A stretch of DNA of 64,000 nt. It comes from a virus. The translations under genes and the position numbers were made by a program. Below are positions 1 through 64,000 of this stretch, one piece after another (positions within the stretch are counted from its first letter, which is position 1; each line of letters begins with the position of its first letter). The stretch covers positions 40,663 through 104,662 of IMG/VR virus record IMGVR_UViG_3300035703_000036, one strand, 5' to 3'. Below the pieces are notes generated by a model. It had not been told where the DNA came from. It saw nothing but the letters and a program-made list of their open reading frames with translations, and made no database searches.

Positions 1-114
1 TAATTTTTTTCTGTCGTATTCTTTATCTGATTTTATTGTTTTATTAGGAGGCATCTTAACGCCTCTCGTCTTTATTTTAGGTAATTTAATTTTTATGCTC
101 TTAAATTTTCCCAT
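1..114 (-). CDS. Small basic protein, 3' end outside window (MGKFKSIKIKLPKIKTRGVKMPPNKTIKSDKEYDRKKL...), ArfA-like motif
   Basis: Manually translated, not in ORF track; ATG at 114 with AGGAG SD at 118-122; frame open to window edge. Confidence 0.6.
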   Translation of the reverse strand, partial: MGKFKSIKIKLPKIKTRGVKMPPNKTIKSDKEYDRKKL

Positions 115-126
115 ATACTCCTAAAA

Positions 127-170
127 TAAAGATTGCGAGTCACAATCTTTACATTGATATCAATATATTA
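127..170. promoter_or_regulatory. Back-to-back CAATCTTTA motifs (putative divergent late promoters) plus ATTGATATCAAT palindrome/IHF-like site
   Basis: TAAAGATTG 127-135 and CAATCTTTA 143-151 between divergent genes; TATCAATATATTA 158-170 fits WATCAANNNNTTR. Confidence 0.55.
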
Positions 171-204
171 CCACTCTTATCACTTAAATCAATCGGAAAT
201 TTTA

Positions 205-2853
205 ATGGCAAAGGGATTATTTCCAAATCTTAATAATAGTATAAATAAAGCCTTGGGTATTCAAGGGTCTACTAATATTGGAACTAATAAAAAAGCGCCT
301 TGGGAAAATTGGAACGGCTCTAATACTGATGGCGATATTTTTTTTAGTCCTTGGGTTATTAAACCTGAAAGATGGAATAAAACTTTTCCATATAGGTTAT
401 TAGTTTATGACGTAAGTAAAGGCGCAATAGTTGCCGGATCTAGTGGATCTGGAAATGTTACTAATGAATACTCATACTTAGAAGGTAATGGATTTATTCT
501 TTCTCAAGAGGCTGCTGATCCAAATTGGATTTATAATTTTCAATTAACTCCTCAGCAATTCACTGTCGCCGATCAATATTCAATAAATACTACATCAACT
601 ATGAGAGGGATTGTAGAAGAACATAATGGTGTAAAATTTAAAAATGTAACTATAGCCGGTACTACGGGTGTGTGGCCTAAAAAGCCTACAATTGCTGGAA
701 CCCCAAAAGCTCCCTCGTTTTTAGGTAGCGCTTTAGGCGGAACTTTAGAAGCTACAAAAAAACTTAATGAATCTTTGTCAAGAATTGCAAATGCCGCTAC
801 CGGAAAACATCCAAGCGGTTCTACAAATTGGGATAAACCTGAAGATTTAGGACAAATACAGTCTACTGGATATTACCAAGCTTTATTGTTAAGTCAATTT
901 TTAGAAAGATATGCTCAAGCAAAGAAGAATCCAGAAAATAAATCTTGGAGATTAGTTTTAGATAATCCAAAAGAAAATCAATCTTTTGTTGTTACGCCTA
1001 TAAATTTTTCTTTACAAAAAAACCAACAACATCCTCACATGTATAATTACAGTCTTCAATTGAAGGCTTGGAAAAGAATCAATTTAAGCATACAACCGAT
1101 TGATCCTCCTACTTTTCAAGGAATTGATGCTAATTTCTTGCAAAGAATGAACTCTACAATCAGAGAAACCAGAAGAGCCTTATCTAATTCTATTAATCTT
1201 ATAAAAGCAGTCAGAGGTGATTTTCAAGGGCCTTTAAATACTTTAAGACAAACAGCTTTGGCCGTAAAAGATCTTGGCGGATTAGCGTTCACAGCCGCAG
1301 ATTTGCCTCGACAAATTCAAAATGATTACAAAAGCTCTCTAAAAGACGCTTTATACATAACTAGAAATTCCTTCAAAAGAGATTCTACACAAAGAGCTAA
1401 TCAAGGTACAGGCGGCGCAAGCTCATCTTCTTTAAAGAATTCCAGCTCTACTGTTAGAGCGGCAGCGGCAGTTAGCGCGATCACTTCGGATAAACTGACT
1501 CATGAAGGAGTTTCAGATTCTTTCGTTGCTTCAGGCGCGTTGGGAGTGGGAGCTTCTCAGTTAAATCAAGTAGATCCTTTAAATAACATATTTCAAAATC
1601 CTGAAGAAAATTTTGAGTTATTTGATTCGGTTAATCTAGACTCCTTAACTTTAACCCCAGAACAGACTCAAAGAATTGAAGATGAAATAGAAAATATTAG
1701 ACTTATAAATATCGATGATCTAAGAAATTTCAGAAATACAATAGAATCTCTTGCGTATGATATTGCAAATAATTTTGGAGCCGGAGATAGTACTTACGCG
1801 TATGTCTACGGTAAGCCTACGCCTAAAACAAGAATTTTTGAAATGACTACAGAAGAAAACGAGCTTTTAACTTATTTATATGAAACTATACAATGTTACG
1901 ATGTATTGACAGCAACATTATCTTGGGATGATATTAAAATTGAATCTCCTCTAGGATATGTTGGCGGAATAGCTAAAGATGCAGGTTTAACTTTTAATGA
2001 TTCTTCATCAAAATTCCTAGTTCCTGTGCCATTTGGACTAACTATTGAGGCAATTGCAGCCAGATATCTTGCAAATCCTGACAGGTGGATAGAAATAGCT
2101 ACTTTAAATAATTTAAGATCTCCATATATTGATGAAACCGGCTTTACTTATAGCTTCTTATCTAATGGAGATGGAAGACAGTTTAATGTTGACGACAGTT
2201 CGCAGAAGCTTTATATAGGTCAAAGAATAGTCCTTCAAAGCGATACCGTTCCTCAATTTATCAGAAATGTGGTATCAGTAGAAAAAATTAGCGATACTAA
2301 TTATCTCATTACAGTGGATGGGTTGGCAAATTTAGATTCCCTAACTACAATTGGAAATGCCAGAATGAGGGGTTATTTGCCGGGCACTGTTAATAGTCAA
2401 AATCAAATATACATACCTTCTGATGCGCCTTCTGATCCTGACGATAGAGTTAAAAAAATAGATGCTTTTTCTGAAGATAAATTAGTTAAAATATCCAAAG
2501 TTGATTTTTTGATCACTGATGACGGAGATCTAGCTCTAAACTCTTTAGGAGAATTTAGACTTGCGGCCGGATTAAACAATCTAATTCAGGCTTTAAAAAT
2601 AAAGGTAAAAACTAAAAAAAATACTTTATTAAATCATCTAGATTTTGGCCTAGGATTAACTCAAGGAATATCTGTGGCCGATATTGAGGCTGGAGAATTA
2701 ATAAATGAATTCAATAGAATAATAAAACAAGATCCCAGATATTCTAGAGTTTCTAGGATACAAATTAAAGTTCAGCCCCCACAAATAACTATCGATATGG
2801 CGGTAGAAGTGGCGAATGGCAACGGGGTAATTCCTATAAGTTTTACTGTTTAG
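205..2853 (+). CDS. Baseplate multidomain protein: tube-initiator-like N-terminus, LysM-like domain, C-terminal gp25/GPW-like wedge domain
   Basis: TIEAIAARYLANPDRWIEIATLNNL (LysM-like); DGDLAL..GLNNLIQAL..HLDFGLGL..IKQDPR (gp25-like); directly upstream of baseplate J; ATG 205 preferred to TTG 133. Confidence 0.75.
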   Translation: MAKGLFPNLNNSINKALGIQGSTNIGTNKKAPWENWNGSNTDGDIFFSPWVIKPERWNKTFPYRLLVYDVSKGAIVAGSSGSGNVTNEYSYLEGNGFILSQEAADPNWIYNFQLTPQQFTVADQYSINTTSTMRGIVEEHNGVKFKNVTIAGTTGVWPKKPTIAGTPKAPSFLGSALGGTLEATKKLNESLSRIANAATGKHPSGSTNWDKPEDLGQIQSTGYYQALLLSQFLERYAQAKKNPENKSWRLVLDNPKENQSFVVTPINFSLQKNQQHPHMYNYSLQLKAWKRINLSIQPIDPPTFQGIDANFLQRMNSTIRETRRALSNSINLIKAVRGDFQGPLNTLRQTALAVKDLGGLAFTAADLPRQIQNDYKSSLKDALYITRNSFKRDSTQRANQGTGGASSSSLKNSSSTVRAAAAVSAITSDKLTHEGVSDSFVASGALGVGASQLNQVDPLNNIFQNPEENFELFDSVNLDSLTLTPEQTQRIEDEIENIRLINIDDLRNFRNTIESLAYDIANNFGAGDSTYAYVYGKPTPKTRIFEMTTEENELLTYLYETIQCYDVLTATLSWDDIKIESPLGYVGGIAKDAGLTFNDSSSKFLVPVPFGLTIEAIAARYLANPDRWIEIATLNNLRSPYIDETGFTYSFLSNGDGRQFNVDDSSQKLYIGQRIVLQSDTVPQFIRNVVSVEKISDTNYLITVDGLANLDSLTTIGNARMRGYLPGTVNSQNQIYIPSDAPSDPDDRVKKIDAFSEDKLVKISKVDFLITDDGDLALNSLGEFRLAAGLNNLIQALKIKVKTKKNTLLNHLDFGLGLTQGISVADIEAGELINEFNRIIKQDPRYSRVSRIQIKVQPPQITIDMAVEVANGNGVIPISFTV

Positions 2854-2882
2854 TGTTAATATTATGTAAATGAGGTTTATAT

Positions 2883-5800
2883 ATGGCTGATCAACCAAAA
2901 GTTAAAAGTAGAGAGCAAATTTTAGGAGAAATGTTAGCTACATTTTTGTCTAAAACAGGTATTAACGATCTTAACGTAGGGTCTGTTAACACTTCATTTT
3001 TTGAAACAATGGCTCAGGCTATTTATAGAGCTTCTGGAGATACCTTATCTATATTAAGAGATTTTTCAGTAGATAGAGCTACGGGCGAGGCTTTAAAAAG
3101 AATTGCTACAGAAGAAAGAATTTATCCAAAATCAGCAAGAGTGGCTACTGGAAAGGTTACTATTATTGATACTTCTTTTGAAAAAATTTCAACAAAAATT
3201 TATGCAGGAGCCAACTCTCCAAACGTAGGATCTTCAATGATTCTAGTTTCTGACGCTTCTCTTTTTACTCCTGCTGGAGCTATCTATATTGGTAGAGGAA
3301 CTCCAAATGTAGAAGGGCCTATTTCGTATTCATCAATAACGCCAGTTGGAGGATATTATCAAATTAATTTATCTACTCCAACAACTAAATTTCATAATAT
3401 ATCTGAATCGGTAGTACTTTCTCAAGGTGGGCTTAGAAATATTTCAGTAGGAACCTCAGTAAGAGCGCCGGCTACAGGCGATACTGATGATATCGTTTTT
3501 TCTGTAACATCTGCTGCTGTTATTTTGGACGGAGAAAATCAAATTTCAAATGTTCCAGTCGCTGCTCAACAGCCTGGCACTGAAGGAAACGTTCCGAGAG
3601 GTGCTATTAGAGAGTTTGTGTCTCCTCCTTTTACTGGAGCTTCCGTTATCAATGAATCTCCTTTTTCTACTGGTAGAAATGAAGAAACCGATGAAGAATT
3701 AAGAGATAGAATTAAGAGATCTCGCATATCAAAAGGGCTAGGTACTTCTATTGCAATTAAAAATGCGGTACTAGGCGCTCAAGCTACAGATGAAAGCGCA
3801 GTAGTTTCATCAGACGAAATATTTTCTTTTGGATCAGACAACACAGTTCTTTATGTAGACGATGGAACTGGATATGAAGAAAAATCTTCTGGAGTAGGAT
3901 TAGAATTTATAATAGATTCAGCTCTTGGTGGAGAACAGTATTTTCAATTAGCTACTGGTGGTAGACAGACCTCTATTTCTAAAGCCACTTTAGAGTCTAT
4001 TCAGGATGGGCCTTTTGATATTATTCCTACAGATAGATTAGCTATTTTGGTCGGCGGAGTTTTAAGCGAACATATATTTAATTCAGGAGATTTTAGAAGT
4101 GAAGGTTTTGCTACGGCTTATGAAGTCGCAGCAAGTATCAATTCAAATTCTTCTTTAACTTTTTCGGCTTCAACTTCTTCAAATGGAAAAAGAGTAACTA
4201 TTCAGGCTAAAACCGAATCTAATGAAGAGCTTTTAATTACATCTCCCACAACTGGAAGAAATGCCGGAATTGCTTTATATTTTCCTTCAAACGAAATTCA
4301 AACTTTAAGACTTTATAAAAATAATAAACCTCTAAGCAAAAACGGTCAATCTGCTATTATTGAAAGTAGAAATCAAAGCGATTGGTCTAGCACTATTGGA
4401 TCAGGAGATACATTAATAATTTCTGTAGATAATACAGCTTCAATTACATATTCATTTACGGATGCTGATTTCCTAGCTGAAGGAAACTATATATCAGTAA
4501 ATAAAAACAATTCCCTTCAATCTTGGATTAATGTTATTAATAAAAAAGTTACCGGAGTAACCGCTTCTATAGATGGAAATAAAATAAAAATAATATCCAA
4601 TAAAGGCGCAAATTCTACGGCTGCTTTATCGATCGATGTATTATCAACTCTAGTAAGTAAAGGGATGTTTAGCGTATCTACAGGCCTAGTTTCTTCAGGA
4701 AAAGCTGCGGATTTTATCGTATCTAGAAATACAGCCCAAATCAAACTGACCAGCCCTTTAGAAGCTGGAGATAGCTTGGCGGCAGGTTCTGAATTTACAA
4801 AAGGATATATTTACAGTTCGCCTATTTTAGGCGGAAATTTGACTTTAACATCTGATGCTTATTTGTGGCTACTAATAGATAATGCGGACGCTGAAATTAT
4901 TAGTACTGGAGTAGTTGGAGATACATTAGTAGATGTTTCTAAACCTTTTGCCAATATAGTTAGATATACATCCAACTCACCTTCAGCATTTGCAAATGTG
5001 CAAGTTGGGGATACGGTTATTGTATGGTCTAATGAATTGAGCTTAGGAAATAGGCTTGAAGCTAAAGTTTACGCTAAAACTAATACTACTCTAGATATTA
5101 AGGTAACTTCAGCAGAATACGCTGCCGCTGTAGTGGAATCTGCAATTGTTTTTAAAGAAGGTTTTGTAGTTATTAGAACAGACAAGGCTGTACAAAAAAT
5201 AAAAATTGCTTCTGGGGCTTATAACATCAATACTATAGTTTCAATTATTAATTTACAATTAATAGGGGCTACATCTTCCGTAATTGGAGATGAGATTATT
5301 AATATTACGACTGATAGCGAAGATATCTATGGTTGTGTTTTATTGGTAGCTCAAAATGATGCTGGTAAAGGTCTTAATTTTACTTTAGCATCTTTTGCTA
5401 AAACTGAATTTTCTCAATTTGCTTTTTATGAAGCTAAAAATGCAGATAGCTATTTTCCGGCTTTTGTTCATTCTAAAATAACCGATGATAATTTTGCTGA
5501 CGTACCAAATTCTTTTATCACAAGTTTTAATTCTGCCGTAGTATTAGCTTCTGAAAATATTGATCCTAATTTTATGGTCTGTCCAGTAAACCCTTTTAGC
5601 CCTGTTGCTGATAATATATCGGACAATGAATGTGTTCAAATTAAAAATTTAAGCTCTAATACTGTAAACATCAATCAGAGTCCTTTAATTAGAAGATTAA
5701 GAATAGACGATAGATTTTATGCCGCTCTTCCTTTTGATTTTGGATATAATGATTCTGTTGTGGTAATTCTTGATGCTGACGCTACTAATAAAACTTTTCC

Positions 5801-8800
5801 TATACCGCTATATAGAAAAGCAATAGTGAATAATACTATGCCTGTAAGCGCAAATAATTTCAGAGCCTATGATTCTGATTCTGGGCCTACTACTCAATTT
5901 TCTCAATTTTTTGGATCTTCTTATAGTTTTGATAACTATAAAGTTCTAATGCAAGCTAAAAATGCTATCAATCCTGCTTCAAATACTATCAACGAAGACT
6001 CTATACTATTTAGAAGTGCTAGATGGGGAAAAGATGGAGAAAGAATTAATGTAGGATATTCTTATCCAACATCTTCTAATCTAGGTATTTCTCATACAAT
6101 CATAGTTGATTCTATGATTAATATAAAAATATCTTTAAAATCAAACGGAATAATTCCAAATACTATTGATGGCACTACAGAATGGGATGTGACTGTAACG
6201 CCAAATACCCCTGTAGCAGGAGTTGATTCAGTTACCTATTCTTGGAATAGTATAGGAACAGATCCTGCAATGACAACTCTAAGTCCTGATCACTACGTTA
6301 CAATAAACTCTTTAGGAGATTTTAGTCCGGAAAATATCGGAACTTTTAGAGTAGACTCTGCCACTTCAACATCTTTTACAGTTTTAAGGCCTAATGGCGT
6401 AGCTGTAAATGAGTCTGCAATTGCAACTTTAACTACTAACACCATTTCCTTATATCAGAATAATAGTACGACTGCTCAGGAAATTGTAAGTTATGTAAAC
6501 TCAAATCTTTCTGATTATATCTCAGCGTCTATTCTTGATGATAATGGAGTTTCTGGGGCTGGTATAATTAATAAAAGTACTTATGAAGATACCAATTTTG
6601 CTAATGAAGGCGTAGATTTATTTGATGGAATTAATTGGATTCTTTCGACTAATCTGTCTGCTCTTTCTCCTAGTCAACAATTTTCTTTTAAAAAATCTTT
6701 AACCATACCTAGCATCAATACCGCTACATCGGGGGCTTATAATTTTACGGACGGAGAAGAATTAAGACTTATTCCTACGACATCAAAACAAATTAGTGAA
6801 TTAATATCTACTTTAGCCGTTTCAGGTTTTACAACTTTAGGATCTGTATCAAGTTCAAATAGAGAGAGTCAATTACAAATATCTAGTCAAATATTAGGAT
6901 CTAACGGAGCCGTTCAGGTAACAGGAGGAACGGCTAATTCTGTTTCTGCTCAAGTTATAGGGCAATCAAGCAAAGTTTCTGGAACTGACTATATTAACGT
7001 CTCAGTTTTAAGATCTCAAGCGTCAGGCTTGCATGTAGATCAAATGGTTAAATTGAGCGCGTTCTATTCTCAGAAAAAAGAAACTGGAATTAGTGAGACA
7101 ACAGGTGTTACAATATTAAATAATCAGCCGACATTAGGTCAGGCTATTGTTGAATTATCGAATAGAGAAGCTCAAGATAATTATTTTGGAATTCCAAAAA
7201 ATTGTTTTAGAGATAGATCTAGAGCTTTTCATGTGGAAAAACAAGGGGCGTTAGTTTGCGTATCTTGGGATGAATCTACTGGAGGAAACCCGATTTTTAA
7301 TAAATTAGTTGAAATAAATGACGGCGGCGGTGGATCTTTATCGGTAGATTTTGACGCTAATTTAGGCGTGACATATTACACTGTAGCTTCAGGGAATATT
7401 AGATTTTTTGAAGTAAATAAGGGTGACAAACTAACTATATCAGTACTAGCTGACGCTCAAAATAATGGAACTTTTAATATTTTAGGAGTTTCTGAAGACG
7501 GCCTAACGATCGCTACCGATAATACTTCAGGATTAGATGCCTTACCTTCAGCAATAGCCCCAAATGATATCGCAATAAATACCGAAGTTCAAGAGGGTGA
7601 TACAGTTTCTATTTCTTCTCCTTTTTCTATATTAAATCAAGGAAATTTTAGAGTTATTAGAAAATATCAAAATAGTTTTTATATTGATAACCCATCTGCT
7701 GTAGAAGAAAGAGTGATTATTTCTGATAATTTGCAATCGTTAAATTTCGATGCTACAACTCAGTTTGATGTTTCAATATCTGACGGATCAATGAAAATTT
7801 CTTGGAATGGAGTTGGAACTGAGCCTAGTTTAAACAATGCTAAATTAGGAAATATTTTAAGAGTAGGATCTGCTTTTACGGCCAATAATCAAGGCGATTT
7901 CATGGTTGTTAGATCAGAAGGAAATCAGTATCAAAAATTTGAAATAAATTGTTCTGATGCCGTTTCAATTACAAGCGGACAATATTTTACATTAGATCTT
8001 CCAAACGGCGGAACTTCTTATTACGCTTGGTTTAATAAAGACGGATCAGGCGGAAATCCTTTTCCAATTGGCAAAACAGATATATCTGGAGGATCTGGAA
8101 TTGTAATTTCCACAGGCGATTCTTCTAGTATAGTAGCAAATGCAGTTCAGGCTGTTATTGATGCGGTTGTTGGTTTTACATCAACTGTTTCCGGAAATAT
8201 TGTCACAACAATCTGTGACAATGCAGGGCCTACAATCAATGCTGCAAATGTAGACGTTGGCGGAAGCTTCTCTATTGTAATTAAAAAACAAGGCGATTAT
8301 CAGTTTATTGAATGTGCTAACGCAAAAGCTTTTGCTCAGTCCGGCATAATGGTATCGGGAGTAGGTCTAGATGTTTTAGAAAGTCATATTCCTTCTCTTA
8401 TTTTTAGAGAATATGAAGCAGCTATAGCCGGAGATAAATTTGTAGTATCAGGAAGCGTATTAGGCTCAAACAATATTTCAGACTATACAATTTATGAAGT
8501 TTTAAGTAAAAATAAGATAGTAGTAAGTTCGAATATGGACGAAGTAGAAAGTCTAGTTTTAAATTCTGACTATATTCAAGTTTATGTAGAGGAACAAAAT
8601 CCTTACATTGGTTATAAAAAAATATATTCCATGCTAGTAGATCCTAGCAATTCAAATAGAATGAATTTAATTTTTGATACAAACAATCAAAGATTAAAAA
8701 TTAATGACGTAGGAGAAGTTACAATATCTGCAATTGGCAAGCTATCTTTTTCTGAAGTCGTTAAAAAAGGTCTAGATTCATACCGTTATAATACAGGATT

Positions 8801-9197
8801 AATTGCCGAAGCAAATAGAATTGTGTACGGAGATCCTAGAGATAACGTAACCTACTCAGGTGTAGCGGCTGCGGGCGCTGAAATTTTCATAAAGCCGCCT
8901 TTGCCTAGACGTATTACAGTATCTATTAGCGTAAGAGTTAATACTGGCGTTCCTTTTAATAAAATTTCGGAACAAGTTAGAAGTAATATTGCATCGCTAG
9001 TCAATTCTAGCCCTATAGGTCAGTCGATAGCTATCAGTGATATTGTCGCTACTGTTAATTCCATACCAGGTGTTTTTGCTGTAGCAATCAGCTCGCCTAC
9101 TTATGATGTATTAAATGATGTTATTGTAGTTAATCCTGCAGAAAAACCAATTATTATTGATATTGTCAATGATATTACAGTATCAAAGGTCGGATAA
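2883..9197 (+). CDS. Giant baseplate J/gp6-like wedge protein with a very large internal multi-domain insertion
   Basis: N-terminal DRATGEALKRIA, PGTEGNVPRGAI, GRNEETDEELRDRI; C-terminal AAAGAEIFI..IGQSIAISDIVATVNSIPGV. Confidence 0.85.
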   Translation: MADQPKVKSREQILGEMLATFLSKTGINDLNVGSVNTSFFETMAQAIYRASGDTLSILRDFSVDRATGEALKRIATEERIYPKSARVATGKVTIIDTSFEKISTKIYAGANSPNVGSSMILVSDASLFTPAGAIYIGRGTPNVEGPISYSSITPVGGYYQINLSTPTTKFHNISESVVLSQGGLRNISVGTSVRAPATGDTDDIVFSVTSAAVILDGENQISNVPVAAQQPGTEGNVPRGAIREFVSPPFTGASVINESPFSTGRNEETDEELRDRIKRSRISKGLGTSIAIKNAVLGAQATDESAVVSSDEIFSFGSDNTVLYVDDGTGYEEKSSGVGLEFIIDSALGGEQYFQLATGGRQTSISKATLESIQDGPFDIIPTDRLAILVGGVLSEHIFNSGDFRSEGFATAYEVAASINSNSSLTFSASTSSNGKRVTIQAKTESNEELLITSPTTGRNAGIALYFPSNEIQTLRLYKNNKPLSKNGQSAIIESRNQSDWSSTIGSGDTLIISVDNTASITYSFTDADFLAEGNYISVNKNNSLQSWINVINKKVTGVTASIDGNKIKIISNKGANSTAALSIDVLSTLVSKGMFSVSTGLVSSGKAADFIVSRNTAQIKLTSPLEAGDSLAAGSEFTKGYIYSSPILGGNLTLTSDAYLWLLIDNADAEIISTGVVGDTLVDVSKPFANIVRYTSNSPSAFANVQVGDTVIVWSNELSLGNRLEAKVYAKTNTTLDIKVTSAEYAAAVVESAIVFKEGFVVIRTDKAVQKIKIASGAYNINTIVSIINLQLIGATSSVIGDEIINITTDSEDIYGCVLLVAQNDAGKGLNFTLASFAKTEFSQFAFYEAKNADSYFPAFVHSKITDDNFADVPNSFITSFNSAVVLASENIDPNFMVCPVNPFSPVADNISDNECVQIKNLSSNTVNINQSPLIRRLRIDDRFYAALPFDFGYNDSVVVILDADATNKTFPIPLYRKAIVNNTMPVSANNFRAYDSDSGPTTQFSQFFGSSYSFDNYKVLMQAKNAINPASNTINEDSILFRSARWGKDGERINVGYSYPTSSNLGISHTIIVDSMINIKISLKSNGIIPNTIDGTTEWDVTVTPNTPVAGVDSVTYSWNSIGTDPAMTTLSPDHYVTINSLGDFSPENIGTFRVDSATSTSFTVLRPNGVAVNESAIATLTTNTISLYQNNSTTAQEIVSYVNSNLSDYISASILDDNGVSGAGIINKSTYEDTNFANEGVDLFDGINWILSTNLSALSPSQQFSFKKSLTIPSINTATSGAYNFTDGEELRLIPTTSKQISELISTLAVSGFTTLGSVSSSNRESQLQISSQILGSNGAVQVTGGTANSVSAQVIGQSSKVSGTDYINVSVLRSQASGLHVDQMVKLSAFYSQKKETGISETTGVTILNNQPTLGQAIVELSNREAQDNYFGIPKNCFRDRSRAFHVEKQGALVCVSWDESTGGNPIFNKLVEINDGGGGSLSVDFDANLGVTYYTVASGNIRFFEVNKGDKLTISVLADAQNNGTFNILGVSEDGLTIATDNTSGLDALPSAIAPNDIAINTEVQEGDTVSISSPFSILNQGNFRVIRKYQNSFYIDNPSAVEERVIISDNLQSLNFDATTQFDVSISDGSMKISWNGVGTEPSLNNAKLGNILRVGSAFTANNQGDFMVVRSEGNQYQKFEINCSDAVSITSGQYFTLDLPNGGTSYYAWFNKDGSGGNPFPIGKTDISGGSGIVISTGDSSSIVANAVQAVIDAVVGFTSTVSGNIVTTICDNAGPTINAANVDVGGSFSIVIKKQGDYQFIECANAKAFAQSGIMVSGVGLDVLESHIPSLIFREYEAAIAGDKFVVSGSVLGSNNISDYTIYEVLSKNKIVVSSNMDEVESLVLNSDYIQVYVEEQNPYIGYKKIYSMLVDPSNSNRMNLIFDTNNQRLKINDVGEVTISAIGKLSFSEVVKKGLDSYRYNTGLIAEANRIVYGDPRDNVTYSGVAAAGAEIFIKPPLPRRITVSISVRVNTGVPFNKISEQVRSNIASLVNSSPIGQSIAISDIVATVNSIPGVFAVAISSPTYDVLNDVIVVNPAEKPIIIDIVNDITVSKVG

Positions 9198-9198
9198 T

Positions 9199-10797
9199 AT
9201 GGCAACAATTGAAGATGAAAAAAAGAGGTTAAGACAATATCTAAATCCTACTATCAAAGGGCCAAATGTAGATTCTGTTTTGGAATCTTTGGCTACTGGT
9301 ACTTCTCATTTAATAAACAATGTTGAAGCCGTAAATGATTCGCTATATATCGTCACAGCTCAAGGAAAATATCTTGATGCTAGATTAGCAGATAAAAATT
9401 TAACTAGACCAGAAAATGTAGGACTTTCAGACGAAGTTTTTAGACAAATAGGTATAGAAGTTTCCGCTAGAAAACAAGTAAGAGATTTAATTTTGTCTAT
9501 TCTAGGTATCGTTTACGGAGAAGAGTTTACAAAAGCCACAATGAATTCTACTGAATTTGAGCCTTATCAGCTTGAAAATGGTGACTCTTTAATGATTCAG
9601 TTTGATGATGAAGAAAAAGTAGAAGTATTCTTTGATTCATCTCAGTTTGCTAGTATAAATGCCGCTACAGCGCAGGAAGTTGCGGATACAATTACAAAAG
9701 AAATTAGAAGACTAGGAAGAAGAGGATCTGCAGTTGCTAAAAATGATGGTGTAGGCGGATATGTAATGCTAATGTCTGAAACTTTAGGCCCCTCTTCAAC
9801 CGTTAAGGTGGTTGGTGGCAAGGCTCAAAATAAATTAAAATTCCCAAGCATTAGACCTACTTCAGGACTTGCTTCAACTCAATGGAAACTGGAGCTAGTA
9901 GCGGGCGGACTTGTAAGAGCTACTTGGATTGGAGGAGCAGATCCTTCGGTTGGTAAAGTTAAAAAAAATGATTATGTAAATATATACGGATCTTCTTTTG
10001 ATTCTTATAATAGAGGGACTTTTACCGTAGTAAATGTCAATGGTGGACTTGCAGGTGAAGCTTATTTTGAATTTATAAACCCAAGCGGAGTTCCAGAGAC
10101 AAAAGCTCAAGGAATATCTGAAGGTGTTTTATTTTTTAATCCAATTAGAAATACTATAAATTCTAAAACAACTTTTGCTACATTGTATCAAACAGAATCT
10201 AGATTGCTGGAAGTTTTTATGCCAGCCACTACAAAAGTAGTGAGAAGAGAAAGGATAGGATCTGCCCATTTACATGAATCTGGAGCTTCTGCATCAGACG
10301 AGCTTGGGCCTTATATTTTTGATGTAACTAAACCCTATGTCATAGGCCAAGAAGAATGTAATACAACCACTCAAGTTGATTCTGGAACAGGAATTATTGT
10401 GAATGTGGATAATTCTGCCAATATACCAGATCAATCAGGATTTTTAGTGTTTGGCTTTGGAACTTCTTTAGAAGAAGGGCCCGTACCTTATATTGCCAGA
10501 CCGTCATCAAATAGTATTATGATCAATCCTTCTTATAAATTTAAAAATGTTCATGCTTCTGGAACTAATATATCGCTAGTTGCTCAAAATTACGCTTACG
10601 ATGTAGCCAGAGATGGTTCTGATTACGCTTTCTATATTACGGACGTAGTGGCCGGTAGAGTTTATGCGGAAGATTTAATTAAATTAGTTTATGCTACAGG
10701 TATTAAATTAGTGATTACAATCTTGTATCCTAATGATATCGGTCTTGGAAAATACGGAACAGAAAATTCAGAGAAAGTTGTTATTTGGGGAGAATAA
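9199..10797 (+). CDS. Baseplate wedge protein (gp7/GpI-like)
   Basis: TAQGKYLD..LTRPENVGLSDEVFR N-terminus, ATGIKLVI C-terminus; follows baseplate J; ATG 9199. Confidence 0.7.
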   Translation: MATIEDEKKRLRQYLNPTIKGPNVDSVLESLATGTSHLINNVEAVNDSLYIVTAQGKYLDARLADKNLTRPENVGLSDEVFRQIGIEVSARKQVRDLILSILGIVYGEEFTKATMNSTEFEPYQLENGDSLMIQFDDEEKVEVFFDSSQFASINAATAQEVADTITKEIRRLGRRGSAVAKNDGVGGYVMLMSETLGPSSTVKVVGGKAQNKLKFPSIRPTSGLASTQWKLELVAGGLVRATWIGGADPSVGKVKKNDYVNIYGSSFDSYNRGTFTVVNVNGGLAGEAYFEFINPSGVPETKAQGISEGVLFFNPIRNTINSKTTFATLYQTESRLLEVFMPATTKVVRRERIGSAHLHESGASASDELGPYIFDVTKPYVIGQEECNTTTQVDSGTGIIVNVDNSANIPDQSGFLVFGFGTSLEEGPVPYIARPSSNSIMINPSYKFKNVHASGTNISLVAQNYAYDVARDGSDYAFYITDVVAGRVYAEDLIKLVYATGIKLVITILYPNDIGLGKYGTENSEKVVIWGE

Positions 10798-10798
10798 T

Positions 10799-11227
10799 AT
10801 GGCACAGTCAGTAGTACTTAGAGGCGCTGATGTTAAATTGTATTTAGGTGGAAAATTGTATAATGAAGTGCAGAATGTTTCCTATACAATTGATTACGGC
10901 GAGGTTGAAATTTTTGGAATTGACTGTGAATTTGCCCAAGAAATCGCGCCCACAAAAGTTGTAGTTTCTGGAAGTGTATCCGGAGTAAGAGTAAAATATT
11001 CGGGCGGATTACAAGGTCATGATGCTAGATCTAAAATAAATCAAATTCTATATGCTCCATATATATCTTTTAGATTAAAAGATAGAGATAGCGATGTAGA
11101 TATATTAATGATTTCTGAAATAAAAATAACATCTGAAACAATGAACATACCATCAAAAGGCGTTGCAGTATTATCTTTTGCTTTTAAAGGAATTATTCCT
11201 CTAAACGAAGTGGATATTTTTGGCTAA
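10799..11227 (+). CDS. Tail tube-like / baseplate hub protein
   Basis: Alternating beta-strand pattern VKLYLGG..VQNVSYTIDYG..GID..QEIAP..VSGSV; context; ATG 10799. Confidence 0.6.
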   Translation: MAQSVVLRGADVKLYLGGKLYNEVQNVSYTIDYGEVEIFGIDCEFAQEIAPTKVVVSGSVSGVRVKYSGGLQGHDARSKINQILYAPYISFRLKDRDSDVDILMISEIKITSETMNIPSKGVAVLSFAFKGIIPLNEVDIFG

Positions 11228-11321
11228 AATCTTCAAAAACTTTACTTGAAATTCTATCTCCAAGCGTAATAAAATACCCAAAAAATCCAACATATAAAAA
11301 CATCATAAAAATAACAAACAT
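11193..11321 (-). CDS. Small single-pass membrane peptide (42 aa, MFVIFMMFLYVGFFGYFITLGDR...)
   Basis: Manual translation; TAATG coupling with upstream lipoprotein stop; overlaps 3' end of convergent gene. Confidence 0.4.
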   Translation of the reverse strand: MFVIFMMFLYVGFFGYFITLGDRISSKVFEDFSQKYPLRLEE

Positions 11322-11557
11322 TATAATTCTGCCTTATTGTCAGTCTGACCGTTTACCATGATTGGCAATTCTCTTTTTTCATGAATATCTTTACAAATAC
11401 TGTAGGCTATTTCTTCTCTAATATCTTCTCTGACCATTTTAACTACACAATCTTCAGTAGCAGTTTTTCTTTTATTTTTTCCAGTTACAGGCCCTAAAGA
11501 ACAACCGGTCAAATTGATCAATAATAAAAACGACATACATTTTAAAATTTTAGACAT
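11321..11557 (-). CDS. Small lipoprotein
   Basis: MSKILKCMSFLLLINLTG-C lipobox; extra Cys pair; start overlaps upstream gene end. Confidence 0.6.
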   Translation of the reverse strand: MSKILKCMSFLLLINLTGCSLGPVTGKNKRKTATEDCVVKMVREDIREEIAYSICKDIHEKRELPIMVNGQTDNKAEL

Positions 11558-11810
11558 CTTCTTCTCCGCAATCTTTGCATTTATAATAAAAGGAATTAAA
11601 TAAAGGTTTCTTTTCTTTGTTTTCATGTTTACATAATTCTTTAGGTATAGGCGGCGGTTCATCTGGATATTCAAGATCCTCATCTTTAGGATAGCTATGA
11701 ATAATACCATAACCGCCATCGTCTTCAAATTCGAAGTCAAAATCATCCATAGAATCTAGCATTTCTTCAAATGCTTTTAATAAATCTTCATCTATCTTTT
11801 TATTCGACAT
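11550..11810 (-). CDS. Acidic protein with C-terminal CxH..CxxC zinc finger
   Basis: D/E-rich N-terminal half; CKHENKEKKPLFNSFYYKCKDCGEE. Confidence 0.7.
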   Translation of the reverse strand: MSNKKIDEDLLKAFEEMLDSMDDFDFEFEDDGGYGIIHSYPKDEDLEYPDEPPPIPKELCKHENKEKKPLFNSFYYKCKDCGEEDV

Positions 11811-12024
11811 AAATTACAAGAGACGTTTTGCAGCCTTCTGTTTCCTTGCACGGTCTACGTGCTGATTTTAGTTTTTTAGGGTGAACATTTTTTTTCTGTA
11901 CAGATACGACCCGATTAACAGACCCATCCCAATCTCCCATATAAACAACATCGGGTTTATCAATATAAATTTCTGTATCTTCACTAAATTTATCTAACAT
12001 CATTTTTAATTCTTTGACCGTCAT
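11800..12024 (-). CDS. Hypothetical phage protein (MTVKEL-type N-terminus)
   Basis: ATGA coupling at 12021-12024 and GGAGGAG SD. Confidence 0.65.
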   Translation of the reverse strand: MTVKELKMMLDKFSEDTEIYIDKPDVVYMGDWDGSVNRVVSVQKKNVHPKKLKSARRPCKETEGCKTSLVIYVE

Positions 12025-12251
12025 AGCTCCTCCCCACAATCTATACACGTATGATACGTACTTGTAAATAGGAATTTTTTCATTTTGTTAATATGCTGAC
12101 ATTTTTTACTTTGTTCGTATTGTTGAACAACAGGACAAGAAAGGTATGTATTTTCAGATAAACTATTAAGAGTTTCCCCTTTGGCGGAATAAGATTTGTG
12201 CATCTGAGCTAACCTATTGAATTTATTGCCTTTATACTTATCTTGAAACAT
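12021..12251 (-). CDS. CxH..CxxC zinc-finger protein
   Basis: CQHINKMKKFLFTSTYHTCIDCGEEL; ATG 12251 with AGGAG SD. Confidence 0.65.
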   Translation of the reverse strand: MFQDKYKGNKFNRLAQMHKSYSAKGETLNSLSENTYLSCPVVQQYEQSKKCQHINKMKKFLFTSTYHTCIDCGEEL

Positions 12252-12271
12252 ATTCCAATCTCCTTTTTTCA

Positions 12272-12299
12272 ATTATACCATAAGTATGATTAAAGTCAA
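12272..12299 (-). promoter_or_regulatory. Sigma70-type promoter for the minus-strand island
   Basis: TTGACT-16 nt-TATAAT with extended TG. Confidence 0.75.
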
Positions 12300-12308
12300 A
12301 GGAATAAT

Positions 12309-12331
12309 AATCTTTAATGTGATATCAATAT
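12309..12331 (+). promoter_or_regulatory. Putative late promoter AATCTTTA-N3-TGATATCAATAT
   Basis: Same two elements and same spacing as 144-166. Confidence 0.55.
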
Positions 12332-12382
12332 CATGTCTTAAAAATCCCAACATTTATGGTAATATTCTATTAGGGTGTAAGT

Positions 12383-15300
12383 ATGTCAGTAAGAAGAAGA
12401 CAATCGTTTATTTCACAATTAAGAGTTGACGTTCCTCATTTGCGTTCAATTGAATCGGCAACCTCGAATGATTTTGATGAATTATTAAGTGCGTTAGTCA
12501 CTGGAATAAGCAAAAGCTACGTAGTTAGAGGGTTAGAAATCTCTATGAGCGGCGCGATAGGATCTTCCGCCAATGGGTTACAGCTTATAGTGGCTAACTC
12601 TGCGATTTTACACGGAACATCAAATGTTTCCGGTACTTTTTATTCAATAAATAATTCCGCTCCAAATCAAACTCTTAGCTCAATTACAAACACAAGAGTT
12701 AGTGGATCTTTTACTCCGAGCGCTTTAAACTATATTGGGATAGAGCTTACTAGATCGGTAGACAATACTACGGCAAGCCAAGTATACCTTTGGAACCCTA
12801 CATCTAAAAATGAAATCACAAAAACCCTTCCCTTGGCAGAGGTTTTGGATTATAAAATAGTAATTACATCCTCAGTGTTTGCTTCAAATGTTTTGCCTAT
12901 AGCAATTATTGAAACGGATTCTGCAAATAACGTTCTTTCAGTTGAAGATAGAAGACCTCTTTTGTTTAGATTAGGAACGGCCGGATATACTACTCCAGAT
13001 CCTTTTTATGTTTATCCTTGGACAAATCATTCTGAAGGTAGAACAGAGAATTTTTATAAATCAAGCTCATCCGCAGTATCTCCTTTTCGTGGCGGAGATA
13101 AGCAAATTTCAAACTTAAAAGAAATGTTAGACGCAATTACTTCTAGTCTTAAAGAAGTAAAAGGTACGACATACTGGTACTCTTTAAATAAGGGCGGATC
13201 AATCTTTAAATTAAGAACTGATCTTGCGAATTTAGTCGTAACAGGTAGAGCGGCTTTAACTCATAGTGCAACAACTGCCGGTCGATTAAATTGGAATAAG
13301 GACATTTTTTTAAATTTAGTAGGAAGTCGTTTAAAGTATAAAATATCAGCTAACCCTAGTTCTTCTTATGTAGTTTTAGCAGACGATCAAGTAGCTTATA
13401 TAAAATTAATTAGAGGAGTAGATATTACTCCTAACTTAATTTTTACAAACGGTTCCGCTACAGTTAGTTCTGTAGGATCTGTCGCTTGGACGGCAAATGT
13501 ACTCGCTGGAGATTTCATCAAAAAAGCTGCTGAAGATGACGGCAAATATTATAAAATATTATCTGTAAACTCAGCTTCTCAAGTTACTTTAACTGAAAAT
13601 TTCGCTGAAACTTCTACAGGTTTAGCTGGAGCTGATGCTCAATATGCTTGGGGAACTTATAGCGCAGTAGCTGCGCCTTCTACTGATAGACATATCAAAG
13701 TTGTCAATCGTAAAGATATGGCAATTGAAGAAGATGTTTTTTGGTTATTTGCAAGAGATGATAACGGAACGGTGGGCCAAGAAGTTTCTCAAGTTGTGAC
13801 TTTAGCGGATACGGCAAATAGTCTAGATGGAACTTATTTTTTATTAAATGCCAACGATGATATTAGAAAATTTTATGTTTGGTACGATACTGGATCAAAT
13901 ACTGATCCGGCTATTTCAGGTAGAACAGGAATAAAAGTATCAATTTCTACAAACGATTCTGCGAATACGGTAGCCGCTAAAACTCAAGCGGTTATCAATA
14001 CTCAGCCTGATTTTTCGGCTTCTGTGATTGGAAATACCGTAAGCATTACTAATGTTTTTGATGGAGATTCTTCTGATATTTCTGATGGAGATACAGGCTT
14101 CAGTTTTTTAACTACAACTCAAGGCGGAAAGCCGAAAGTTTACGTTAGATTCGTAGGATCAGAAGTTGAACAAGGTGAAACTCGACAAACTTCTGACAAT
14201 ACTAATTATGAAATAATGCTGTACACAGGAATGAAATCCGAAGCAGATTCAGCTCCTGATTATACTAACGCTATAGATAATTTAACTCCTGAAGTTACAA
14301 CTATAACTCTACCTCCCGCAGCATCAATTACGAGCGGGCAATATTTTACAATAAATTCAGCGGGAGATGTATCTCGATATTATGTCTGGTTTAATAAAGA
14401 TGGAGCCGGCGGAGATCCTCTTCCGGTTGGTAAAATAGGAATTCAAGTAGCAATTTCTACAGGAAATTCTAATTTAGTAGTAGCTGCGGCTACTGCTTCG
14501 GCAATTCTTTCCGTATTAGATTTTAGTGTATTAGATAATTTAAATGGAACTATTACTGTTTCCAATAATACGGCCGGATATTGCACTAATGCTGCAAACG
14601 TGAATGTAGGCGGAAGCTTCTCTATTGTGACCGATATTGAAGGCGCAGGACATCCTAATTATTTTCTAGTAGATGGAGAAGATTTAACTAAATCTAATAA
14701 AAGATTAGATCAAGCAATTAATACTGCACTATCTGGATTTGATCATGAAGCGTACGATGAACTTCTAACAATAGTTTCCGGATCTCCAGCAAATGATAAT
14801 GAAGTAATGGGGCCAATTTCAGCTTCAACTATATTAACAATACCTCTTGATTCTAGATCTGGAAATATAGTAAAAGGATATATTGTAGGTCAGGCTGAAT
14901 TAGAAGTTTATTTAAACGGACAATATTTAGCTGTAAATAATTCTTGGGCTGAAGTCGGAGCATCTGGATCTGAGTCTGTTCAAATACAAATTTTAATTGA
15001 TTTAGTAGTAGATGACGTTCTAACTTTCCGTATTGATAATGGTACATTAGGTAATTTTGCTACAGCTACAGGTGAAGTTAATACGGGATCTAATGTAGGA
15101 ACTGGCGCTGGAGTTTTTAAAACCAAAGCCGGAGTCGATCTTCAATTTAGAACTTTAAAACAAGGATCAAATGTAACTATTGTTCAGACTGCTGATGAAT
15201 TAACAATTTCTTCTTCCGCCGGTACTGGCGTAAATAATATTCAATCTGTTGTGGGCACTGATTTTACAATTTTAGCTTCCCATGATTTTATTAAAGTTAC

Positions 15301-15523
15301 CAATAGCGGTGTAAATGTTACTCTAACTCTTCCTGATGCTTCTTTAGTTACCGGTAAAGAATATAAAATTAAAAAAATTGATTCAGGAAATATTCTGTAT
15401 ATTGAATCTGTTTCAAATCAAACTTTGGATGGAGTAGATATTACGGCTTCTCCACACGCTATTACTATTCAATATGAAAGTTTAATTATTGTATCTGACG
15501 GCAGTTCTTGGTGGGTTTTATAG
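12383..15523 (+). CDS. Baseplate/tail-fibre attachment structural protein, multidomain
   Basis: gp8/gp9-like N-terminus by context; two copies of a domain shared with baseplate J; fibre-like C-terminus (VTLTLPDA..GKEYKIKKIDS). Confidence 0.65.
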   Translation: MSVRRRQSFISQLRVDVPHLRSIESATSNDFDELLSALVTGISKSYVVRGLEISMSGAIGSSANGLQLIVANSAILHGTSNVSGTFYSINNSAPNQTLSSITNTRVSGSFTPSALNYIGIELTRSVDNTTASQVYLWNPTSKNEITKTLPLAEVLDYKIVITSSVFASNVLPIAIIETDSANNVLSVEDRRPLLFRLGTAGYTTPDPFYVYPWTNHSEGRTENFYKSSSSAVSPFRGGDKQISNLKEMLDAITSSLKEVKGTTYWYSLNKGGSIFKLRTDLANLVVTGRAALTHSATTAGRLNWNKDIFLNLVGSRLKYKISANPSSSYVVLADDQVAYIKLIRGVDITPNLIFTNGSATVSSVGSVAWTANVLAGDFIKKAAEDDGKYYKILSVNSASQVTLTENFAETSTGLAGADAQYAWGTYSAVAAPSTDRHIKVVNRKDMAIEEDVFWLFARDDNGTVGQEVSQVVTLADTANSLDGTYFLLNANDDIRKFYVWYDTGSNTDPAISGRTGIKVSISTNDSANTVAAKTQAVINTQPDFSASVIGNTVSITNVFDGDSSDISDGDTGFSFLTTTQGGKPKVYVRFVGSEVEQGETRQTSDNTNYEIMLYTGMKSEADSAPDYTNAIDNLTPEVTTITLPPAASITSGQYFTINSAGDVSRYYVWFNKDGAGGDPLPVGKIGIQVAISTGNSNLVVAAATASAILSVLDFSVLDNLNGTITVSNNTAGYCTNAANVNVGGSFSIVTDIEGAGHPNYFLVDGEDLTKSNKRLDQAINTALSGFDHEAYDELLTIVSGSPANDNEVMGPISASTILTIPLDSRSGNIVKGYIVGQAELEVYLNGQYLAVNNSWAEVGASGSESVQIQILIDLVVDDVLTFRIDNGTLGNFATATGEVNTGSNVGTGAGVFKTKAGVDLQFRTLKQGSNVTIVQTADELTISSSAGTGVNNIQSVVGTDFTILASHDFIKVTNSGVNVTLTLPDASLVTGKEYKIKKIDSGNILYIESVSNQTLDGVDITASPHAITIQYESLIIVSDGSSWWVL

Positions 15524-15530
15524 GGGTAAT

Positions 15531-15980
15531 ATGTCATACAGACCTTACGAAGCAATTATAGCGGCAGCGGCGGGGCAAGTTTCTACGTTGCGTATTTATT
15601 TGACTAATAATACGGGCATGACTATTGTTGATTTGTCGCCAGTAAGAGCTAACCTAAACGGTGAGATGGATACGGTAGATGTTTCCATAGAATCACAAGT
15701 CATGTCCGCTGTCGGAATCCTAGAAGCAGCCACATTAGACGGCTCGGATGGAAATGTTGTTGTAAGCGGGAAAATATCCAATATTTCAACCTCTTTTTCC
15801 CTTGGTGACTATGTTTACGTTTCTAAAATAGGCGGACTAACCAATATTCTTCCTTCGGAGGGTATTGATGGTTTTGAAGCCGGAGATTTCATAATTAGAG
15901 CTGGCGTAATAGCTAAAAATCCTATTAATCCTTTACAAAAAGATTTATTAGTAAATTTTGGTATAGTGGGGCAATTATAA
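15531..15980 (+). CDS. Virion decoration/cement-like small beta protein
   Basis: AVGIL..DGSDGNVVVSGKI..FSLGDYVYVSKIGGLT motif; similar to C-terminal domain of 16300 ORF. Confidence 0.5.
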   Translation: MSYRPYEAIIAAAAGQVSTLRIYLTNNTGMTIVDLSPVRANLNGEMDTVDVSIESQVMSAVGILEAATLDGSDGNVVVSGKISNISTSFSLGDYVYVSKIGGLTNILPSEGIDGFEAGDFIIRAGVIAKNPINPLQKDLLVNFGIVGQL

Positions 15981-16219
15981 TGGAAAATAGAATTAGAAAA
16001 GTGGACGTTGAAAAACTTAACGAAGAGCAAATTGCTAGAGTTGAGAAAAAAATTTCTGAGGAAGTAAGCTCTATTATTAATAGAGCAGATAGTGAAATCA
16101 ATAACTTACTGAATATTTACGGAATGGAAGCTGTGCTTTCTATCCAGTTTGGACTACAAGGGATTAAGGAAAAAGCCAAGAAAATAAAAGCTAAGAAAAG
16201 CCCTAAAACCTCCAAATAA
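15980..16219 (+). CDS. Hypothetical protein
   Basis: TAATG coupling; helical with basic tail. Confidence 0.6.
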   Translation: MENRIRKVDVEKLNEEQIARVEKKISEEVSSIINRADSEINNLLNIYGMEAVLSIQFGLQGIKEKAKKIKAKKSPKTSK

Positions 16220-16230
16220 AGTTTAATAGT

Positions 16231-16264
16231 AATCTTTAAATTAATCGTTCGATCGCAATCTTTA
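16231..16264 (+). promoter_or_regulatory. Two tandem AATCTTTA motifs (putative late promoters)
   Basis: 16231-16238 and 16257-16264 in the intergenic gap before 16300. Confidence 0.5.
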
Positions 16265-16299
16265 TATAAAAATACCAACAATATTAGGGAGATATATTT

Positions 16300-17994
16300 A
16301 TGGCAGACATTTCAGTTTTATCGCGTTTAGTAAATGCGGTTCCACGAAATGTGGATTTATCAACAAACGCTTTAGTAGTTGATAATATCAAAATTAAGTT
16401 GGGCGGATCTTTTTACGCTACTTTTTCTGGCTCTTTGACTGGCGCTAGAACTATTACAATGCCTGATGCTAATGTGAATTTAGGTCATATAGCAAATCTA
16501 AATACTCTTTCTGGTGTTTCTGCTGGAGATGTTGATCTGGGAACTTTCACAGGCTCAACTATTTCAGATAGTACTACAATTAAAAATGCTTTACAAGAAC
16601 TAGAAACAGCAATTGAGTCTGCCGCTAGCACTACAGAATTTCTAGATAGTGCTTTTAGAATTAAAGATCAATCTGACTCTACTAAAAAAATCGCTTTTGA
16701 AGCTTCTTCAATATCTGGCTTTGCTACCAGAACCATTACAATGCCTGATGCTGACGTAGATTTAGGGCAAGTAAATACCGCTATCTTACAAGACGGCACA
16801 AGATCAATGGCTGCCGCTCTAAATATGGGTACTTTCAGAATTACAAATCTAGGAAGTCCTACCTCAGGCTCAGATGCAGTTACTAAAAGCTGGGTTGAAT
16901 CTTACACTACAGGTCAGTTTAATTTCTTAGAAGATGTAGATGCAACAGTCGCTGACGCTACAACAACAGCGCCAGACGACGGATTACCGTCCGCGGTGGC
17001 TGGTCAAAGATATATTTTAGAAACAAACACTTCTTCTCTTCACGCTAATTGGGGAACCATTACGGGCGTTGGTGATGGTGATATTGTTCAATATGATGGA
17101 ACGGCATGGCTTGTTGCTATGGATGCTTCTTCTGCTTCAGCTGAAGGAAATCTTGCTTGGGATAAAAATTTAAATGTATTCAAAAGATATCTTTCTACTT
17201 GGTCTGAATTTGGAGGTCTTTCTGGAATTACAACGGGCGCAGGTTTAGACAAATTAGGGAATACAGTTTTTGTAGATTTAGCTACCGATCCAGCTCTAGA
17301 ATTTGACGCTTTAGGTGACGCCGGAAAATTAAGAGTAAAGGCTGATGAATCTACAATTGAAAGACATTCGGGCGGATTAAGAATTAAAGCTGGCGGTGTT
17401 AGTTCAAATGAACTAGGACTGGCTTCAGTTTTATTTTCAAAACTATCAGCTGACGTTATCACTGGAGCTACAGAAGAAACAGGCGCTGACGATGCTGACT
17501 CAATTTTAATTTACGACAATTCGACTTCTTTATTGAAAAAAATGACAAGAGCAAATTTCTTGTCAGGATATGAAATTGACGGATTAGTAAAACCGTTTGT
17601 TGCAGGAGAGTCTTTTGCAGCTGATACAACTTTCCTAGTAAGAGTAGCTATAAATGGCGAAACTTTAGGTAGAGTTTATAAAGCAGATAAAGCCGCAGGA
17701 GCTGAAGGTTCAGAAAATCATAAGTATTACGTAATGGGCGTTATGATGTCTACATCGTTAGTTTCTGCCGGAGATCCAATCCTAGTTAGAATGATTGGCG
17801 AACATACTTTAGGATCTTCTGACGCTAGCTTTTTGGCGGCGGATATTGGTAAGCCGGTATTTTTAACAGCTTCAGGAGCTTTCTCTTTAACTGCTCCTTC
17901 ATCAACTAATGAAGCGGTTGTTAGAGTCGGTCAAGTTGTAGCTACGAATAAAATTTTAATTCACTCTATTCAATTAGTAGGAATTCAAGCTTAA
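16300..17994 (+). CDS. Fibre/whisker-like virion protein (DUF2793-like central part, cement-like C-terminal domain)
   Basis: RTITMPDA.V.LG repeated twice; ITNLGSPTSGSDAVTKSWV; GQRYIL..GDIVQYDGTAW. Confidence 0.65.
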   Translation: MADISVLSRLVNAVPRNVDLSTNALVVDNIKIKLGGSFYATFSGSLTGARTITMPDANVNLGHIANLNTLSGVSAGDVDLGTFTGSTISDSTTIKNALQELETAIESAASTTEFLDSAFRIKDQSDSTKKIAFEASSISGFATRTITMPDADVDLGQVNTAILQDGTRSMAAALNMGTFRITNLGSPTSGSDAVTKSWVESYTTGQFNFLEDVDATVADATTTAPDDGLPSAVAGQRYILETNTSSLHANWGTITGVGDGDIVQYDGTAWLVAMDASSASAEGNLAWDKNLNVFKRYLSTWSEFGGLSGITTGAGLDKLGNTVFVDLATDPALEFDALGDAGKLRVKADESTIERHSGGLRIKAGGVSSNELGLASVLFSKLSADVITGATEETGADDADSILIYDNSTSLLKKMTRANFLSGYEIDGLVKPFVAGESFAADTTFLVRVAINGETLGRVYKADKAAGAEGSENHKYYVMGVMMSTSLVSAGDPILVRMIGEHTLGSSDASFLAADIGKPVFLTASGAFSLTAPSSTNEAVVRVGQVVATNKILIHSIQLVGIQA

Positions 17995-18028
17995 TGATAT
18001 GGTAATATATTATTAGGAGAAAATATAG

Positions 18029-18349
18029 ATGGCTAATTTTCTAAAAATCTCAAATGGCGTACCAAGATCGGCTGCTGAAACAGCTAATATGCCAATTTAT
18101 GATGAGACTTTAGAGTTAGTATCCTCATCGCCAATTTCAGGTCAAATTTTAGGGCCAATTTTGACCGGAGCTGCAGTTACTCTTCCTAACAGTGGTTTTT
18201 ATACGGGCGACGAATTGGAAGTTTACCTTAATGGTAAAAGACTTTACGACGTTTACGATTACAATTATTATAGTTCTACTCAAACATCTTTTACCTTCGA
18301 TTTAATAGTCGGAGATGTAATTAGATTTAGAAAAGATAGGCCAGCTTAG
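18029..18349 (+). CDS. Small virion structural protein (stand-alone LEVYLNG domain)
   Basis: AGGAG SD; paralogous to a domain of the 12383 ORF. Confidence 0.65.
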   Translation: MANFLKISNGVPRSAAETANMPIYDETLELVSSSPISGQILGPILTGAAVTLPNSGFYTGDELEVYLNGKRLYDVYDYNYYSSTQTSFTFDLIVGDVIRFRKDRPA

Positions 18350-18358
18350 AGGTTAATT

Positions 18359-19705
18359 ATGTCAATACCCTTTGATACGCGACAGTCAGTACAAAGAAGT
18401 AACTTAAAAAATTTAGGTAAAACTTCTGGATCAAGACTAGACGGAATCGTTAGCAATATTAATACGGAACTTGATTCTCCGTTAAAAATGTACGCTACTT
18501 TTCCTGCTGCTGACGCTAAATTAAATTTTTCTGATGCTCAAGTCACATCTGCTGACGGTACTAAAAAAGTAGTATCTCCAATTTCTAATCAAGTTTTTAG
18601 CAGTCTATCATCTCTTTGGATTGATTTTCAAACACAGGCAGTTTCAAACGCTGCTAATTTTGATATTATTTGGCCAGTTGGCAGTACAGTAGGCAAGTTT
18701 AGATCGGCTGGAATTAGCTTAACAGATTCTGGAAAAATAAATGTTCTGTTTTCTTCCGAAGAAACTTCAGAATCCGCCCTACCAGATGCCGGAACTTTAA
18801 TGGCCTCAGGCGGACTTCCTTTAGGTTACATCATATTAGAATGTACTAATAGTTTAGGATATTTTAAAACAGCCGGAAGCTCTACTAGTATAATTGAAAA
18901 TACAAAAATATATAGATTTGGAGCGGGTTCTGGCGGCGGCGGTGGCTCCGGTGCTAATAATAAAGTAATATTCTCTAGCCGTGTTCTTGCAGACGGTTCA
19001 AGCGCAGACAATTGTTCTCTAGCTGTCGTTTCAAATAAAACCGAAGTAACTCTTTCTTCAGCTTATATATACGATCAAAATTCAGGAAATACTCAGGGAG
19101 ATATTTTTGTATATATTAACGGGCAAAAAATTGAAAGAAAAATTGCCGGTATCAACGATTATGTAGGTAACGTTATTTTTGAAGAAGACGTATCTGGTAC
19201 AAAAATTTATATTTATCAAATTGTATCAGGCCCTGCTACTCAAGAACTTTCTGGTTCTGTTTTAATAGAATGTTGCAAAGTTAATTATACAGTCGCATCG
19301 TTAGACTCTATATCTTCTGACCTCGTATCTACAATTAGTAATTATTTCAATATAGGAAATCTTGCTTTTTTTTGGAAAAGAGCTTATGTAGCTTCTTCTG
19401 TAACTAAAGATGTAGTTATTTCAGCATTAAATATCGACTGGTCATTAAGTAACACTTTCACTAAATCAATTTCAGCTACATCTACTTTTACTTTTTCAAA
19501 TTTGCCTAGTAGCGGAAATTCTCAGACAATTATCGTTATCGTAACTAATACCTCTGGAACGGATCGAACAGTGAATTTTCCAGCCGGTATAAAGTGGCCT
19601 GGCTCTTTTCCGGTCACTACAGTCCTAGCTAATAAATCTGTTATATATACTTTTATATGTGTACAGTCAGTAGTTTATGCCGTATCGGCAGAAGGAATGG
19701 GCTAA
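18359..19705 (+). CDS. Tail fibre-like protein
   Basis: Gly linker; IFVYINGQ domain; C-terminal IDWS..TFTFSN..VNFPAGIKWPG fibre module. Confidence 0.6.
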   Translation: MSIPFDTRQSVQRSNLKNLGKTSGSRLDGIVSNINTELDSPLKMYATFPAADAKLNFSDAQVTSADGTKKVVSPISNQVFSSLSSLWIDFQTQAVSNAANFDIIWPVGSTVGKFRSAGISLTDSGKINVLFSSEETSESALPDAGTLMASGGLPLGYIILECTNSLGYFKTAGSSTSIIENTKIYRFGAGSGGGGGSGANNKVIFSSRVLADGSSADNCSLAVVSNKTEVTLSSAYIYDQNSGNTQGDIFVYINGQKIERKIAGINDYVGNVIFEEDVSGTKIYIYQIVSGPATQELSGSVLIECCKVNYTVASLDSISSDLVSTISNYFNIGNLAFFWKRAYVASSVTKDVVISALNIDWSLSNTFTKSISATSTFTFSNLPSSGNSQTIIVIVTNTSGTDRTVNFPAGIKWPGSFPVTTVLANKSVIYTFICVQSVVYAVSAEGMG

Positions 19706-19707
19706 TT

Positions 19708-20727
19708 ATGTTACCTACACCAATGATTATTCAAGGTAATTGGCCATTTGGCAAAGACGGCGATTTGATCATTACTTCTGGTAATGTAGTAACTATACAG
19801 GCAGGTTCTATCAAAGACTACCATTCAATTAGAATCGATGCAGGATGTGCTTTAGTTATAGATGGAACAACTTCTACTTTACCAACAATAATTGGATGTA
19901 AAACAACCTGTGTTATCAACGGAGTTATCAGAAATAATTCAGGATATATAGCAGGGACTTTTTCTAAAACAGATCCATTTGGACAAACTTTATCTTACAC
20001 TACAGTACAAAAATTAGGTGGAGATGGAGGATTGCCAGCTTCCGGAGTGGGCGCTACTCCCAATTCAGGTCGAGGCGGTACGGACGGTTCCGGTGGTGGT
20101 GGACGCGGTGGAGATGGATCAGGATGGGCAGGTGCTGGTGGCGCCGGTGGTTACAATGGTAGCGGCGGTATATCAGGTATTTATAATTACTATCCTAGCG
20201 GTAGCAGTGGCGGTGTTTTAGTTGATAATGGAAATCTTACTTTTGGAGACGGAGAAACAACGATATATGGAAATATAGCGGGATCTAAAGGTGGTGGTTC
20301 CGGCGGCGGTGGCGGTGGCGGAAACGGAAGAGGGTATTCAGAAGATCATAACGCCAATGGCGGTGGTGGCGGTGGATATCGAGGCGCTCACGGCGGATGT
20401 CTATATTTGCATTGTTTAAGCAGTATAACTGGCGCAGGCTTAATTGACTGTAGCGGTAAAGTCGGTTTTAAAGGCGGAACAGGAGGCTTTGATGGTGGAC
20501 ATGGTAACTACTTGTCTTATCAGGCTGGAAATAGTGGTGGCGGTGGCGCTGGAGGTTCTGGCGGTAAATTAAAAATTAGATGTAGAACTGCTTTTTCGGT
20601 ATCTTATTCTGTTGCTGGAGCGGCAGGAGGCGTCGGAGGTTTGGCTAACTACGGAGATACAGTTACTTATCCAGGCCAACCGGGACAAACCGGAGATAAT
20701 GGAACTGCAGATATTGTGTTAATATAA
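19708..20727 (+). CDS. Glycine-rich fibre/adhesin protein
   Basis: PFGKDGDL start and many poly-Gly runs; ATG 19708. Confidence 0.7.
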   Translation: MLPTPMIIQGNWPFGKDGDLIITSGNVVTIQAGSIKDYHSIRIDAGCALVIDGTTSTLPTIIGCKTTCVINGVIRNNSGYIAGTFSKTDPFGQTLSYTTVQKLGGDGGLPASGVGATPNSGRGGTDGSGGGGRGGDGSGWAGAGGAGGYNGSGGISGIYNYYPSGSSGGVLVDNGNLTFGDGETTIYGNIAGSKGGGSGGGGGGGNGRGYSEDHNANGGGGGGYRGAHGGCLYLHCLSSITGAGLIDCSGKVGFKGGTGGFDGGHGNYLSYQAGNSGGGGAGGSGGKLKIRCRTAFSVSYSVAGAAGGVGGLANYGDTVTYPGQPGQTGDNGTADIVLI

Positions 20728-20741
20728 TTAAGGAATAATAA

Positions 20742-21143
20742 ATGTATCATTTATTTAATAAGGAAGAATATTTGGGCCATTATGTTATACGTGTAGATTT
20801 ACAAGTGTTTCTAGATACTTACGCTTTAAATCACTCTATTGGTACAGAAAATCTCCATATATATGAAAGCGAATACTTTGATGCTGCAGGAAAAGTTGTT
20901 AAATATTCTACTAAAGAAATATTATTATGTAAAATTGTTGATGAAGATATTTTTATATTAAGAAATGTCTACGATGAACTTAGATCAGATATAACTGAAG
21001 AAGAAAAAAATAATATTTTGGAAAATAAAGCCTGTATTGAAAATGGATTAGATCCAATTCATCCATGGCCAAAAAAAGAATTCAGAGAAATAGGCGGTAA
21101 AGAAGTGGTTTTAGAGACCTATCCGCTAAAGCTTGTTCTGTAA
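20742..21143 (+). CDS. Hypothetical protein, possible fibre assembly chaperone
   Basis: AAGGA SD; acidic; follows the Gly-rich adhesin. Confidence 0.5.
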   Translation: MYHLFNKEEYLGHYVIRVDLQVFLDTYALNHSIGTENLHIYESEYFDAAGKVVKYSTKEILLCKIVDEDIFILRNVYDELRSDITEEEKNNILENKACIENGLDPIHPWPKKEFREIGGKEVVLETYPLKLVL

Positions 21144-21174
21144 TTGAGGCTAGTTATTAATCATATAAAGAAGC

Positions 21175-21182
21175 AATCTTTA
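21175..21182 (+). promoter_or_regulatory. AATCTTTA motif (putative late promoter)
   Basis: Intergenic, upstream of the 21245 fibre gene. Confidence 0.5.
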
Positions 21183-21244
21183 TAGTAACATAGCTCAAAA
21201 TTTGTATGGATAATACTTATAAAAGCTATTTTTGGGAGCTTTAA

Positions 21245-23446
21245 ATGATAAAAATTTTAGGGGTAAGTCAAGTTATACCGGTCAATACTTTGACCGCTTC
21301 GAGTATTATTGATAACGGCAGCCTTATTCTCAAGTCTACAACTGATTCGGTTACCACTGGAGCAAACGCTACTTTAAATAACATATCAACTCCTATTATA
21401 CGAGTAACTAGCAGCTCATTAACAGGGCTAGACATGATACCTGCCGGCGTAGACGGTCAGGAAATAACTCTATCAAACGATACCGGATCTTCTTTAATTG
21501 TAAATAACGATTCAGGAAGTACTCCTGCTAATAGAATTTTTACTGGAGCTGGAACGAGTATTGTTCTTCTTAATAGATCATCTATTAAACTACAGTATAA
21601 TTCAACATCTCAAAGATGGTATGTGATAGGCGGATCTGGAAGCGGGTCAGTCGGAGCAGGCAATCTAGATATTTTGCTTTCTCAACCTTTTGACGGTTCT
21701 TCTTTAGTAGATTTTGTTCAAACAGGATTAGAGCTACTAGACAATCCAAATATTCAAGGAACAAAAACCGCTAGATTAACTCATCAGCCTTCAACGATCC
21801 AGTCTTTTAAGCAAATTAAAAGCGTAGATAATAAATTTCGAGGAAAAAATGTTAATCTAGAATTAGAAGTTAGATCAACAGCTCAATCTGGAAATGTTAC
21901 AATTCAATTTTATGATGAGTCAAATTCTCAAGATATCGGAACTGTTGAGACAGTAACTACAGGGTCAGAATTAATATCGGCTGATACTAACCTTAATAAC
22001 GTATTAACGAACATATCTAGTCTAGATATTTTAAAAATTAAAGTAGGACAGTCTATCACAGGATCTGGTATTCCTGCCGGAACTATTGTGTCAGATGTTG
22101 ACACGATGTCTTTAACTGTTACTATCTCTAAAAATGCTACATCATCTTCTTCTGAAATATTGAGCATCTCAGATATTTCAAGAAAACAAATTTTTTATTT
22201 TGATATTCCATTAAAATGTTCATCTCTTTCATATACTGTAAAAGCTTTAGCTGAAAGTGATTTTCCAGAAACTTATATAGACGATTTAGTTATCCAGCTT
22301 AGTCCGTCTTCTTCATCAGTTACTCCTCCAGTTATTAATAGCGATTTAGGATACATTGATGAATTTGGCAACACTGTAATGCCTTTAAGCCCAATTCTAA
22401 CTTCTATAGTAATTCAGGCTTCTGATTTACAAAACTGGGCTTTGACAGCTGACAATGATGGAAATATTCAGATTGAAACTACGACAAATACAGCAAGTAA
22501 TATTCTTTTTGTTGCTGATAATAGTCAGACTGTGGAAATTGATATTGAAAATGAATCTTTAGTGGTAAATACAGTTACAGGTACAGGAACTTTATATGAC
22601 AACATATACCTGTCCGCTCCAAACGGAATGGTTTTTCGTTTAGCTATAGATTCTAGCTATCAAATAAGCTTAGAAGATTCTGGTACTAATTCATTAAAGA
22701 TACAAGACAAATTAGGTGTAAACTTATTTAAGATACAGCAAACGGTCGATGGGGCTTTAGCATATTTAAAAGCATTTACAGGAAATTTACCAACTCCAGA
22801 AACTGTAACCGGATCTTTGCCGATAGCAATAGATGCTTCGGGATCTGGTAATCCTATTTTAAAACTTTGGAATTCTGTATCTAGTTCTTGGATGACTCTT
22901 ATAACAAAAGAAACAAAAAGCGACGCTTATCCTGTCGGAACAATAATAACTAGTTTTTTAGATTTGCAAACTTTTAGAACAGAGATGAATGATACTGGTA
23001 CTGTTAAAAAATGGAAAATGTTAGACGGATCAAGTGTTGCGACAGATGATCTTAAAACAGTATTAAACTGGAATATACTACCTGATGGTCGCGGTAAGTT
23101 TTTAAGGATGATGGATGACACCACGACTCCTGTAAGTGATTCGGATGTAGAGTCAAGACTTAGACATCAGAGTCAGTACATGGGATCGTACCAAGATGAT
23201 GCTATGCAGGGTCACAGACACTTTTTAGGATCTTCAGACGGTGACAATACAACGTCAGGACAAAACGTAGCAACTGGTTGGACACTTACCGGAGCTGCTG
23301 CTACCGCTAAAAATGTCATAACAGCAAGTATTATTCTTTATGCTAATGATCCTAGAACAGATAACACTAACGGAACACCTAGAACAACTTCTGAAACAAG
23401 ACCTAAAAATATAACTGTAAATTACTTTGTGAAAGTAAACAGATAA
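21245..23446 (+). CDS. Tail fibre protein with C-terminal collar/tip domain
   Basis: YPVGTII..LDGS..LPDGRGKFLR..GSYQDDAMQGHRH..ETRPKNITVNYFVK. Confidence 0.85.
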   Translation: MIKILGVSQVIPVNTLTASSIIDNGSLILKSTTDSVTTGANATLNNISTPIIRVTSSSLTGLDMIPAGVDGQEITLSNDTGSSLIVNNDSGSTPANRIFTGAGTSIVLLNRSSIKLQYNSTSQRWYVIGGSGSGSVGAGNLDILLSQPFDGSSLVDFVQTGLELLDNPNIQGTKTARLTHQPSTIQSFKQIKSVDNKFRGKNVNLELEVRSTAQSGNVTIQFYDESNSQDIGTVETVTTGSELISADTNLNNVLTNISSLDILKIKVGQSITGSGIPAGTIVSDVDTMSLTVTISKNATSSSSEILSISDISRKQIFYFDIPLKCSSLSYTVKALAESDFPETYIDDLVIQLSPSSSSVTPPVINSDLGYIDEFGNTVMPLSPILTSIVIQASDLQNWALTADNDGNIQIETTTNTASNILFVADNSQTVEIDIENESLVVNTVTGTGTLYDNIYLSAPNGMVFRLAIDSSYQISLEDSGTNSLKIQDKLGVNLFKIQQTVDGALAYLKAFTGNLPTPETVTGSLPIAIDASGSGNPILKLWNSVSSSWMTLITKETKSDAYPVGTIITSFLDLQTFRTEMNDTGTVKKWKMLDGSSVATDDLKTVLNWNILPDGRGKFLRMMDDTTTPVSDSDVESRLRHQSQYMGSYQDDAMQGHRHFLGSSDGDNTTSGQNVATGWTLTGAAATAKNVITASIILYANDPRTDNTNGTPRTTSETRPKNITVNYFVKVNR

Positions 23447-23459
23447 CAGAGAGGAAAAA

Positions 23460-26400
23460 ATGACTAAAAAAACCCACTTAACCAAACAAGAAGAAGCTCA
23501 AGTTGAGCATGGATTACAGGTAAGAAGTGATAATCCTTCTTCTCCTTTATCGAACCATATTTGGTATAATAGTAGTGAAAATAAACTATCAATGTTTATA
23601 GGCGGTATTGAAAAAAGAATCAACGTAAGAGTTTTATCTGGAGATCCTTCATCGCCAGTTGAAAACGAAGTGTGGATCAATACTTCTGCAAGTGCTTTAA
23701 AATTTCACAGCGGAGGAGTTACTACTTCTATCAATTTTGGAGCTGGAATAGTAAACACTGATGTTCAAGATAATGGGGAACTTTATCTTTCTATTTTAGA
23801 CGATGCTGAACTTGCTTTAATTGCAGACGTCTCTATGAGAAATCCTAACTTTTTAATTGATTCATTTCAAGCTGTAAAAGAATCTTCTACTTATACAAAC
23901 ACTATTGTTGAAGCTTCTAGATTAGCGTTACCAAGCGCTAGCAATTCTGGTACTTACTCTAGAACAGAAAAAATGTCTAATTTTTCTAACAGTGTTGAAG
24001 GCGTTGCTGTTGTATCGGCGCAAGCTTTTGCTCCACATTTAGTAACTCACAATGGCGGAATAGTAAGTCCTACAAATGAAATGGTAGTTTTTTACGGCGA
24101 TTTAACTTCATATTTTGCTGCTAACAAAAAAATGTTATGCTACGAGCTTTATACAATCGATAGCGTAGATAAGCACTTATATGTTCTTGATTCAGAACAT
24201 AAACCACTAGTACTCACTATCGCTGCGGTTACTTATGATGCGGTTTTAAATAGAACATCAGTAGAAATCAATAGCAGTGGGACTGACTTAACTTTAGGTT
24301 ATGGATCAGCTTTACACTATGCTAAAATTAGATTTATTAATAACAACATTAAAGTAGAAGCTTCTGCGGGAACTACTCTTACTGAATTAGATATTAAAGA
24401 AGCTCACGCTACACGTTATAGACGTTTAATTGGAGAAACTAATCTAACAGATTTAACTTCACAATATGCCGGATCAGTCAATAGTTTTGTCTGTAAGGCT
24501 TCTCCATCTGGACAATATGTTTTTGTAATGGCCGCAGTGGAAAGAACGTCTAATTCAAATACTATTGTAATTTGGTATTCAACAGATTACGGTAAATCTT
24601 TTAAACAAGCCGATAATTTCAGCTCAAATCTAACTGAAGTCGGGGGCGATGAAGCTTACGTTCATTCTAATGCTTTTTTAAGTGAATACTCAAACGCTTA
24701 CATGTCTCCTAGAGGAATAGAGATTAGTGACGATGGTAAGGTTATTTTCACTCACTATATCTATAACGCTTCTGCTTATCCGCAAAATGCTTGTTTTTTT
24801 GCAAAATTAACTTCGCCTACTTTTGATTATAGACCAATAGCTTCTTCTGGATATAAGGGCGGATTCATTCAAAGAGGCGCTACTTGGTACGGAAACAGCT
24901 GCGCTTTAGCTATGGATTTTTCTAACAATATTTTAGCCGCAGTATTCAGTCAAAATGGTGATGGATACGTGAATTTTTATTCAATAAACTGGACAAATAT
25001 GTCTAGCTCTTATGGATCAAACGCCGCAATTGGAGGATCTACTGCGGGCGCTCAATATCCTATTGTAACTTTTTGGAAAACTTATGAGGGTGAACAGCAA
25101 TTGTTTATCGCTCTTACAAACAGCTCCAACGCTTATAATTATGCTTGGTCTATTAGATACAGTGAAGTTGCTGCTGGTATGGCGGCTTCAACTACCGTTA
25201 CGGCTAGAGGAGCTTTTGCTACTTCTCCTACATCTGGAAGAAATACAGACAGCACTTTTACACATTTGATTACTTCATCAGGATCTTTTGTTGATTGGTG
25301 TTTTAGTGATGATGGTAACGAGCTACTTATCTACAAGCACGATACGGACGGAGAACAGTATCTAATTACTTTAAATTTTGGAGTAACAAGTGCTACTACT
25401 TTCTTATACCACGGAAACCCTAGTAACTATAAATACAATACAGTCGGATCTTTAATTAGATTAGACGCCGCAGCTTTGATTGCTACCGATTATGACGGAA
25501 ACCCTGTTTCTACAGATCTAGCATATCTTAGAAGATATTCTAGCCAGAGAATGATCGCAAAAGGAAACACTATCCATGTTAACGTTCCTTTAAGAAAGAC
25601 AGTGGGAGCTACTTATACTTCTGCTCTTTCAACTTATATGAAAATACCAGACTATAAACAATTGCTTGGTCTTCATTATGTTAACGTTCCTGGCGCTCAA
25701 TCAAACGTATCTCTGAACTTACCGGCTGATGCTGCTGGTAACGGTACACGTTTTTATCAATCTGTTACTATCCCGACTTCTTCTAACTATCCTACAGCAA
25801 ACAACTATTCTACTTTTTATACTTCTGGCTTGGTTCCAATTAGAACTATTGCTTTATTGATGGGTAAAAACTATGCTACTAAATCAGCTTATAAAGTAAA
25901 TGGTAAAATTTCTGTAAAATTATACGGAGCAAATGGGGACGGTACGATTAATTTATCTAGCGTTTTAGCTACTTCTAAAAATGCTTGGATTGTAAACAAC
26001 CTTACTCAATATGCTGAAAATAACTGGTTTGAGTTTGTTTTTGATAACGTTCAATTAGCACCAGGTACAACTTTCTATATCGGAGTAGAGCCTGATTGGG
26101 ATATGAGTAAAGCCGCTAACTATAACCCAACCGGATTAGCTTTGACAACAAGAGGATTTGTAACTATTGGAGCAAGAGCCGGTACAGGATTTCCTAGATG
26201 TTATAGAGGATTAGATAATGATACGTTAGCCAACATATCATTAGCTAACTTTGAATTATGGTATAGAATTTTTGACTTCTTTAAATGTCCAGTTGGAACT
26301 ATGCAAGATAACCAATACTGGTATACAGCTTCAGACTGTAACGCTGATTATTTTGGAGCGGATTCAGAATCTACTATTGCTTGGTATAATAAAACAAGTA

Positions 26401-27605
26401 GTGAAATGACTGTCACTTATAAAAATGGCGCAGCTACACAGGCTATCAACAATGCTAATTACGGCACTGGTATGGATAGAACTTGGTACGGTAAAATTAC
26501 AGACTCTTTAGGAGCTAATTTTATGCCTGTCTTCTCAGCGCCTTCTGTGCTTGGTGTTGCTGATTCTCATGAAAAATCAATGCTATTTGCTGTAGCTTTA
26601 GGTTCAGATGATTCTAGAACTATTGACCCTAGAACAGGAGTTGCGGATAGTTCTAAATACAATTACAGAGCTATCGGTGGTATTCCGATTGATCCAGCTT
26701 CTAATACTAACTTGTCTAAAGCTATTACCGCATCTGGATTGACTTATGGGGTAACGGATGATTCTGATTTTATTCAAGGAAAATGTTTATCATTTAAAGG
26801 TAATACCTATCTTTATTATGACCAATACACACGTTTTTTAAGAATGTTAGGAAGTCGTGACTTTGTTGTTCAAGCAGAAATAAAGCCTGATAGTACTGAT
26901 TTAGATTTAGCTTACCATTATATTTTTGGTATGGAAGGTTTTGCTAGATTAAGTATATATCAAAATAAGCTAACTGCTCTTATCTGGGATAACGTAGGAA
27001 CAACTTACACATATCAATCGTCAGAATTAATGACTACAGCTTATAGAGTTGTAAGATTAAGTAAATCTAGTACTAGCGGTATTAAGTTAAGCTATAGTTT
27101 TGATAGAGTTAACTTTTTTGATTTAACCTTAACCGGATCAAACCCTTCAGAATTTTCTGGAGGAAGAACAGTCGGATATGCTGCGACTTCTTGGAGTTAC
27201 CTGTATATTGGTTCGCACACTTCAGCTTTACCTTTTTATGGTAAAATCGGAGAATTTAGAATTTATTATAATACAGCTACTCCTCCTTCAACTTCTCTTA
27301 CTAAGTTGAATTACGATTTACATCTACCAAGATTGAACGTTATCAATGGCGGAATTAGAATTTGCGCATTAACAGCTAATCATCATAATGCAACTAGTTA
27401 TAGAGAGAATTCTGCTAGAATGACTTTTTTACCTATTAATCATGGAAATTTAAATTCTATCGTTGCTACTAATGATCAGTTATTTAAATTTAACGAACCG
27501 GTAAACGAAGGCCAGAACGCTAAATTACAGATAACTATGGAAAGAGTTAGCAATAAAGATCCTAACAATGTTCAAGGTATCCTCGTCAATTATTTGAAAA
27601 AATAA
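23460..27605 (+). CDS. Large receptor-binding protein (Asp-box propeller plus LamG/ConA-like domain)
   Basis: Two N-terminal PSSP..WYN repeats; WYSTDYGKSF Asp-box; DFVVQAEIKP..LYIG..FYGKIGEFRIY. Confidence 0.7.
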   Translation: MTKKTHLTKQEEAQVEHGLQVRSDNPSSPLSNHIWYNSSENKLSMFIGGIEKRINVRVLSGDPSSPVENEVWINTSASALKFHSGGVTTSINFGAGIVNTDVQDNGELYLSILDDAELALIADVSMRNPNFLIDSFQAVKESSTYTNTIVEASRLALPSASNSGTYSRTEKMSNFSNSVEGVAVVSAQAFAPHLVTHNGGIVSPTNEMVVFYGDLTSYFAANKKMLCYELYTIDSVDKHLYVLDSEHKPLVLTIAAVTYDAVLNRTSVEINSSGTDLTLGYGSALHYAKIRFINNNIKVEASAGTTLTELDIKEAHATRYRRLIGETNLTDLTSQYAGSVNSFVCKASPSGQYVFVMAAVERTSNSNTIVIWYSTDYGKSFKQADNFSSNLTEVGGDEAYVHSNAFLSEYSNAYMSPRGIEISDDGKVIFTHYIYNASAYPQNACFFAKLTSPTFDYRPIASSGYKGGFIQRGATWYGNSCALAMDFSNNILAAVFSQNGDGYVNFYSINWTNMSSSYGSNAAIGGSTAGAQYPIVTFWKTYEGEQQLFIALTNSSNAYNYAWSIRYSEVAAGMAASTTVTARGAFATSPTSGRNTDSTFTHLITSSGSFVDWCFSDDGNELLIYKHDTDGEQYLITLNFGVTSATTFLYHGNPSNYKYNTVGSLIRLDAAALIATDYDGNPVSTDLAYLRRYSSQRMIAKGNTIHVNVPLRKTVGATYTSALSTYMKIPDYKQLLGLHYVNVPGAQSNVSLNLPADAAGNGTRFYQSVTIPTSSNYPTANNYSTFYTSGLVPIRTIALLMGKNYATKSAYKVNGKISVKLYGANGDGTINLSSVLATSKNAWIVNNLTQYAENNWFEFVFDNVQLAPGTTFYIGVEPDWDMSKAANYNPTGLALTTRGFVTIGARAGTGFPRCYRGLDNDTLANISLANFELWYRIFDFFKCPVGTMQDNQYWYTASDCNADYFGADSESTIAWYNKTSSEMTVTYKNGAATQAINNANYGTGMDRTWYGKITDSLGANFMPVFSAPSVLGVADSHEKSMLFAVALGSDDSRTIDPRTGVADSSKYNYRAIGGIPIDPASNTNLSKAITASGLTYGVTDDSDFIQGKCLSFKGNTYLYYDQYTRFLRMLGSRDFVVQAEIKPDSTDLDLAYHYIFGMEGFARLSIYQNKLTALIWDNVGTTYTYQSSELMTTAYRVVRLSKSSTSGIKLSYSFDRVNFFDLTLTGSNPSEFSGGRTVGYAATSWSYLYIGSHTSALPFYGKIGEFRIYYNTATPPSTSLTKLNYDLHLPRLNVINGGIRICALTANHHNATSYRENSARMTFLPINHGNLNSIVATNDQLFKFNEPVNEGQNAKLQITMERVSNKDPNNVQGILVNYLKK

Positions 27606-27609
27606 ATTT

Positions 27610-27647
27610 TAAACGCCAAGATAAGTGAATAACTGTCTTGGCGTTTA
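27610..27647. terminator. 12-bp stem hairpin after the RBP gene (terminator or processing site)
   Basis: TAAACGCCAAGA-N14-TCTTGGCGTTTA. Confidence 0.5.
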
Positions 27648-27657
27648 CCTATCTACA

Positions 27658-28374
27658 ATGAATATAGATCAGTGGTTTAACCCTACACACGGACTTGAGC
27701 TAGAGCCTGATATTAATTTTGGCTCTAGAAATAACGAAAATGGAATACTGTTCTATTGTGTTTATATCATTTTATTAAAAGAAAGAAGAGAGCTATCGGT
27801 AGACGAAATTAATAGACTGGTATTTCTTTTAGAAGATCTTGAATCCTACGATAAAAACGGAAATAGAATAAGAGGATTGTACGATCGAGGAGCTAGGGAA
27901 TCTTTAACAATTCCTTACGACAAAAGAAGAACAATCTCTCACGATAATATCACAGCTATCTCATCTTTATCCCCAGATCATGCTAAAGATATTTACAAGT
28001 ATGGTTTAAAGCATTTCTTTATATACAATAACTGCAAGCCAAGATTGAGGGCTCCAATGAACCCTTCAAATTGGTCTATCTGGTCATACAATGGCGGATC
28101 TAAGTTTTTTTGGATGTTATTCGCATGGATATATGTCATTAACATGCTCATATCTTGTAATAAATCTCCAAAAGAAACTTCTTCAAAGCAGCTTTATTTT
28201 GTAGAATTATACAACGTAAAAGAAAGTAACTTATTTTGGAAATTGTGCTGGAAATATTACAAAAGAAAAATGACTAAACAATATGGTGAATTTTGGCTTC
28301 ATGAAATAGCTAAAATATACTATCAACATCCGGAACATCCTAATCGTATCCTGTCTGAAGGAATGAGGTTTTAA
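27658..28374 (+). CDS. Hypothetical helical protein (SHDN motif) preceding the holin
   Basis: ATG 27658; NENGILF, GLYDR, SHDNITA, HPEHP; no known lysin motif recognised. Confidence 0.65.
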   Translation: MNIDQWFNPTHGLELEPDINFGSRNNENGILFYCVYIILLKERRELSVDEINRLVFLLEDLESYDKNGNRIRGLYDRGARESLTIPYDKRRTISHDNITAISSLSPDHAKDIYKYGLKHFFIYNNCKPRLRAPMNPSNWSIWSYNGGSKFFWMLFAWIYVINMLISCNKSPKETSSKQLYFVELYNVKESNLFWKLCWKYYKRKMTKQYGEFWLHEIAKIYYQHPEHPNRILSEGMRF

Positions 28375-28662
28375 ATGCAAGAATGGTGGAAAGAATTTGT
28401 TAATAAACTGAACGAAAAAGGAATTCCTTTGCCTACTCTTAAAGATCCTCAAACTGGAAAAGGGTCAGTCACTCTAACTCTAGTTTTTATATCGGCTAAT
28501 ATTGTCATAGTAGCTCTTTTAAATTCTTTTGCAAAGGTTTTTAAAGGCGTAGATACCGATAACGCTATTCAGTTCTTTTTAATATGCTTAGGCGGATATT
28601 TAGGTCGTAAATTTCAAACAAAAAATGGAAGCTCTATAGAGCCTCCATCAGATAAGAACTAA
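28375..28662 (+). CDS. Holin-like two-TM membrane protein
   Basis: Two hydrophobic segments, charged C-terminus, last gene of the late block. Confidence 0.55.
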   Translation: MQEWWKEFVNKLNEKGIPLPTLKDPQTGKGSVTLTLVFISANIVIVALLNSFAKVFKGVDTDNAIQFFLICLGGYLGRKFQTKNGSSIEPPSDKN

Positions 28663-28698
28663 AATTCAAAACTTATCATTACGCACTTGTTAATAGGA

Positions 28699-28869
28699 TT
28701 AACGGAAAGGGATCGGCTTATCGGAAACTCTCCCTAATCGCTCTTGACGAGCCCTCACTTTTTCTAGGCAAGATTCTTTTTCAGATCCGATCTTACTGTC
28801 GCATGATAAATTAGATGAACTAGAGCATCCAAAAGTCATCACGGTAACCAATAATAAAATAAATTTCAT
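28699..28869 (-). CDS. Small lipoprotein (56 aa, MKFILLLVTVMTFG-CSSSSNLSCDSKIGSEKESCLEK...)
   Basis: Manual translation, below ORF-track cutoff; lipobox TFGC; starts 1 nt after upstream stop. Confidence 0.7.
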   Translation of the reverse strand: MKFILLLVTVMTFGCSSSSNLSCDSKIGSEKESCLEKVRARQERLGRVSDKPIPFR

Positions 28870-28870
28870 A

Positions 28871-29110
28871 CTATTCTTCCTCTTCTTTATTCGATTCTTT
28901 TTTATCTAGCTTGGCTAATTCCAAGTAAACTCTATTCAAAACGTGTTCTGGCTCTAGATAAAATTCATCTTTCCATCCATCGCCTGTGCTTTTATTTTTT
29001 ACAAAACCAAAATTGCTAAGTATTTGACCAAATCTTAGATCTGGATTATTCTCTATCAGATCATACAGTATTACCATTAGCTCCCTATTTGCGTTCTGCC
29101 TATCACTCAT
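28871..29110 (-). CDS. Small protein with PDLRFGQ motif (YihD/DUF1040-like)
   Basis: NPDLRFGQIL; ATG 29110 overlapping upstream gene end. Confidence 0.55.
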   Translation of the reverse strand: MSDRQNANRELMVILYDLIENNPDLRFGQILSNFGFVKNKSTGDGWKDEFYLEPEHVLNRVYLELAKLDKKESNKEEEE

Positions 29111-29375
29111 CCTCATGCTCCAGATCTTCTTCCGCGTCGTAATCAAAATCCACTACACCTTTTTGTCTTAGCAAGATATTATCAAGCTCATCTTTCATAC
29201 TGTCTTCGCTTATTGCCTCGTACATATCGGCCGGAACAATATCAATTAAACAATTATCCTCAAAAGTAAATACTACATTAGTAGTCTGAATAGTGTCGTC
29301 TTCCCCTATTTCGTATTCGATATTAGCGGCGTCCAACATTCTTTCTAAAGTTTTCATGTCATTTTTAGCAGCCAT
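29103..29375 (-). CDS. Acidic hypothetical protein
   Basis: GAGGAG SD; very D/E-rich. Confidence 0.7.
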   Translation of the reverse strand: MAAKNDMKTLERMLDAANIEYEIGEDDTIQTTNVVFTFEDNCLIDIVPADMYEAISEDSMKDELDNILLRQKGVVDFDYDAEEDLEHEDE

Positions 29376-29383
29376 AATTCCTC

Positions 29384-30361
29384 CTATAATTTTTTAATTT
29401 CTTTTACCGCTTGCTTAGTGATATTACAATCCTGAGCTAAATTAAATCTTATTAACTTCTGTTCTTGATCTAAAGTAACAAATCCAACTCCAATGTCTTC
29501 TAATTTTTTCATCAAAAATTCATCAGCAAAAACAGGATAAAACATACCGTTTTCAGGAACTTCCTGAGAATCGAACAAAGAACTTAGTTTAGCCATCTCT
29601 TCTCTGTTGTAATCAATATATCTTGCTGCCTTTTTGTGAAATACATCTAAATCTGTTTTTTCTAAAATCTCTATCATAAATCTTTGAGATACCGTACTGA
29701 CATTCATTATAGTATATTTTACCGTATCAAAACAATTTTTGAATATTTCTTCATTATTTGTAGCGATCCATCCGACACGCCATCCGGCTAGTCCAAAAGA
29801 TTTACTATAAGATCCGACATTTACAACATGAGCAGGATGAGCGATTGCGCCTCTAATATCTCTAATTTTGCTTTTTTGGTAAGCAGGGCCTGCGTAGACA
29901 CTATCCCAAATTGTGTTAATTCCATTTATTTTACACGTAGATATGCTGCCCCAAGGATTACTAGGGCTATCGTCTATAACTAGTCCATCATGCTTGTCTA
30001 CTTCATCTCCACCAATTACAGGAGTCATTCCGGCTTTTTTTATAATTTGAGGATAATAAGGAAAATGCTGCTCTCTAATCAGAACTATGTCATTTCCTTT
30101 TTGAGAAAAGTAATTTAAAACAACAGATAAAGCATGGGTACAGCCGTCGGTTATAATTAAATACTTGTAGTCAATACCGATAGTATTTTTAATAAATTTC
30201 TTTGTTAATTCAACAAGCTTTTGCTCGCCGCCATATTCCCCATATCCTTGAGAAATAAGATCCGGCTTATTTATCTGAAGTCTACCGTTAAACTCTTCAA
30301 GTAAGGCTTTTCTAATACAGACAGGATCTCCCCATCCTAGCGGATATTTAATTTTATTCAT
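29384..30361 (-). CDS. PLP-dependent aminotransferase class I/II
   Basis: ITDGCTHAL, SPSNPWG, WDSVY, SYSKSFGLAGWRVGW (PLP lysine), IRFN. Confidence 0.9.
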   Translation of the reverse strand: MNKIKYPLGWGDPVCIRKALLEEFNGRLQINKPDLISQGYGEYGGEQKLVELTKKFIKNTIGIDYKYLIITDGCTHALSVVLNYFSQKGNDIVLIREQHFPYYPQIIKKAGMTPVIGGDEVDKHDGLVIDDSPSNPWGSISTCKINGINTIWDSVYAGPAYQKSKIRDIRGAIAHPAHVVNVGSYSKSFGLAGWRVGWIATNNEEIFKNCFDTVKYTIMNVSTVSQRFMIEILEKTDLDVFHKKAARYIDYNREEMAKLSSLFDSQEVPENGMFYPVFADEFLMKKLEDIGVGFVTLDQEQKLIRFNLAQDCNITKQAVKEIKKL

Positions 30362-30803
30362 TCTTTTTGTCCGCCGTTTCTTGTAAAAACTTATCCATCT
30401 TCTCTATGTAAAAGCTGGTTTTAATCATCATGAAATCATTTCCAACATCTCTAATCTGTTGTTGGGTCAATGAATATTTAGTTGCAAGGCCTTCTATTGC
30501 TTTGTCTTGATATATTTTAAACTCTTCTTCTTTTTGCTTATCTAGTAAGTAATGATTAATTGCTTTCTTTTGCATAAAAGCATCTCGCCCACTTATTTTA
30601 CCGCATTCTTTGCAAACCGTATTATCATTAATAATTACCCAAGAATGAACTTTACATTGATTTTCTTCCATTTCTTTATATTTTTTGTTATTTTTATTTA
30701 ATCTAATCATTTCTTGTATTTGCTCAATTATCAAAATAAATATAATAAAAATAAGAACCGATATTACAATTACCGCAGATGCCGTTACTATTGTTTTTAA
30801 CAT
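30354..30803 (-). CDS. Membrane-anchored protein with C..H..CxxC motif
   Basis: N-terminal TM; CKVHSW..CKECG. Confidence 0.7.
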   Translation of the reverse strand: MLKTIVTASAVIVISVLIFIIFILIIEQIQEMIRLNKNNKKYKEMEENQCKVHSWVIINDNTVCKECGKISGRDAFMQKKAINHYLLDKQKEEEFKIYQDKAIEGLATKYSLTQQQIRDVGNDFMMIKTSFYIEKMDKFLQETADKKNE

Positions 30804-31099
30804 TATTTTTTACCTTTTTTAATTTTCTTTTTAGCTTTTTTTACCTTCTTAGAAAGCTTAGCGCGCAAAACTTTACGATATTCTTTATGCACATTTATAA
30901 TATCTTTTTTAGATGGACATAAGCTTTGCTCTATTTCTTCCCAAGTAATTTCGCCTCTTTTTACAGCTAAACAAAGCTGAGTATATGCCATTTGAAAAGC
31001 AAAGCTATCGGGATCACGCTTGGGGTCTATCATAACCGTAGGCCCTCTTAAGTAAGAGCATTTTTTGATTCTTTTAATAGCGTTTTCCAAGATTGTCAT
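30803..31099 (-). CDS. Basic hypothetical protein
   Basis: ATG 31099 with AAGGAG SD; Lys-rich tail. Confidence 0.65.
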   Translation of the reverse strand: MTILENAIKRIKKCSYLRGPTVMIDPKRDPDSFAFQMAYTQLCLAVKRGEITWEEIEQSLCPSKKDIINVHKEYRKVLRAKLSKKVKKAKKKIKKGKK

Positions 31100-31108
31100 A
31101 ATGCTCCT

Positions 31109-31156
31109 TTGTTCTATAAAATAGAACAATTGTTACATAAAATAGAACAATTGTTA
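31109..31156. repeat. Operator-like array: 20-bp direct repeat x2 plus overlapping inverted repeat
   Basis: ATAAAATAGAACAATTGTTA at 31116-31135 and 31137-31156; TTGTTCTAT-AAA-ATAGAACAA at 31109-31129. Confidence 0.85.
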
Positions 31157-31169
31157 ATTATTATATGTA

Positions 31170-31198
31170 ATTTTAGCACGATAATTAATTTAAGTCAA
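31170..31198 (-). promoter_or_regulatory. Sigma70-type promoter
   Basis: TTGACT-17 nt-TAAAAT with extended TG. Confidence 0.7.
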
Positions 31199-32698
31199 TT
31201 ATTTTTTAAGGCCTTCCCAATCATAAACACCGTTACCCCCAAAAACTTCGTCAGCAAATCCTAATTCTACGGCTTGTTGGGCACTTAGGAATACGTCTTC
31301 TTTTTTATTCATTTGATCAATAAGCCATTTTCTAATCGTTTCTTCTTTCTTGTCTTTCATAGATCCTTGTTTTTTAATAGAATCTATATAAATGTCCAGC
31401 ATTTGTTTTTGCCTAATATTTTCCTGCTCCATTTCAGTTCGAAATTGCTTGACTGTGCCGCTCATTCCTAGGGTTCCTTCGTGAAACATGAATACAGCAT
31501 GAGGCATCATGACTCGCTTATCTGCAGCCTGTAGGATTAGTGACGACATACTTCTAGCGTGTGTGTAGACTAGGATAATGATTTTATTTGGGCACGATTT
31601 AAGGGCGTCATAAATAGCCATACCCTCTGACCAGTCGCCTCCGCAATTGTGAACCGCCACATGATTAGCTACGTATGAGTGATCTTCTTCTACTGTAATA
31701 TTGTAGACTTTTTGTCTGTAAGTATTTTTTTTAACATGTTTACTGGTAACTTTTACTTTGCAAAATCCGCTTTCTTCATCGTATTCATACCAAGTATAGA
31801 AGCTTTTAGATGCCTGATTATTATATGGATGATGCCATACAACATCGTCTACATATTCCATAATTTTAGCGTTTTCATATTTTTGTTTTTTTACTTCTAA
31901 AGATTTACCTGTCATTTTTTCTACTTCAAAAGCTACTATTTTACCTTCCTTGTAGCCAATAATATCAGGTATAACTCCAGCGCCTACTGGAACTACTTGC
32001 CATCCTTCATTTTTAAGTTTTTCACAAAAAGGCAGTATGTCCTGTTCAAGATGAGATTGTTGGCTACCTATTCCTTTTCTTTTTAATCTGTCGCAATTAA
32101 AGTTCTTTTTTCTTCTCCAAAAAGGTACTTTTTCTCCTGTAAATTCACAATCTTTTGATTCTACAAAAATAACATCATCTTCCACTACATCTTTTATTGG
32201 TACAAAAATTTTTTTACCTTCACGCTCTACCATAATAGGATGATCGGCTGTGGCGGTTATTTTTGTAGATTGGTGTTTACTTCTACCATAATATAGAGTG
32301 ACCATATCTCCTTCATACATGTGAGACATAGTATCGATAACTTTTCTATATCTACCCTTATGGGTCATTACCATATCGCCTATTTTTATATCTACAATTT
32401 TTTTATTGCCTTTATCTGTAAGAATATTGGTTTTTCTTGAAAAACAAGTTTTCATGTGAATTAAGATAGGCTCATCAGATTTTCTCATAAGGATGTTAAG
32501 ATTCTTAATAAATCTATTGGCCATAACGTATTCCACGCCAGGCTCATCTCCTTCATGGACGTCTGAGTATGTATCTTCCCCAAACAGATATAAGGCGTTT
32601 GATTTTAAATCAATATTATACTCATGACTATGCCATACTGGGTCGTCAGTCTTATATCCTTTAACATTTTTTTCTTTAATGTGCGTTAACTGACTCAC
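31199..32698 (-). CDS. clpP: ClpP-like (S14) protease precursor containing an intein
   Basis: IHMKT/CGGDWSEGMAIYDAL, ARSMSS (Ser), FMFHEG (His), DVFLSAQQAVELGFAD (Asp). Confidence 0.85.
   Translation of the reverse strand: MSQLTHIKEKNVKGYKTDDPVWHSHEYNIDLKSNALYLFGEDTYSDVHEGDEPGVEYVMANRFIKNLNILMRKSDEPILIHMKTCFSRKTNILTDKGNKKIVDIKIGDMVMTHKGRYRKVIDTMSHMYEGDMVTLYYGRSKHQSTKITATADHPIMVEREGKKIFVPIKDVVEDDVIFVESKDCEFTGEKVPFWRRKKNFNCDRLKRKGIGSQQSHLEQDILPFCEKLKNEGWQVVPVGAGVIPDIIGYKEGKIVAFEVEKMTGKSLEVKKQKYENAKIMEYVDDVVWHHPYNNQASKSFYTWYEYDEESGFCKVKVTSKHVKKNTYRQKVYNITVEEDHSYVANHVAVHNCGGDWSEGMAIYDALKSCPNKIIILVYTHARSMSSLILQAADKRVMMPHAVFMFHEGTLGMSGTVKQFRTEMEQENIRQKQMLDIYIDSIKKQGSMKDKKEETIRKWLIDQMNKKEDVFLSAQQAVELGFADEVFGGNGVYDWEGLKK
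31646..32446 (-). mobile_element. Intein (267 aa) with internal PD-(D/E)XK-like nuclease
   Basis: Block A CFSRKT, block B TADHPI, blocks F/G VYNITVEEDHSYVANHVAVHN followed by Cys+1; IPDIIG..FEVEK. Confidence 0.9.
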
Positions 32699-33579
32699 TT
32701 ATTACCTCTCAGTACTTGATTAAATCCGTTCCTAATACTATTATACCATTCATTCCTGTTAAAATCTCTTTCTTCTTGATAAAACTTATCTAATTCTGCA
32801 GCGGCTTGATCTAACGTAAACCCTGCTTTACAAAACTCTATACCGAGCTTAAACCACGTATTTTGCCGTCCGCCTCTTTTGCTAAAATCTATTCCATTAT
32901 GAAGCTCAGCTAATAGCCATACAGGTAATGAAGTTAAGTTGCCTCCGGCTAATTTTACATCATATTCTCGATCTATTATTTTTGGCTTAGGCTTTTTATC
33001 GGGATGTTTGTTTAGCCATATATATAAATCCTCTTTCTTAATTCTTTCTTTTAGCCAAATTAAACGCTGAATATTGCCTGTCTCAACTCTTTTATTATTT
33101 GGAAATCTAATGCTTCTAGTAGGATTTTTAGTAAGCTGATCGGCCTTGCTCATTATGTTTAATATCCATTCCGCAATAAATTTATAGTTCTCTATACTCT
33201 CTAGATCTTTATCTAAAACTATTCCAAAATGTAAGCTTTTACTTCCTGAAAAAACACAGGCGCTAAAAGGCATTTCCATTTTATCAATATAGGATCTTTG
33301 CTCAGGAAGAGACAGTCCGTCCACTTCTACTAGAAAACTTCTAAAAGCAGTCACATTATCATCTTGTCTAAAACCTTTTACAGGGTTTAAGGCCATAAGA
33401 TTAATATCATATTCCGATATTTTAAATGGCTTTATATCTTTATTGGGAGATATCAAAGTAAAATCATCATTGAGATCTTCCTGATTAATACTATGGTATC
33501 CATATTTACTATTTGATACGCAAATAGTTTCACCCTCATTAAAAAAAAGATTAAGAAAATCCTTAGTCTCTTTTCTCAC
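32695..33579 (-). CDS. AEP-superfamily (RepB-like) DNA primase with PriCT-like C-terminus
   Basis: FLVEVD, FSGSKSLH, DQLTKNPTRSIRFP, GRQNTWFKLG; adjacent to helicase. Confidence 0.8.
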   Translation of the reverse strand: MRKETKDFLNLFFNEGETICVSNSKYGYHSINQEDLNDDFTLISPNKDIKPFKISEYDINLMALNPVKGFRQDDNVTAFRSFLVEVDGLSLPEQRSYIDKMEMPFSACVFSGSKSLHFGIVLDKDLESIENYKFIAEWILNIMSKADQLTKNPTRSIRFPNNKRVETGNIQRLIWLKERIKKEDLYIWLNKHPDKKPKPKIIDREYDVKLAGGNLTSLPVWLLAELHNGIDFSKRGGRQNTWFKLGIEFCKAGFTLDQAAAELDKFYQEERDFNRNEWYNSIRNGFNQVLRGNK

Positions 33580-34666
33580 CAGAACCTCCGCCAGTGGTTT
33601 TTCTCATAAGCTCAGCGGTTTCTTTAGCGGTTTTCTCCAGTTGAATTCTGTTTTTAAATTCATCAGTATATTCAACATATTGCCCTCTATCAAATCCGCA
33701 AGTAATAGTAATCCCTGCTTGATGTGAGAAACGGTTTTTATGGAAAATAAATTCAGTACATCTATCGGCCTTATTTGCTTTAACTTCAACACCTACTGTG
33801 GCTGAGTTTAGGATAGATTTTCTACCTTCAATTCTTTGTTTAAAAGAAGCATTATCCTTGGTTGCTGGGTGTAGCTGGCTAAGTATGACTAGTGGGCACT
33901 TTAGTTTTCTACGATAAATATCTAGTAATTTACCCAGCCTGTGCTGAACCTGCAATTCTGTCATTTCAGGGAATTTTTTTGAAAATTCAATATTCTGGTA
34001 GTAATCCAGTATCACAACCCCATACTTCTCACCCTTACTCTCTTCAGCGACAATGTTATCTAAAATGGAAATGATACCTTCAAGGGAGGTCGTAAAACCC
34101 GACGATCCACCATAATTATCATCTAATACTAGCATTCTTTGAGATAGGATCTTTACAGATTCTTTATATACTGGGATTCTTTCTTTAGGGATAGACTGGT
34201 GATCAGTATAGGCCCACCCTTTAATTAAGGAAGTAACTCTATTGTAAACATCATCTTTAGATTCTTCGTTTGTAATTACAACTACTTTGTTTCTATCTGC
34301 ACTCTGTTTAATTGTTTGCAAACAAAGGTTAGAAGTTAAGGTTGTTTTACCTTCACCTGTTAAGGCTCCTAACAATATCAGATTCCTACCAAAAAATGGC
34401 ATTACTCCCTTGAATTGATTATTGATAAATACAGGTGCATTCCTAGCAAGCACGAAGTATTCTTCCATGCTTTCAGTGATATTGTTTACGTAGTCATCAT
34501 CGCCAAACTTAAGGTTAATTTTCTTAAAAGCTTCATTATCTTTTTCATTCTGAACAGTTCTTTCATATTCTCGATTAGTTTTTGCCTTCTTAAGGTAAAA
34601 CTGCTTATCACTGAGATCTGCCGCTTCTTTTAGCGTATCTTCAGGGGATTGGATTGCATTACTCAT
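33563..34666 (-). CDS. DnaB-like (SF4) replicative helicase
   Basis: Walker A GALTGEGKTT, Walker B VVILDYYQ, VILSQL, KNRF. Confidence 0.85.
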   Translation of the reverse strand: MSNAIQSPEDTLKEAADLSDKQFYLKKAKTNREYERTVQNEKDNEAFKKINLKFGDDDYVNNITESMEEYFVLARNAPVFINNQFKGVMPFFGRNLILLGALTGEGKTTLTSNLCLQTIKQSADRNKVVVITNEESKDDVYNRVTSLIKGWAYTDHQSIPKERIPVYKESVKILSQRMLVLDDNYGGSSGFTTSLEGIISILDNIVAEESKGEKYGVVILDYYQNIEFSKKFPEMTELQVQHRLGKLLDIYRRKLKCPLVILSQLHPATKDNASFKQRIEGRKSILNSATVGVEVKANKADRCTEFIFHKNRFSHQAGITITCGFDRGQYVEYTDEFKNRIQLEKTAKETAELMRKTTGGGSGEKRD

Positions 34667-35117
34667 TATTCTTTACCTCAACGCCCAAAAGTTTACAATA
34701 CTCTTCATCTATCTCCATAGACCTAAGCTCTTCTGCATCTATTGAAATTACCGGCTCATCTGCCGTTAGATCTACTTCATCCTCGTCAATAATTAAATTG
34801 CCTTCCTTGGCTTTTACATCTTCCTTAACTTTAACTGTCTTATTAATTAAATGGCCTAAAAAAACTATATTGATAGCTTTCTGTATGTCCTTCATTACAT
34901 AATTTCTTCTCTTTACTTCTAAACAATCCGGTGTGTTTTCTTCTAATTTACATGTTAAATTTAAAATATGATTGGCTATTTCTTCATCAAATAAATTCTT
35001 ATCCGCCCCTTCAATTCTGGATTTTACAAACAATTTAATTAACATTGTCAGTCTGCTTTCTGGAGTTACCAAAGCATAATCATAGCAAAGTTTTTTAAAT
35101 TCTATCTTATCCATCAT
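34659..35117 (-). CDS. Hypothetical protein
   Basis: ORF immediately below a TGGTATAAT promoter (probably leaderless). Confidence 0.7.
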   Translation of the reverse strand: MMDKIEFKKLCYDYALVTPESRLTMLIKLFVKSRIEGADKNLFDEEIANHILNLTCKLEENTPDCLEVKRRNYVMKDIQKAINIVFLGHLINKTVKVKEDVKAKEGNLIIDEDEVDLTADEPVISIDAEELRSMEIDEEYCKLLGVEVKNNE

Positions 35118-35122
35118 TTCAA

Positions 35123-36013
35123 TTATACCACATTTCTCATATCTTTCAAAAGACGTCGTGCTATTTTTACTTCTTCCTTAAGAGTATCATTTGTCGCATG
35201 GTCATAAATGAACTTATTTAACATTTTTCTTTTGCTTTTTTTATCGAAATTTTGAAATTTCCTTTCTAAAGCCTCAAATTCCACCTCTTTCTGAAGAAAC
35301 GAACATGCGATTTCAGGATCTTCATAGTAGATATTTCTAGACATAAAGGCTTCTTCATGCTCTTCTACCGTAAGACTTCTCGGCATTTCCTCATAAATAT
35401 GAACTTTAAAGCCTTTATCGTCAAACATCTCCCCATACTCGCCTTTAGGCTTTTTCTTAATCTCTTTAAATTCATTCTGAGTTACAACTCTAAATCCATA
35501 TTTCTTAGGCTCTTTAGCAACCATATAAATATCAACTTTCTTTGACTTGTCAGTCTCAGCCAAATAGATCTTTACGTGAGATCCTCCCAATATATTTCTT
35601 CCTTTCCTCACAAAAACTAGGCAGCAATGGTACAATTTTTGTCTTAAAAAATTAATAAGGTTATTCCTTTCAACCCTATTAACTTCTTCTTTGGGAGGGT
35701 GGGCATCCTTGCCGTGCTTAGCTTTATACTTCATCAGGAACTTTTCCATAGCTTTTTCATTGTGCCTTAAACTATATAGGCTCATATAATATATGGCATA
35801 CATATTTGAAATAGAAATCAAATCTTCCATCTCAAAACCAACAATCCTCATAACATTATGATTTTGTTGATAAATTATCTCGGTAGTATTCCAAATAATC
35901 CCCCTATATTCTCTAATATAGGAGCCATCCATTTCAGCTATTCTTCCGGCCAAATCATGCCTCAAATACAGCTCCTCAAAATTATCATCAAATGTTTTTT
36001 CTCTTTTAGCCAC
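35123..36013 (-). CDS. Divergent sigma-factor-like protein (region-2-like)
   Basis: YIREYRGII..GFEMEDLISISNMYAIYYMSLY..NLINFLRQKL..RK; GTG 36013 with AAGGAG SD; CDS firm, sigma call tentative. Confidence 0.45.
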   Translation of the reverse strand: MAKREKTFDDNFEELYLRHDLAGRIAEMDGSYIREYRGIIWNTTEIIYQQNHNVMRIVGFEMEDLISISNMYAIYYMSLYSLRHNEKAMEKFLMKYKAKHGKDAHPPKEEVNRVERNNLINFLRQKLYHCCLVFVRKGRNILGGSHVKIYLAETDKSKKVDIYMVAKEPKKYGFRVVTQNEFKEIKKKPKGEYGEMFDDKGFKVHIYEEMPRSLTVEEHEEAFMSRNIYYEDPEIACSFLQKEVEFEALERKFQNFDKKSKRKMLNKFIYDHATNDTLKEEVKIARRLLKDMRNVV

Positions 36014-36023
36014 GGTGTTCTCC

Positions 36024-36389
36024 TTATTTAAATATAAGTGTGTATTTTCCCTTGTAAACTTCAAGATTTTTTGGGTATACTTGCATATTTCTAACTGTTG
36101 AATTTCCCCAGCATTCTGTGGAGACGTCTCTAATTTCAATCTTCATCTCCTTTTCATATTCTTCATCTTTTTCTTGATTATACATTGAAACCATAGCCAT
36201 TACATCTTGGTTAGGTACTTCAATTTCAAACCCCTGAATTCCATCAGAGTAAATCTCCATAATCAGGCTCCACTTGATCTCTACTTCGGCTGAGCCGCCT
36301 TCCGCATCCACATGAAGGCTATTTTTGTAAATATCCATATTTACTTTAGATGTAAAGTCAATTTTTTGAAAACCTATAAATTTACTCAT
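36024..36389 (-). CDS. Hypothetical early protein
   Basis: GGAGG SD; own TGATATAAT promoter at 36408-36416. Confidence 0.7.
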   Translation of the reverse strand: MSKFIGFQKIDFTSKVNMDIYKNSLHVDAEGGSAEVEIKWSLIMEIYSDGIQGFEIEVPNQDVMAMVSMYNQEKDEEYEKEMKIEIRDVSTECWGNSTVRNMQVYPKNLEVYKGKYTLIFK

Positions 36390-36437
36390 AAAACCTCCGA
36401 TATTGATATTATATCAGAAAATTATAAAAATTTCTAT

Positions 36438-36466
36438 AAAAAAGTGGGCTTTCGCCCACTTTTTTT
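36438..36466. terminator. Intrinsic terminator (bidirectional)
   Basis: AAAAAAGTGGGC-TTTC-GCCCACTTTTTT. Confidence 0.85.
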
Positions 36467-37394
36467 ATGCTGCCATCTCAACTGCCGTGTTAAGGGCTCT
36501 TTCTAGGATCGTTTTTGACTGACCAAACCAAAGATTGTTTAGTCTTGTCTGGGCGTCAGTACCTCTTTCGTATTGAAGGTATTCTGAAACGCTATTATAA
36601 GCCGCCCAATATGTACCCTTAATTTCTCTCATATCGTTTCCGCGGCCCTTTTCAAAAAGCGGAATAATGTTGCTTAGTAGCTTCTTGCCTGAATCTTCTT
36701 CTTCCAATTTGAAGACTAATTTAATAAACTTCTCTAAATCTTTTCCATTGATATCTTTATTAGCAAGAAATTTATACTGGGCCAATGTAGCTTCAAAAGC
36801 GTTATTAGCTAGATTCATAACTTTACCGATAGCCTCAAGATTCTCTTCAACTTTTTGAGAATGCTTAATACGGATCAGTTGAGACTCGCCATTGTGATGA
36901 GCCATGCTTAAAGTATTTTGACAAACTACTCTCTGAGGAGTAAATCCAGCTCTTACTGCCATAGTTCCATCATGGCTATTAGAAAGTAGAATGTAGCGCT
37001 CAATAACGTCATTACCTTTAACTACGTCAAGGTCAGATTTAATTTTTGCTTGTACCCAAACTCTCTTACCTTTCATAAGAGATCCGGCAGTTTCAATCTG
37101 TGCCATTCCAGACTCAACGAATGGATTAAAGAAGTCAAAAGCATTTTTATTCTGTAATGGCTTGTAGTTATTTCCAACAACTCCAAGGATAGAGTTGTCA
37201 GAATCACGCACATTCGCCATAGCCGGAACATCTCTTCCGTCATCTAAATAGATTTTCTTTGTAGAAACAGTCCAATCAAGTCCTGCGGCTACCATAGCTT
37301 CTTCAAGAGTTTTAGGCGCCTCAATAAAGCGAGATCCAAGGTTGTGCCAAGGTGTTGCTCCTACATACATCATTTCTTCTACCATGTGTGCCAT
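36465..37394 (-). CDS. DUF932 / phage-plasmid-like (TIGR03299) protein
   Basis: MAHMVE..PWHNLG..AGLDWTV..YKPLQN..TAGSL..LSNSHDG..RVVCQNTL..GTYWAAYN. Confidence 0.9.
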   Translation of the reverse strand: MAHMVEEMMYVGATPWHNLGSRFIEAPKTLEEAMVAAGLDWTVSTKKIYLDDGRDVPAMANVRDSDNSILGVVGNNYKPLQNKNAFDFFNPFVESGMAQIETAGSLMKGKRVWVQAKIKSDLDVVKGNDVIERYILLSNSHDGTMAVRAGFTPQRVVCQNTLSMAHHNGESQLIRIKHSQKVEENLEAIGKVMNLANNAFEATLAQYKFLANKDINGKDLEKFIKLVFKLEEEDSGKKLLSNIIPLFEKGRGNDMREIKGTYWAAYNSVSEYLQYERGTDAQTRLNNLWFGQSKTILERALNTAVEMAA

Positions 37395-37426
37395 AAAATT
37401 TTCTCCTTTGTTTTATTCGATAACTG

Positions 37427-37455
37427 ATTATACTACTAATAATAAATATGATCAA
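37427..37455 (-). promoter_or_regulatory. Early sigma70-type promoter
   Basis: TTGATC-17 nt-TATAAT. Confidence 0.75.
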
Positions 37456-37464
37456 TACTTTTTT

Positions 37465-37734
37465 TTAAAAATCTTCGTCTTCTTCAATCATTTCAGCAGC
37501 TTGCTCATCAAAAGACTTTAAACTTTTATTAGAAGGTAAGAATTTAGAGAGATCATAGCTAGATTCTACTCTAAAAAAATCACTTAAAAATCCATCCATC
37601 AATTTCATTCCTGCTAAAAATGAGAGTACAATTAATGCTACCGATAGAGGATTCATTCCTTCTTTAACCATTTTTAATAAATTAAATCCAATCACAACAT
37701 CTAAAACAATAATTGCTAATAATTTCTTTTTCAT
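37465..37734 (-). CDS. Two-TM membrane protein
   Basis: Hydrophobic N-terminal half, acidic tail, GGAGAG SD. Confidence 0.7.
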   Translation of the reverse strand: MKKKLLAIIVLDVVIGFNLLKMVKEGMNPLSVALIVLSFLAGMKLMDGFLSDFFRVESSYDLSKFLPSNKSLKSFDEQAAEMIEEDEDF

Positions 37735-37742
37735 AATCTCTC

Positions 37743-38045
37743 CTATAGTGTTATTAAAAGTCCGGTTACTTCTGTAAAAATTTCTTGTAAATTTTCACTA
37801 TAAACATCTTCAAAAGATGCGATAGTTTTTGTCTTTGTTCCTCTTATCGAAAGAAACGTCATTTCGTATAAATCTTTTCCATAGACGTATTTAACTATTA
37901 CATGACTTACTTTTCCTGCGTTTCTTCCTAAGCCAAAAGATAAGTAGTCAGTTCCTGCCCCCAAATTTTTTGCTCCTGACATAATGACGAATCTATTTCC
38001 GCCTAACTGGTCTAATATTGTTTGAGCTACTTCTAATTTATTCAT
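37743..38045 (-). CDS. Phage hypothetical protein (TILDQLGG..FV.M.GAK type)
   Basis: AGGAG SD; motif pattern familiar from phage early genes. Confidence 0.75.
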   Translation of the reverse strand: MNKLEVAQTILDQLGGNRFVIMSGAKNLGAGTDYLSFGLGRNAGKVSHVIVKYVYGKDLYEMTFLSIRGTKTKTIASFEDVYSENLQEIFTEVTGLLITL

Positions 38046-38056
38046 AAAAACTCCTA

Positions 38057-38317
38057 TTAATTATTTACGATTTGATAGGCGTCAAGCATAAAATCGATTA
38101 CCATTTGCTCAGTCAAAGCATTCCAATAGCACATTTCTGATTTACTTCCTAGCCATTTAATATTAAAAAGTTTATCTTCAGCTCTATAAAAGACAGTAAC
38201 ATTACATACTATATCAAAAACCTTACAGTCAACAACGATAACTGATCCTTGTTTTTTAGCAAGGCGAATATCTTGCTTAGCAAATCTTGTAAGAGATTTT
38301 TTAAGTGATGCTTCCAT
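38057..38317 (-). CDS. Hypothetical early protein
   Basis: AAGGAG SD; own promoter. Confidence 0.7.
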   Translation of the reverse strand: MEASLKKSLTRFAKQDIRLAKKQGSVIVVDCKVFDIVCNVTVFYRAEDKLFNIKWLGSKSEMCYWNALTEQMVIDFMLDAYQIVNN

Positions 38318-38346
38318 TTTTGTCTCCTTGTTTTAGGTTATAAGGT

Positions 38347-38375
38347 ATTATACAGTACAAATTAAAATAAATCAA
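38347..38375 (-). promoter_or_regulatory. Early sigma70-type promoter
   Basis: TTGATT-17 nt-TATAAT. Confidence 0.75.
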
Positions 38376-38384
38376 CATTATTTT

Positions 38385-38678
38385 TTATCTTTCATTTTCA
38401 TATTTTTCATAATAGTACTCATCAGCTTCAGCCGCTCCAAGAAGGACAGCCATCAAATAATGTTTTGTATTATTTAAAAATTCTGATTCGCTAACTTTGC
38501 TTTCCAAGACCCATAAAATCTGACGGTCATCATTAAACCTTGCCGTCATTCTAAAAACGTGAGAAGGAAATTCCTTTTTAAAATCTTCTCTAGCTAAATC
38601 AACACAAGCGGCAAATACCGCGATCGCCTGCTCAGAGTAGCTATTAGCTGGACAACTTTTTCCCCAAATTGATTTCAT
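38385..38678 (-). CDS. Hypothetical early protein
   Basis: GGAGG SD; own promoter. Confidence 0.7.
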   Translation of the reverse strand: MKSIWGKSCPANSYSEQAIAVFAACVDLAREDFKKEFPSHVFRMTARFNDDRQILWVLESKVSESEFLNNTKHYLMAVLLGAAEADEYYYEKYENER

Positions 38679-38701
38679 AAAAAACCTCCGTTATATATGG
38701 T

Positions 38702-38759
38702 ATTATAACATTTTTATAAAAAACAATCAAGAAAAAAGATAGCACATAAGTACTTGATA
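38702..38759 (-). promoter_or_regulatory. Early sigma70-type promoter with upstream IHF-consensus site
   Basis: TTGATT-17 nt-TATAAT with extended TG (38702-38730); TATCAAGTACTTA (38747-38759) matches WATCAANNNNTTR. Confidence 0.7.
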
Positions 38760-38768
38760 TTAATGAAG

Positions 38769-38789
38769 AAGGCCCCTTCATGGGGCCTT
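38769..38789 (-). terminator. Hairpin/terminator after recA
   Basis: AAGGCCCC-N5-GGGGCCTT, weak U-tract. Confidence 0.65.
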
Positions 38790-38808
38790 TGGGAGGGGAA
38801 GGAGAGAG

Positions 38809-39849
38809 TCACAGGTCTCTTGCGTAGACCTGATCTAGTATTTTCTTAGCAATTTTTTCGTCCTTCAAAGCCTCAGCAAACTCGGCTTTGGAACTATACT
38901 GTACGCCATCCATGACGTAAGTTCTATTATTTGGTCGCTCTACAAGACCTAAATTTTTTGCCATCTCAAAAACTTCTTCATAAGTATTAACGAGACCTTC
39001 TTTGTAGCTCAAAGTAAATTCACCGCTTCTTCCTGCCACACCTACTGATGATTCGGACATCTTAGCGTAAATTTTATGTCCTGTTACTTCTTTATTTCCA
39101 CGAAAATCTTTTGCGCCATCATCCTCAAATTTATTTCCCAAAACATCTGCTTTACTCTCGGCACTATTATCTCTTTTGATTTCTACAAAATATTCAAAGA
39201 AATGTTTTTGAGCCCAAGCTCCGGCCATTTTTTCTTTTGGGCCATACATGCCAGCATCTAAATTAGCTCTGATATGTGAAGTACAAATTAAGGCTATTTT
39301 ATGTTTTCTAATAATAGGCAAAATAGCTTTCAATCCTTTCTGAATAGTAAGCGCGCTATCTCCGATTTGTTGATTAGTAATACTTTCTGCTTGAGATTCG
39401 CGAATACCCTGAATGCCCTGAAGTGAATCGATAACAATCAACTTAAGAGGCATTCCGTCCTCAACCATAGGTGCGATTTCGCGCACAATCCTATCAAAAA
39501 TTAATTCTGGCTGGTTTACGTTATATGCGATATATCTATCTTGATCAACGCCCCAATAATCGGCCATCTGACCTTCTTCTCTCATTTCTGTATTAAATTT
39601 GATGACCATAGCGTTTTTATCTGCCTGATGCAATGCTCCTGCAAACAAATTTGATACTAAAGATTTACCTGATTTTGGAGGGCCAAAAAGAACCGCACTA
39701 TATCCAAAAGGAATGCCTGCTCCCTTTCCAAAAATCCAATTTAAACTAGGTGATTTTGATTGTAATACATTTCCTTTTGCAAAAGGATCGTATTCTTTAT
39801 CTACCGCTCCATCCATGCTTTGGAGAGTCTTCATCCATTTATTACTCAT
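38809..39849 (-). CDS. recA: RecA/UvsX recombinase
   Basis: SPSLNW..GIP.G, GPPKSGKS, LIVIDSL. Confidence 0.92.
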   Translation of the reverse strand: MSNKWMKTLQSMDGAVDKEYDPFAKGNVLQSKSPSLNWIFGKGAGIPFGYSAVLFGPPKSGKSLVSNLFAGALHQADKNAMVIKFNTEMREEGQMADYWGVDQDRYIAYNVNQPELIFDRIVREIAPMVEDGMPLKLIVIDSLQGIQGIRESQAESITNQQIGDSALTIQKGLKAILPIIRKHKIALICTSHIRANLDAGMYGPKEKMAGAWAQKHFFEYFVEIKRDNSAESKADVLGNKFEDDGAKDFRGNKEVTGHKIYAKMSESSVGVAGRSGEFTLSYKEGLVNTYEEVFEMAKNLGLVERPNNRTYVMDGVQYSSKAEFAEALKDEKIAKKILDQVYARDL

Positions 39850-39857
39850 ATTTACTC

Positions 39858-40385
39858 CTATTTAGTTACGTATTTATCGCCAGAAATTCCGCTTCTAATT
39901 ACTAAGTCCATTTCTTTCTTGATAAATCTAGAAACATTTTCAAAATATTTAATATAGCTACCTTCAATAAGTTCAGACATAGCCTTTAAAGAATCGATCC
40001 TATCCTGAGCTTCAACATAATCTTTTTGCTTTTCTAAAAAAGCATCCCTGATTGTAGCGTTGTCCTTCAATCCCTTATCCTTAAGAAATTGAGGATAATC
40101 ATCTAAAATTGCTCTTGATCTGGCTTCTCTAAGGGCTTTTTCTGCCTGAGTTATCTCATAATTAATGACGGTTAATATCTTCTTTCCTTGACGATATCCT
40201 TCATTAAAAGTGTATTCTAAATCATAGTAGGTAGCAGGGTTAACAGCTTTAGCTTCGATCAATCTTTTTCTAGCGTCCATCATCTTAGTCATATCAAGAT
40301 AAATTGCTGGCTTGGAATTAAAGGCCGGTATTACTAACTCGGCCTTTTCGTCAAAATTTGTAGGCAAAGATTGATCGTTGCTCAT
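39858..40385 (-). CDS. UvsY-like recombination mediator (putative)
   Basis: Helical; lies between SSB and RecA; K.NATIRDAFL..QKDY pattern. Confidence 0.5.
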   Translation of the reverse strand: MSNDQSLPTNFDEKAELVIPAFNSKPAIYLDMTKMMDARKRLIEAKAVNPATYYDLEYTFNEGYRQGKKILTVINYEITQAEKALREARSRAILDDYPQFLKDKGLKDNATIRDAFLEKQKDYVEAQDRIDSLKAMSELIEGSYIKYFENVSRFIKKEMDLVIRSGISGDKYVTK

Positions 40386-41449
40386 TATCTACTTCCTAAA
40401 AAGCTCATAAAATCTTCATCGCTCATCTTGCTAATATCAACACCGCCCGCTGTAGCTGTCGTTGTTGTTACGGTTGCCGCCACAGTCGCTGTTGCGGTTT
40501 CTTGTTTTGATACATTTAACAAGTTTTCATCTACTGTAAGTGTTGCTGTTTTAGCGGTAGCACTTGTAGTATTTGAAGGTAGTACTTCAGATAAATTACT
40601 AGTTTGTTTTTTTAGAGCCGGCTGTTGCGTAACGGCTGTATCCATATCTGGCTCATCATCTTCCACTGTAGATGTTGATGTATTATTTTTTCTAGCTTCT
40701 AAAATTGCAGTAAGTGCTGAAGGCCCGCCTTTAACTACTGACTCTACTTCTTCAGGACTTAATCTTAGATACATTTTATCAAGCTCTGTAGCTTCAGTTG
40801 ATAGCCTGCTCAAGATTCCATCGTCAAGCTTGTGGATAACATCTTTTTCAACCATTCCAATTCCATCTACTTTGATTTTTTCCTTAAGAACAGATACCTG
40901 ATGTAGTGTATCTAGACCTCTTCCGCTACGAGAAAAAACAAAAAAACGTCCGTTATTAACTGAGGTTGGATCGACGCCTTCAGACATTAATTTCTTAATA
41001 GTTTCATCTAGGGCCTGCTTTGCTCTATGAGGGATTTTAAGAACTCCAATTTGACCGTTTTTGTCAACCACATTCATGTGCCATTTAGAGTCTTGATTAA
41101 AGTTGTCTACCATTTCTTTAACTTTATTTAAGGTAGCTTCATCGGCGCCATTAATTTTAAGTTCATTAAGTTTTGCTTTTAATTGCTCACGACGAACATG
41201 TGCTGCTGATTCTACTTCGACCATCTTATTCTGTCTATTAACAACTCTTACATCCAAGAACGGCTTCATTCTACCTGAAGTATCTTTATACCCATATTCA
41301 ACACGGTAAAATACTGCCCAAGTTTTCTTGTCAGCTAGATCAAACATAGGAGGTAGAATACGGTATACGTTTTCCCCGTCTTTTAGTGAGAAGATGTTTT
41401 TCTTAGCACCTTGCTTTTCATAACTTGCTGTTCCAATTTTAACGCTCAT
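40385..41449 (-). CDS. gp32-like single-stranded DNA-binding protein
   Basis: LKDGENVYRILPP, DPTSVNNGRFFVFSRSGRGLDT, low-complexity linker, acidic/aromatic tail. Confidence 0.8.
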   Translation of the reverse strand: MSVKIGTASYEKQGAKKNIFSLKDGENVYRILPPMFDLADKKTWAVFYRVEYGYKDTSGRMKPFLDVRVVNRQNKMVEVESAAHVRREQLKAKLNELKINGADEATLNKVKEMVDNFNQDSKWHMNVVDKNGQIGVLKIPHRAKQALDETIKKLMSEGVDPTSVNNGRFFVFSRSGRGLDTLHQVSVLKEKIKVDGIGMVEKDVIHKLDDGILSRLSTEATELDKMYLRLSPEEVESVVKGGPSALTAILEARKNNTSTSTVEDDEPDMDTAVTQQPALKKQTSNLSEVLPSNTTSATAKTATLTVDENLLNVSKQETATATVAATVTTTTATAGGVDISKMSDEDFMSFLGSR

Positions 41450-41476
41450 GTTTTTCTCCTTTTTTCAATTATACCA

Positions 41477-42247
41477 CTAATTAATGTTTTTTTTGATGGC
41501 AATTAATGCGCTTTCAATTTCTTTTTTTGATACTTTTTCAATTGTTACTGTTGATTGATTTAATAATTTTTCATTTTCTACTTTGCCCGCTGATATTAGG
41601 AATACATTTCTACTAATTAAAGACAAATCTTTTAATAGATTATTCAGAAGCTTTTCATCTTTAACATTAATCATTACCGGCACAGTTTTACCCTTGTACC
41701 CTTCGTTAATTGCCTGATGAGCGGCTTTGTCTATCGCAAACACACCGATGGCCTCAGATCCTACAATATCAGTAAAAACATCTCTCATCAATGAAATTAG
41801 GTCATCTTTACTCTTAAGAATTCTTTGATATTTAGTATCAAATAACATTGCTTTAAAACTAGAAATCCCAATATCTCTTGCAATTTTTTCAAAGTTAGCT
41901 TGAATTAAATCAAAAACCTTAGAAGAAGAAGATTGATTTAAGTAGTTAGCTTCATGAATTTCGTCAGCAATAGTTATCAACATATCGTCGGAATTACTCG
42001 TAAAGCAATTAAAGTCTTTTTTACATATAGAGATAACCTTATCGGATTCATCACCATTAACTAGCATAAAAACTACATTATTAAGAACTTCTTTTCTATA
42101 TTCTAGAAAAAGTTCTTCTAGGTCTTCTTTTGCCTTTCTTTTCATTCCCATTCTCATATTAAGAGTAGAAGGGTTGCTGCCGTCTATTTCCATAGTTGCT
42201 AATTTTTTTGTTTCATCAATTTTCTCTAATAGATTTTCAAAGCTCAT
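41477..42247 (-). CDS. Hypothetical protein
   Basis: 256-aa ORF, ATGA coupling, GGAGG SD. Confidence 0.75.
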   Translation of the reverse strand: MSFENLLEKIDETKKLATMEIDGSNPSTLNMRMGMKRKAKEDLEELFLEYRKEVLNNVVFMLVNGDESDKVISICKKDFNCFTSNSDDMLITIADEIHEANYLNQSSSSKVFDLIQANFEKIARDIGISSFKAMLFDTKYQRILKSKDDLISLMRDVFTDIVGSEAIGVFAIDKAAHQAINEGYKGKTVPVMINVKDEKLLNNLLKDLSLISRNVFLISAGKVENEKLLNQSTVTIEKVSKKEIESALIAIKKNIN

Positions 42248-42486
42248 TTTAAACCTCCTAAGCCAAAATATCCTTTAACTTTTTCATCTGTGTCAAATTG
42301 TTTAACTGTATTTTCCATATTTTCTATACCAAAAATATTATTAGTAAAACTCTTCTGAATTCTAAACTTTCCTTCTTTATAAAAAATATCTAAAAACATT
42401 GTAGATTGATCTAAAGACATTAGAATATTAATTTTTAAATCCCTTGAGATTTTTTTTGTCTCAATTAATCTTTTTTCTATTTCCAT
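42244..42486 (-). CDS. Hypothetical protein
   Basis: AAGGAG SD. Confidence 0.7.
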   Translation of the reverse strand: MEIEKRLIETKKISRDLKINILMSLDQSTMFLDIFYKEGKFRIQKSFTNNIFGIENMENTVKQFDTDEKVKGYFGLGGLK

Positions 42487-42494
42487 AAATCTCC

Positions 42495-43160
42495 TTAATC
42501 CTTGAATAATTTACCAGTATATATTGCCGTAGCTTGACTTGTTCCAGTTAAAGACGGTATACCCTTTTGAACTCCGTCTTCCTTGTCTTCAACTATATTA
42601 CCATAATTAGATTTAAAATTACCTATTGAAGTGCTAGATCCTATAACTCTAAATAAGCTCGTATTCTTAACCATTGTTTTATAACATGCAGGATAAGTAT
42701 TGCATTCTTTGTTTAAATTCACTCCGTCATTTCCAGCGGCTACTGACATGCCTATATTTTGGCTATTTATTTTATTTAATAAAACATATTCTTTAATATT
42801 AAATCCATCACCAGCAAGCGACATGTTTACCCAGATTACATTTTTTTGCTCTAAAACCATATCTAAAGATTTATTTAGGCCTTCCATAGCCCCTTCTCCT
42901 CCAAATCCTGAGTGAAATTTGATGGATACAATACAGTATTCTTTTGAGTTGATTTGGTCTCCAATTAGACCGGTAATGTTAGATCCATGAGGATGCTGAG
43001 CAAGTCCTTTATCATCTACGGCAGATAAGACTCCATGATCGCACATGTAGTCCTTAGACTTTTGAGATATTGACACGCCCGTATCGATAACTACTATTTT
43101 CTTTCTCTCTAAGGAAAAGACTTCAGAAGCAAAAATTAACGAGAATATTATTCCGATCAT
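42495..43160 (-). CDS. Compact subtilisin-like (S8) serine protease with signal peptide
   Basis: VIDTG, HPHGSNITG, AAGND, GTSQAT; ATG 43160 with GGAGG SD and own promoter. Confidence 0.88.
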   Translation of the reverse strand: MIGIIFSLIFASEVFSLERKKIVVIDTGVSISQKSKDYMCDHGVLSAVDDKGLAQHPHGSNITGLIGDQINSKEYCIVSIKFHSGFGGEGAMEGLNKSLDMVLEQKNVIWVNMSLAGDGFNIKEYVLLNKINSQNIGMSVAAGNDGVNLNKECNTYPACYKTMVKNTSLFRVIGSSTSIGNFKSNYGNIVEDKEDGVQKGIPSLTGTSQATAIYTGKLFKD

Positions 43161-43175
43161 AAAACCTCCAAAAAA

Positions 43176-43205
43176 ATTATACCATGAAATAGGCTTAGTT
43201 GTCAA
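43176..43205 (-). promoter_or_regulatory. Consensus sigma70 promoter for the subtilase
   Basis: TTGACA-18 nt-TATAAT with extended TG, overlapping the dnaE 3' end. Confidence 0.75.
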
Positions 43206-46200
43206 TATAAGAATCTACTGAGGTTTTTATTATTGACATCCAAGGGCTATTTGCTTTCTTGTGGTAAAAAAAGTGAACAATACATCCTTTTTTTAGATCT
43301 TTAGGATAAGATAATAATCCGGTTTCTCTATCGGGCCAAATTACTTTTTCTGAAATATAGCCTGAGCTATCGATTAATATTTTTAAAGCTTTTTTAGTTC
43401 CATTTTTATAGGCAAATTCTTTAGCGTCTATGACATATCCGCTAACGCAAAAATATACATCAGAATTGGTCTCCATAGAATCTAATCTTTGCAAAACTTC
43501 TCCGCTAAAGTAATTAAATTCTTTTCCTGTTTCATCACAAATTACAGGCTGTTTTCTGTCTGAAAATATCTTTAATTTAGAATCTTTAAGTAATATTCTG
43601 TGTAAGTCCATGATCATTGTAGGAAATACATTCTTTTTTAATAAGAAGTCTTGCTTAGGAGAGAGACCTAGAAATCTTTCGTCTATCTTTCCTTTCTTAG
43701 GAGGCTGAGCTTTTACGCCTTCGTTAATCTTTTTATTGTAAAGCCTTATTCTTTCAGCGTCTTCTAGTCTTTGCATTTTCTGTTCTAAATCAAGGCCCGA
43801 TTCAAACAAGCTATCTAAAACTCCAACATGCGTTAATTTTCTAGACAATTCCATTCCACAAGGGTTTTTATTTACAAAATCCTGAATATCTTTGTAGGGT
43901 CTTTTTTGGATAATGTTTTCAGATACCTTTGCACCTAAACCACTAATAATAGATAGCTTTGATCTAATTTTGCCGGTCGTATAATCGATAATCATTTCTT
44001 CGCTAGATAGGTTTATATCTGGAGCAATTACAATATCTTTAACATGTTTCCAAAAAATTTCTTTAATCTCTTTTTCTTCGGCGTTTGATAGAACTGAAGC
44101 CCACCATTCTAAAGGATAGTGATGTTTTAAATACATACAGGCATAGGATATCATAGAATACCCTACAGCGTGAATAATTGAAAAACCGTATCGAGCAAAA
44201 GTTTCCATCTGATTCCAGATCTCCTCTGCCGTCATCTGATCAACAACCGTAACTGCACCTTCCATAAATTTAGGCTTTAGAGCGGCAAGATCTTTCTTTC
44301 TTTTCTTGCTCATGAAAATACGAAGATTTTCAGCATCAATCGGATTCATCTTACCTATTTCTTTTCCGATTTTTGTGATGTCTTCTTGAAAACATAAAAT
44401 ACCGTAAGTATCTGGAAGCAACTCTTCCATTATCGGTATTTTACAGCTAGAATTACCGAATCTTCTTTCGATGTATTCCTCTGCCATGTTTCTTCCGGTT
44501 TCTGGATCGATAAAATCAAGAGGGCCTGGTCTAACTAAAGCTGAAATTGTCGCCATGTCCATAATAGATCTAGGGCATATCTTTTTAACAAAAGGATACA
44601 TTGATACTGTGTTTAACTGAAAGATACTAACCGTATCTCCGTTATTTAACTGATCATAAACCGCATCATCATGCGGGAGATCCCAAATGTATTCTTCTTT
44701 TCCGTCTTTAATAAAGTTACCGGCAACTAGGTTATCTCCATTTTTCTGATTAATTTTTTTTATTGTCATACCAATATCTTTCAAAGCGGAAACTACTAGA
44801 AAGTCGTATTTGATTAGCTTTGCCCATTCCACCTGTTTAGCTTCAAACTGTGTAATGCTGCCAACCCCTCCGACTTCAAAAGTAGGGATAATATCTGTAA
44901 TTGGTTTATTGGCAATAACAAAAGCGCAGGCATGGCGGCCAAATTGACGAGAGATACCTAGAGCTTTTTGAACTACTTCCCATTCATCCGGTCTATTTTT
45001 AATGTATTTTTTTAAATCTGAAGATTTCTCTATTAACCCCTCAACATGGTTCCCTTCTTCGTCAGTATAGCCAAAAACAAAATCTTTATCGTTAATGCCT
45101 TGTGGAGCGGAGGGTAATGATTTTGTAAAATCTTCGATTGACTCTTCTACGCTTCCTTTTTTATATCTGTTTACATCCTTAATTGATGACTTCAATCTCA
45201 AAAGCGTTCTTGTCGATATTTGAGCGGCTTTATCTCCCCATCTGCTATATAGATATCCCGACTGACCATTAGAGCCAACCAAAAGCTCTCTATGGGGCAA
45301 ATCTACGTCCACATCGGGAAAATTACCCTGCTGAATACGATCGGCTGATAGAAATCTGGAAAATGGTAAATTATATTTGATTGGATTTAGCTGTGTAATA
45401 CCCATAAGATAAAGAAGCAACGATCCGCCAGCAGATCCGCGAGAAGGGCCTGTAACTTCGCCTTTTTCCTTGTAATGATTTAAAATATCTCTAATTGGAA
45501 AAAAGTAAGGAATGAGGTTAATTACACCGTTGTTTTTAATAACGTCGATTTCATGCTTAAGCCTCTCTACATAAACCGGATCTTCCCACTTCATCCTTCC
45601 GTTTTCTTTAATGATCTGAATCATTTTCTTTTCAAAATCAGGGCCAGCATCTGGTAAACTATAGTCATACTCTAGTTTAAAATTATCAAAAAGAGAGGCC
45701 CAGTTATTGTTGTTTTCAATAATAGACAAAACATCTTCCTGTGACATACCCATTTTTGTAGACAAATATTCGTAAGCCTCATCGCCGCTTTTCATGTGCG
45801 TATACTGCGATATTTTACGGTCTTCCAGCATCATATCCTGTACCATTTTATCATCCTTATTGGCATAATAAGAATATGAGGATAGAAGAATTTTATCGTT
45901 ATTTCTATTTGCTAAAGCCTTAATTAATTTATTGGCAATTAATTGTAAATCACCCTGTTCAAAATTTGTAAACTTAGAAATTAAAACCGCGGTCTTGATT
46001 GGCTTATTTACTGGGTATTTAATTTTATTAATGTAGATAGATTTTAAAATTTTATGCTTATTGTATCTATCTTCAGCCAGTTCCTTAGCTATCATATTTG
46101 TTTTAGATTCACTTTCAACCCTATCTGTGGAAGGTATGCTAACAATATGTCCGTTTATATTCAGCTCTACAAAACTTTGCCAGTATTGAGAATGTTCAAA

Positions 46201-46740
46201 AGGAATAATACAAGCAAAAAAGTTGTCTTTAAAAATAGATTTTAACTTAGAATAATATTTTACGCTTAGATCTGGTCTGTTTACTAGTAAATGTTTTGAT
46301 ACCATACACTCTATATTACTAGTGCATACGGTAACGTTTTCCTTAGATAGCTCTTCTAGATCGGCCCAGTTAAAAATAGGATATTTATTTTCATTAATAA
46401 TAATTGTATCTTTTTTATCAGAAGACATCTTTATCATTTTTTGATAAGATTTTTGATCTTTAAAATGTACAACTAATTGAAAATATTTAATTTTTTCTGA
46501 TTCTGTATTTTTAATAATATCACAGTTTTTATCTTTAAAATAAATCTCAACCCCTGCGATAGTTTTTACGTTAGATTTTTGCCCCATATTGTAGGCCTTC
46601 AATATAGACATCATATAGCCATGATCAGTTACGGCTAGATATTTTAAGCCTAATTCCTTAGTTCTACCGATCATTAGATCAACAGTAGATGCCGATAAAT
46701 AGGACTCAATATGGTTTACTGGGCTTACAAAATTAATCAT
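43195..46740 (-). CDS. dnaE: DNA polymerase III alpha subunit (family C)
   Basis: PHP domain (AVTDHG), GPSRGSAGGSL, FPDVDVD, KYDFL, RPGPL, ILCFQEDI, FARYGF..H. Confidence 0.95.
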   Translation of the reverse strand: MINFVSPVNHIESYLSASTVDLMIGRTKELGLKYLAVTDHGYMMSILKAYNMGQKSNVKTIAGVEIYFKDKNCDIIKNTESEKIKYFQLVVHFKDQKSYQKMIKMSSDKKDTIIINENKYPIFNWADLEELSKENVTVCTSNIECMVSKHLLVNRPDLSVKYYSKLKSIFKDNFFACIIPFEHSQYWQSFVELNINGHIVSIPSTDRVESESKTNMIAKELAEDRYNKHKILKSIYINKIKYPVNKPIKTAVLISKFTNFEQGDLQLIANKLIKALANRNNDKILLSSYSYYANKDDKMVQDMMLEDRKISQYTHMKSGDEAYEYLSTKMGMSQEDVLSIIENNNNWASLFDNFKLEYDYSLPDAGPDFEKKMIQIIKENGRMKWEDPVYVERLKHEIDVIKNNGVINLIPYFFPIRDILNHYKEKGEVTGPSRGSAGGSLLLYLMGITQLNPIKYNLPFSRFLSADRIQQGNFPDVDVDLPHRELLVGSNGQSGYLYSRWGDKAAQISTRTLLRLKSSIKDVNRYKKGSVEESIEDFTKSLPSAPQGINDKDFVFGYTDEEGNHVEGLIEKSSDLKKYIKNRPDEWEVVQKALGISRQFGRHACAFVIANKPITDIIPTFEVGGVGSITQFEAKQVEWAKLIKYDFLVVSALKDIGMTIKKINQKNGDNLVAGNFIKDGKEEYIWDLPHDDAVYDQLNNGDTVSIFQLNTVSMYPFVKKICPRSIMDMATISALVRPGPLDFIDPETGRNMAEEYIERRFGNSSCKIPIMEELLPDTYGILCFQEDITKIGKEIGKMNPIDAENLRIFMSKKRKKDLAALKPKFMEGAVTVVDQMTAEEIWNQMETFARYGFSIIHAVGYSMISYACMYLKHHYPLEWWASVLSNAEEKEIKEIFWKHVKDIVIAPDINLSSEEMIIDYTTGKIRSKLSIISGLGAKVSENIIQKRPYKDIQDFVNKNPCGMELSRKLTHVGVLDSLFESGLDLEQKMQRLEDAERIRLYNKKINEGVKAQPPKKGKIDERFLGLSPKQDFLLKKNVFPTMIMDLHRILLKDSKLKIFSDRKQPVICDETGKEFNYFSGEVLQRLDSMETNSDVYFCVSGYVIDAKEFAYKNGTKKALKILIDSSGYISEKVIWPDRETGLLSYPKDLKKGCIVHFFYHKKANSPWMSIIKTSVDSYIDN

Positions 46741-47375
46741 TGTTCAATAATCGCAAGTAGTGAGTTATTTGAAGATCCTGCAAAATCTGTCTTTTTGCTT
46801 ATAAACATATTTTTAAATTTTTTATAAACTTCAATTGTCATCAAAACATCTTCCTTTTCATTGTGGTAATCTCCACTTGGAATATTAAAATATTTGACTA
46901 AACTTTCTAAATTTCCTAAATCATCAGGAATAAAACTTATATCTTTTAAAAACGTTACAATCTGCAGGGTGTCTAGAGAGTTGTAGTGAACCCCTAATTC
47001 GTCAGACCATACATCTTCCGGTATTAGAAAAGCATTAACAGCCTTAATATCATAGGCTACATTTTGACCTAATGGTCTAAAATGTTTTCTTTTATTTTTT
47101 ATTTTATGTTTTTTAAGAAAGGCAATTAATAGTTTGGATGCCTCAGAATATACTATAGCTTCTTTATCGTGTTCTTCCAGATTAATTTTGGTTATTTTTA
47201 AAGCTTCTTCGGTTACATTGTATTCTTGTCCGGCGCTTTTATCGGGCTTTATTTTCAAATGGATATCATCTATAAACTCTAAGCTATCGCTTAAAACTCT
47301 CATATAGATGGTTAGTGGAGAGTGTTTTTGAGGATCTTTTCCTCCGGTTTCTAGGTCAAAAGCTAAAATATTCAT
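46737..47375 (-). CDS. dnaQ: DEDDh 3'-5' exonuclease (epsilon-like)
   Basis: FDLETGG, GQNVAYD, LDTL, HNEKEDV; ATGA-coupled to dnaE. Confidence 0.85.
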   Translation of the reverse strand: MNILAFDLETGGKDPQKHSPLTIYMRVLSDSLEFIDDIHLKIKPDKSAGQEYNVTEEALKITKINLEEHDKEAIVYSEASKLLIAFLKKHKIKNKRKHFRPLGQNVAYDIKAVNAFLIPEDVWSDELGVHYNSLDTLQIVTFLKDISFIPDDLGNLESLVKYFNIPSGDYHNEKEDVLMTIEVYKKFKNMFISKKTDFAGSSNNSLLAIIEQ

Positions 47376-47399
47376 AATACCTCTTACCCTATTATACCA

Positions 47400-47618
47400 T
47401 TATTTTATATTAATGCAATCTCTTATTTTATTCACCGCTGATTGAAATATATCTTCAACTTCTTTTTCAGAGATCATGAGGGCTTTAGCGATTTTGTCGT
47501 TATCTAATCCATCTGGATTTTTTTGAATTAATAATTTTAACGAGTTATTTAGTCTAGGATAGTAGATAAAATCTTCTTCATTTTCAATTCTTAATCTAAT
47601 CTTGTCCGTTACCGCCAC
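47400..47618 (-). CDS. Stand-alone sigma region-4-like HTH protein (72 aa)
   Basis: GLDNDKIAKALMISEKEVEDIFQSAVNKIR matches sigma4.2 hydrophobic pattern; GTG 47618 after AAAGGA. Confidence 0.65.
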   Translation of the reverse strand: MAVTDKIRLRIENEEDFIYYPRLNNSLKLLIQKNPDGLDNDKIAKALMISEKEVEDIFQSAVNKIRDCINIK

Positions 47619-47997
47619 TTTCCTTTTTTCTGAAGAGCAGGACAACTTTTTCTTTTTCTCTGTTTTTGTATTCATTTTCATATTCCTTTGCAATTAATTC
47701 ATACTCTCTTTGAAGCTTGTCTAATCTGTTGGCGATTTTATTTCTAACTGAAGTTATTTTTTCAAGTTTTTGCCTTACAAAATCTAATTCTATTATTGAC
47801 TTCCTATACTCAGAGGCCACAGTTATTATTTCTGGTTTTTTAAGCAGGGTAATATTGTCTATAAGAGTGTCTATTAATTTAGACATATAAGCAATGTCTT
47901 CGTTATAACTTAGCAGGTCTTGTTCCATTATATTTAGCTCTATTTCCATAGCTATTAATCGTCCTGCTAAATCTTTAAATTTTTGTTTATCACTCAT
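47596..47997 (-). CDS. Coiled-coil hypothetical protein
   Basis: Heptad pattern; overlaps neighbours. Confidence 0.7.
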   Translation of the reverse strand: MSDKQKFKDLAGRLIAMEIELNIMEQDLLSYNEDIAYMSKLIDTLIDNITLLKKPEIITVASEYRKSIIELDFVRQKLEKITSVRNKIANRLDKLQREYELIAKEYENEYKNREKEKVVLLFRKKESGGNGQD

Positions 47998-48319
47998 TAA
48001 TTTTTTCCGCAGAACCGCATGACAAGCATTTCATCATGTGAGAATTTTTTCTCTTTATAATTCTGACTTTTTCACTATAGCATTGAGAACAGCTACCAGA
48101 ATTTTGTGTGGATGACTTTTTATCGTTAGCTCCGATTAAATCTTCTAGCTTTTTGTTTTTAGTCATTTCTTTTATGTGATGTTGAGTTTTATACCAAGCA
48201 TCCTCTAAGGTTTGTATTTCTGATTTAAGCTTTTTATTCTCTGACACTAATCCTCTTACTTTCTCTTTTAGTCTTCTATTTTCTTCGGCCAGATATTTTT
48301 CTTCTTTTTTATCACTCAT
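47990..48319 (-). CDS. Coiled-coil protein with C-terminal zinc ribbon
   Basis: CSQC..CLSC. Confidence 0.7.
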   Translation of the reverse strand: MSDKKEEKYLAEENRRLKEKVRGLVSENKKLKSEIQTLEDAWYKTQHHIKEMTKNKKLEDLIGANDKKSSTQNSGSCSQCYSEKVRIIKRKNSHMMKCLSCGSAEKINE

Positions 48320-48371
48320 ATTTTCCCTGCCATTTATAAAATATTACCATAAAACAGCATTTTAAAAACTA

Positions 48372-48397
48372 AAAAGCCCCTTTCGGGGCTATTTTTT
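48372..48397. terminator. Intrinsic terminator
   Basis: AAAAGCCCC-TTTC-GGGGCTATTTTT. Confidence 0.8.
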
Positions 48398-49604
48398 ATT
48401 CATTTGGATTTAAGCAAATGGGAAAACTTCTAAAAAATGATCTTTTACGAGTCTTAGGTTCTACATAATAATTCAGTACTTGAATAGCTTCTGAAGCAAA
48501 ACCTTTATTCTCAGCATAATTATCTTGACCAGGCACAGATCCATTAACAATCATTCTACCTCTGGCATATACCGTGTATTCATGCCAGTGCCCTACCCTA
48601 TAGTAATCTACGACCTTATTAATCTGATTACCTCGTTTAGACATCAGATTTTGAATGGTATCCCTATTTAGATTCTTAAGCTCGTCTCCATGTTCATAGA
48701 CTACTGTGTTACCATATATTTCAGTCTGTAAATACAGCCCTAAAGCAATCTTAAACTTAACATGCTTAAAACCCGCCTGTACACACATGATTTCTAATGT
48801 TTTATAGATAATATATGTCAGGTTTTCTTCGCCAGGATCATTATAGCTTTTATGATCTTCAGGTCGATCATGATTTCCTGTTACGCAAGGAATCTCTACT
48901 TCGATACCTAACGGAGCGGTAGCTATAGCGATAGGCTTAATTAAATCTTCAAACATAGATTCGATGGCTACGGCAGTTTGTTTTGAAGAACTAAATTCAC
49001 TAGACTTTCTAGACTCTTGACCATGAAAGTGAGCGTTTTCGATAATATCTCCAATCATAGCGATAATGATTTTATGAATATTAAAAGACTTACTTTCTCT
49101 TTGGACTTCATCAAGAACTACCTTGGTGATTTTGCTAACTCTTTGCCTAATAACGGAAGCGTCTACTTGATTATTTTCAATACTTTTAATAAGTTTTCCA
49201 TAGTGGACATCTGAAAAAAGAAGTTCAAGGGTCATATTTCTTTTACCCTTGACCGAGCTTTTTTTAGCTTTATTAATCTTTACCTTATTAATTCTTGAAA
49301 CAACACCCTTGATCTCATCCATAAGATCTTCGCGCTTAGTAAGGTAGTCCGTTAAGATCCTATTTTCTTTAGCAGTTTCAGATTTAACCTTTTTTTGTCT
49401 AAAAATATCCTTAATATTCTTAACTTGATATTCCTGATCAGAGGCTAAATCTCTATACCGATAATATGTTTTCTTTATATTATCGGCAGTTTTATTCTTT
49501 TTAAATCTAGTATTGTAAAGCTCGGCAATCTCATTGAATTGGAGACCTTTTTGCTCTCTTTTTTCAATAATAAAAGCGACTTCTTTTTCGTTAAACAATT
49601 CCAT
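48396..49604 (-). CDS. Calcineurin-like metallophosphoesterase with N-terminal HTH
   Basis: SDVHYG, GDIIE, GNHD, HGD, GHWH; N-terminal LQFNEIAELYN. Confidence 0.85.
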   Translation of the reverse strand: MELFNEKEVAFIIEKREQKGLQFNEIAELYNTRFKKNKTADNIKKTYYRYRDLASDQEYQVKNIKDIFRQKKVKSETAKENRILTDYLTKREDLMDEIKGVVSRINKVKINKAKKSSVKGKRNMTLELLFSDVHYGKLIKSIENNQVDASVIRQRVSKITKVVLDEVQRESKSFNIHKIIIAMIGDIIENAHFHGQESRKSSEFSSSKQTAVAIESMFEDLIKPIAIATAPLGIEVEIPCVTGNHDRPEDHKSYNDPGEENLTYIIYKTLEIMCVQAGFKHVKFKIALGLYLQTEIYGNTVVYEHGDELKNLNRDTIQNLMSKRGNQINKVVDYYRVGHWHEYTVYARGRMIVNGSVPGQDNYAENKGFASEAIQVLNYYVEPKTRKRSFFRSFPICLNPNE

Positions 49605-49606
49605 AT

Positions 49607-50173
49607 TTATCCTTGCTGATTTTGATCCTGTTCAAAATTAAGGTTTTTTTCCGTTTCAACAATTTTATAAAGTTCAGTAATTTCTGTAGAAACTTCAGAT
49701 TTATCTGTAGTAATAATATCGCCTACTTTTTTACCTAAAATTAATTGCTTATTTTCTTCTCTAAGAGACGGAATAGAGAACTGAAGTCTAGGCACTACAA
49801 CTTCTCCATTTAAAAGATCTCTAGCAACAACAAAGGAATTGCTATTAACAGTTCCTTCTTCATCTTTTACCAATACACCCTGATCAACTAGGAATTTAAT
49901 TTTTTCTTTTAAATCATTAACTTCATAATCCTCTATCTTTCTAGTTACCTCGTCATTATTTGCAATATTTTTGTCGGTTAAAACATCTACAATTGCATTT
50001 TGTCTGCGAGCTAAAAAAGATAAGTTAACATTGGTACGCTCAATTTCTTCAGCCATAACCTCGATAGATCTTCTGTCTGCCATCACCAGCTCGTTTAATT
50101 GGGCAATTTTGCTTTCTAATTGCTCTAATTTTTGAGCCGCTGTTAAGTTCGTGTTCTTTTTCTCATTTGCCAT
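49607..50173 (-). CDS. Coiled-coil protein with GreA-C/FKBP-like C-terminal domain
   Basis: QLILGKKVGDII..EITELY; N-terminal coiled coil; fold call tentative. Confidence 0.5.
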   Translation of the reverse strand: MANEKKNTNLTAAQKLEQLESKIAQLNELVMADRRSIEVMAEEIERTNVNLSFLARRQNAIVDVLTDKNIANNDEVTRKIEDYEVNDLKEKIKFLVDQGVLVKDEEGTVNSNSFVVARDLLNGEVVVPRLQFSIPSLREENKQLILGKKVGDIITTDKSEVSTEITELYKIVETEKNLNFEQDQNQQG

Positions 50174-50182
50174 AGTTTCCTC

Positions 50183-51202
50183 CTAATCTACTTGTTGTAT
50201 TCTTGACCCGCCTTTTTTAGAGGCGAGAACTCTTGCTAGTACATTTTCAAATCCGGATTTGTCATTTCTACCTGAATCCATAGCTTGTTGCATTTCATAG
50301 TGAGAAGCTATTTGTTCGGCAGTAGGTAAAGGTCTGGGATTTTCTGGCACAGCTTTAACCCCTGTTGCAATTTGCGAGTTAGCTCTTGCCAATTCTTCAG
50401 ATGACATTTTACTTGCGGGCTTTCTATTTTTCATTTTTTTCAAATCTTCTCTGGCGATTTCTTCAATGCTCTTACTTACATCAGAAACAGGAACTACATT
50501 TTTTGCAGGTTTTTGAATTGAAGTAGCTCTTAACGGTTCTTCTTTTTTTGCCGGAGTTTTAGTTTTCAAAGAAGGTTTAACGGTAGAAGTTTGCGCCTGA
50601 TTGATCGGAGCCAATCCTTTAGGCTTTGTTGGTCTAGTTGTTTCCGACATTTTTTTAGGAACAGTATTTTGAACGGAAACAGACTCTTCTCTAGCGCTTG
50701 ACTCGGTAGATAGGTAGACATCATCTCCATTAGTACTTGCGCCTTGGGTTCCTTTGTAAGATAATTGCTTTAAAAATTCCACTTCAACAGTATTGAAAGG
50801 CAATTTAACTGAAGATTCTACTACATGAATAGTTTCGGTTTTTTCCGTTTTTTCAGATTTAATTCCTAAAAGAATTTCTAATCTTTGAACGATAAATTCC
50901 TTGATCTCTTTTTCGACATTTTTAAGCGCCGTAGGGTTGGCTTTAATTCCTTCAAATAGATTGTGCTTAATCAACATCTCATAGAGTCTAGCCTGTTCTA
51001 ATCTGACCATAGCTTCGCCAATAACGCTTCTTTCTCTTTCCGTTACAGTTTTGTAAGGAATCTTAACCGGCTCGGTTCTAGGCTCATCTTCCATAGTTTC
51101 AGGAATATCATCCTCATCAATAGAATCCGCATATTGTTTATTAACCTCTTCTATCAGATCGATTTCTGAAGTGTCTTCATTATCCCAATCAAAATTACTC
51201 AT
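50183..51202 (-). CDS. Hypothetical protein with acidic N-terminus and low-complexity linker
   Basis: 339-aa ORF, AAGGAG SD, TGTGGTATAAT promoter. Confidence 0.75.
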   Translation of the reverse strand: MSNFDWDNEDTSEIDLIEEVNKQYADSIDEDDIPETMEDEPRTEPVKIPYKTVTERERSVIGEAMVRLEQARLYEMLIKHNLFEGIKANPTALKNVEKEIKEFIVQRLEILLGIKSEKTEKTETIHVVESSVKLPFNTVEVEFLKQLSYKGTQGASTNGDDVYLSTESSAREESVSVQNTVPKKMSETTRPTKPKGLAPINQAQTSTVKPSLKTKTPAKKEEPLRATSIQKPAKNVVPVSDVSKSIEEIAREDLKKMKNRKPASKMSSEELARANSQIATGVKAVPENPRPLPTAEQIASHYEMQQAMDSGRNDKSGFENVLARVLASKKGGSRIQQVD

Positions 51203-51232
51203 AAATAAAACTCCTTAACATATTATACCACA

Positions 51233-52942
51233 TTATGCTTCACAAGCCTTACATTCGTCACCTCTTGAAGCGCTATCGGCCCTTAAAACGCTAGAAGTTC
51301 GGCAATAATACAAAGTTTTTATCCCCATTTTCCATGCCTCTAAGTGAACTTTGTGAATAAATCTAGGATCTGCGTTAGCCGAGAAAAATAGATTTAAACT
51401 TTGAGATTGACATATATATTTTTGCCGTTGAGATGCCTGCCTAATGATGGCCATTTGATTAATCTCATACGCCGTTTTAAACACTTCCTTTTCTTCAGGA
51501 GAAAGAAAATCTAAATGTTGTACAGATCCGTATGCGGCATTGATCGATTTCCATACTTCAGGTATATCTCTATTATGTTTTTTAAGAATAATTTTTAAAG
51601 TTCTATTTTGTCTTAAAAAGACTCCTTTAGCTGTTTTATCTGTATAAGCATTAGCAATAATCGGTTCAATTCCTGCGCTAACGTCTCCGCTTATAATTGA
51701 GTTAGATCGAGTAGGAGCTACAGCTAAAAGATGACTATTGCGCATACCCGTGCCTTTTAACCATTCCGGCTCACCATAGGCTATTGCTAGTTCTTTGCTG
51801 GCATTTACCGCTTTTTCTTTAATACTTTTAAACATTTCATTATTTAATGCCATAGCTTGAAAAGAATCAAAGGGAATCATTTTTTCTTGCAGCAGAGTAT
51901 GCCACCCTAATACGCCTATTCCAATAGCCCTACCTTTGACTGCGCTTCTAATAACTTTTTCAAAACCAGACATAGCTGAAGCTTTTTCTATAAATTCTGA
52001 CAAAACCGCATCAAGAAATAGTGTCGTATAAAAAACTAAGTCTGAATCTTTCCATTCATCGTATTTTGCGGCATTTAGAGAAGATAGGCAGCAAATAAAA
52101 CTATGGTCGCTATCAGTAAATAAAGTAATCTCGCTGCAAATATTGGTCATGCCTACTTTTAAATTATTAAGGTTATAACCTTCAGGATTGTTTTTGTTTA
52201 CTGTATCAGAAAACATAATATAGCTTTCGCCGGTTTCCATTCTGGTTTTGAGTAGTTCTCTCCATTTTTCTCTAGCTTCTTTTTCCCCATCTACAACTTT
52301 TTTCATAAAACTGTCGGGAATAATAGAGCAATGGTGTGTGTTTAGGCATTGAAAATTAACATCGCCTTCAGGCCTTCTCATTCGAATAAAATGAGGCCAA
52401 TCTTTATGTGTAATACTAAGATTTGCACTGTACGCACCTCTTCTGACTTGACCTTGACTAGTTACCGCTCCGGTAGCGTCATATATCTTAATCCATCCTA
52501 AGATACTTCCTGTTTTACCGTTTAATCCACCTTTAATAGGAGATCCACTAGGTCTTAGTCTATCAAAATTAATTCCTACACCGCCAGAAGCCGCGCTTAA
52601 TTTTCCTGCTTCTCTTACGCCGCCGAAAATTTCATCTAGGTTGTCTCCCACATCTGTTCCATAGCAGGAAATAGGAAGAGCCCTGTCAGTTCCCAGATTA
52701 CTTAAAACTGGCGTAGCTGGGCATAGCCAATTTCTCCACATCAAATCAAAAAAAATGTCTTCCAGATGATTTGTAGCATTATAATTACTTAAATAAGAAG
52801 CCGCAGATTTGGCTACTCTTTTGTACATTTGTTTTGGAGTTTCATTGTCAAGCAAGTATCCTCCGCAAACTGTAGTATAACTTTCTTCGCTGTACCATTC
52901 AGGGGCTTCCCCTGTTTTCTTTAATTCCTCTAAATTAGACAT
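51233..52942 (-). CDS. nrdA: Ribonucleotide reductase class Ia large subunit
   Basis: PATPVL, ISCY, GGVG, QGQVRRGA, TNICSEI, CCLSS, APTRSNS, KTLYY, C-terminal CKACE; ATG 52942. Confidence 0.95.
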   Translation of the reverse strand: MSNLEELKKTGEAPEWYSEESYTTVCGGYLLDNETPKQMYKRVAKSAASYLSNYNATNHLEDIFFDLMWRNWLCPATPVLSNLGTDRALPISCYGTDVGDNLDEIFGGVREAGKLSAASGGVGINFDRLRPSGSPIKGGLNGKTGSILGWIKIYDATGAVTSQGQVRRGAYSANLSITHKDWPHFIRMRRPEGDVNFQCLNTHHCSIIPDSFMKKVVDGEKEAREKWRELLKTRMETGESYIMFSDTVNKNNPEGYNLNNLKVGMTNICSEITLFTDSDHSFICCLSSLNAAKYDEWKDSDLVFYTTLFLDAVLSEFIEKASAMSGFEKVIRSAVKGRAIGIGVLGWHTLLQEKMIPFDSFQAMALNNEMFKSIKEKAVNASKELAIAYGEPEWLKGTGMRNSHLLAVAPTRSNSIISGDVSAGIEPIIANAYTDKTAKGVFLRQNRTLKIILKKHNRDIPEVWKSINAAYGSVQHLDFLSPEEKEVFKTAYEINQMAIIRQASQRQKYICQSQSLNLFFSANADPRFIHKVHLEAWKMGIKTLYYCRTSSVLRADSASRGDECKACEA

Positions 52943-53918
52943 CGGCCATCCCCTCTTCTTTGTCGTACATCTTATCCCAGTCAATGTGTCCCTTAGAATA
53001 CTCAGTTACTTTCTGAGCGAAAAAATCTTGAAATTCTACGCCAGAACTAATATACTCGAACCATTCCATTTTTGCAAGAGATTCTTTATCAATATTTTTC
53101 CAGTTAACTTTTAAGTTTAAATCCTGAAGTTTTGTATTAGTTCTGTGCCTAATAAAGTTTTTAAGATCTTTAGGATCTAACCCTCTAATTTCTCCTAAAG
53201 AAAAAGCTTTATCAATAAAATTATCCTCTAATTCCACAGTTATTCTAGCAGCTTCATAGATTTCTTTTTTTAAATCATCCGTCCATATTTCAGGATTTTC
53301 TGAAATAAACTCTCTAAATAGTCTGCATCCAGCTTCCGAATGTAGGCTTTCATCTCTAATTGACCAGCTTACAATCTGAGATACACCCTTCATCATATTA
53401 AATCTACTGAGATTTAATAAAATCGCAAAAGAGCTGAATAAATTAACGCCTTCAGTAAACCCAGAAAAAATAGCCAAACTTCTAGCTATGTCTTTCTTGT
53501 CCTTGGTTTTTACATATTTTAATCTATCTAATTTGGCCATAGCCGAATCATCTTGAAGAAAAGCTTTATAATCATCCAAACCTAATGAGTCATTTAGATA
53601 ACTATATCCCCACATGTGGACACATTCCATATTGCTGAATGCGCTAGACATCATACATATTTCAACTACCGGAAACCATTTGGAAACTCTTTTACTCCAA
53701 TAATCATTGACATAAGTTTCAGTTTGAGTAAAAGATTTTAAGATCTGTCCTAATACTTGTCTTTCTGATTCAGTTAGATTTTGATTCCAATCTTGTATAT
53801 CTCCTGACATGGCAACTTCCGTAGGTAGCCAATGAGCTTGGTTTTGTTTTTGGCAATAATCAAACGCCCAATCATATTGAAAAGGCTTGTAGTAATCCCT
53901 AGTCTTAGTTAGAGACAT
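52935..53918 (-). CDS. nrdB: Ribonucleotide reductase class Ia small subunit
   Basis: HWLPTEV, ECVHMWGY, EGVNLFSSF, RDESLH, DFFAQKVTEY. Confidence 0.95.
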   Translation of the reverse strand: MSLTKTRDYYKPFQYDWAFDYCQKQNQAHWLPTEVAMSGDIQDWNQNLTESERQVLGQILKSFTQTETYVNDYWSKRVSKWFPVVEICMMSSAFSNMECVHMWGYSYLNDSLGLDDYKAFLQDDSAMAKLDRLKYVKTKDKKDIARSLAIFSGFTEGVNLFSSFAILLNLSRFNMMKGVSQIVSWSIRDESLHSEAGCRLFREFISENPEIWTDDLKKEIYEAARITVELEDNFIDKAFSLGEIRGLDPKDLKNFIRHRTNTKLQDLNLKVNWKNIDKESLAKMEWFEYISSGVEFQDFFAQKVTEYSKGHIDWDKMYDKEEGMADV

Positions 53919-53930
53919 ATATATCCTTAG

Positions 53931-54590
53931 TTATTTTTTGTTTGTTTTAAGTAGCTTCTTTTGTTCTCGTAAACGCTTTCGCTCTTCTTTCTCCTCAAGT
54001 TCACGGCGTTGTTTTTGTAGATGGTTTTGGTATAGCTTTTCAAATTCTATATTCCTTTTATTGATAAACTCTTTATCGAATTCATTTTCAGGATTAAGAT
54101 GAAAACCGTTATCCATTTCTTGATCAATCGCAAAATCATTCCATCTATCTCTGAAAAAGTTTTCTTTTGTACTTTTCCAGCTATGACAACTTTTTTGTCC
54201 TTTAGGAAGATCTTTTGATTTTGTACTACATAGTACTTGAAGATTAGATATTTTGCAAAATATCCCTCTGGCGAGTTCGTCGTAAGTCATCTTTTCTTCC
54301 TTTTTCCATAGAGGAACTACAGGTTCAATGTGATCTACTTGAACATTCTTTTGGGAAAACAATCCCTCACAATGAGCGCATCGGTATCTTACTTGGTTTT
54401 TTTTGCCAACAGATCCATCTTTAAGAGTCTTAGGAGGAAGCTCTACTCTGGCGGCCTGTAGAACTTCCTTCATTTGAGGAGAAAGTCTAAAAGATCTACG
54501 CATAGCTCCTTTTATTCTTCCTCTTTCTTCAACCCACCGACCATTTTCGTCGTATAAAGATTTTTCTTTTTTATTTAGTTTCTTCGGCAT
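53931..54590 (-). CDS. HNH endonuclease
   Basis: YRCAHC..VQVDHIEP..NLQVLC..CHSWKS. Confidence 0.85.
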   Translation of the reverse strand: MPKKLNKKEKSLYDENGRWVEERGRIKGAMRRSFRLSPQMKEVLQAARVELPPKTLKDGSVGKKNQVRYRCAHCEGLFSQKNVQVDHIEPVVPLWKKEEKMTYDELARGIFCKISNLQVLCSTKSKDLPKGQKSCHSWKSTKENFFRDRWNDFAIDQEMDNGFHLNPENEFDKEFINKRNIEFEKLYQNHLQKQRRELEEKEERKRLREQKKLLKTNKK

Positions 54591-54873
54591 CGCCTGACTT
54601 TTCCTTAATCAATAAATTAATATAAGCTAATTTATCTTTTAAAGCAGACAAAGCATCCCTATATGGGCCCGACAATTCTGATAACTTATCTTTAGTAGCC
54701 TCTAACTCTTCATCGTTTTTCTTTGCCAAAATAGTATCTTCTCGATGTTTAGCGTAAGTCATTAGAGTTTTTTCTAGATCGGCAATGTTAAGGCCGTCTA
54801 CTGAATCAGTAAATGACCCGTATTTTTTTTGAATTTTTTCTTTTTGCGTTCTTGAGCTTAATTTTTCAGACAT
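54571..54873 (-). CDS. Helical hypothetical protein
   Basis: GGAGG SD. Confidence 0.7.
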   Translation of the reverse strand: MSEKLSSRTQKEKIQKKYGSFTDSVDGLNIADLEKTLMTYAKHREDTILAKKNDEELEATKDKLSELSGPYRDALSALKDKLAYINLLIKEKSGDAEETK

Positions 54874-54884
54874 ATTTCCTCCTG

Positions 54885-55238
54885 TTAAAAACTATCGTCC
54901 GTTCTATAGTCAAATTTAGGTAATCTTTTTAAACAATCATTTTTATTTAAAAAAGCAATCGTAGATTCCACTATACACAGAACACTCTGATGTTCCTCTT
55001 GAATTTTTATTTTGCTAACTCCTAGATATGTTGGAAATAGTTTATTTGCCATCATACTTTTTGCGGAGCTAGTAATTTGATGTAAGCTATTGTAATCCAT
55101 ATTAAAATTAGATTTACTTAAATGAGTATATTTATCAAGCAAATTAATTAAAGTTTTAACTTTATCATTATGATCTTGGCTTTCGATATTTTCAAAAAAT
55201 CTAAGAACATCTGCTCGTATCTGATCTTCTAAATTCAT
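54885..55238 (-). CDS. Hypothetical protein
   Basis: Follows a TGGTATAAT promoter. Confidence 0.7.
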   Translation of the reverse strand: MNLEDQIRADVLRFFENIESQDHNDKVKTLINLLDKYTHLSKSNFNMDYNSLHQITSSAKSMMANKLFPTYLGVSKIKIQEEHQSVLCIVESTIAFLNKNDCLKRLPKFDYRTDDSF

Positions 55239-55256
55239 TTTTACCCCTTTCCATAA

Positions 55257-57311
55257 TTATACCATACTAACAGAACTTTCTTCACCGTTTCTTATAACTG
55301 TAACAACTTCTGACATCATTTCTTTTAATTCTGAACTGTGATCTACCAATACGATTGATTTATTAGTGTCTATATTTTTTAGTAATTCTAAACACTGAGT
55401 TTTATTAACTGAATCTAGACCATCAAATGGCTCATCTAAAATAAAGATATTTAGTCCCTTACCGGCCTTATCTTCAATCATATCAATTACAGCTAAATCT
55501 ACAGCTAGATCAATTGCTGTTCTTTCGCCTCCGGATAATGTTTTAATAGGGATATTGCCTTCACCGTCTAAATTTACTACCGCATTAACTTCTTCTTTGA
55601 TAGTTCCGTTTTTAGTTTCCTTAGAAGATTCAAAATAAATAGTAGCGCCAGTCATATTAGGTATTCCGGATAAAATATCTGTGGATTTATTGCCAATATA
55701 ATCTAGGGTATCTTGAAATACTTGTAAGGTGTAGGATTTTATTAATCTTTTAGATTCTTCTGCTATCAGAGATTTTCTAGAAAGAGCTTCTATATTGTTT
55801 TGAATATTCTCTAGTTCTTTTTGGTTTAACTGCTCCATTTCTGCTATTCTTTGAAGATTATCCTTAAAATTTTTAAGTTTTATGAAATCCATTTGCTTTA
55901 AAGACTGTTGGGTTGATATGATTTTGTTAAGATTATTGATTAGATCATTCTCTAATCTAATAAGCTCGTTATATTCCTTATCAATCGCAGATAGCTTACC
56001 TATATATTCTGATTGAGCAAGTGAGTTTTCTAGATTTATAGTTTTGTCTAGATTTGCTTTGACGCTATTTAATTCGGCTATTTCTTGTTTTATTTGTAAG
56101 ATTTTTACATCGACTTCAGAACTTGCATTTGTAGATCTTAACTTATTTAATATATCCTGAGCCCTACTTAAATTAAGATTAATTTCTTGTTCTTTACTTA
56201 TTTCCAATAATAGGCTTTCTATTTTTTTAGCCGAATCAACAATACTAGAACTAATCTGATTTAATTTATCTGCCGCAGAATTACCTACCCATATTTGAGA
56301 ACATGTCGGACAAGAGTTGTCTTCTATGTGTTTTTTTTGATCATTTAATTCCTTGCTTTTAATTTTTAGCATTTCAACAGTTTTTTTATGCGTGTTGATT
56401 GTAAATAATTCTGAGTTTAAGTTTTTAATTGCCGTTTCTACTTTAAATATCTTTTCATTATGTGCCGCCATAATTACAGCTTTATCTTCATTAAGCTTTG
56501 TTAATTCGTATTCGGCCTCTTTAATCCTATTAAATTGAGTATAATCTGGGGTTTTAATAATCGGTGCGATTATAGATTTTTTTAAATTTTCCTGTGTATC
56601 GGATAGTTTTTGAATATTCTTTTTAACTACCTCTAATTTTTCTAATGCCTCTTTTTCTTCTTCCTCATTCCATTCGGGCTTAGGAGGCTCAGTTACTATT
56701 CCATATCTAAGCTGGGTGTTTTTATCAAAAACCACGCTTTTTTTATTATTTAATTCATTTAAATTTAAAGTAATTTTTTTAATGTCTTCGTCAATCTTGT
56801 CAATTTTTTTAGACCATTCTTCAAGACCTAGTACAGAAATTAAAAAATCGTAACTTTCTTTAGCGGTTAAATTTAAAAAAAAGCCTCCCTCTTTTTGTTT
56901 TTTATGAAACATTTTTTTAAAAAGCTTTCTATTGATACCTATAATTTCATCAAGTTTTTCTTCGGCTATTTTTGAATTTCCTGATACTGACTCTCCATCA
57001 ACCTCTATAGTTAAACCGTCTTTTTTTGACCTGCTTATAACTATGTTTTTCTCATTTATAATAAACTTTGCAGATACGTTAATACCATCTTTTGTGACTC
57101 TAGATTGTAAAGCTGTTGCCGGTATTTCATTTACGCCTAACAAATAATCTAAGGCATGGAATACAGTAGATTTACCAGATCCAGAAGATCCTCCGGTATT
57201 AAGATTTTTTCCGTCTACTTGAACTATTTTGCCTAGAGTATCAAAATTTATAACTTGTTTGTCTACAAATCTTCCAATACCACTAAATGACAATTCCTTT
57301 AACGTAAGCAT
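55257..57311 (-). CDS. sbcC: SbcC/Rad50/gp46-like SMC ATPase
   Basis: GSSGSGKST, CPTC hook, LSGGE, ILDEPF, VDH. Confidence 0.92.
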   Translation of the reverse strand: MLTLKELSFSGIGRFVDKQVINFDTLGKIVQVDGKNLNTGGSSGSGKSTVFHALDYLLGVNEIPATALQSRVTKDGINVSAKFIINEKNIVISRSKKDGLTIEVDGESVSGNSKIAEEKLDEIIGINRKLFKKMFHKKQKEGGFFLNLTAKESYDFLISVLGLEEWSKKIDKIDEDIKKITLNLNELNNKKSVVFDKNTQLRYGIVTEPPKPEWNEEEEKEALEKLEVVKKNIQKLSDTQENLKKSIIAPIIKTPDYTQFNRIKEAEYELTKLNEDKAVIMAAHNEKIFKVETAIKNLNSELFTINTHKKTVEMLKIKSKELNDQKKHIEDNSCPTCSQIWVGNSAADKLNQISSSIVDSAKKIESLLLEISKEQEINLNLSRAQDILNKLRSTNASSEVDVKILQIKQEIAELNSVKANLDKTINLENSLAQSEYIGKLSAIDKEYNELIRLENDLINNLNKIISTQQSLKQMDFIKLKNFKDNLQRIAEMEQLNQKELENIQNNIEALSRKSLIAEESKRLIKSYTLQVFQDTLDYIGNKSTDILSGIPNMTGATIYFESSKETKNGTIKEEVNAVVNLDGEGNIPIKTLSGGERTAIDLAVDLAVIDMIEDKAGKGLNIFILDEPFDGLDSVNKTQCLELLKNIDTNKSIVLVDHSSELKEMMSEVVTVIRNGEESSVSMV

Positions 57312-57559
57312 TAGTCCCCCTTAGAAAAGCGTTCAGACTCCTTATTAACAACCTCATTCATAATCTCTATATCTTTTGTAAGACCGCCATTATTTACAAA
57401 TTGAGTGGTTTTGGTAGTAGGGGCTCCAAGTTGTCTTTCTAATTTTCCAACGCTACAGGCTCCGCAATCTAAAAAAGGCGGAATATCCTTGTGTGTCCGA
57501 AACATTTTCTCTATTTTATTGTGGCAATCAGGATTGTTGCAAGCAAAAAGTATCATCAT
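57311..57559 (-). CDS. FmdB-like zinc-ribbon protein
   Basis: FACNNPDCH..E..CGACSVGKLERQLGAP; ATG 57559 with AAGGAG SD. Confidence 0.7.
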   Translation of the reverse strand: MMILFACNNPDCHNKIEKMFRTHKDIPPFLDCGACSVGKLERQLGAPTTKTTQFVNNGGLTKDIEIMNEVVNKESERFSKGD

Positions 57560-57597
57560 AAAATTCTCCTTGTTCTTATCAATTATACCACAAAAAC

Positions 57598-57624
57598 AAA
57601 AAAACCTCCCCGAAGGGAGGTTTT
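57598..57624 (-). terminator. Intrinsic terminator (cUUCGg loop)
   Basis: AAAACCTCCC-TTCG-GGGAGGTTTTTTT on minus strand. Confidence 0.85.
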
Positions 57625-57640
57625 GAGGGGAGGGGCACAA

Positions 57641-58624
57641 CTAGTAAGAGCGAATAATATTCTCTCGTCTAGATTTCGTTAAACTTTCTTTAACTTCACT
57701 GATTTTCTTTTCAATTTCTTCCATTGTTAATTTAGAATTTGCAGCACAAGTTTTTTCTTTTCTAGTTTTAGTTTCTTCATCAGAGTTATAGTAGTAAGAT
57801 CCTGAAGATTCTGTTTTAGTACATTCTGGCCCAAATTGACCGTTATTTTTAATAAAATCATTTAGACTCATATTTCCTTTATTTGTTTGAATATTTACCG
57901 TAATACTTAAAGGCGCAGTATTCATAGGACAATTAGAGTATTCTACTGTTAGAGTGAACAAGAAAGCGTCGTAATTTACCGAATGTCTACCTTCTCTTAA
58001 CGAAGCGTCACATTTTACGTTTACAACAGCGTCAGCATATCCTTGCTCAACAGCATCTTTTCCAGTTAACCAAAGTTCATTTTCATAAGCAGATCTGTAT
58101 GATTGTAGAGTTTGTTTTCCATTAGTACGATCAACAGTAATTTTATCTAACTCATCAATTCTGCGTAACCATAAACCATATCTAGAATCAAGCTGAGATA
58201 AACCGCCGCCAAACTCACCAGTAAAGCCACCTTTAGCTTTATGAGACATTAGAACTCCGTTTCCAACAATCAATCTTTCGCCTAGATTTTGAACAGCTTG
58301 AAAGCCCATCGAAGCCGCAAATAAAGTAATGGTATGAACAGGACGATTTAAACCTTTAACAAATTCAAAAAGTTCGAGACCCGCCTGAATGCTTCCTCCT
58401 GGCGTATCTAGAAATAAATAGATCGGATATCCATTTGGAAGATCTGAATCAATTTTCATGATTTGCTGCATTACAATAGATACTGATTCGCTATTAAAAT
58501 CTTGATTTAGAATAACAGTGTTGTCAGCGGATAAAGTAATTTCTTTGTTTGCCGTTTTCTTTTCTTCTGCCATGACTGCAAAACTGAAAGTCATAGCAAT
58601 GATTAAGGTTACAATTTTTTTCAT
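57641..58624 (-). CDS. Exported ClpP-fold serine protease
   Basis: Signal peptide MKKIVTLIIAMTFSFAVMA; LFLDTPGGS, FAASMG, LMSHKA, ELWLTGKDAVEQGYAD; four Cys. Confidence 0.8.
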   Translation of the reverse strand: MKKIVTLIIAMTFSFAVMAEEKKTANKEITLSADNTVILNQDFNSESVSIVMQQIMKIDSDLPNGYPIYLFLDTPGGSIQAGLELFEFVKGLNRPVHTITLFAASMGFQAVQNLGERLIVGNGVLMSHKAKGGFTGEFGGGLSQLDSRYGLWLRRIDELDKITVDRTNGKQTLQSYRSAYENELWLTGKDAVEQGYADAVVNVKCDASLREGRHSVNYDAFLFTLTVEYSNCPMNTAPLSITVNIQTNKGNMSLNDFIKNNGQFGPECTKTESSGSYYYNSDEETKTRKEKTCAANSKLTMEEIEKKISEVKESLTKSRRENIIRSY

Positions 58625-58665
58625 AGTTTCTCCTTTTTTATTGCCTTAATTAATATTACCACATA

Positions 58666-58938
58666 TTAAAAAATTTTTCGGCAATTTAATTGATAAGTTA
58701 TTTCGTGACCGCTGGAATTTCTTATAGAGATATAGTCTTCAAGTGAATTCAATGTGTTAGAGTTTTTAATAAAAACACTATACTGTAAACCGTTGATTTT
58801 TCTATCCATGTAAATTGGCTGATTGGCATATCCCGAAAAAGCCATTTCTTCCATTTCATTTTTAAAAGTACAAGATATAGTTACAATTTCCGCATAACTA
58901 TTGCAGCAGATAAACAAAAAAACAAATAAAAATCTCAT
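58666..58938 (-). CDS. Small exported protein
   Basis: Signal peptide MRFLFVFLFICCNSYA; Cys pair in mature part. Confidence 0.7.
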   Translation of the reverse strand: MRFLFVFLFICCNSYAEIVTISCTFKNEMEEMAFSGYANQPIYMDRKINGLQYSVFIKNSNTLNSLEDYISIRNSSGHEITYQLNCRKIF

Positions 58939-58946
58939 AAACTCTC

Positions 58947-59288
58947 CTAAAAAGATATGCTTATATTTAAAATGCCTCTAGTTTCAGATCCGTTAAATCT
59001 ATGTAAAACATCAGGTCTAATAAATATGTTTTCATCTAAATGAAATTTTAAAGATTTTATTTTAGAGGTATCTATAGATCCAGAAGCTGCCATTTGAGCG
59101 GCAGACAGTACCATTACGGCGGATTCTTTATTTAAAGGAGATTTTCTTTCTACGTAATTTGTTATATTTTTAGAATATAATTTAGCTGTTTCAGTTTGGG
59201 TGAAAGCCTTGAAAGCTTCTCTCGAAGCTCTTATTCTATCGTCGGCATTGGCTGAAAGGGAGACTATGAATATAATTAAAAATCTCAT
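58947..59288 (-). CDS. Small exported protein with C-terminal beta-signal-like strand
   Basis: Signal peptide MRFLIIFIVSLSANA; ends GILNISISF. Confidence 0.65.
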   Translation of the reverse strand: MRFLIIFIVSLSANADDRIRASREAFKAFTQTETAKLYSKNITNYVERKSPLNKESAVMVLSAAQMAASGSIDTSKIKSLKFHLDENIFIRPDVLHRFNGSETRGILNISISF

Positions 59289-59319
59289 ACAGGGATTGTA
59301 TCATGCAAACATTAATGTG

Positions 59320-59955
59320 TCAAGAATTTCCGTCATCTTCCTCTTCATCTTTGATTGCCGCTAATTTTTTCAATACGTTACCTACAGTGCTATCATTAAT
59401 TTCAATAGTATTTTCACCTGTTTTTTTGACTTCAACGTTCGAGCCTACATTTACATTGATTGTGGGTTTATTTGGAGTTTCGATAGATTGATTAGGATTA
59501 GCTAAAGTATGGAAAGTCTTAATTGACTGATAGTACTGAGTTAATAGTTTTGTATCCAATCCTTCAATTAAACTATTATCTTTTGATGATAAATACTTTG
59601 TAAACTTATCTTCATAGTATTTATTTAATCCCATCATAATTGAGGATAGGGTATTCATAGAACTTATCTTTACTTGGCTCATTTTTTTTGTCATATTTAA
59701 AGCTAAGTCTTCGTAATACTTCATTCTTTTTTCGTGCCATTTCATCTTATTGCTTACATAAAGAATAAGATCTTTTTTGTCGGAAGTAATTTCAGCTATT
59801 TCGTTATAGCTTTTGCCTGACATATAAAGCTCAAACCATTTGAAGACTTTATTATCATCAATTTTAGTTAGACCAGGGCATCCATTTTCTTTAAAACTTG
59901 CCAATGATTTTTTATCGTCTTCAGTAAAATCTTCGCTATATTCTATCAGATTCAT
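59320..59955 (-). CDS. HTH DNA-binding protein, possibly terminase small subunit
   Basis: FELYMSGKSYNEIAEIT..W..KR followed by helical domain and INVNV tail. Confidence 0.5.
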   Translation of the reverse strand: MNLIEYSEDFTEDDKKSLASFKENGCPGLTKIDDNKVFKWFELYMSGKSYNEIAEITSDKKDLILYVSNKMKWHEKRMKYYEDLALNMTKKMSQVKISSMNTLSSIMMGLNKYYEDKFTKYLSSKDNSLIEGLDTKLLTQYYQSIKTFHTLANPNQSIETPNKPTINVNVGSNVEVKKTGENTIEINDSTVGNVLKKLAAIKDEEEDDGNS

Positions 59956-60277
59956 ATAGGACTCTTTTTTTGTTTTTAATTATAATTTTTGTATCTTCAA
60001 AGAATAAAGTTTTAATCCAGCTCTCTATTCTTTTGCATTTTATATCAAATAGTTCTTTGTCATCTTTTTTTCTAGGAATTGTTATGTTCGAAATAAATTC
60101 TACTTTTCCACTTCCAATAATTCCATTTTCACCTTCAGTAAAATCATATTGGATCTCTAATTCTTTAGGATTAAATAGGCCATAAAACCATATTTTCATA
60201 TTGTTAATTTGAAAATCTGACATCTGACCCGATAGAACGAACATTTTTCTATGTTCTTCAAGTATTTTTTCGCTCAA
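59936..60277 (-). CDS. Hypothetical protein
   Basis: Coupled to sbcD, GGAG SD. Confidence 0.65.
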   Translation of the reverse strand: MSEKILEEHRKMFVLSGQMSDFQINNMKIWFYGLFNPKELEIQYDFTEGENGIIGSGKVEFISNITIPRKKDDKELFDIKCKRIESWIKTLFFEDTKIIIKNKKRVLYESDRI

Positions 60278-61245
60278 TTTAAGCTCCCTAAATATTCTTT
60301 TATTTCTTTCTTTTCAAGACCGTTGACTGTATCAAAATAAGATTCCATAAAAGAGAAGATGTCTTCTTTTGAAACTTTGTCGCTTTTATCTACTAGGCTA
60401 ATCCTATCTGTAGGTTTTGCTTTAATATTAGCTTTGCCTTTATATTTCTTTTTCATCTTAGTGATCCAAGCAGTTTTGCCGTTAAGTTCTAAGTAAATTC
60501 TACCAGTAGGAAGTTCAGCCTCTTCATCTCCTTCATTTAAGATAATTTTTGAGATAGGAGTAACAATTTTTTCTGTTGAAATAAACTTAGCTTCAGCAAT
60601 AGATCCATCCTCATTATGAGTAAATAGTTCTATGCCCTTTTTTTCATTTGCGTCCGATACGGAATCCCATTTAGGAGTCCCTATGTAGATACATTTTCCT
60701 ACTTTTTGCCTTTTATGGATATGTCCTGAAATAATACAATCCACATCTAATAATGCTGGATCTATGCCATCCGGAGCGTAAAATCCATTTTCATACTGAG
60801 AACCGGTAAAAGTTTGGTGAGCAATTAAAGTCTTACTTCCTCCAAATTTTTCATTTATATCGGTAACATATTTTGCATGATCAGAATAATACGGAGCGTA
60901 AACTATATTGTCTATTTTTCTAACTGAGTCTACTACGGTCAATCCTTCGATTGAAAACGGAAGTAAGGCGTGTAGACCTTCGGCTTCTTTAGAGCCTTGC
61001 ATATCATGGTTTCCTACAAGATATACTACTTTAAAATTTTTAACCATTTCCTGCAGCCATTTTTTCCAAAAAGCTAGTATTTCTACCCTGACAACAGCGT
61101 GGTTATGGAACCCGTCGCCCATAAACTCTATTTGCTGAGCGCCTTCGTCATACGCGGTTTTAAGTACGAAATCCATAAGCTTTTCTGATTCGCTTAAATT
61201 TCCAATTTGAATATGAGGATCGCCTACGCGAAGTATTTTTTTCAT
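60274..61245 (-). CDS. sbcD: SbcD/Mre11/gp47-like nuclease
   Basis: GDPH, GDGFH, GNHD, AHQ, SGHIH, YIGTP. Confidence 0.9.
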   Translation of the reverse strand: MKKILRVGDPHIQIGNLSESEKLMDFVLKTAYDEGAQQIEFMGDGFHNHAVVRVEILAFWKKWLQEMVKNFKVVYLVGNHDMQGSKEAEGLHALLPFSIEGLTVVDSVRKIDNIVYAPYYSDHAKYVTDINEKFGGSKTLIAHQTFTGSQYENGFYAPDGIDPALLDVDCIISGHIHKRQKVGKCIYIGTPKWDSVSDANEKKGIELFTHNEDGSIAEAKFISTEKIVTPISKIILNEGDEEAELPTGRIYLELNGKTAWITKMKKKYKGKANIKAKPTDRISLVDKSDKVSKEDIFSFMESYFDTVNGLEKKEIKEYLGSLN

Positions 61246-61532
61246 TTAACAAAACTCACAAATTCTGGCTCTACTATAATAAACTTTTTCTCAATACCTT
61301 CAGCGTCATAAGTTTTTTTAGCCCAAGGAGCTGAATGAAGAACTTCTTCCGGAATAAAGACCTTCTGTCCGGTAACAAGCTTAAAATCTTTGCCATCATA
61401 ATCCATAAGAACTTTAAGTCCAATTAGTGTTGATTTTTGTTTGATTGAAGCAAACCCTCTAGATTCGCTAGACTCAATTTTCATTTTCCCTTCGTAAGGC
61501 TCGCAAACAATACAGCGGTTTAATGATTTCAT
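61242..61532 (-). CDS. groES: GroES-like co-chaperonin
   Basis: MKSLNRCIVCEP..ESRGF..GLKV..GQKVFI..IIVEPEFV; 96 aa. Confidence 0.6.
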   Translation of the reverse strand: MKSLNRCIVCEPYEGKMKIESSESRGFASIKQKSTLIGLKVLMDYDGKDFKLVTGQKVFIPEEVLHSAPWAKKTYDAEGIEKKFIIVEPEFVSFVK

Positions 61533-62569
61533 AAATCTACTCCTTTTAATCTTATCACTTTTCTTTCAATTACTTTTAATTTTTGAGCGGCATAATATAT
61601 CTTGTTAGATATATCAGTCTTAATAATATTATCTTCAACATTTGAGGAATAATCTTCTGTTTTGTCATAAACCCCAAATCCTTCTTCATCGTTTGACGAC
61701 TCCACACTGACATATCCTGAGCCGTTCATAAGATGAGTTAAATAAGATTCGGTGATAGGTAGCTTAGGTATTTTTTTTCCTTCTTTAGCATCTACTTTAA
61801 ATGACTCGTTTACTGCCTTTGTAAGATCTTTAATATCTTCGATCCCTTGTCTAAACTTGATTGAATTAGCTCGGTATAGGATCTTTCTGTCAGAAGGGTA
61901 CATTTTAAGAAAGCTTTTGGAATATTCCTCGATCATATTTCCAACCATACGGCCAATACAAACAGATCGCCAAACTTTTCTATATTCCCCAGCATATTTA
62001 TCTACACCGCTACTTAAGCCATAAATACAAATATCAATTAAATCAATTAAGGATAAATGAGATGCGGGAGTTTTTCTGTAAAAAATTTTCGCTCGATTTA
62101 TTGCTAGGGGGATATTATTTTCAATTAGGACATTTCTGGCTTTAATAAAATTATCATAAGTTTCCTGTAGAACTGGAGGAAAATTGTCTCCCCAATTGTC
62201 TACAATAAAACTAATAAATTGATAGTTTATATTGTAAGTCATTAATTTTTCTACATTTTTTTCTTTTATAGTAGGAGTAATCTGCTTGTTAAATACGGAA
62301 GATTTCTCTCTAAAATACGGCCTAGCACTTAGCATATTACCTTTATCTTGAGAGACCATTTCGATAAATCTGTAATAGATATCTTTAGATCTAGAGTATT
62401 TACAGGCTAGTCTTTTAAATCTTTTTTCTAAAGCAAACAGTTTTTCGACCTGTTCTTTTTGTTTGTCAGGGTGAGTTAATTTATTTTTCTTATTATTTTC
62501 TAATACAAAATTAACTTTTTCTGCCAGCTTCTGAAATTCTCTATCTGATTTTATTAAATTTTTTCCCAT
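61529..62569 (-). CDS. Sigma70-family RNA polymerase sigma factor lacking region 4.2
   Basis: ARNVLIENNIPLAINRAK..LSLIDLI..GLSSGVDKY (region 2), region-3-like YVSVE, ends KLKVIERKVIRLKGVDL*; ATG 62569. Confidence 0.85.
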   Translation of the reverse strand: MGKNLIKSDREFQKLAEKVNFVLENNKKNKLTHPDKQKEQVEKLFALEKRFKRLACKYSRSKDIYYRFIEMVSQDKGNMLSARPYFREKSSVFNKQITPTIKEKNVEKLMTYNINYQFISFIVDNWGDNFPPVLQETYDNFIKARNVLIENNIPLAINRAKIFYRKTPASHLSLIDLIDICIYGLSSGVDKYAGEYRKVWRSVCIGRMVGNMIEEYSKSFLKMYPSDRKILYRANSIKFRQGIEDIKDLTKAVNESFKVDAKEGKKIPKLPITESYLTHLMNGSGYVSVESSNDEEGFGVYDKTEDYSSNVEDNIIKTDISNKIYYAAQKLKVIERKVIRLKGVDL

Positions 62570-62576
62570 ATTATAA

Positions 62577-64000
62577 TTATACCACAATTATAGGGCCGCC
62601 AGATTCTCGGTAAAACCCTATTCTTTTCTTTAGCATAGACAATAAAATATGTTGGGAGCTTACGTCAAAATCGTATATTGTAGAATAAGGTTTAGGATTG
62701 TGAAAATCCTTAAATCGACTGATCTCTAATTTTCTGGTGGATCTACCCATAGCCCCTTGTTTAGTCATAATCTCACTAGAACCTCCACACCAATTAATGA
62801 CATGATGAGTAGGGTATAAATTGGTTCCGGTAGCTATTGCCTTTGTTCCTATTAATACTTTTATTTCACCCTTATTAAATCTAGCCACTTCTTCCGTTGT
62901 ATCAACTTGTTTAAGGCCGTATTCAGCGGCTTCTTTTTTAGATGCGGAATGTACGTAAGAAAAAGGTACATTTAAAAGATTGGACAACATTTGAATTTGA
63001 ACTAATTCCTCAACTAGTATTAGAGTTGATTCTTGTTTTACATTCCACGCTGAATTAGCTATTTTTGAGGCATATTGAGCTATATTGTTATTATAAAGAA
63101 AATGCTCTCTTTTACATTCTAGAGGATCTTTTGTATACAGGGTTGATGGAGAAAAGGTTTTAATTATTTTAAAATGAAGCGGACAAAGATAGTTTTTATT
63201 AATAGCGTCTTTAATTTCCATCTCAAGCACGACTTTACCTATAATTGACTGGAGCAGAGTTTCCGTTCCGTCTCCTCTCGTCTGAGTTGCTGAAACAAAA
63301 AATCTATAGGGAATTTCAGATAAGACTCCATGACACACAGTTTCTAACTGTTCGGCTCCAAAAGTGTGAGATTCATCAACAAGTAGGAGTTGTTTATTTT
63401 TAAAAAAATCCTCTTCTTTAGATCCGGCCTTGATCATAGCGAGGCTTTTACCTATTGCAATAGTCACGGATTTGTTGATTTCTTTTTTTCCATTTCCAAA
63501 TCTTCCTACGTATTTTGATCCTAAAGCTTCGGTAAAATCCTTATAAAGCTCTTGAAATATAGATTCGCTAGGTGTGACCACAACAGTTCTTAATCCCATA
63601 TCTCTAGTTGTTTTTAATAATATATAGGATTTTCCACATCCAGTAGGAAGACTGACGGCGCCATGTTTTTCTTTTATAAGCTTTTCTTCGGCTTCTATTT
63701 GATAAGGATATGGCTCAAAAAGAGGTTTTTTAGCCCAAGGATAGGGCTTGGGGGTGGGATAGACAATATCGTTAGAGACGATCTCCGCGTTGTCCACATA
63801 AGGCAAAAGACCTGGTTTAATTTCAAAAGCTTTTACTTCCGAATTGTACGTGACTAAATTTCCATTAAGTTTCGACTCTAAGTCTTTAACTGAATTTTCC
63901 CACGCTAAAGGATTTTTCTTTTTAAACCATTTGTTATTTTTAAGTTTATCTAGCCCATATTTAATTGAAGTTCTTTGAAATTCAAACTTTTTAAGTAAGA
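62577..64000 (-). CDS. uvsW: SF2 DNA helicase (UvsW-like); 5' end outside window
   Basis: PYPYQ, LPTGCGKS, VDESH, SAT, TGTNL, QGAMGRSTR; frame stays open from 63806 to the window edge. Confidence 0.88.
   Translation of the reverse strand, partial: LLKKFEFQRTSIKYGLDKLKNNKWFKKKNPLAWENSVKDLESKLNGNLVTYNSEVKAFEIKPGLLPYVDNAEIVSNDIVYPTPKPYPWAKKPLFEPYPYQIEAEEKLIKEKHGAVSLPTGCGKSYILLKTTRDMGLRTVVVTPSESIFQELYKDFTEALGSKYVGRFGNGKKEINKSVTIAIGKSLAMIKAGSKEEDFFKNKQLLLVDESHTFGAEQLETVCHGVLSEIPYRFFVSATQTRGDGTETLLQSIIGKVVLEMEIKDAINKNYLCPLHFKIIKTFSPSTLYTKDPLECKREHFLYNNNIAQYASKIANSAWNVKQESTLILVEELVQIQMLSNLLNVPFSYVHSASKKEAAEYGLKQVDTTEEVARFNKGEIKVLIGTKAIATGTNLYPTHHVINWCGGSSEIMTKQGAMGRSTRKLEISRFKDFHNPKPYSTIYDFDVSSQHILLSMLKKRIGFYRESGGPIIVV

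Follow-up and report, generated by a model that had tools for sequence, protein, structure and literature searches.

A sigma factor ending in region 4.1 and a stand-alone sigma4-like protein in a relative of Myxococcus phage Mx1: a possible two-polypeptide late sigma factor

Introduction

How could a phage sigma factor function when its gene stops just before the helix-turn-helix that reads the -35 box? The question is raised by a window of 64,000 nt from the virus record IMGVR_UViG_3300035703_000036 (record positions 40,663-104,662; the full record has 104.7 kb). The source phage is a large uncultured relative of Myxococcus phage Mx1. The minus strand of the window carries a gene for a sigma factor of 346 aa (61529..62569, ATG at 62569, stop at 61529) and an ORF for a stand-alone sigma4-like protein of 72 aa (47400..47618, GTG start at 47618). 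Both ORFs had been correctly located by an initial annotation made from the sequence alone, which suggested that the phage rebuilds a two-piece sigma from sigma70-derived parts. The best reading, which we put forward tentatively, is that the two polypeptides make up a late sigma factor, functionally like gp55 and gp33 of T4, that directs late transcription.

The phage sigma factor and its truncation point

None of the Pfam sigma models was significant on any single member of the sigma family, and the evidence comes from profiles and folds. A profile built from 26 homologues matches region 2 of SigK, SigA and RpoD (positions 114-201, E 4e-4 to 1e-3). Regions 3 to 4.1 are covered by a profile of the last 120 residues (32 loci), which matches SigA 239-342 with E 0.008 and FliA 94-198 with E 0.023; these E-values are marginal and the alignments coherent. 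The N-terminal region (residues 1 to about 130) is primary-sigma-like and, judged by its fold, similar to region 1.2; regions 2, 3, 3.2 and 4.1 complete the protein. When the AF2 model was used as Foldseek query, every match was a primary sigma factor, the best having E 1.4e-3 and probability 1.0 over about 355 columns. The protein resembles RpoD/SigA: alignments of the model with SigA chains extend over about 350 columns, and regions 2, 3, 3.2 and 4.1 are present up to the sequence "LRyG". Unlike RpoD/SigA, it lacks region 4.2.

All C-terminal alignments terminate at this "LRyG", which corresponds to "LKG" in the phage protein. The chain ends with ERKVIRLKGVDL (that is, ...RLKGVDL), the stop codon follows three residues past the Gly of "LKG", and the -35-reading helix-turn-helix of region 4.2 is absent. 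In the AF2 model, helices extend to residue 284 (three of them at 225-284), a disordered acidic linker spans residues 285-307, and only two helices, 311-328 and 333-341, come after it.

The possibility that the homologues are full length and the stop codon an error had been left open by the initial annotation. A homologue search covering lengths of 190-606 aa gave 701 sigma homologues at E<=0.001, and the 120 listed are all about 300-377 aa long. In more than 50 loci, among them Mx1 and relatives with 28-34% identity, every tail ends at most 13 residues past the Gly of "LKG"/"KFG". Since all of them stop at the same place, an error is ruled out. The last 13 residues are nearly invariant across homologues, which suggests that they form a binding surface. 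Elsewhere in the 104.7-kb record no further match to sigma region 2 or region 4 was found. On the strength of these comparisons, the 346-aa protein is a member of the sigma70 family that breaks off within domain 4, at the border of 4.1 and 4.2; the earlier description of a sigma with regions 2 and 3 that ends in 4.1 is thus borne out by profiles, model and conserved tails alike.

The small sigma4-like protein

The 72-aa ORF is a real, conserved gene. Its family comprises 172 representative clusters, homologues begin at the same point as its GTG start, and AF2 models the protein with pLDDT 94.7. Helices are placed at residues 3-13, 27-33, 40-47 and 51-70, the helix-turn-helix occupying approximately residues 38-70. 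The initial annotation regarded the protein as little more than a region 4.2 helix-turn-helix. This proved too narrow, as residues 1-35 add an extra helix, an H2-like helix and a strongly conserved (D/E)xDFIxxP(R/K)xxNSL motif, and the four-helix unit, with equivalents of H1 and H2, is predicted to fold confidently alone. Judged from the model, it amounts to a nearly complete sigma4-like domain and not to a bare 4.2 fragment. Because it is predicted to fold alone and possesses its own H2-like helix, it would not simply be the missing half of the sigma factor.

Several family-level comparisons relate the protein to sigma region 4. Sigma70_r4 is the Pfam family matched by most of the 72 members examined (12/72, best E 8.5e-6); r4_2 matches 4/72, which makes 16/72 together. 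GerE, of the LuxR type, matches 5/72, and it is the only Pfam match (E 0.01) of the window's own protein. Two PHROG sigma families, with 11 and 6 of the 72 members, head the best 25 PHROG families, and one member matches a PHROG "late transcriptional activator" family (E 0.018). In ESM-Atlas viral clusters of the small protein, PF04545 is found in 63-83% of members (scores 0.93-0.94), and the best fold match in BFVD is a viral "sigma-70 region 4" protein (E 0.039, probability 1.0, TM 0.64 over 78 columns). Among solved structures, the best profile match is the C-terminal domain of NarL, a LuxR-type protein, with E 0.004. Residues 31-72 superpose on many sigma4 helix-turn-helices and on some LuxR-type ones (1.7-2.4 A over about 40 residues) with Z only about 3, and PDB Foldseek matches of the model have E above 1. 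We favour the view that the family resembles sigma region 4 more than a LuxR or terminase helix-turn-helix, as originally supposed; the Pfam, PHROG, Atlas and BFVD tallies speak for this, the NarL match against it.

The initial annotation also pointed to the segment ISEKEVEDI, in which acidic or other residues replace Arg, and acidic residues prevail there across the family. Asp or Glu occupies position 51 of the recognition helix in 62%, position 52 in 67%, position 53 in 85% and position 55 in 60% of the 72 members, whose mean net charge is -2.9. Aligned by eye, these positions correspond to R584, R586 and R588 of sigma70, the arginines that contact the -35 box, and basic DNA-contacting residues of the recognition helix are not kept. 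Because the recognition helix is acidic, we propose that the 72-aa protein does not read the -35 box.

Gene neighbourhoods

About 14 kb separate the two genes, which belong to different operons and each overlap other neighbours. The small ORF is the last member of an overlapping trio on the minus strand. The trio starts with a gene for a 109-aa protein that combines a coiled coil with a CxxC-x17-CxxC at its C-terminus (47990..48319) and continues with a gene for a 133-aa coiled-coil protein (47596..47997), the end of which overlaps the start of the small ORF. In the intergenic gap before this three-gene unit (48320..48395, minus strand) a terminator-like GC hairpin with a T run and an extended -10-like TGGTAATAT can be read by eye. 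The coiled-coil gene and the small ORF are neighbours in 10 or more of the 18 relatives; judged by position, the same is true of Mx1. The order exonuclease, coiled-coil protein, small ORF, DnaQ-like exonuclease and Pol III alpha is conserved, also in Mx1. The only fusion seen among the 172 representatives joins the small protein to the product of the next gene, the DnaQ-like exonuclease (P0167, one relative).

On the sigma side, the stop codon is overlapped (ATGA) by a conserved 96-aa ORF (61242..61532, minus strand), which directly follows sigma in about 40 of 51 loci. We considered its product as an alternative partner of sigma and rejected it; it is conserved but has no family match.

Promoter motifs

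The initial annotation mentioned -35-independent promoter classes in the window. For the extended -10 motif TGGTATAAT the claim stands firmly, with 13 copies in the window against 0.9 expected (15 in the whole record), mostly 15-19 nt before start codons. One copy (62576..62584, minus strand) ends 6 nt before the sigma ATG; it is probably a host-sigma70 promoter, and the sigma mRNA may be leaderless. Another (47391..47399, minus strand) lies directly after the stop of the small ORF, 15 nt before the DnaQ-like exonuclease gene.

The case of AATCTTTA, a candidate single-element late promoter, is mixed. Its count over the whole window (20 against 12.8 expected) is not significant. Fully intergenic copies number 6 against 2.2 expected, all of them sense-oriented and 20-66 nt before structural genes, and in five relatives the motif is 1.6 to 4.7 times as frequent as its reversed control. 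On the plus strand, candidate elements precede a 1046-aa structural gene by 66 nt (12309..12316) and a 733-aa gene by 62 nt (21175..21182), and two copies 26 nt apart (16231..16264) stand 61 and 35 nt before a 564-aa gene. A divergent pair occupies the divergent junction at 127..151 (127-134 on the minus, 144-151 on the plus strand).

Evidence for a functional pair

Taken together, the two proteins cover a single sigma chain in complementary stretches. The sigma profiles match 1rp3_A (FliA) from 94/100 to 198 and the small-protein profile matches it at 202-236. They also occur together, the small ORF being present in 18/18 long sigma-bearing contigs, 12-15 kb from sigma. In the reverse direction, sigma is found in 5/7 further contigs identified through the small protein, and the two sigma-less ones are fragments, 15% and 31% complete. 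Mx1 encodes both proteins; its small ORF is absent from the deposited annotation. The co-occurrence anticipated by the initial annotation is thus confirmed, but it is no proof of a functional link, since the same would be seen for any pair of core genes within one clade of phages.

Structure prediction of sigma with the small protein gave a score of 0.53, the best control reaching 0.00, which lends weak support to an interaction. The pass mark is reached by 58/80 solved complexes and 2/110 mismatched pairs, but passing scores of at most 0.60 were obtained by only 7 of the 80 solved complexes and by both passing mismatches; scores in this range are wrong more often than right, unless the pairing was already likely. 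The runs share at least 67% of contacts, and the pLDDT of the partner is 77 or higher. As the two chains look like parts of a solved domain, the score may have passed through similarity to known sigma4 structures and not through genuine binding.

Some observations weigh against such a pair, among them the 14-kb distance between the genes and their different operons. No fusion of sigma with the small protein occurs among the 120 listed sigma homologues or the 172 small-protein representatives, and in the predicted structure the small protein offers no obvious slot for the sigma 4.1 hairpin. An hhalign comparison of the small protein with the tail of sigma gave no similarity. Of the two-piece sigma originally suggested, the anatomy, conservation and co-occurrence stand; a clean split is less readily seen, as the small protein has its own equivalents of H1 and H2.

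A possible model and its alternatives

We suggest the following arrangement. The 346-aa sigma would supply core binding, promoter melting and promoter recognition through regions 2 and 3; of its domain 4, just region 4.1 with the first two helices is left. The 72-aa protein, presumed to derive from sigma4, would replace region 4 on the beta-flap of host RNA polymerase, where the near-invariant 4.1 tail of sigma would contact it. As the -35 box would not be read, such a holoenzyme would use single-element promoters, for which AATCTTTA before the virion operons is the candidate. The operons of both genes would be early or middle ones under the control of extended -10 promoters of host type (TGGTATAAT). 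A bolder form of this model, which we regard as improbable, holds that domain 4 of a primary-type sigma was divided at 4.1/4.2 and that the acidic piece not only completes the phage sigma on the beta-flap without DNA reading, but also competes with region 4 of host sigma70, so that it activates late transcription and at the same time silences -35-dependent host promoters.

The two genes could also be functionally unrelated. Sigma would then be self-sufficient without region 4.2 and recognize one promoter element, as in basal transcription by T4 gp55, and the small helix-turn-helix protein would either belong to the replication module, with the coiled-coil protein or the DnaQ-like exonuclease from the neighbouring genes as its partner, or be a small regulator. 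We consider this rather unlikely, both as to the independence of the genes and as to these other partners, even though the position of the small ORF within the conserved order from exonuclease to Pol III alpha, its overlap with the coiled-coil gene and the P0167 fusion are what such a role would produce. The NarL and GerE matches, the latter including the window's own protein, point in the same direction, and co-occurrence is uninformative for core genes. On the other hand, sigma region 4 outnumbers LuxR in all family-level tallies, an acidic recognition helix argues against ordinary operator binding, and the complementary coverage of one sigma chain speaks against this reading too; the complex prediction adds its weak support on the same side. 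Less likely again is that the small protein serves host takeover, as a free sigma4 mimic that does not read DNA and sits on the beta-flap tip, or by otherwise displacing region 4 of host sigma70, while the truncated sigma works alone as a -10-only factor; its function would then be comparable to that of T4 AsiA or P23-45 gp39. The associated idea that -35-dependent promoters are shut and that extended -10 TGGTATAAT promoters escape, needing no contact between region 4 and the flap, seems to us equally doubtful. The great uniformity of the TGGTATAAT class, the sigma4-like fold of the small protein, its acidic helix, with which DNA reading is unlikely, and the precedent of gp39 from phage P23-45 would all fit. 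The near-invariant 4.1 tail of the phage sigma would be left unexplained, however, and the complex prediction, weak as it is, places the small protein against that very sigma, with controls at 0.00.

Comparison with known systems

Two-subunit sigma factors are already known from T4, SPO1, B. subtilis and Tn916. Late transcription in T4 depends on gp55 (sigma), gp33 (a flap-binding co-activator) and the gp45 clamp (PMC7892883, PMC2988020). The phage studied here resembles this system in several ways: a sigma without the -35-reading domain is accompanied by a small acidic protein with no DNA-reading role (presumed so here), gp33 sits at the place of sigma4 on the beta-flap (the position proposed here for the small protein), late promoters consist of a single short element (here a candidate), and the genes are unlinked and located among replication and recombination genes. 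There are also differences. T4 gp55 has about 185 aa and region 2 only, whereas the phage sigma comprises regions 1.2 to 4.1 in 346 aa, and no clamp-binding tail was identified. Both pieces keep recognisable sigma70 ancestry here, the small protein matching sigma region 4 profiles; gp33, by contrast, is said by Twist et al. in 2011 to be structurally unrelated to sigma4. No PHROG late-coactivator family dominates the matches of the 72 members among the best 25 families, though a distant kinship with gp33 may exist.

SPO1 gp33/gp34 is another two-subunit sigma. As we propose for the present pair, functions of regions 2 and 4 are shared by two polypeptides in SPO1 gp33/gp34 as well as in SigO/RsoA of B. 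subtilis and Sig7/Sig8 of Tn916 (bioRxiv 10.64898/2026.10.01.756105). In these three cases, however, the split falls between domains 2 and 4, the genes are adjacent and the -35 box is still read, whereas the present pair has its break within domain 4, 12-15 kb separate the genes in every relative, and the recognition helix is acidic. T4 AsiA and P23-45 gp39 (PMC3950348), factors that displace sigma region 4, share with our phage a small phage protein together with extended -10 phage promoters independent of a -35 box, but, unlike the small protein, they are not sigma4 look-alikes. The gp39 protein of P23-45, a Thermus phage, reportedly binds the flap and favours extended -10 promoters.

To our knowledge, no two-piece sigma of T4, SPO1, B. 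subtilis or Tn916 is reported to have its break within domain 4 and to retain recognisable sigma70 ancestry in both parts. Should the proposal hold, the pair would stand, in evolution, between a complete sigma and the gp55/gp33 arrangement of T4, and the flap-docking role of region 4 would be separable from -35 reading. With more than 700 sigma clusters and 172 representative clusters of the small protein, the family is large, and the idea is directly testable, since Mx1 is a cultivable member that grows on Myxococcus xanthus.

Other open reading frames

Two more ORFs of the window were examined and set aside. One (35123-36013) had been taken for a second sigma region-2-like gene; its profile of 18 homologues matches neither solved structures nor the sigma family of the 346-aa protein, and the only hint of sigma comes from the Atlas, where it is weak (0.93, with 122 features in common). 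The other (49607-50173) had been considered Gre-like; its 14-member profile retrieves no Gre family from Pfam, and its matches in the PDB are all to coiled coils. By eye, the C-terminus of its product recalls the C-terminal domain of GreA.

The sigma gene ends within region 4

The sigma gene (61529-62569, minus strand) encodes a protein of 346 aa with the C-terminal end ...ERKVIRLKGVDL*. Pfam sigma models match neither this protein nor any of 25 homologues, when searched singly. A family profile nevertheless hits region 2 in sigma factors of solved structure (E about 4e-4), and a profile of the final 120 residues, drawn from 32 loci, aligns with SigA 239-342 and FliA 94-198 (E 0.008-0.023). 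The latter spans regions 3, 3.2 and 4.1, and all its alignments end at the sigma motif LRyG, whose phage counterpart is LKG. In the AF2 model (mean pLDDT 77) a helical body extends to residue 284 and is followed by a disordered acidic linker and only two helices; all Foldseek matches of this model are primary sigma factors.

The initial annotation held that the gene stops before the -35-reading HTH, and the comparison with homologues bears this out. In more than 50 sigma loci the stop codon lies at most 13 residues past the glycine of LKG. At E<=0.001 there are 701 homologues, and the 120 matches listed measure 302-377 aa. The sigma of Myxococcus phage Mx1 (WNM70309.1), a relative cultivable on Myxococcus xanthus, ends in ...LLAMKGVVL*, and relatives at 28-34% identity end in KMKFG.., LKFG.. 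or LKNG.. in the same stop zone. Because all these tails end alike, the truncation is a fixed trait of the family and not an error. The sigma stop codon is overlapped by a conserved 96-aa ORF (61242-61532, minus), which directly follows sigma in about 40 of 51 loci and has no family match in Pfam, PHROG or PDB.

A free sigma4-like protein

The small ORF (47400-47618, minus) encodes 72 aa from a GTG start, the point at which its close homologues also begin. An exhaustive HMMER search places it in a family of 172 representative clusters, nearly all of them stand-alone proteins of 65-95 aa. Mx1 carries a counterpart at about 157,455-157,697 of OR576727.2, reverse strand, unannotated in the deposited record. 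The AF2 model (pLDDT 94.7) has helices at residues 3-13, 27-33, 40-47 and 51-70.

Two types of HTH come into consideration, sigma region 4 and LuxR. Among solved structures the best profile match is NarL (E 0.004), followed by FliA, WhiG and other sigma4 domains, and residues 31-72 superpose on many sigma4 domains and on some of LuxR type (about 2 A over 40 residues), with Z only about 3. Family-level tallies favour sigma region 4, as had been proposed: Pfam assigns members to Sigma70_r4 (12), r4_2 (4) and PhyR sigma-like (3) versus GerE (5), PHROG "sigma factor" families are matched by 11 and 6 members, PF04545 occurs in 63-83% of members of Atlas viral clusters of 74-79 aa, and in BFVD the top match, a viral "sigma-70 region 4" protein, aligns along the full length. 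The acidic recognition helix noticed in the single sequence also recurs in the family, since at the positions aligned by eye with the -35-contacting arginines of sigma70, 62-85% of members have an acidic residue; net charge averages -2.9. The description of the ORF as little more than a 4.2 HTH has to be given up. Within residues 1-35 the motif (D/E)xDFIxxP(R/K)xxNSL is strongly conserved and is accompanied by an H2-like helix, so that the protein is nearly a whole sigma4-like domain and not a bare 4.2 fragment.

Linkage of the two genes

The viral record comprises 104,662 bases (34.7% G+C, about 66% complete), of which the window covers bases 40663-104662; its metagenomic relatives are mostly 150-177 kb. 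Mx1 (169.6 kb) is the sole related phage record found for both genes, and it shares with the window the gene order at both loci: helicase, sigma, a small ORF and SbcD-like phosphoesterase at the one, metallophosphatase exonuclease, coiled-coil ORF, small HTH ORF and DNA polymerase III alpha at the other. Co-occurrence of the two genes in related genomes was also found, in all 18 long contigs with sigma, at a distance of 12-15 kb. Seven more contigs were reached via the small protein; five contain sigma, and the two without it are fragments of 15% and 31% completeness. Any pair of core genes within a clade would be expected to co-occur in this way.

The two proteins also fall on consecutive parts of one solved chain, 1rp3_A, where sigma profiles span 94/100-198 and the small-protein profile 202-236. 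No further region 2 or region 4 match was found in the whole viral record. Complex prediction for the pair gave 0.53 versus 0.00 for the best control, weak support that we take as a hint only, because likeness to parts of a solved domain can by itself carry a pair past the threshold. Of the reference sets, 58 of 80 solved complexes passed, as did 2 of 110 mismatched pairs; passes with a score no higher than 0.60 comprise only 7 of those 80 together with both mismatches. The runs share at least 67% of contacts, with partner pLDDT of at least 77.

Promoter motifs

The extended -10 consensus TGGTATAAT has 13 copies in the window, where 0.9 would be expected, and 15 in the record as a whole. They are mostly located 15-19 nt upstream of start codons of the replication module, with a Shine-Dalgarno sequence in between, and leaders would therefore be only about 10 nt long. 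One copy (62576-62584, minus) ends 6 nt ahead of the sigma ATG, which would make the sigma mRNA leaderless. Another is situated directly after the small ORF.

Over the whole window AATCTTTA is not enriched (20 copies versus 12.8 expected); fully intergenic copies number 6 versus 2.2. These six are all in sense orientation, 20-66 nt upstream of structural genes. A divergent pair occupies 127-151 (127/144), copies at 12309, 16231, 16257 and 21175 (plus) lie in gaps ahead of structural operons, and further ones occur in the same record about 3.8 kb and 25 kb ahead of the window start. No -35-like element common to the sites at fixed distance was seen by eye. The motif outnumbers its reversed control by a factor of 1.6 to 4.7 in five relatives, and the closest relative has a tandem and a divergent pair, as in the window. 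We regard AATCTTTA as a candidate single-element late promoter. The distributions of both motifs fit a scheme in which host sigma70 serves extended -10 promoters in the early/middle phase and a single short element is used late.

Possible roles of the pair

A two-piece late sigma is the reading we prefer, tentatively and at somewhat less than even chance. Promoter reading would fall to the 346-aa protein, while its acidic sigma4-like partner would stand in for region 4 on the beta-flap and would not itself read DNA. Two-subunit sigmas are established in T4 gp55/gp33, SPO1 gp33/gp34, SigO/RsoA and Tn916 Sig7/Sig8, and gp33 is taken as a flap-docking HTH in jumbo-phage surveys (PMC7824862); for this reason the phage pair would be a variant of a known arrangement. 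Unlike in those pairs, the break lies here inside domain 4, sigma70 ancestry is visible in both pieces, and the 72-aa piece has an acidic recognition helix.

Alternatively, the small protein might be functionally unrelated to sigma and belong to the replication module, which we consider unlikely. It is the third of three overlapping genes, and at least 10 out of 18 relatives likewise have the 133-aa coiled-coil gene immediately before it. Sigma itself overlaps the 96-aa ORF, not the small ORF, and no sigma-small protein fusion was found. The sole fusion seen is P0167 (295 aa, one metagenomic relative), in which the small protein is joined in frame with the neighbouring downstream DnaQ-like exonuclease; it may be either a real fusion hinting at a replisome link or the product of a lost stop codon. 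Beside this neighbourhood stand the tallies for sigma region 4. Less probable still, the small protein could be a flap decoy against host sigma70, to the advantage of the phage's own extended -10 promoters; the abundance of TGGTATAAT is compatible with such a role.

Other candidate transcription factors

The gene that opens the overlapping trio (47990-48319, minus) encodes a 109-aa protein whose N-terminal part is a coiled coil and whose C-terminal part carries CxxC-x17-CxxC. This spacing is the one seen in the DksA/TraR zinc finger, but Pfam gave no DksA/TraR match. For the 296-aa ORF at 35123-36013 (minus), a reading as sigma region-2-like found no support, as the profile of its 18-member family matches neither solved sigmas nor the window's sigma family, and only a weak Atlas lead points to Sigma70_r2 clusters. 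Similarly, profile searches with the 188-aa protein at 49607-50173 (minus), a Gre-like candidate, gave no Gre family. This protein is conserved in 14 of 16 relatives and has an N-terminal coiled coil, and its C-terminal consensus ..GKKVGD......EI.EVY.I resembles, by eye, the GreA C-terminal domain.
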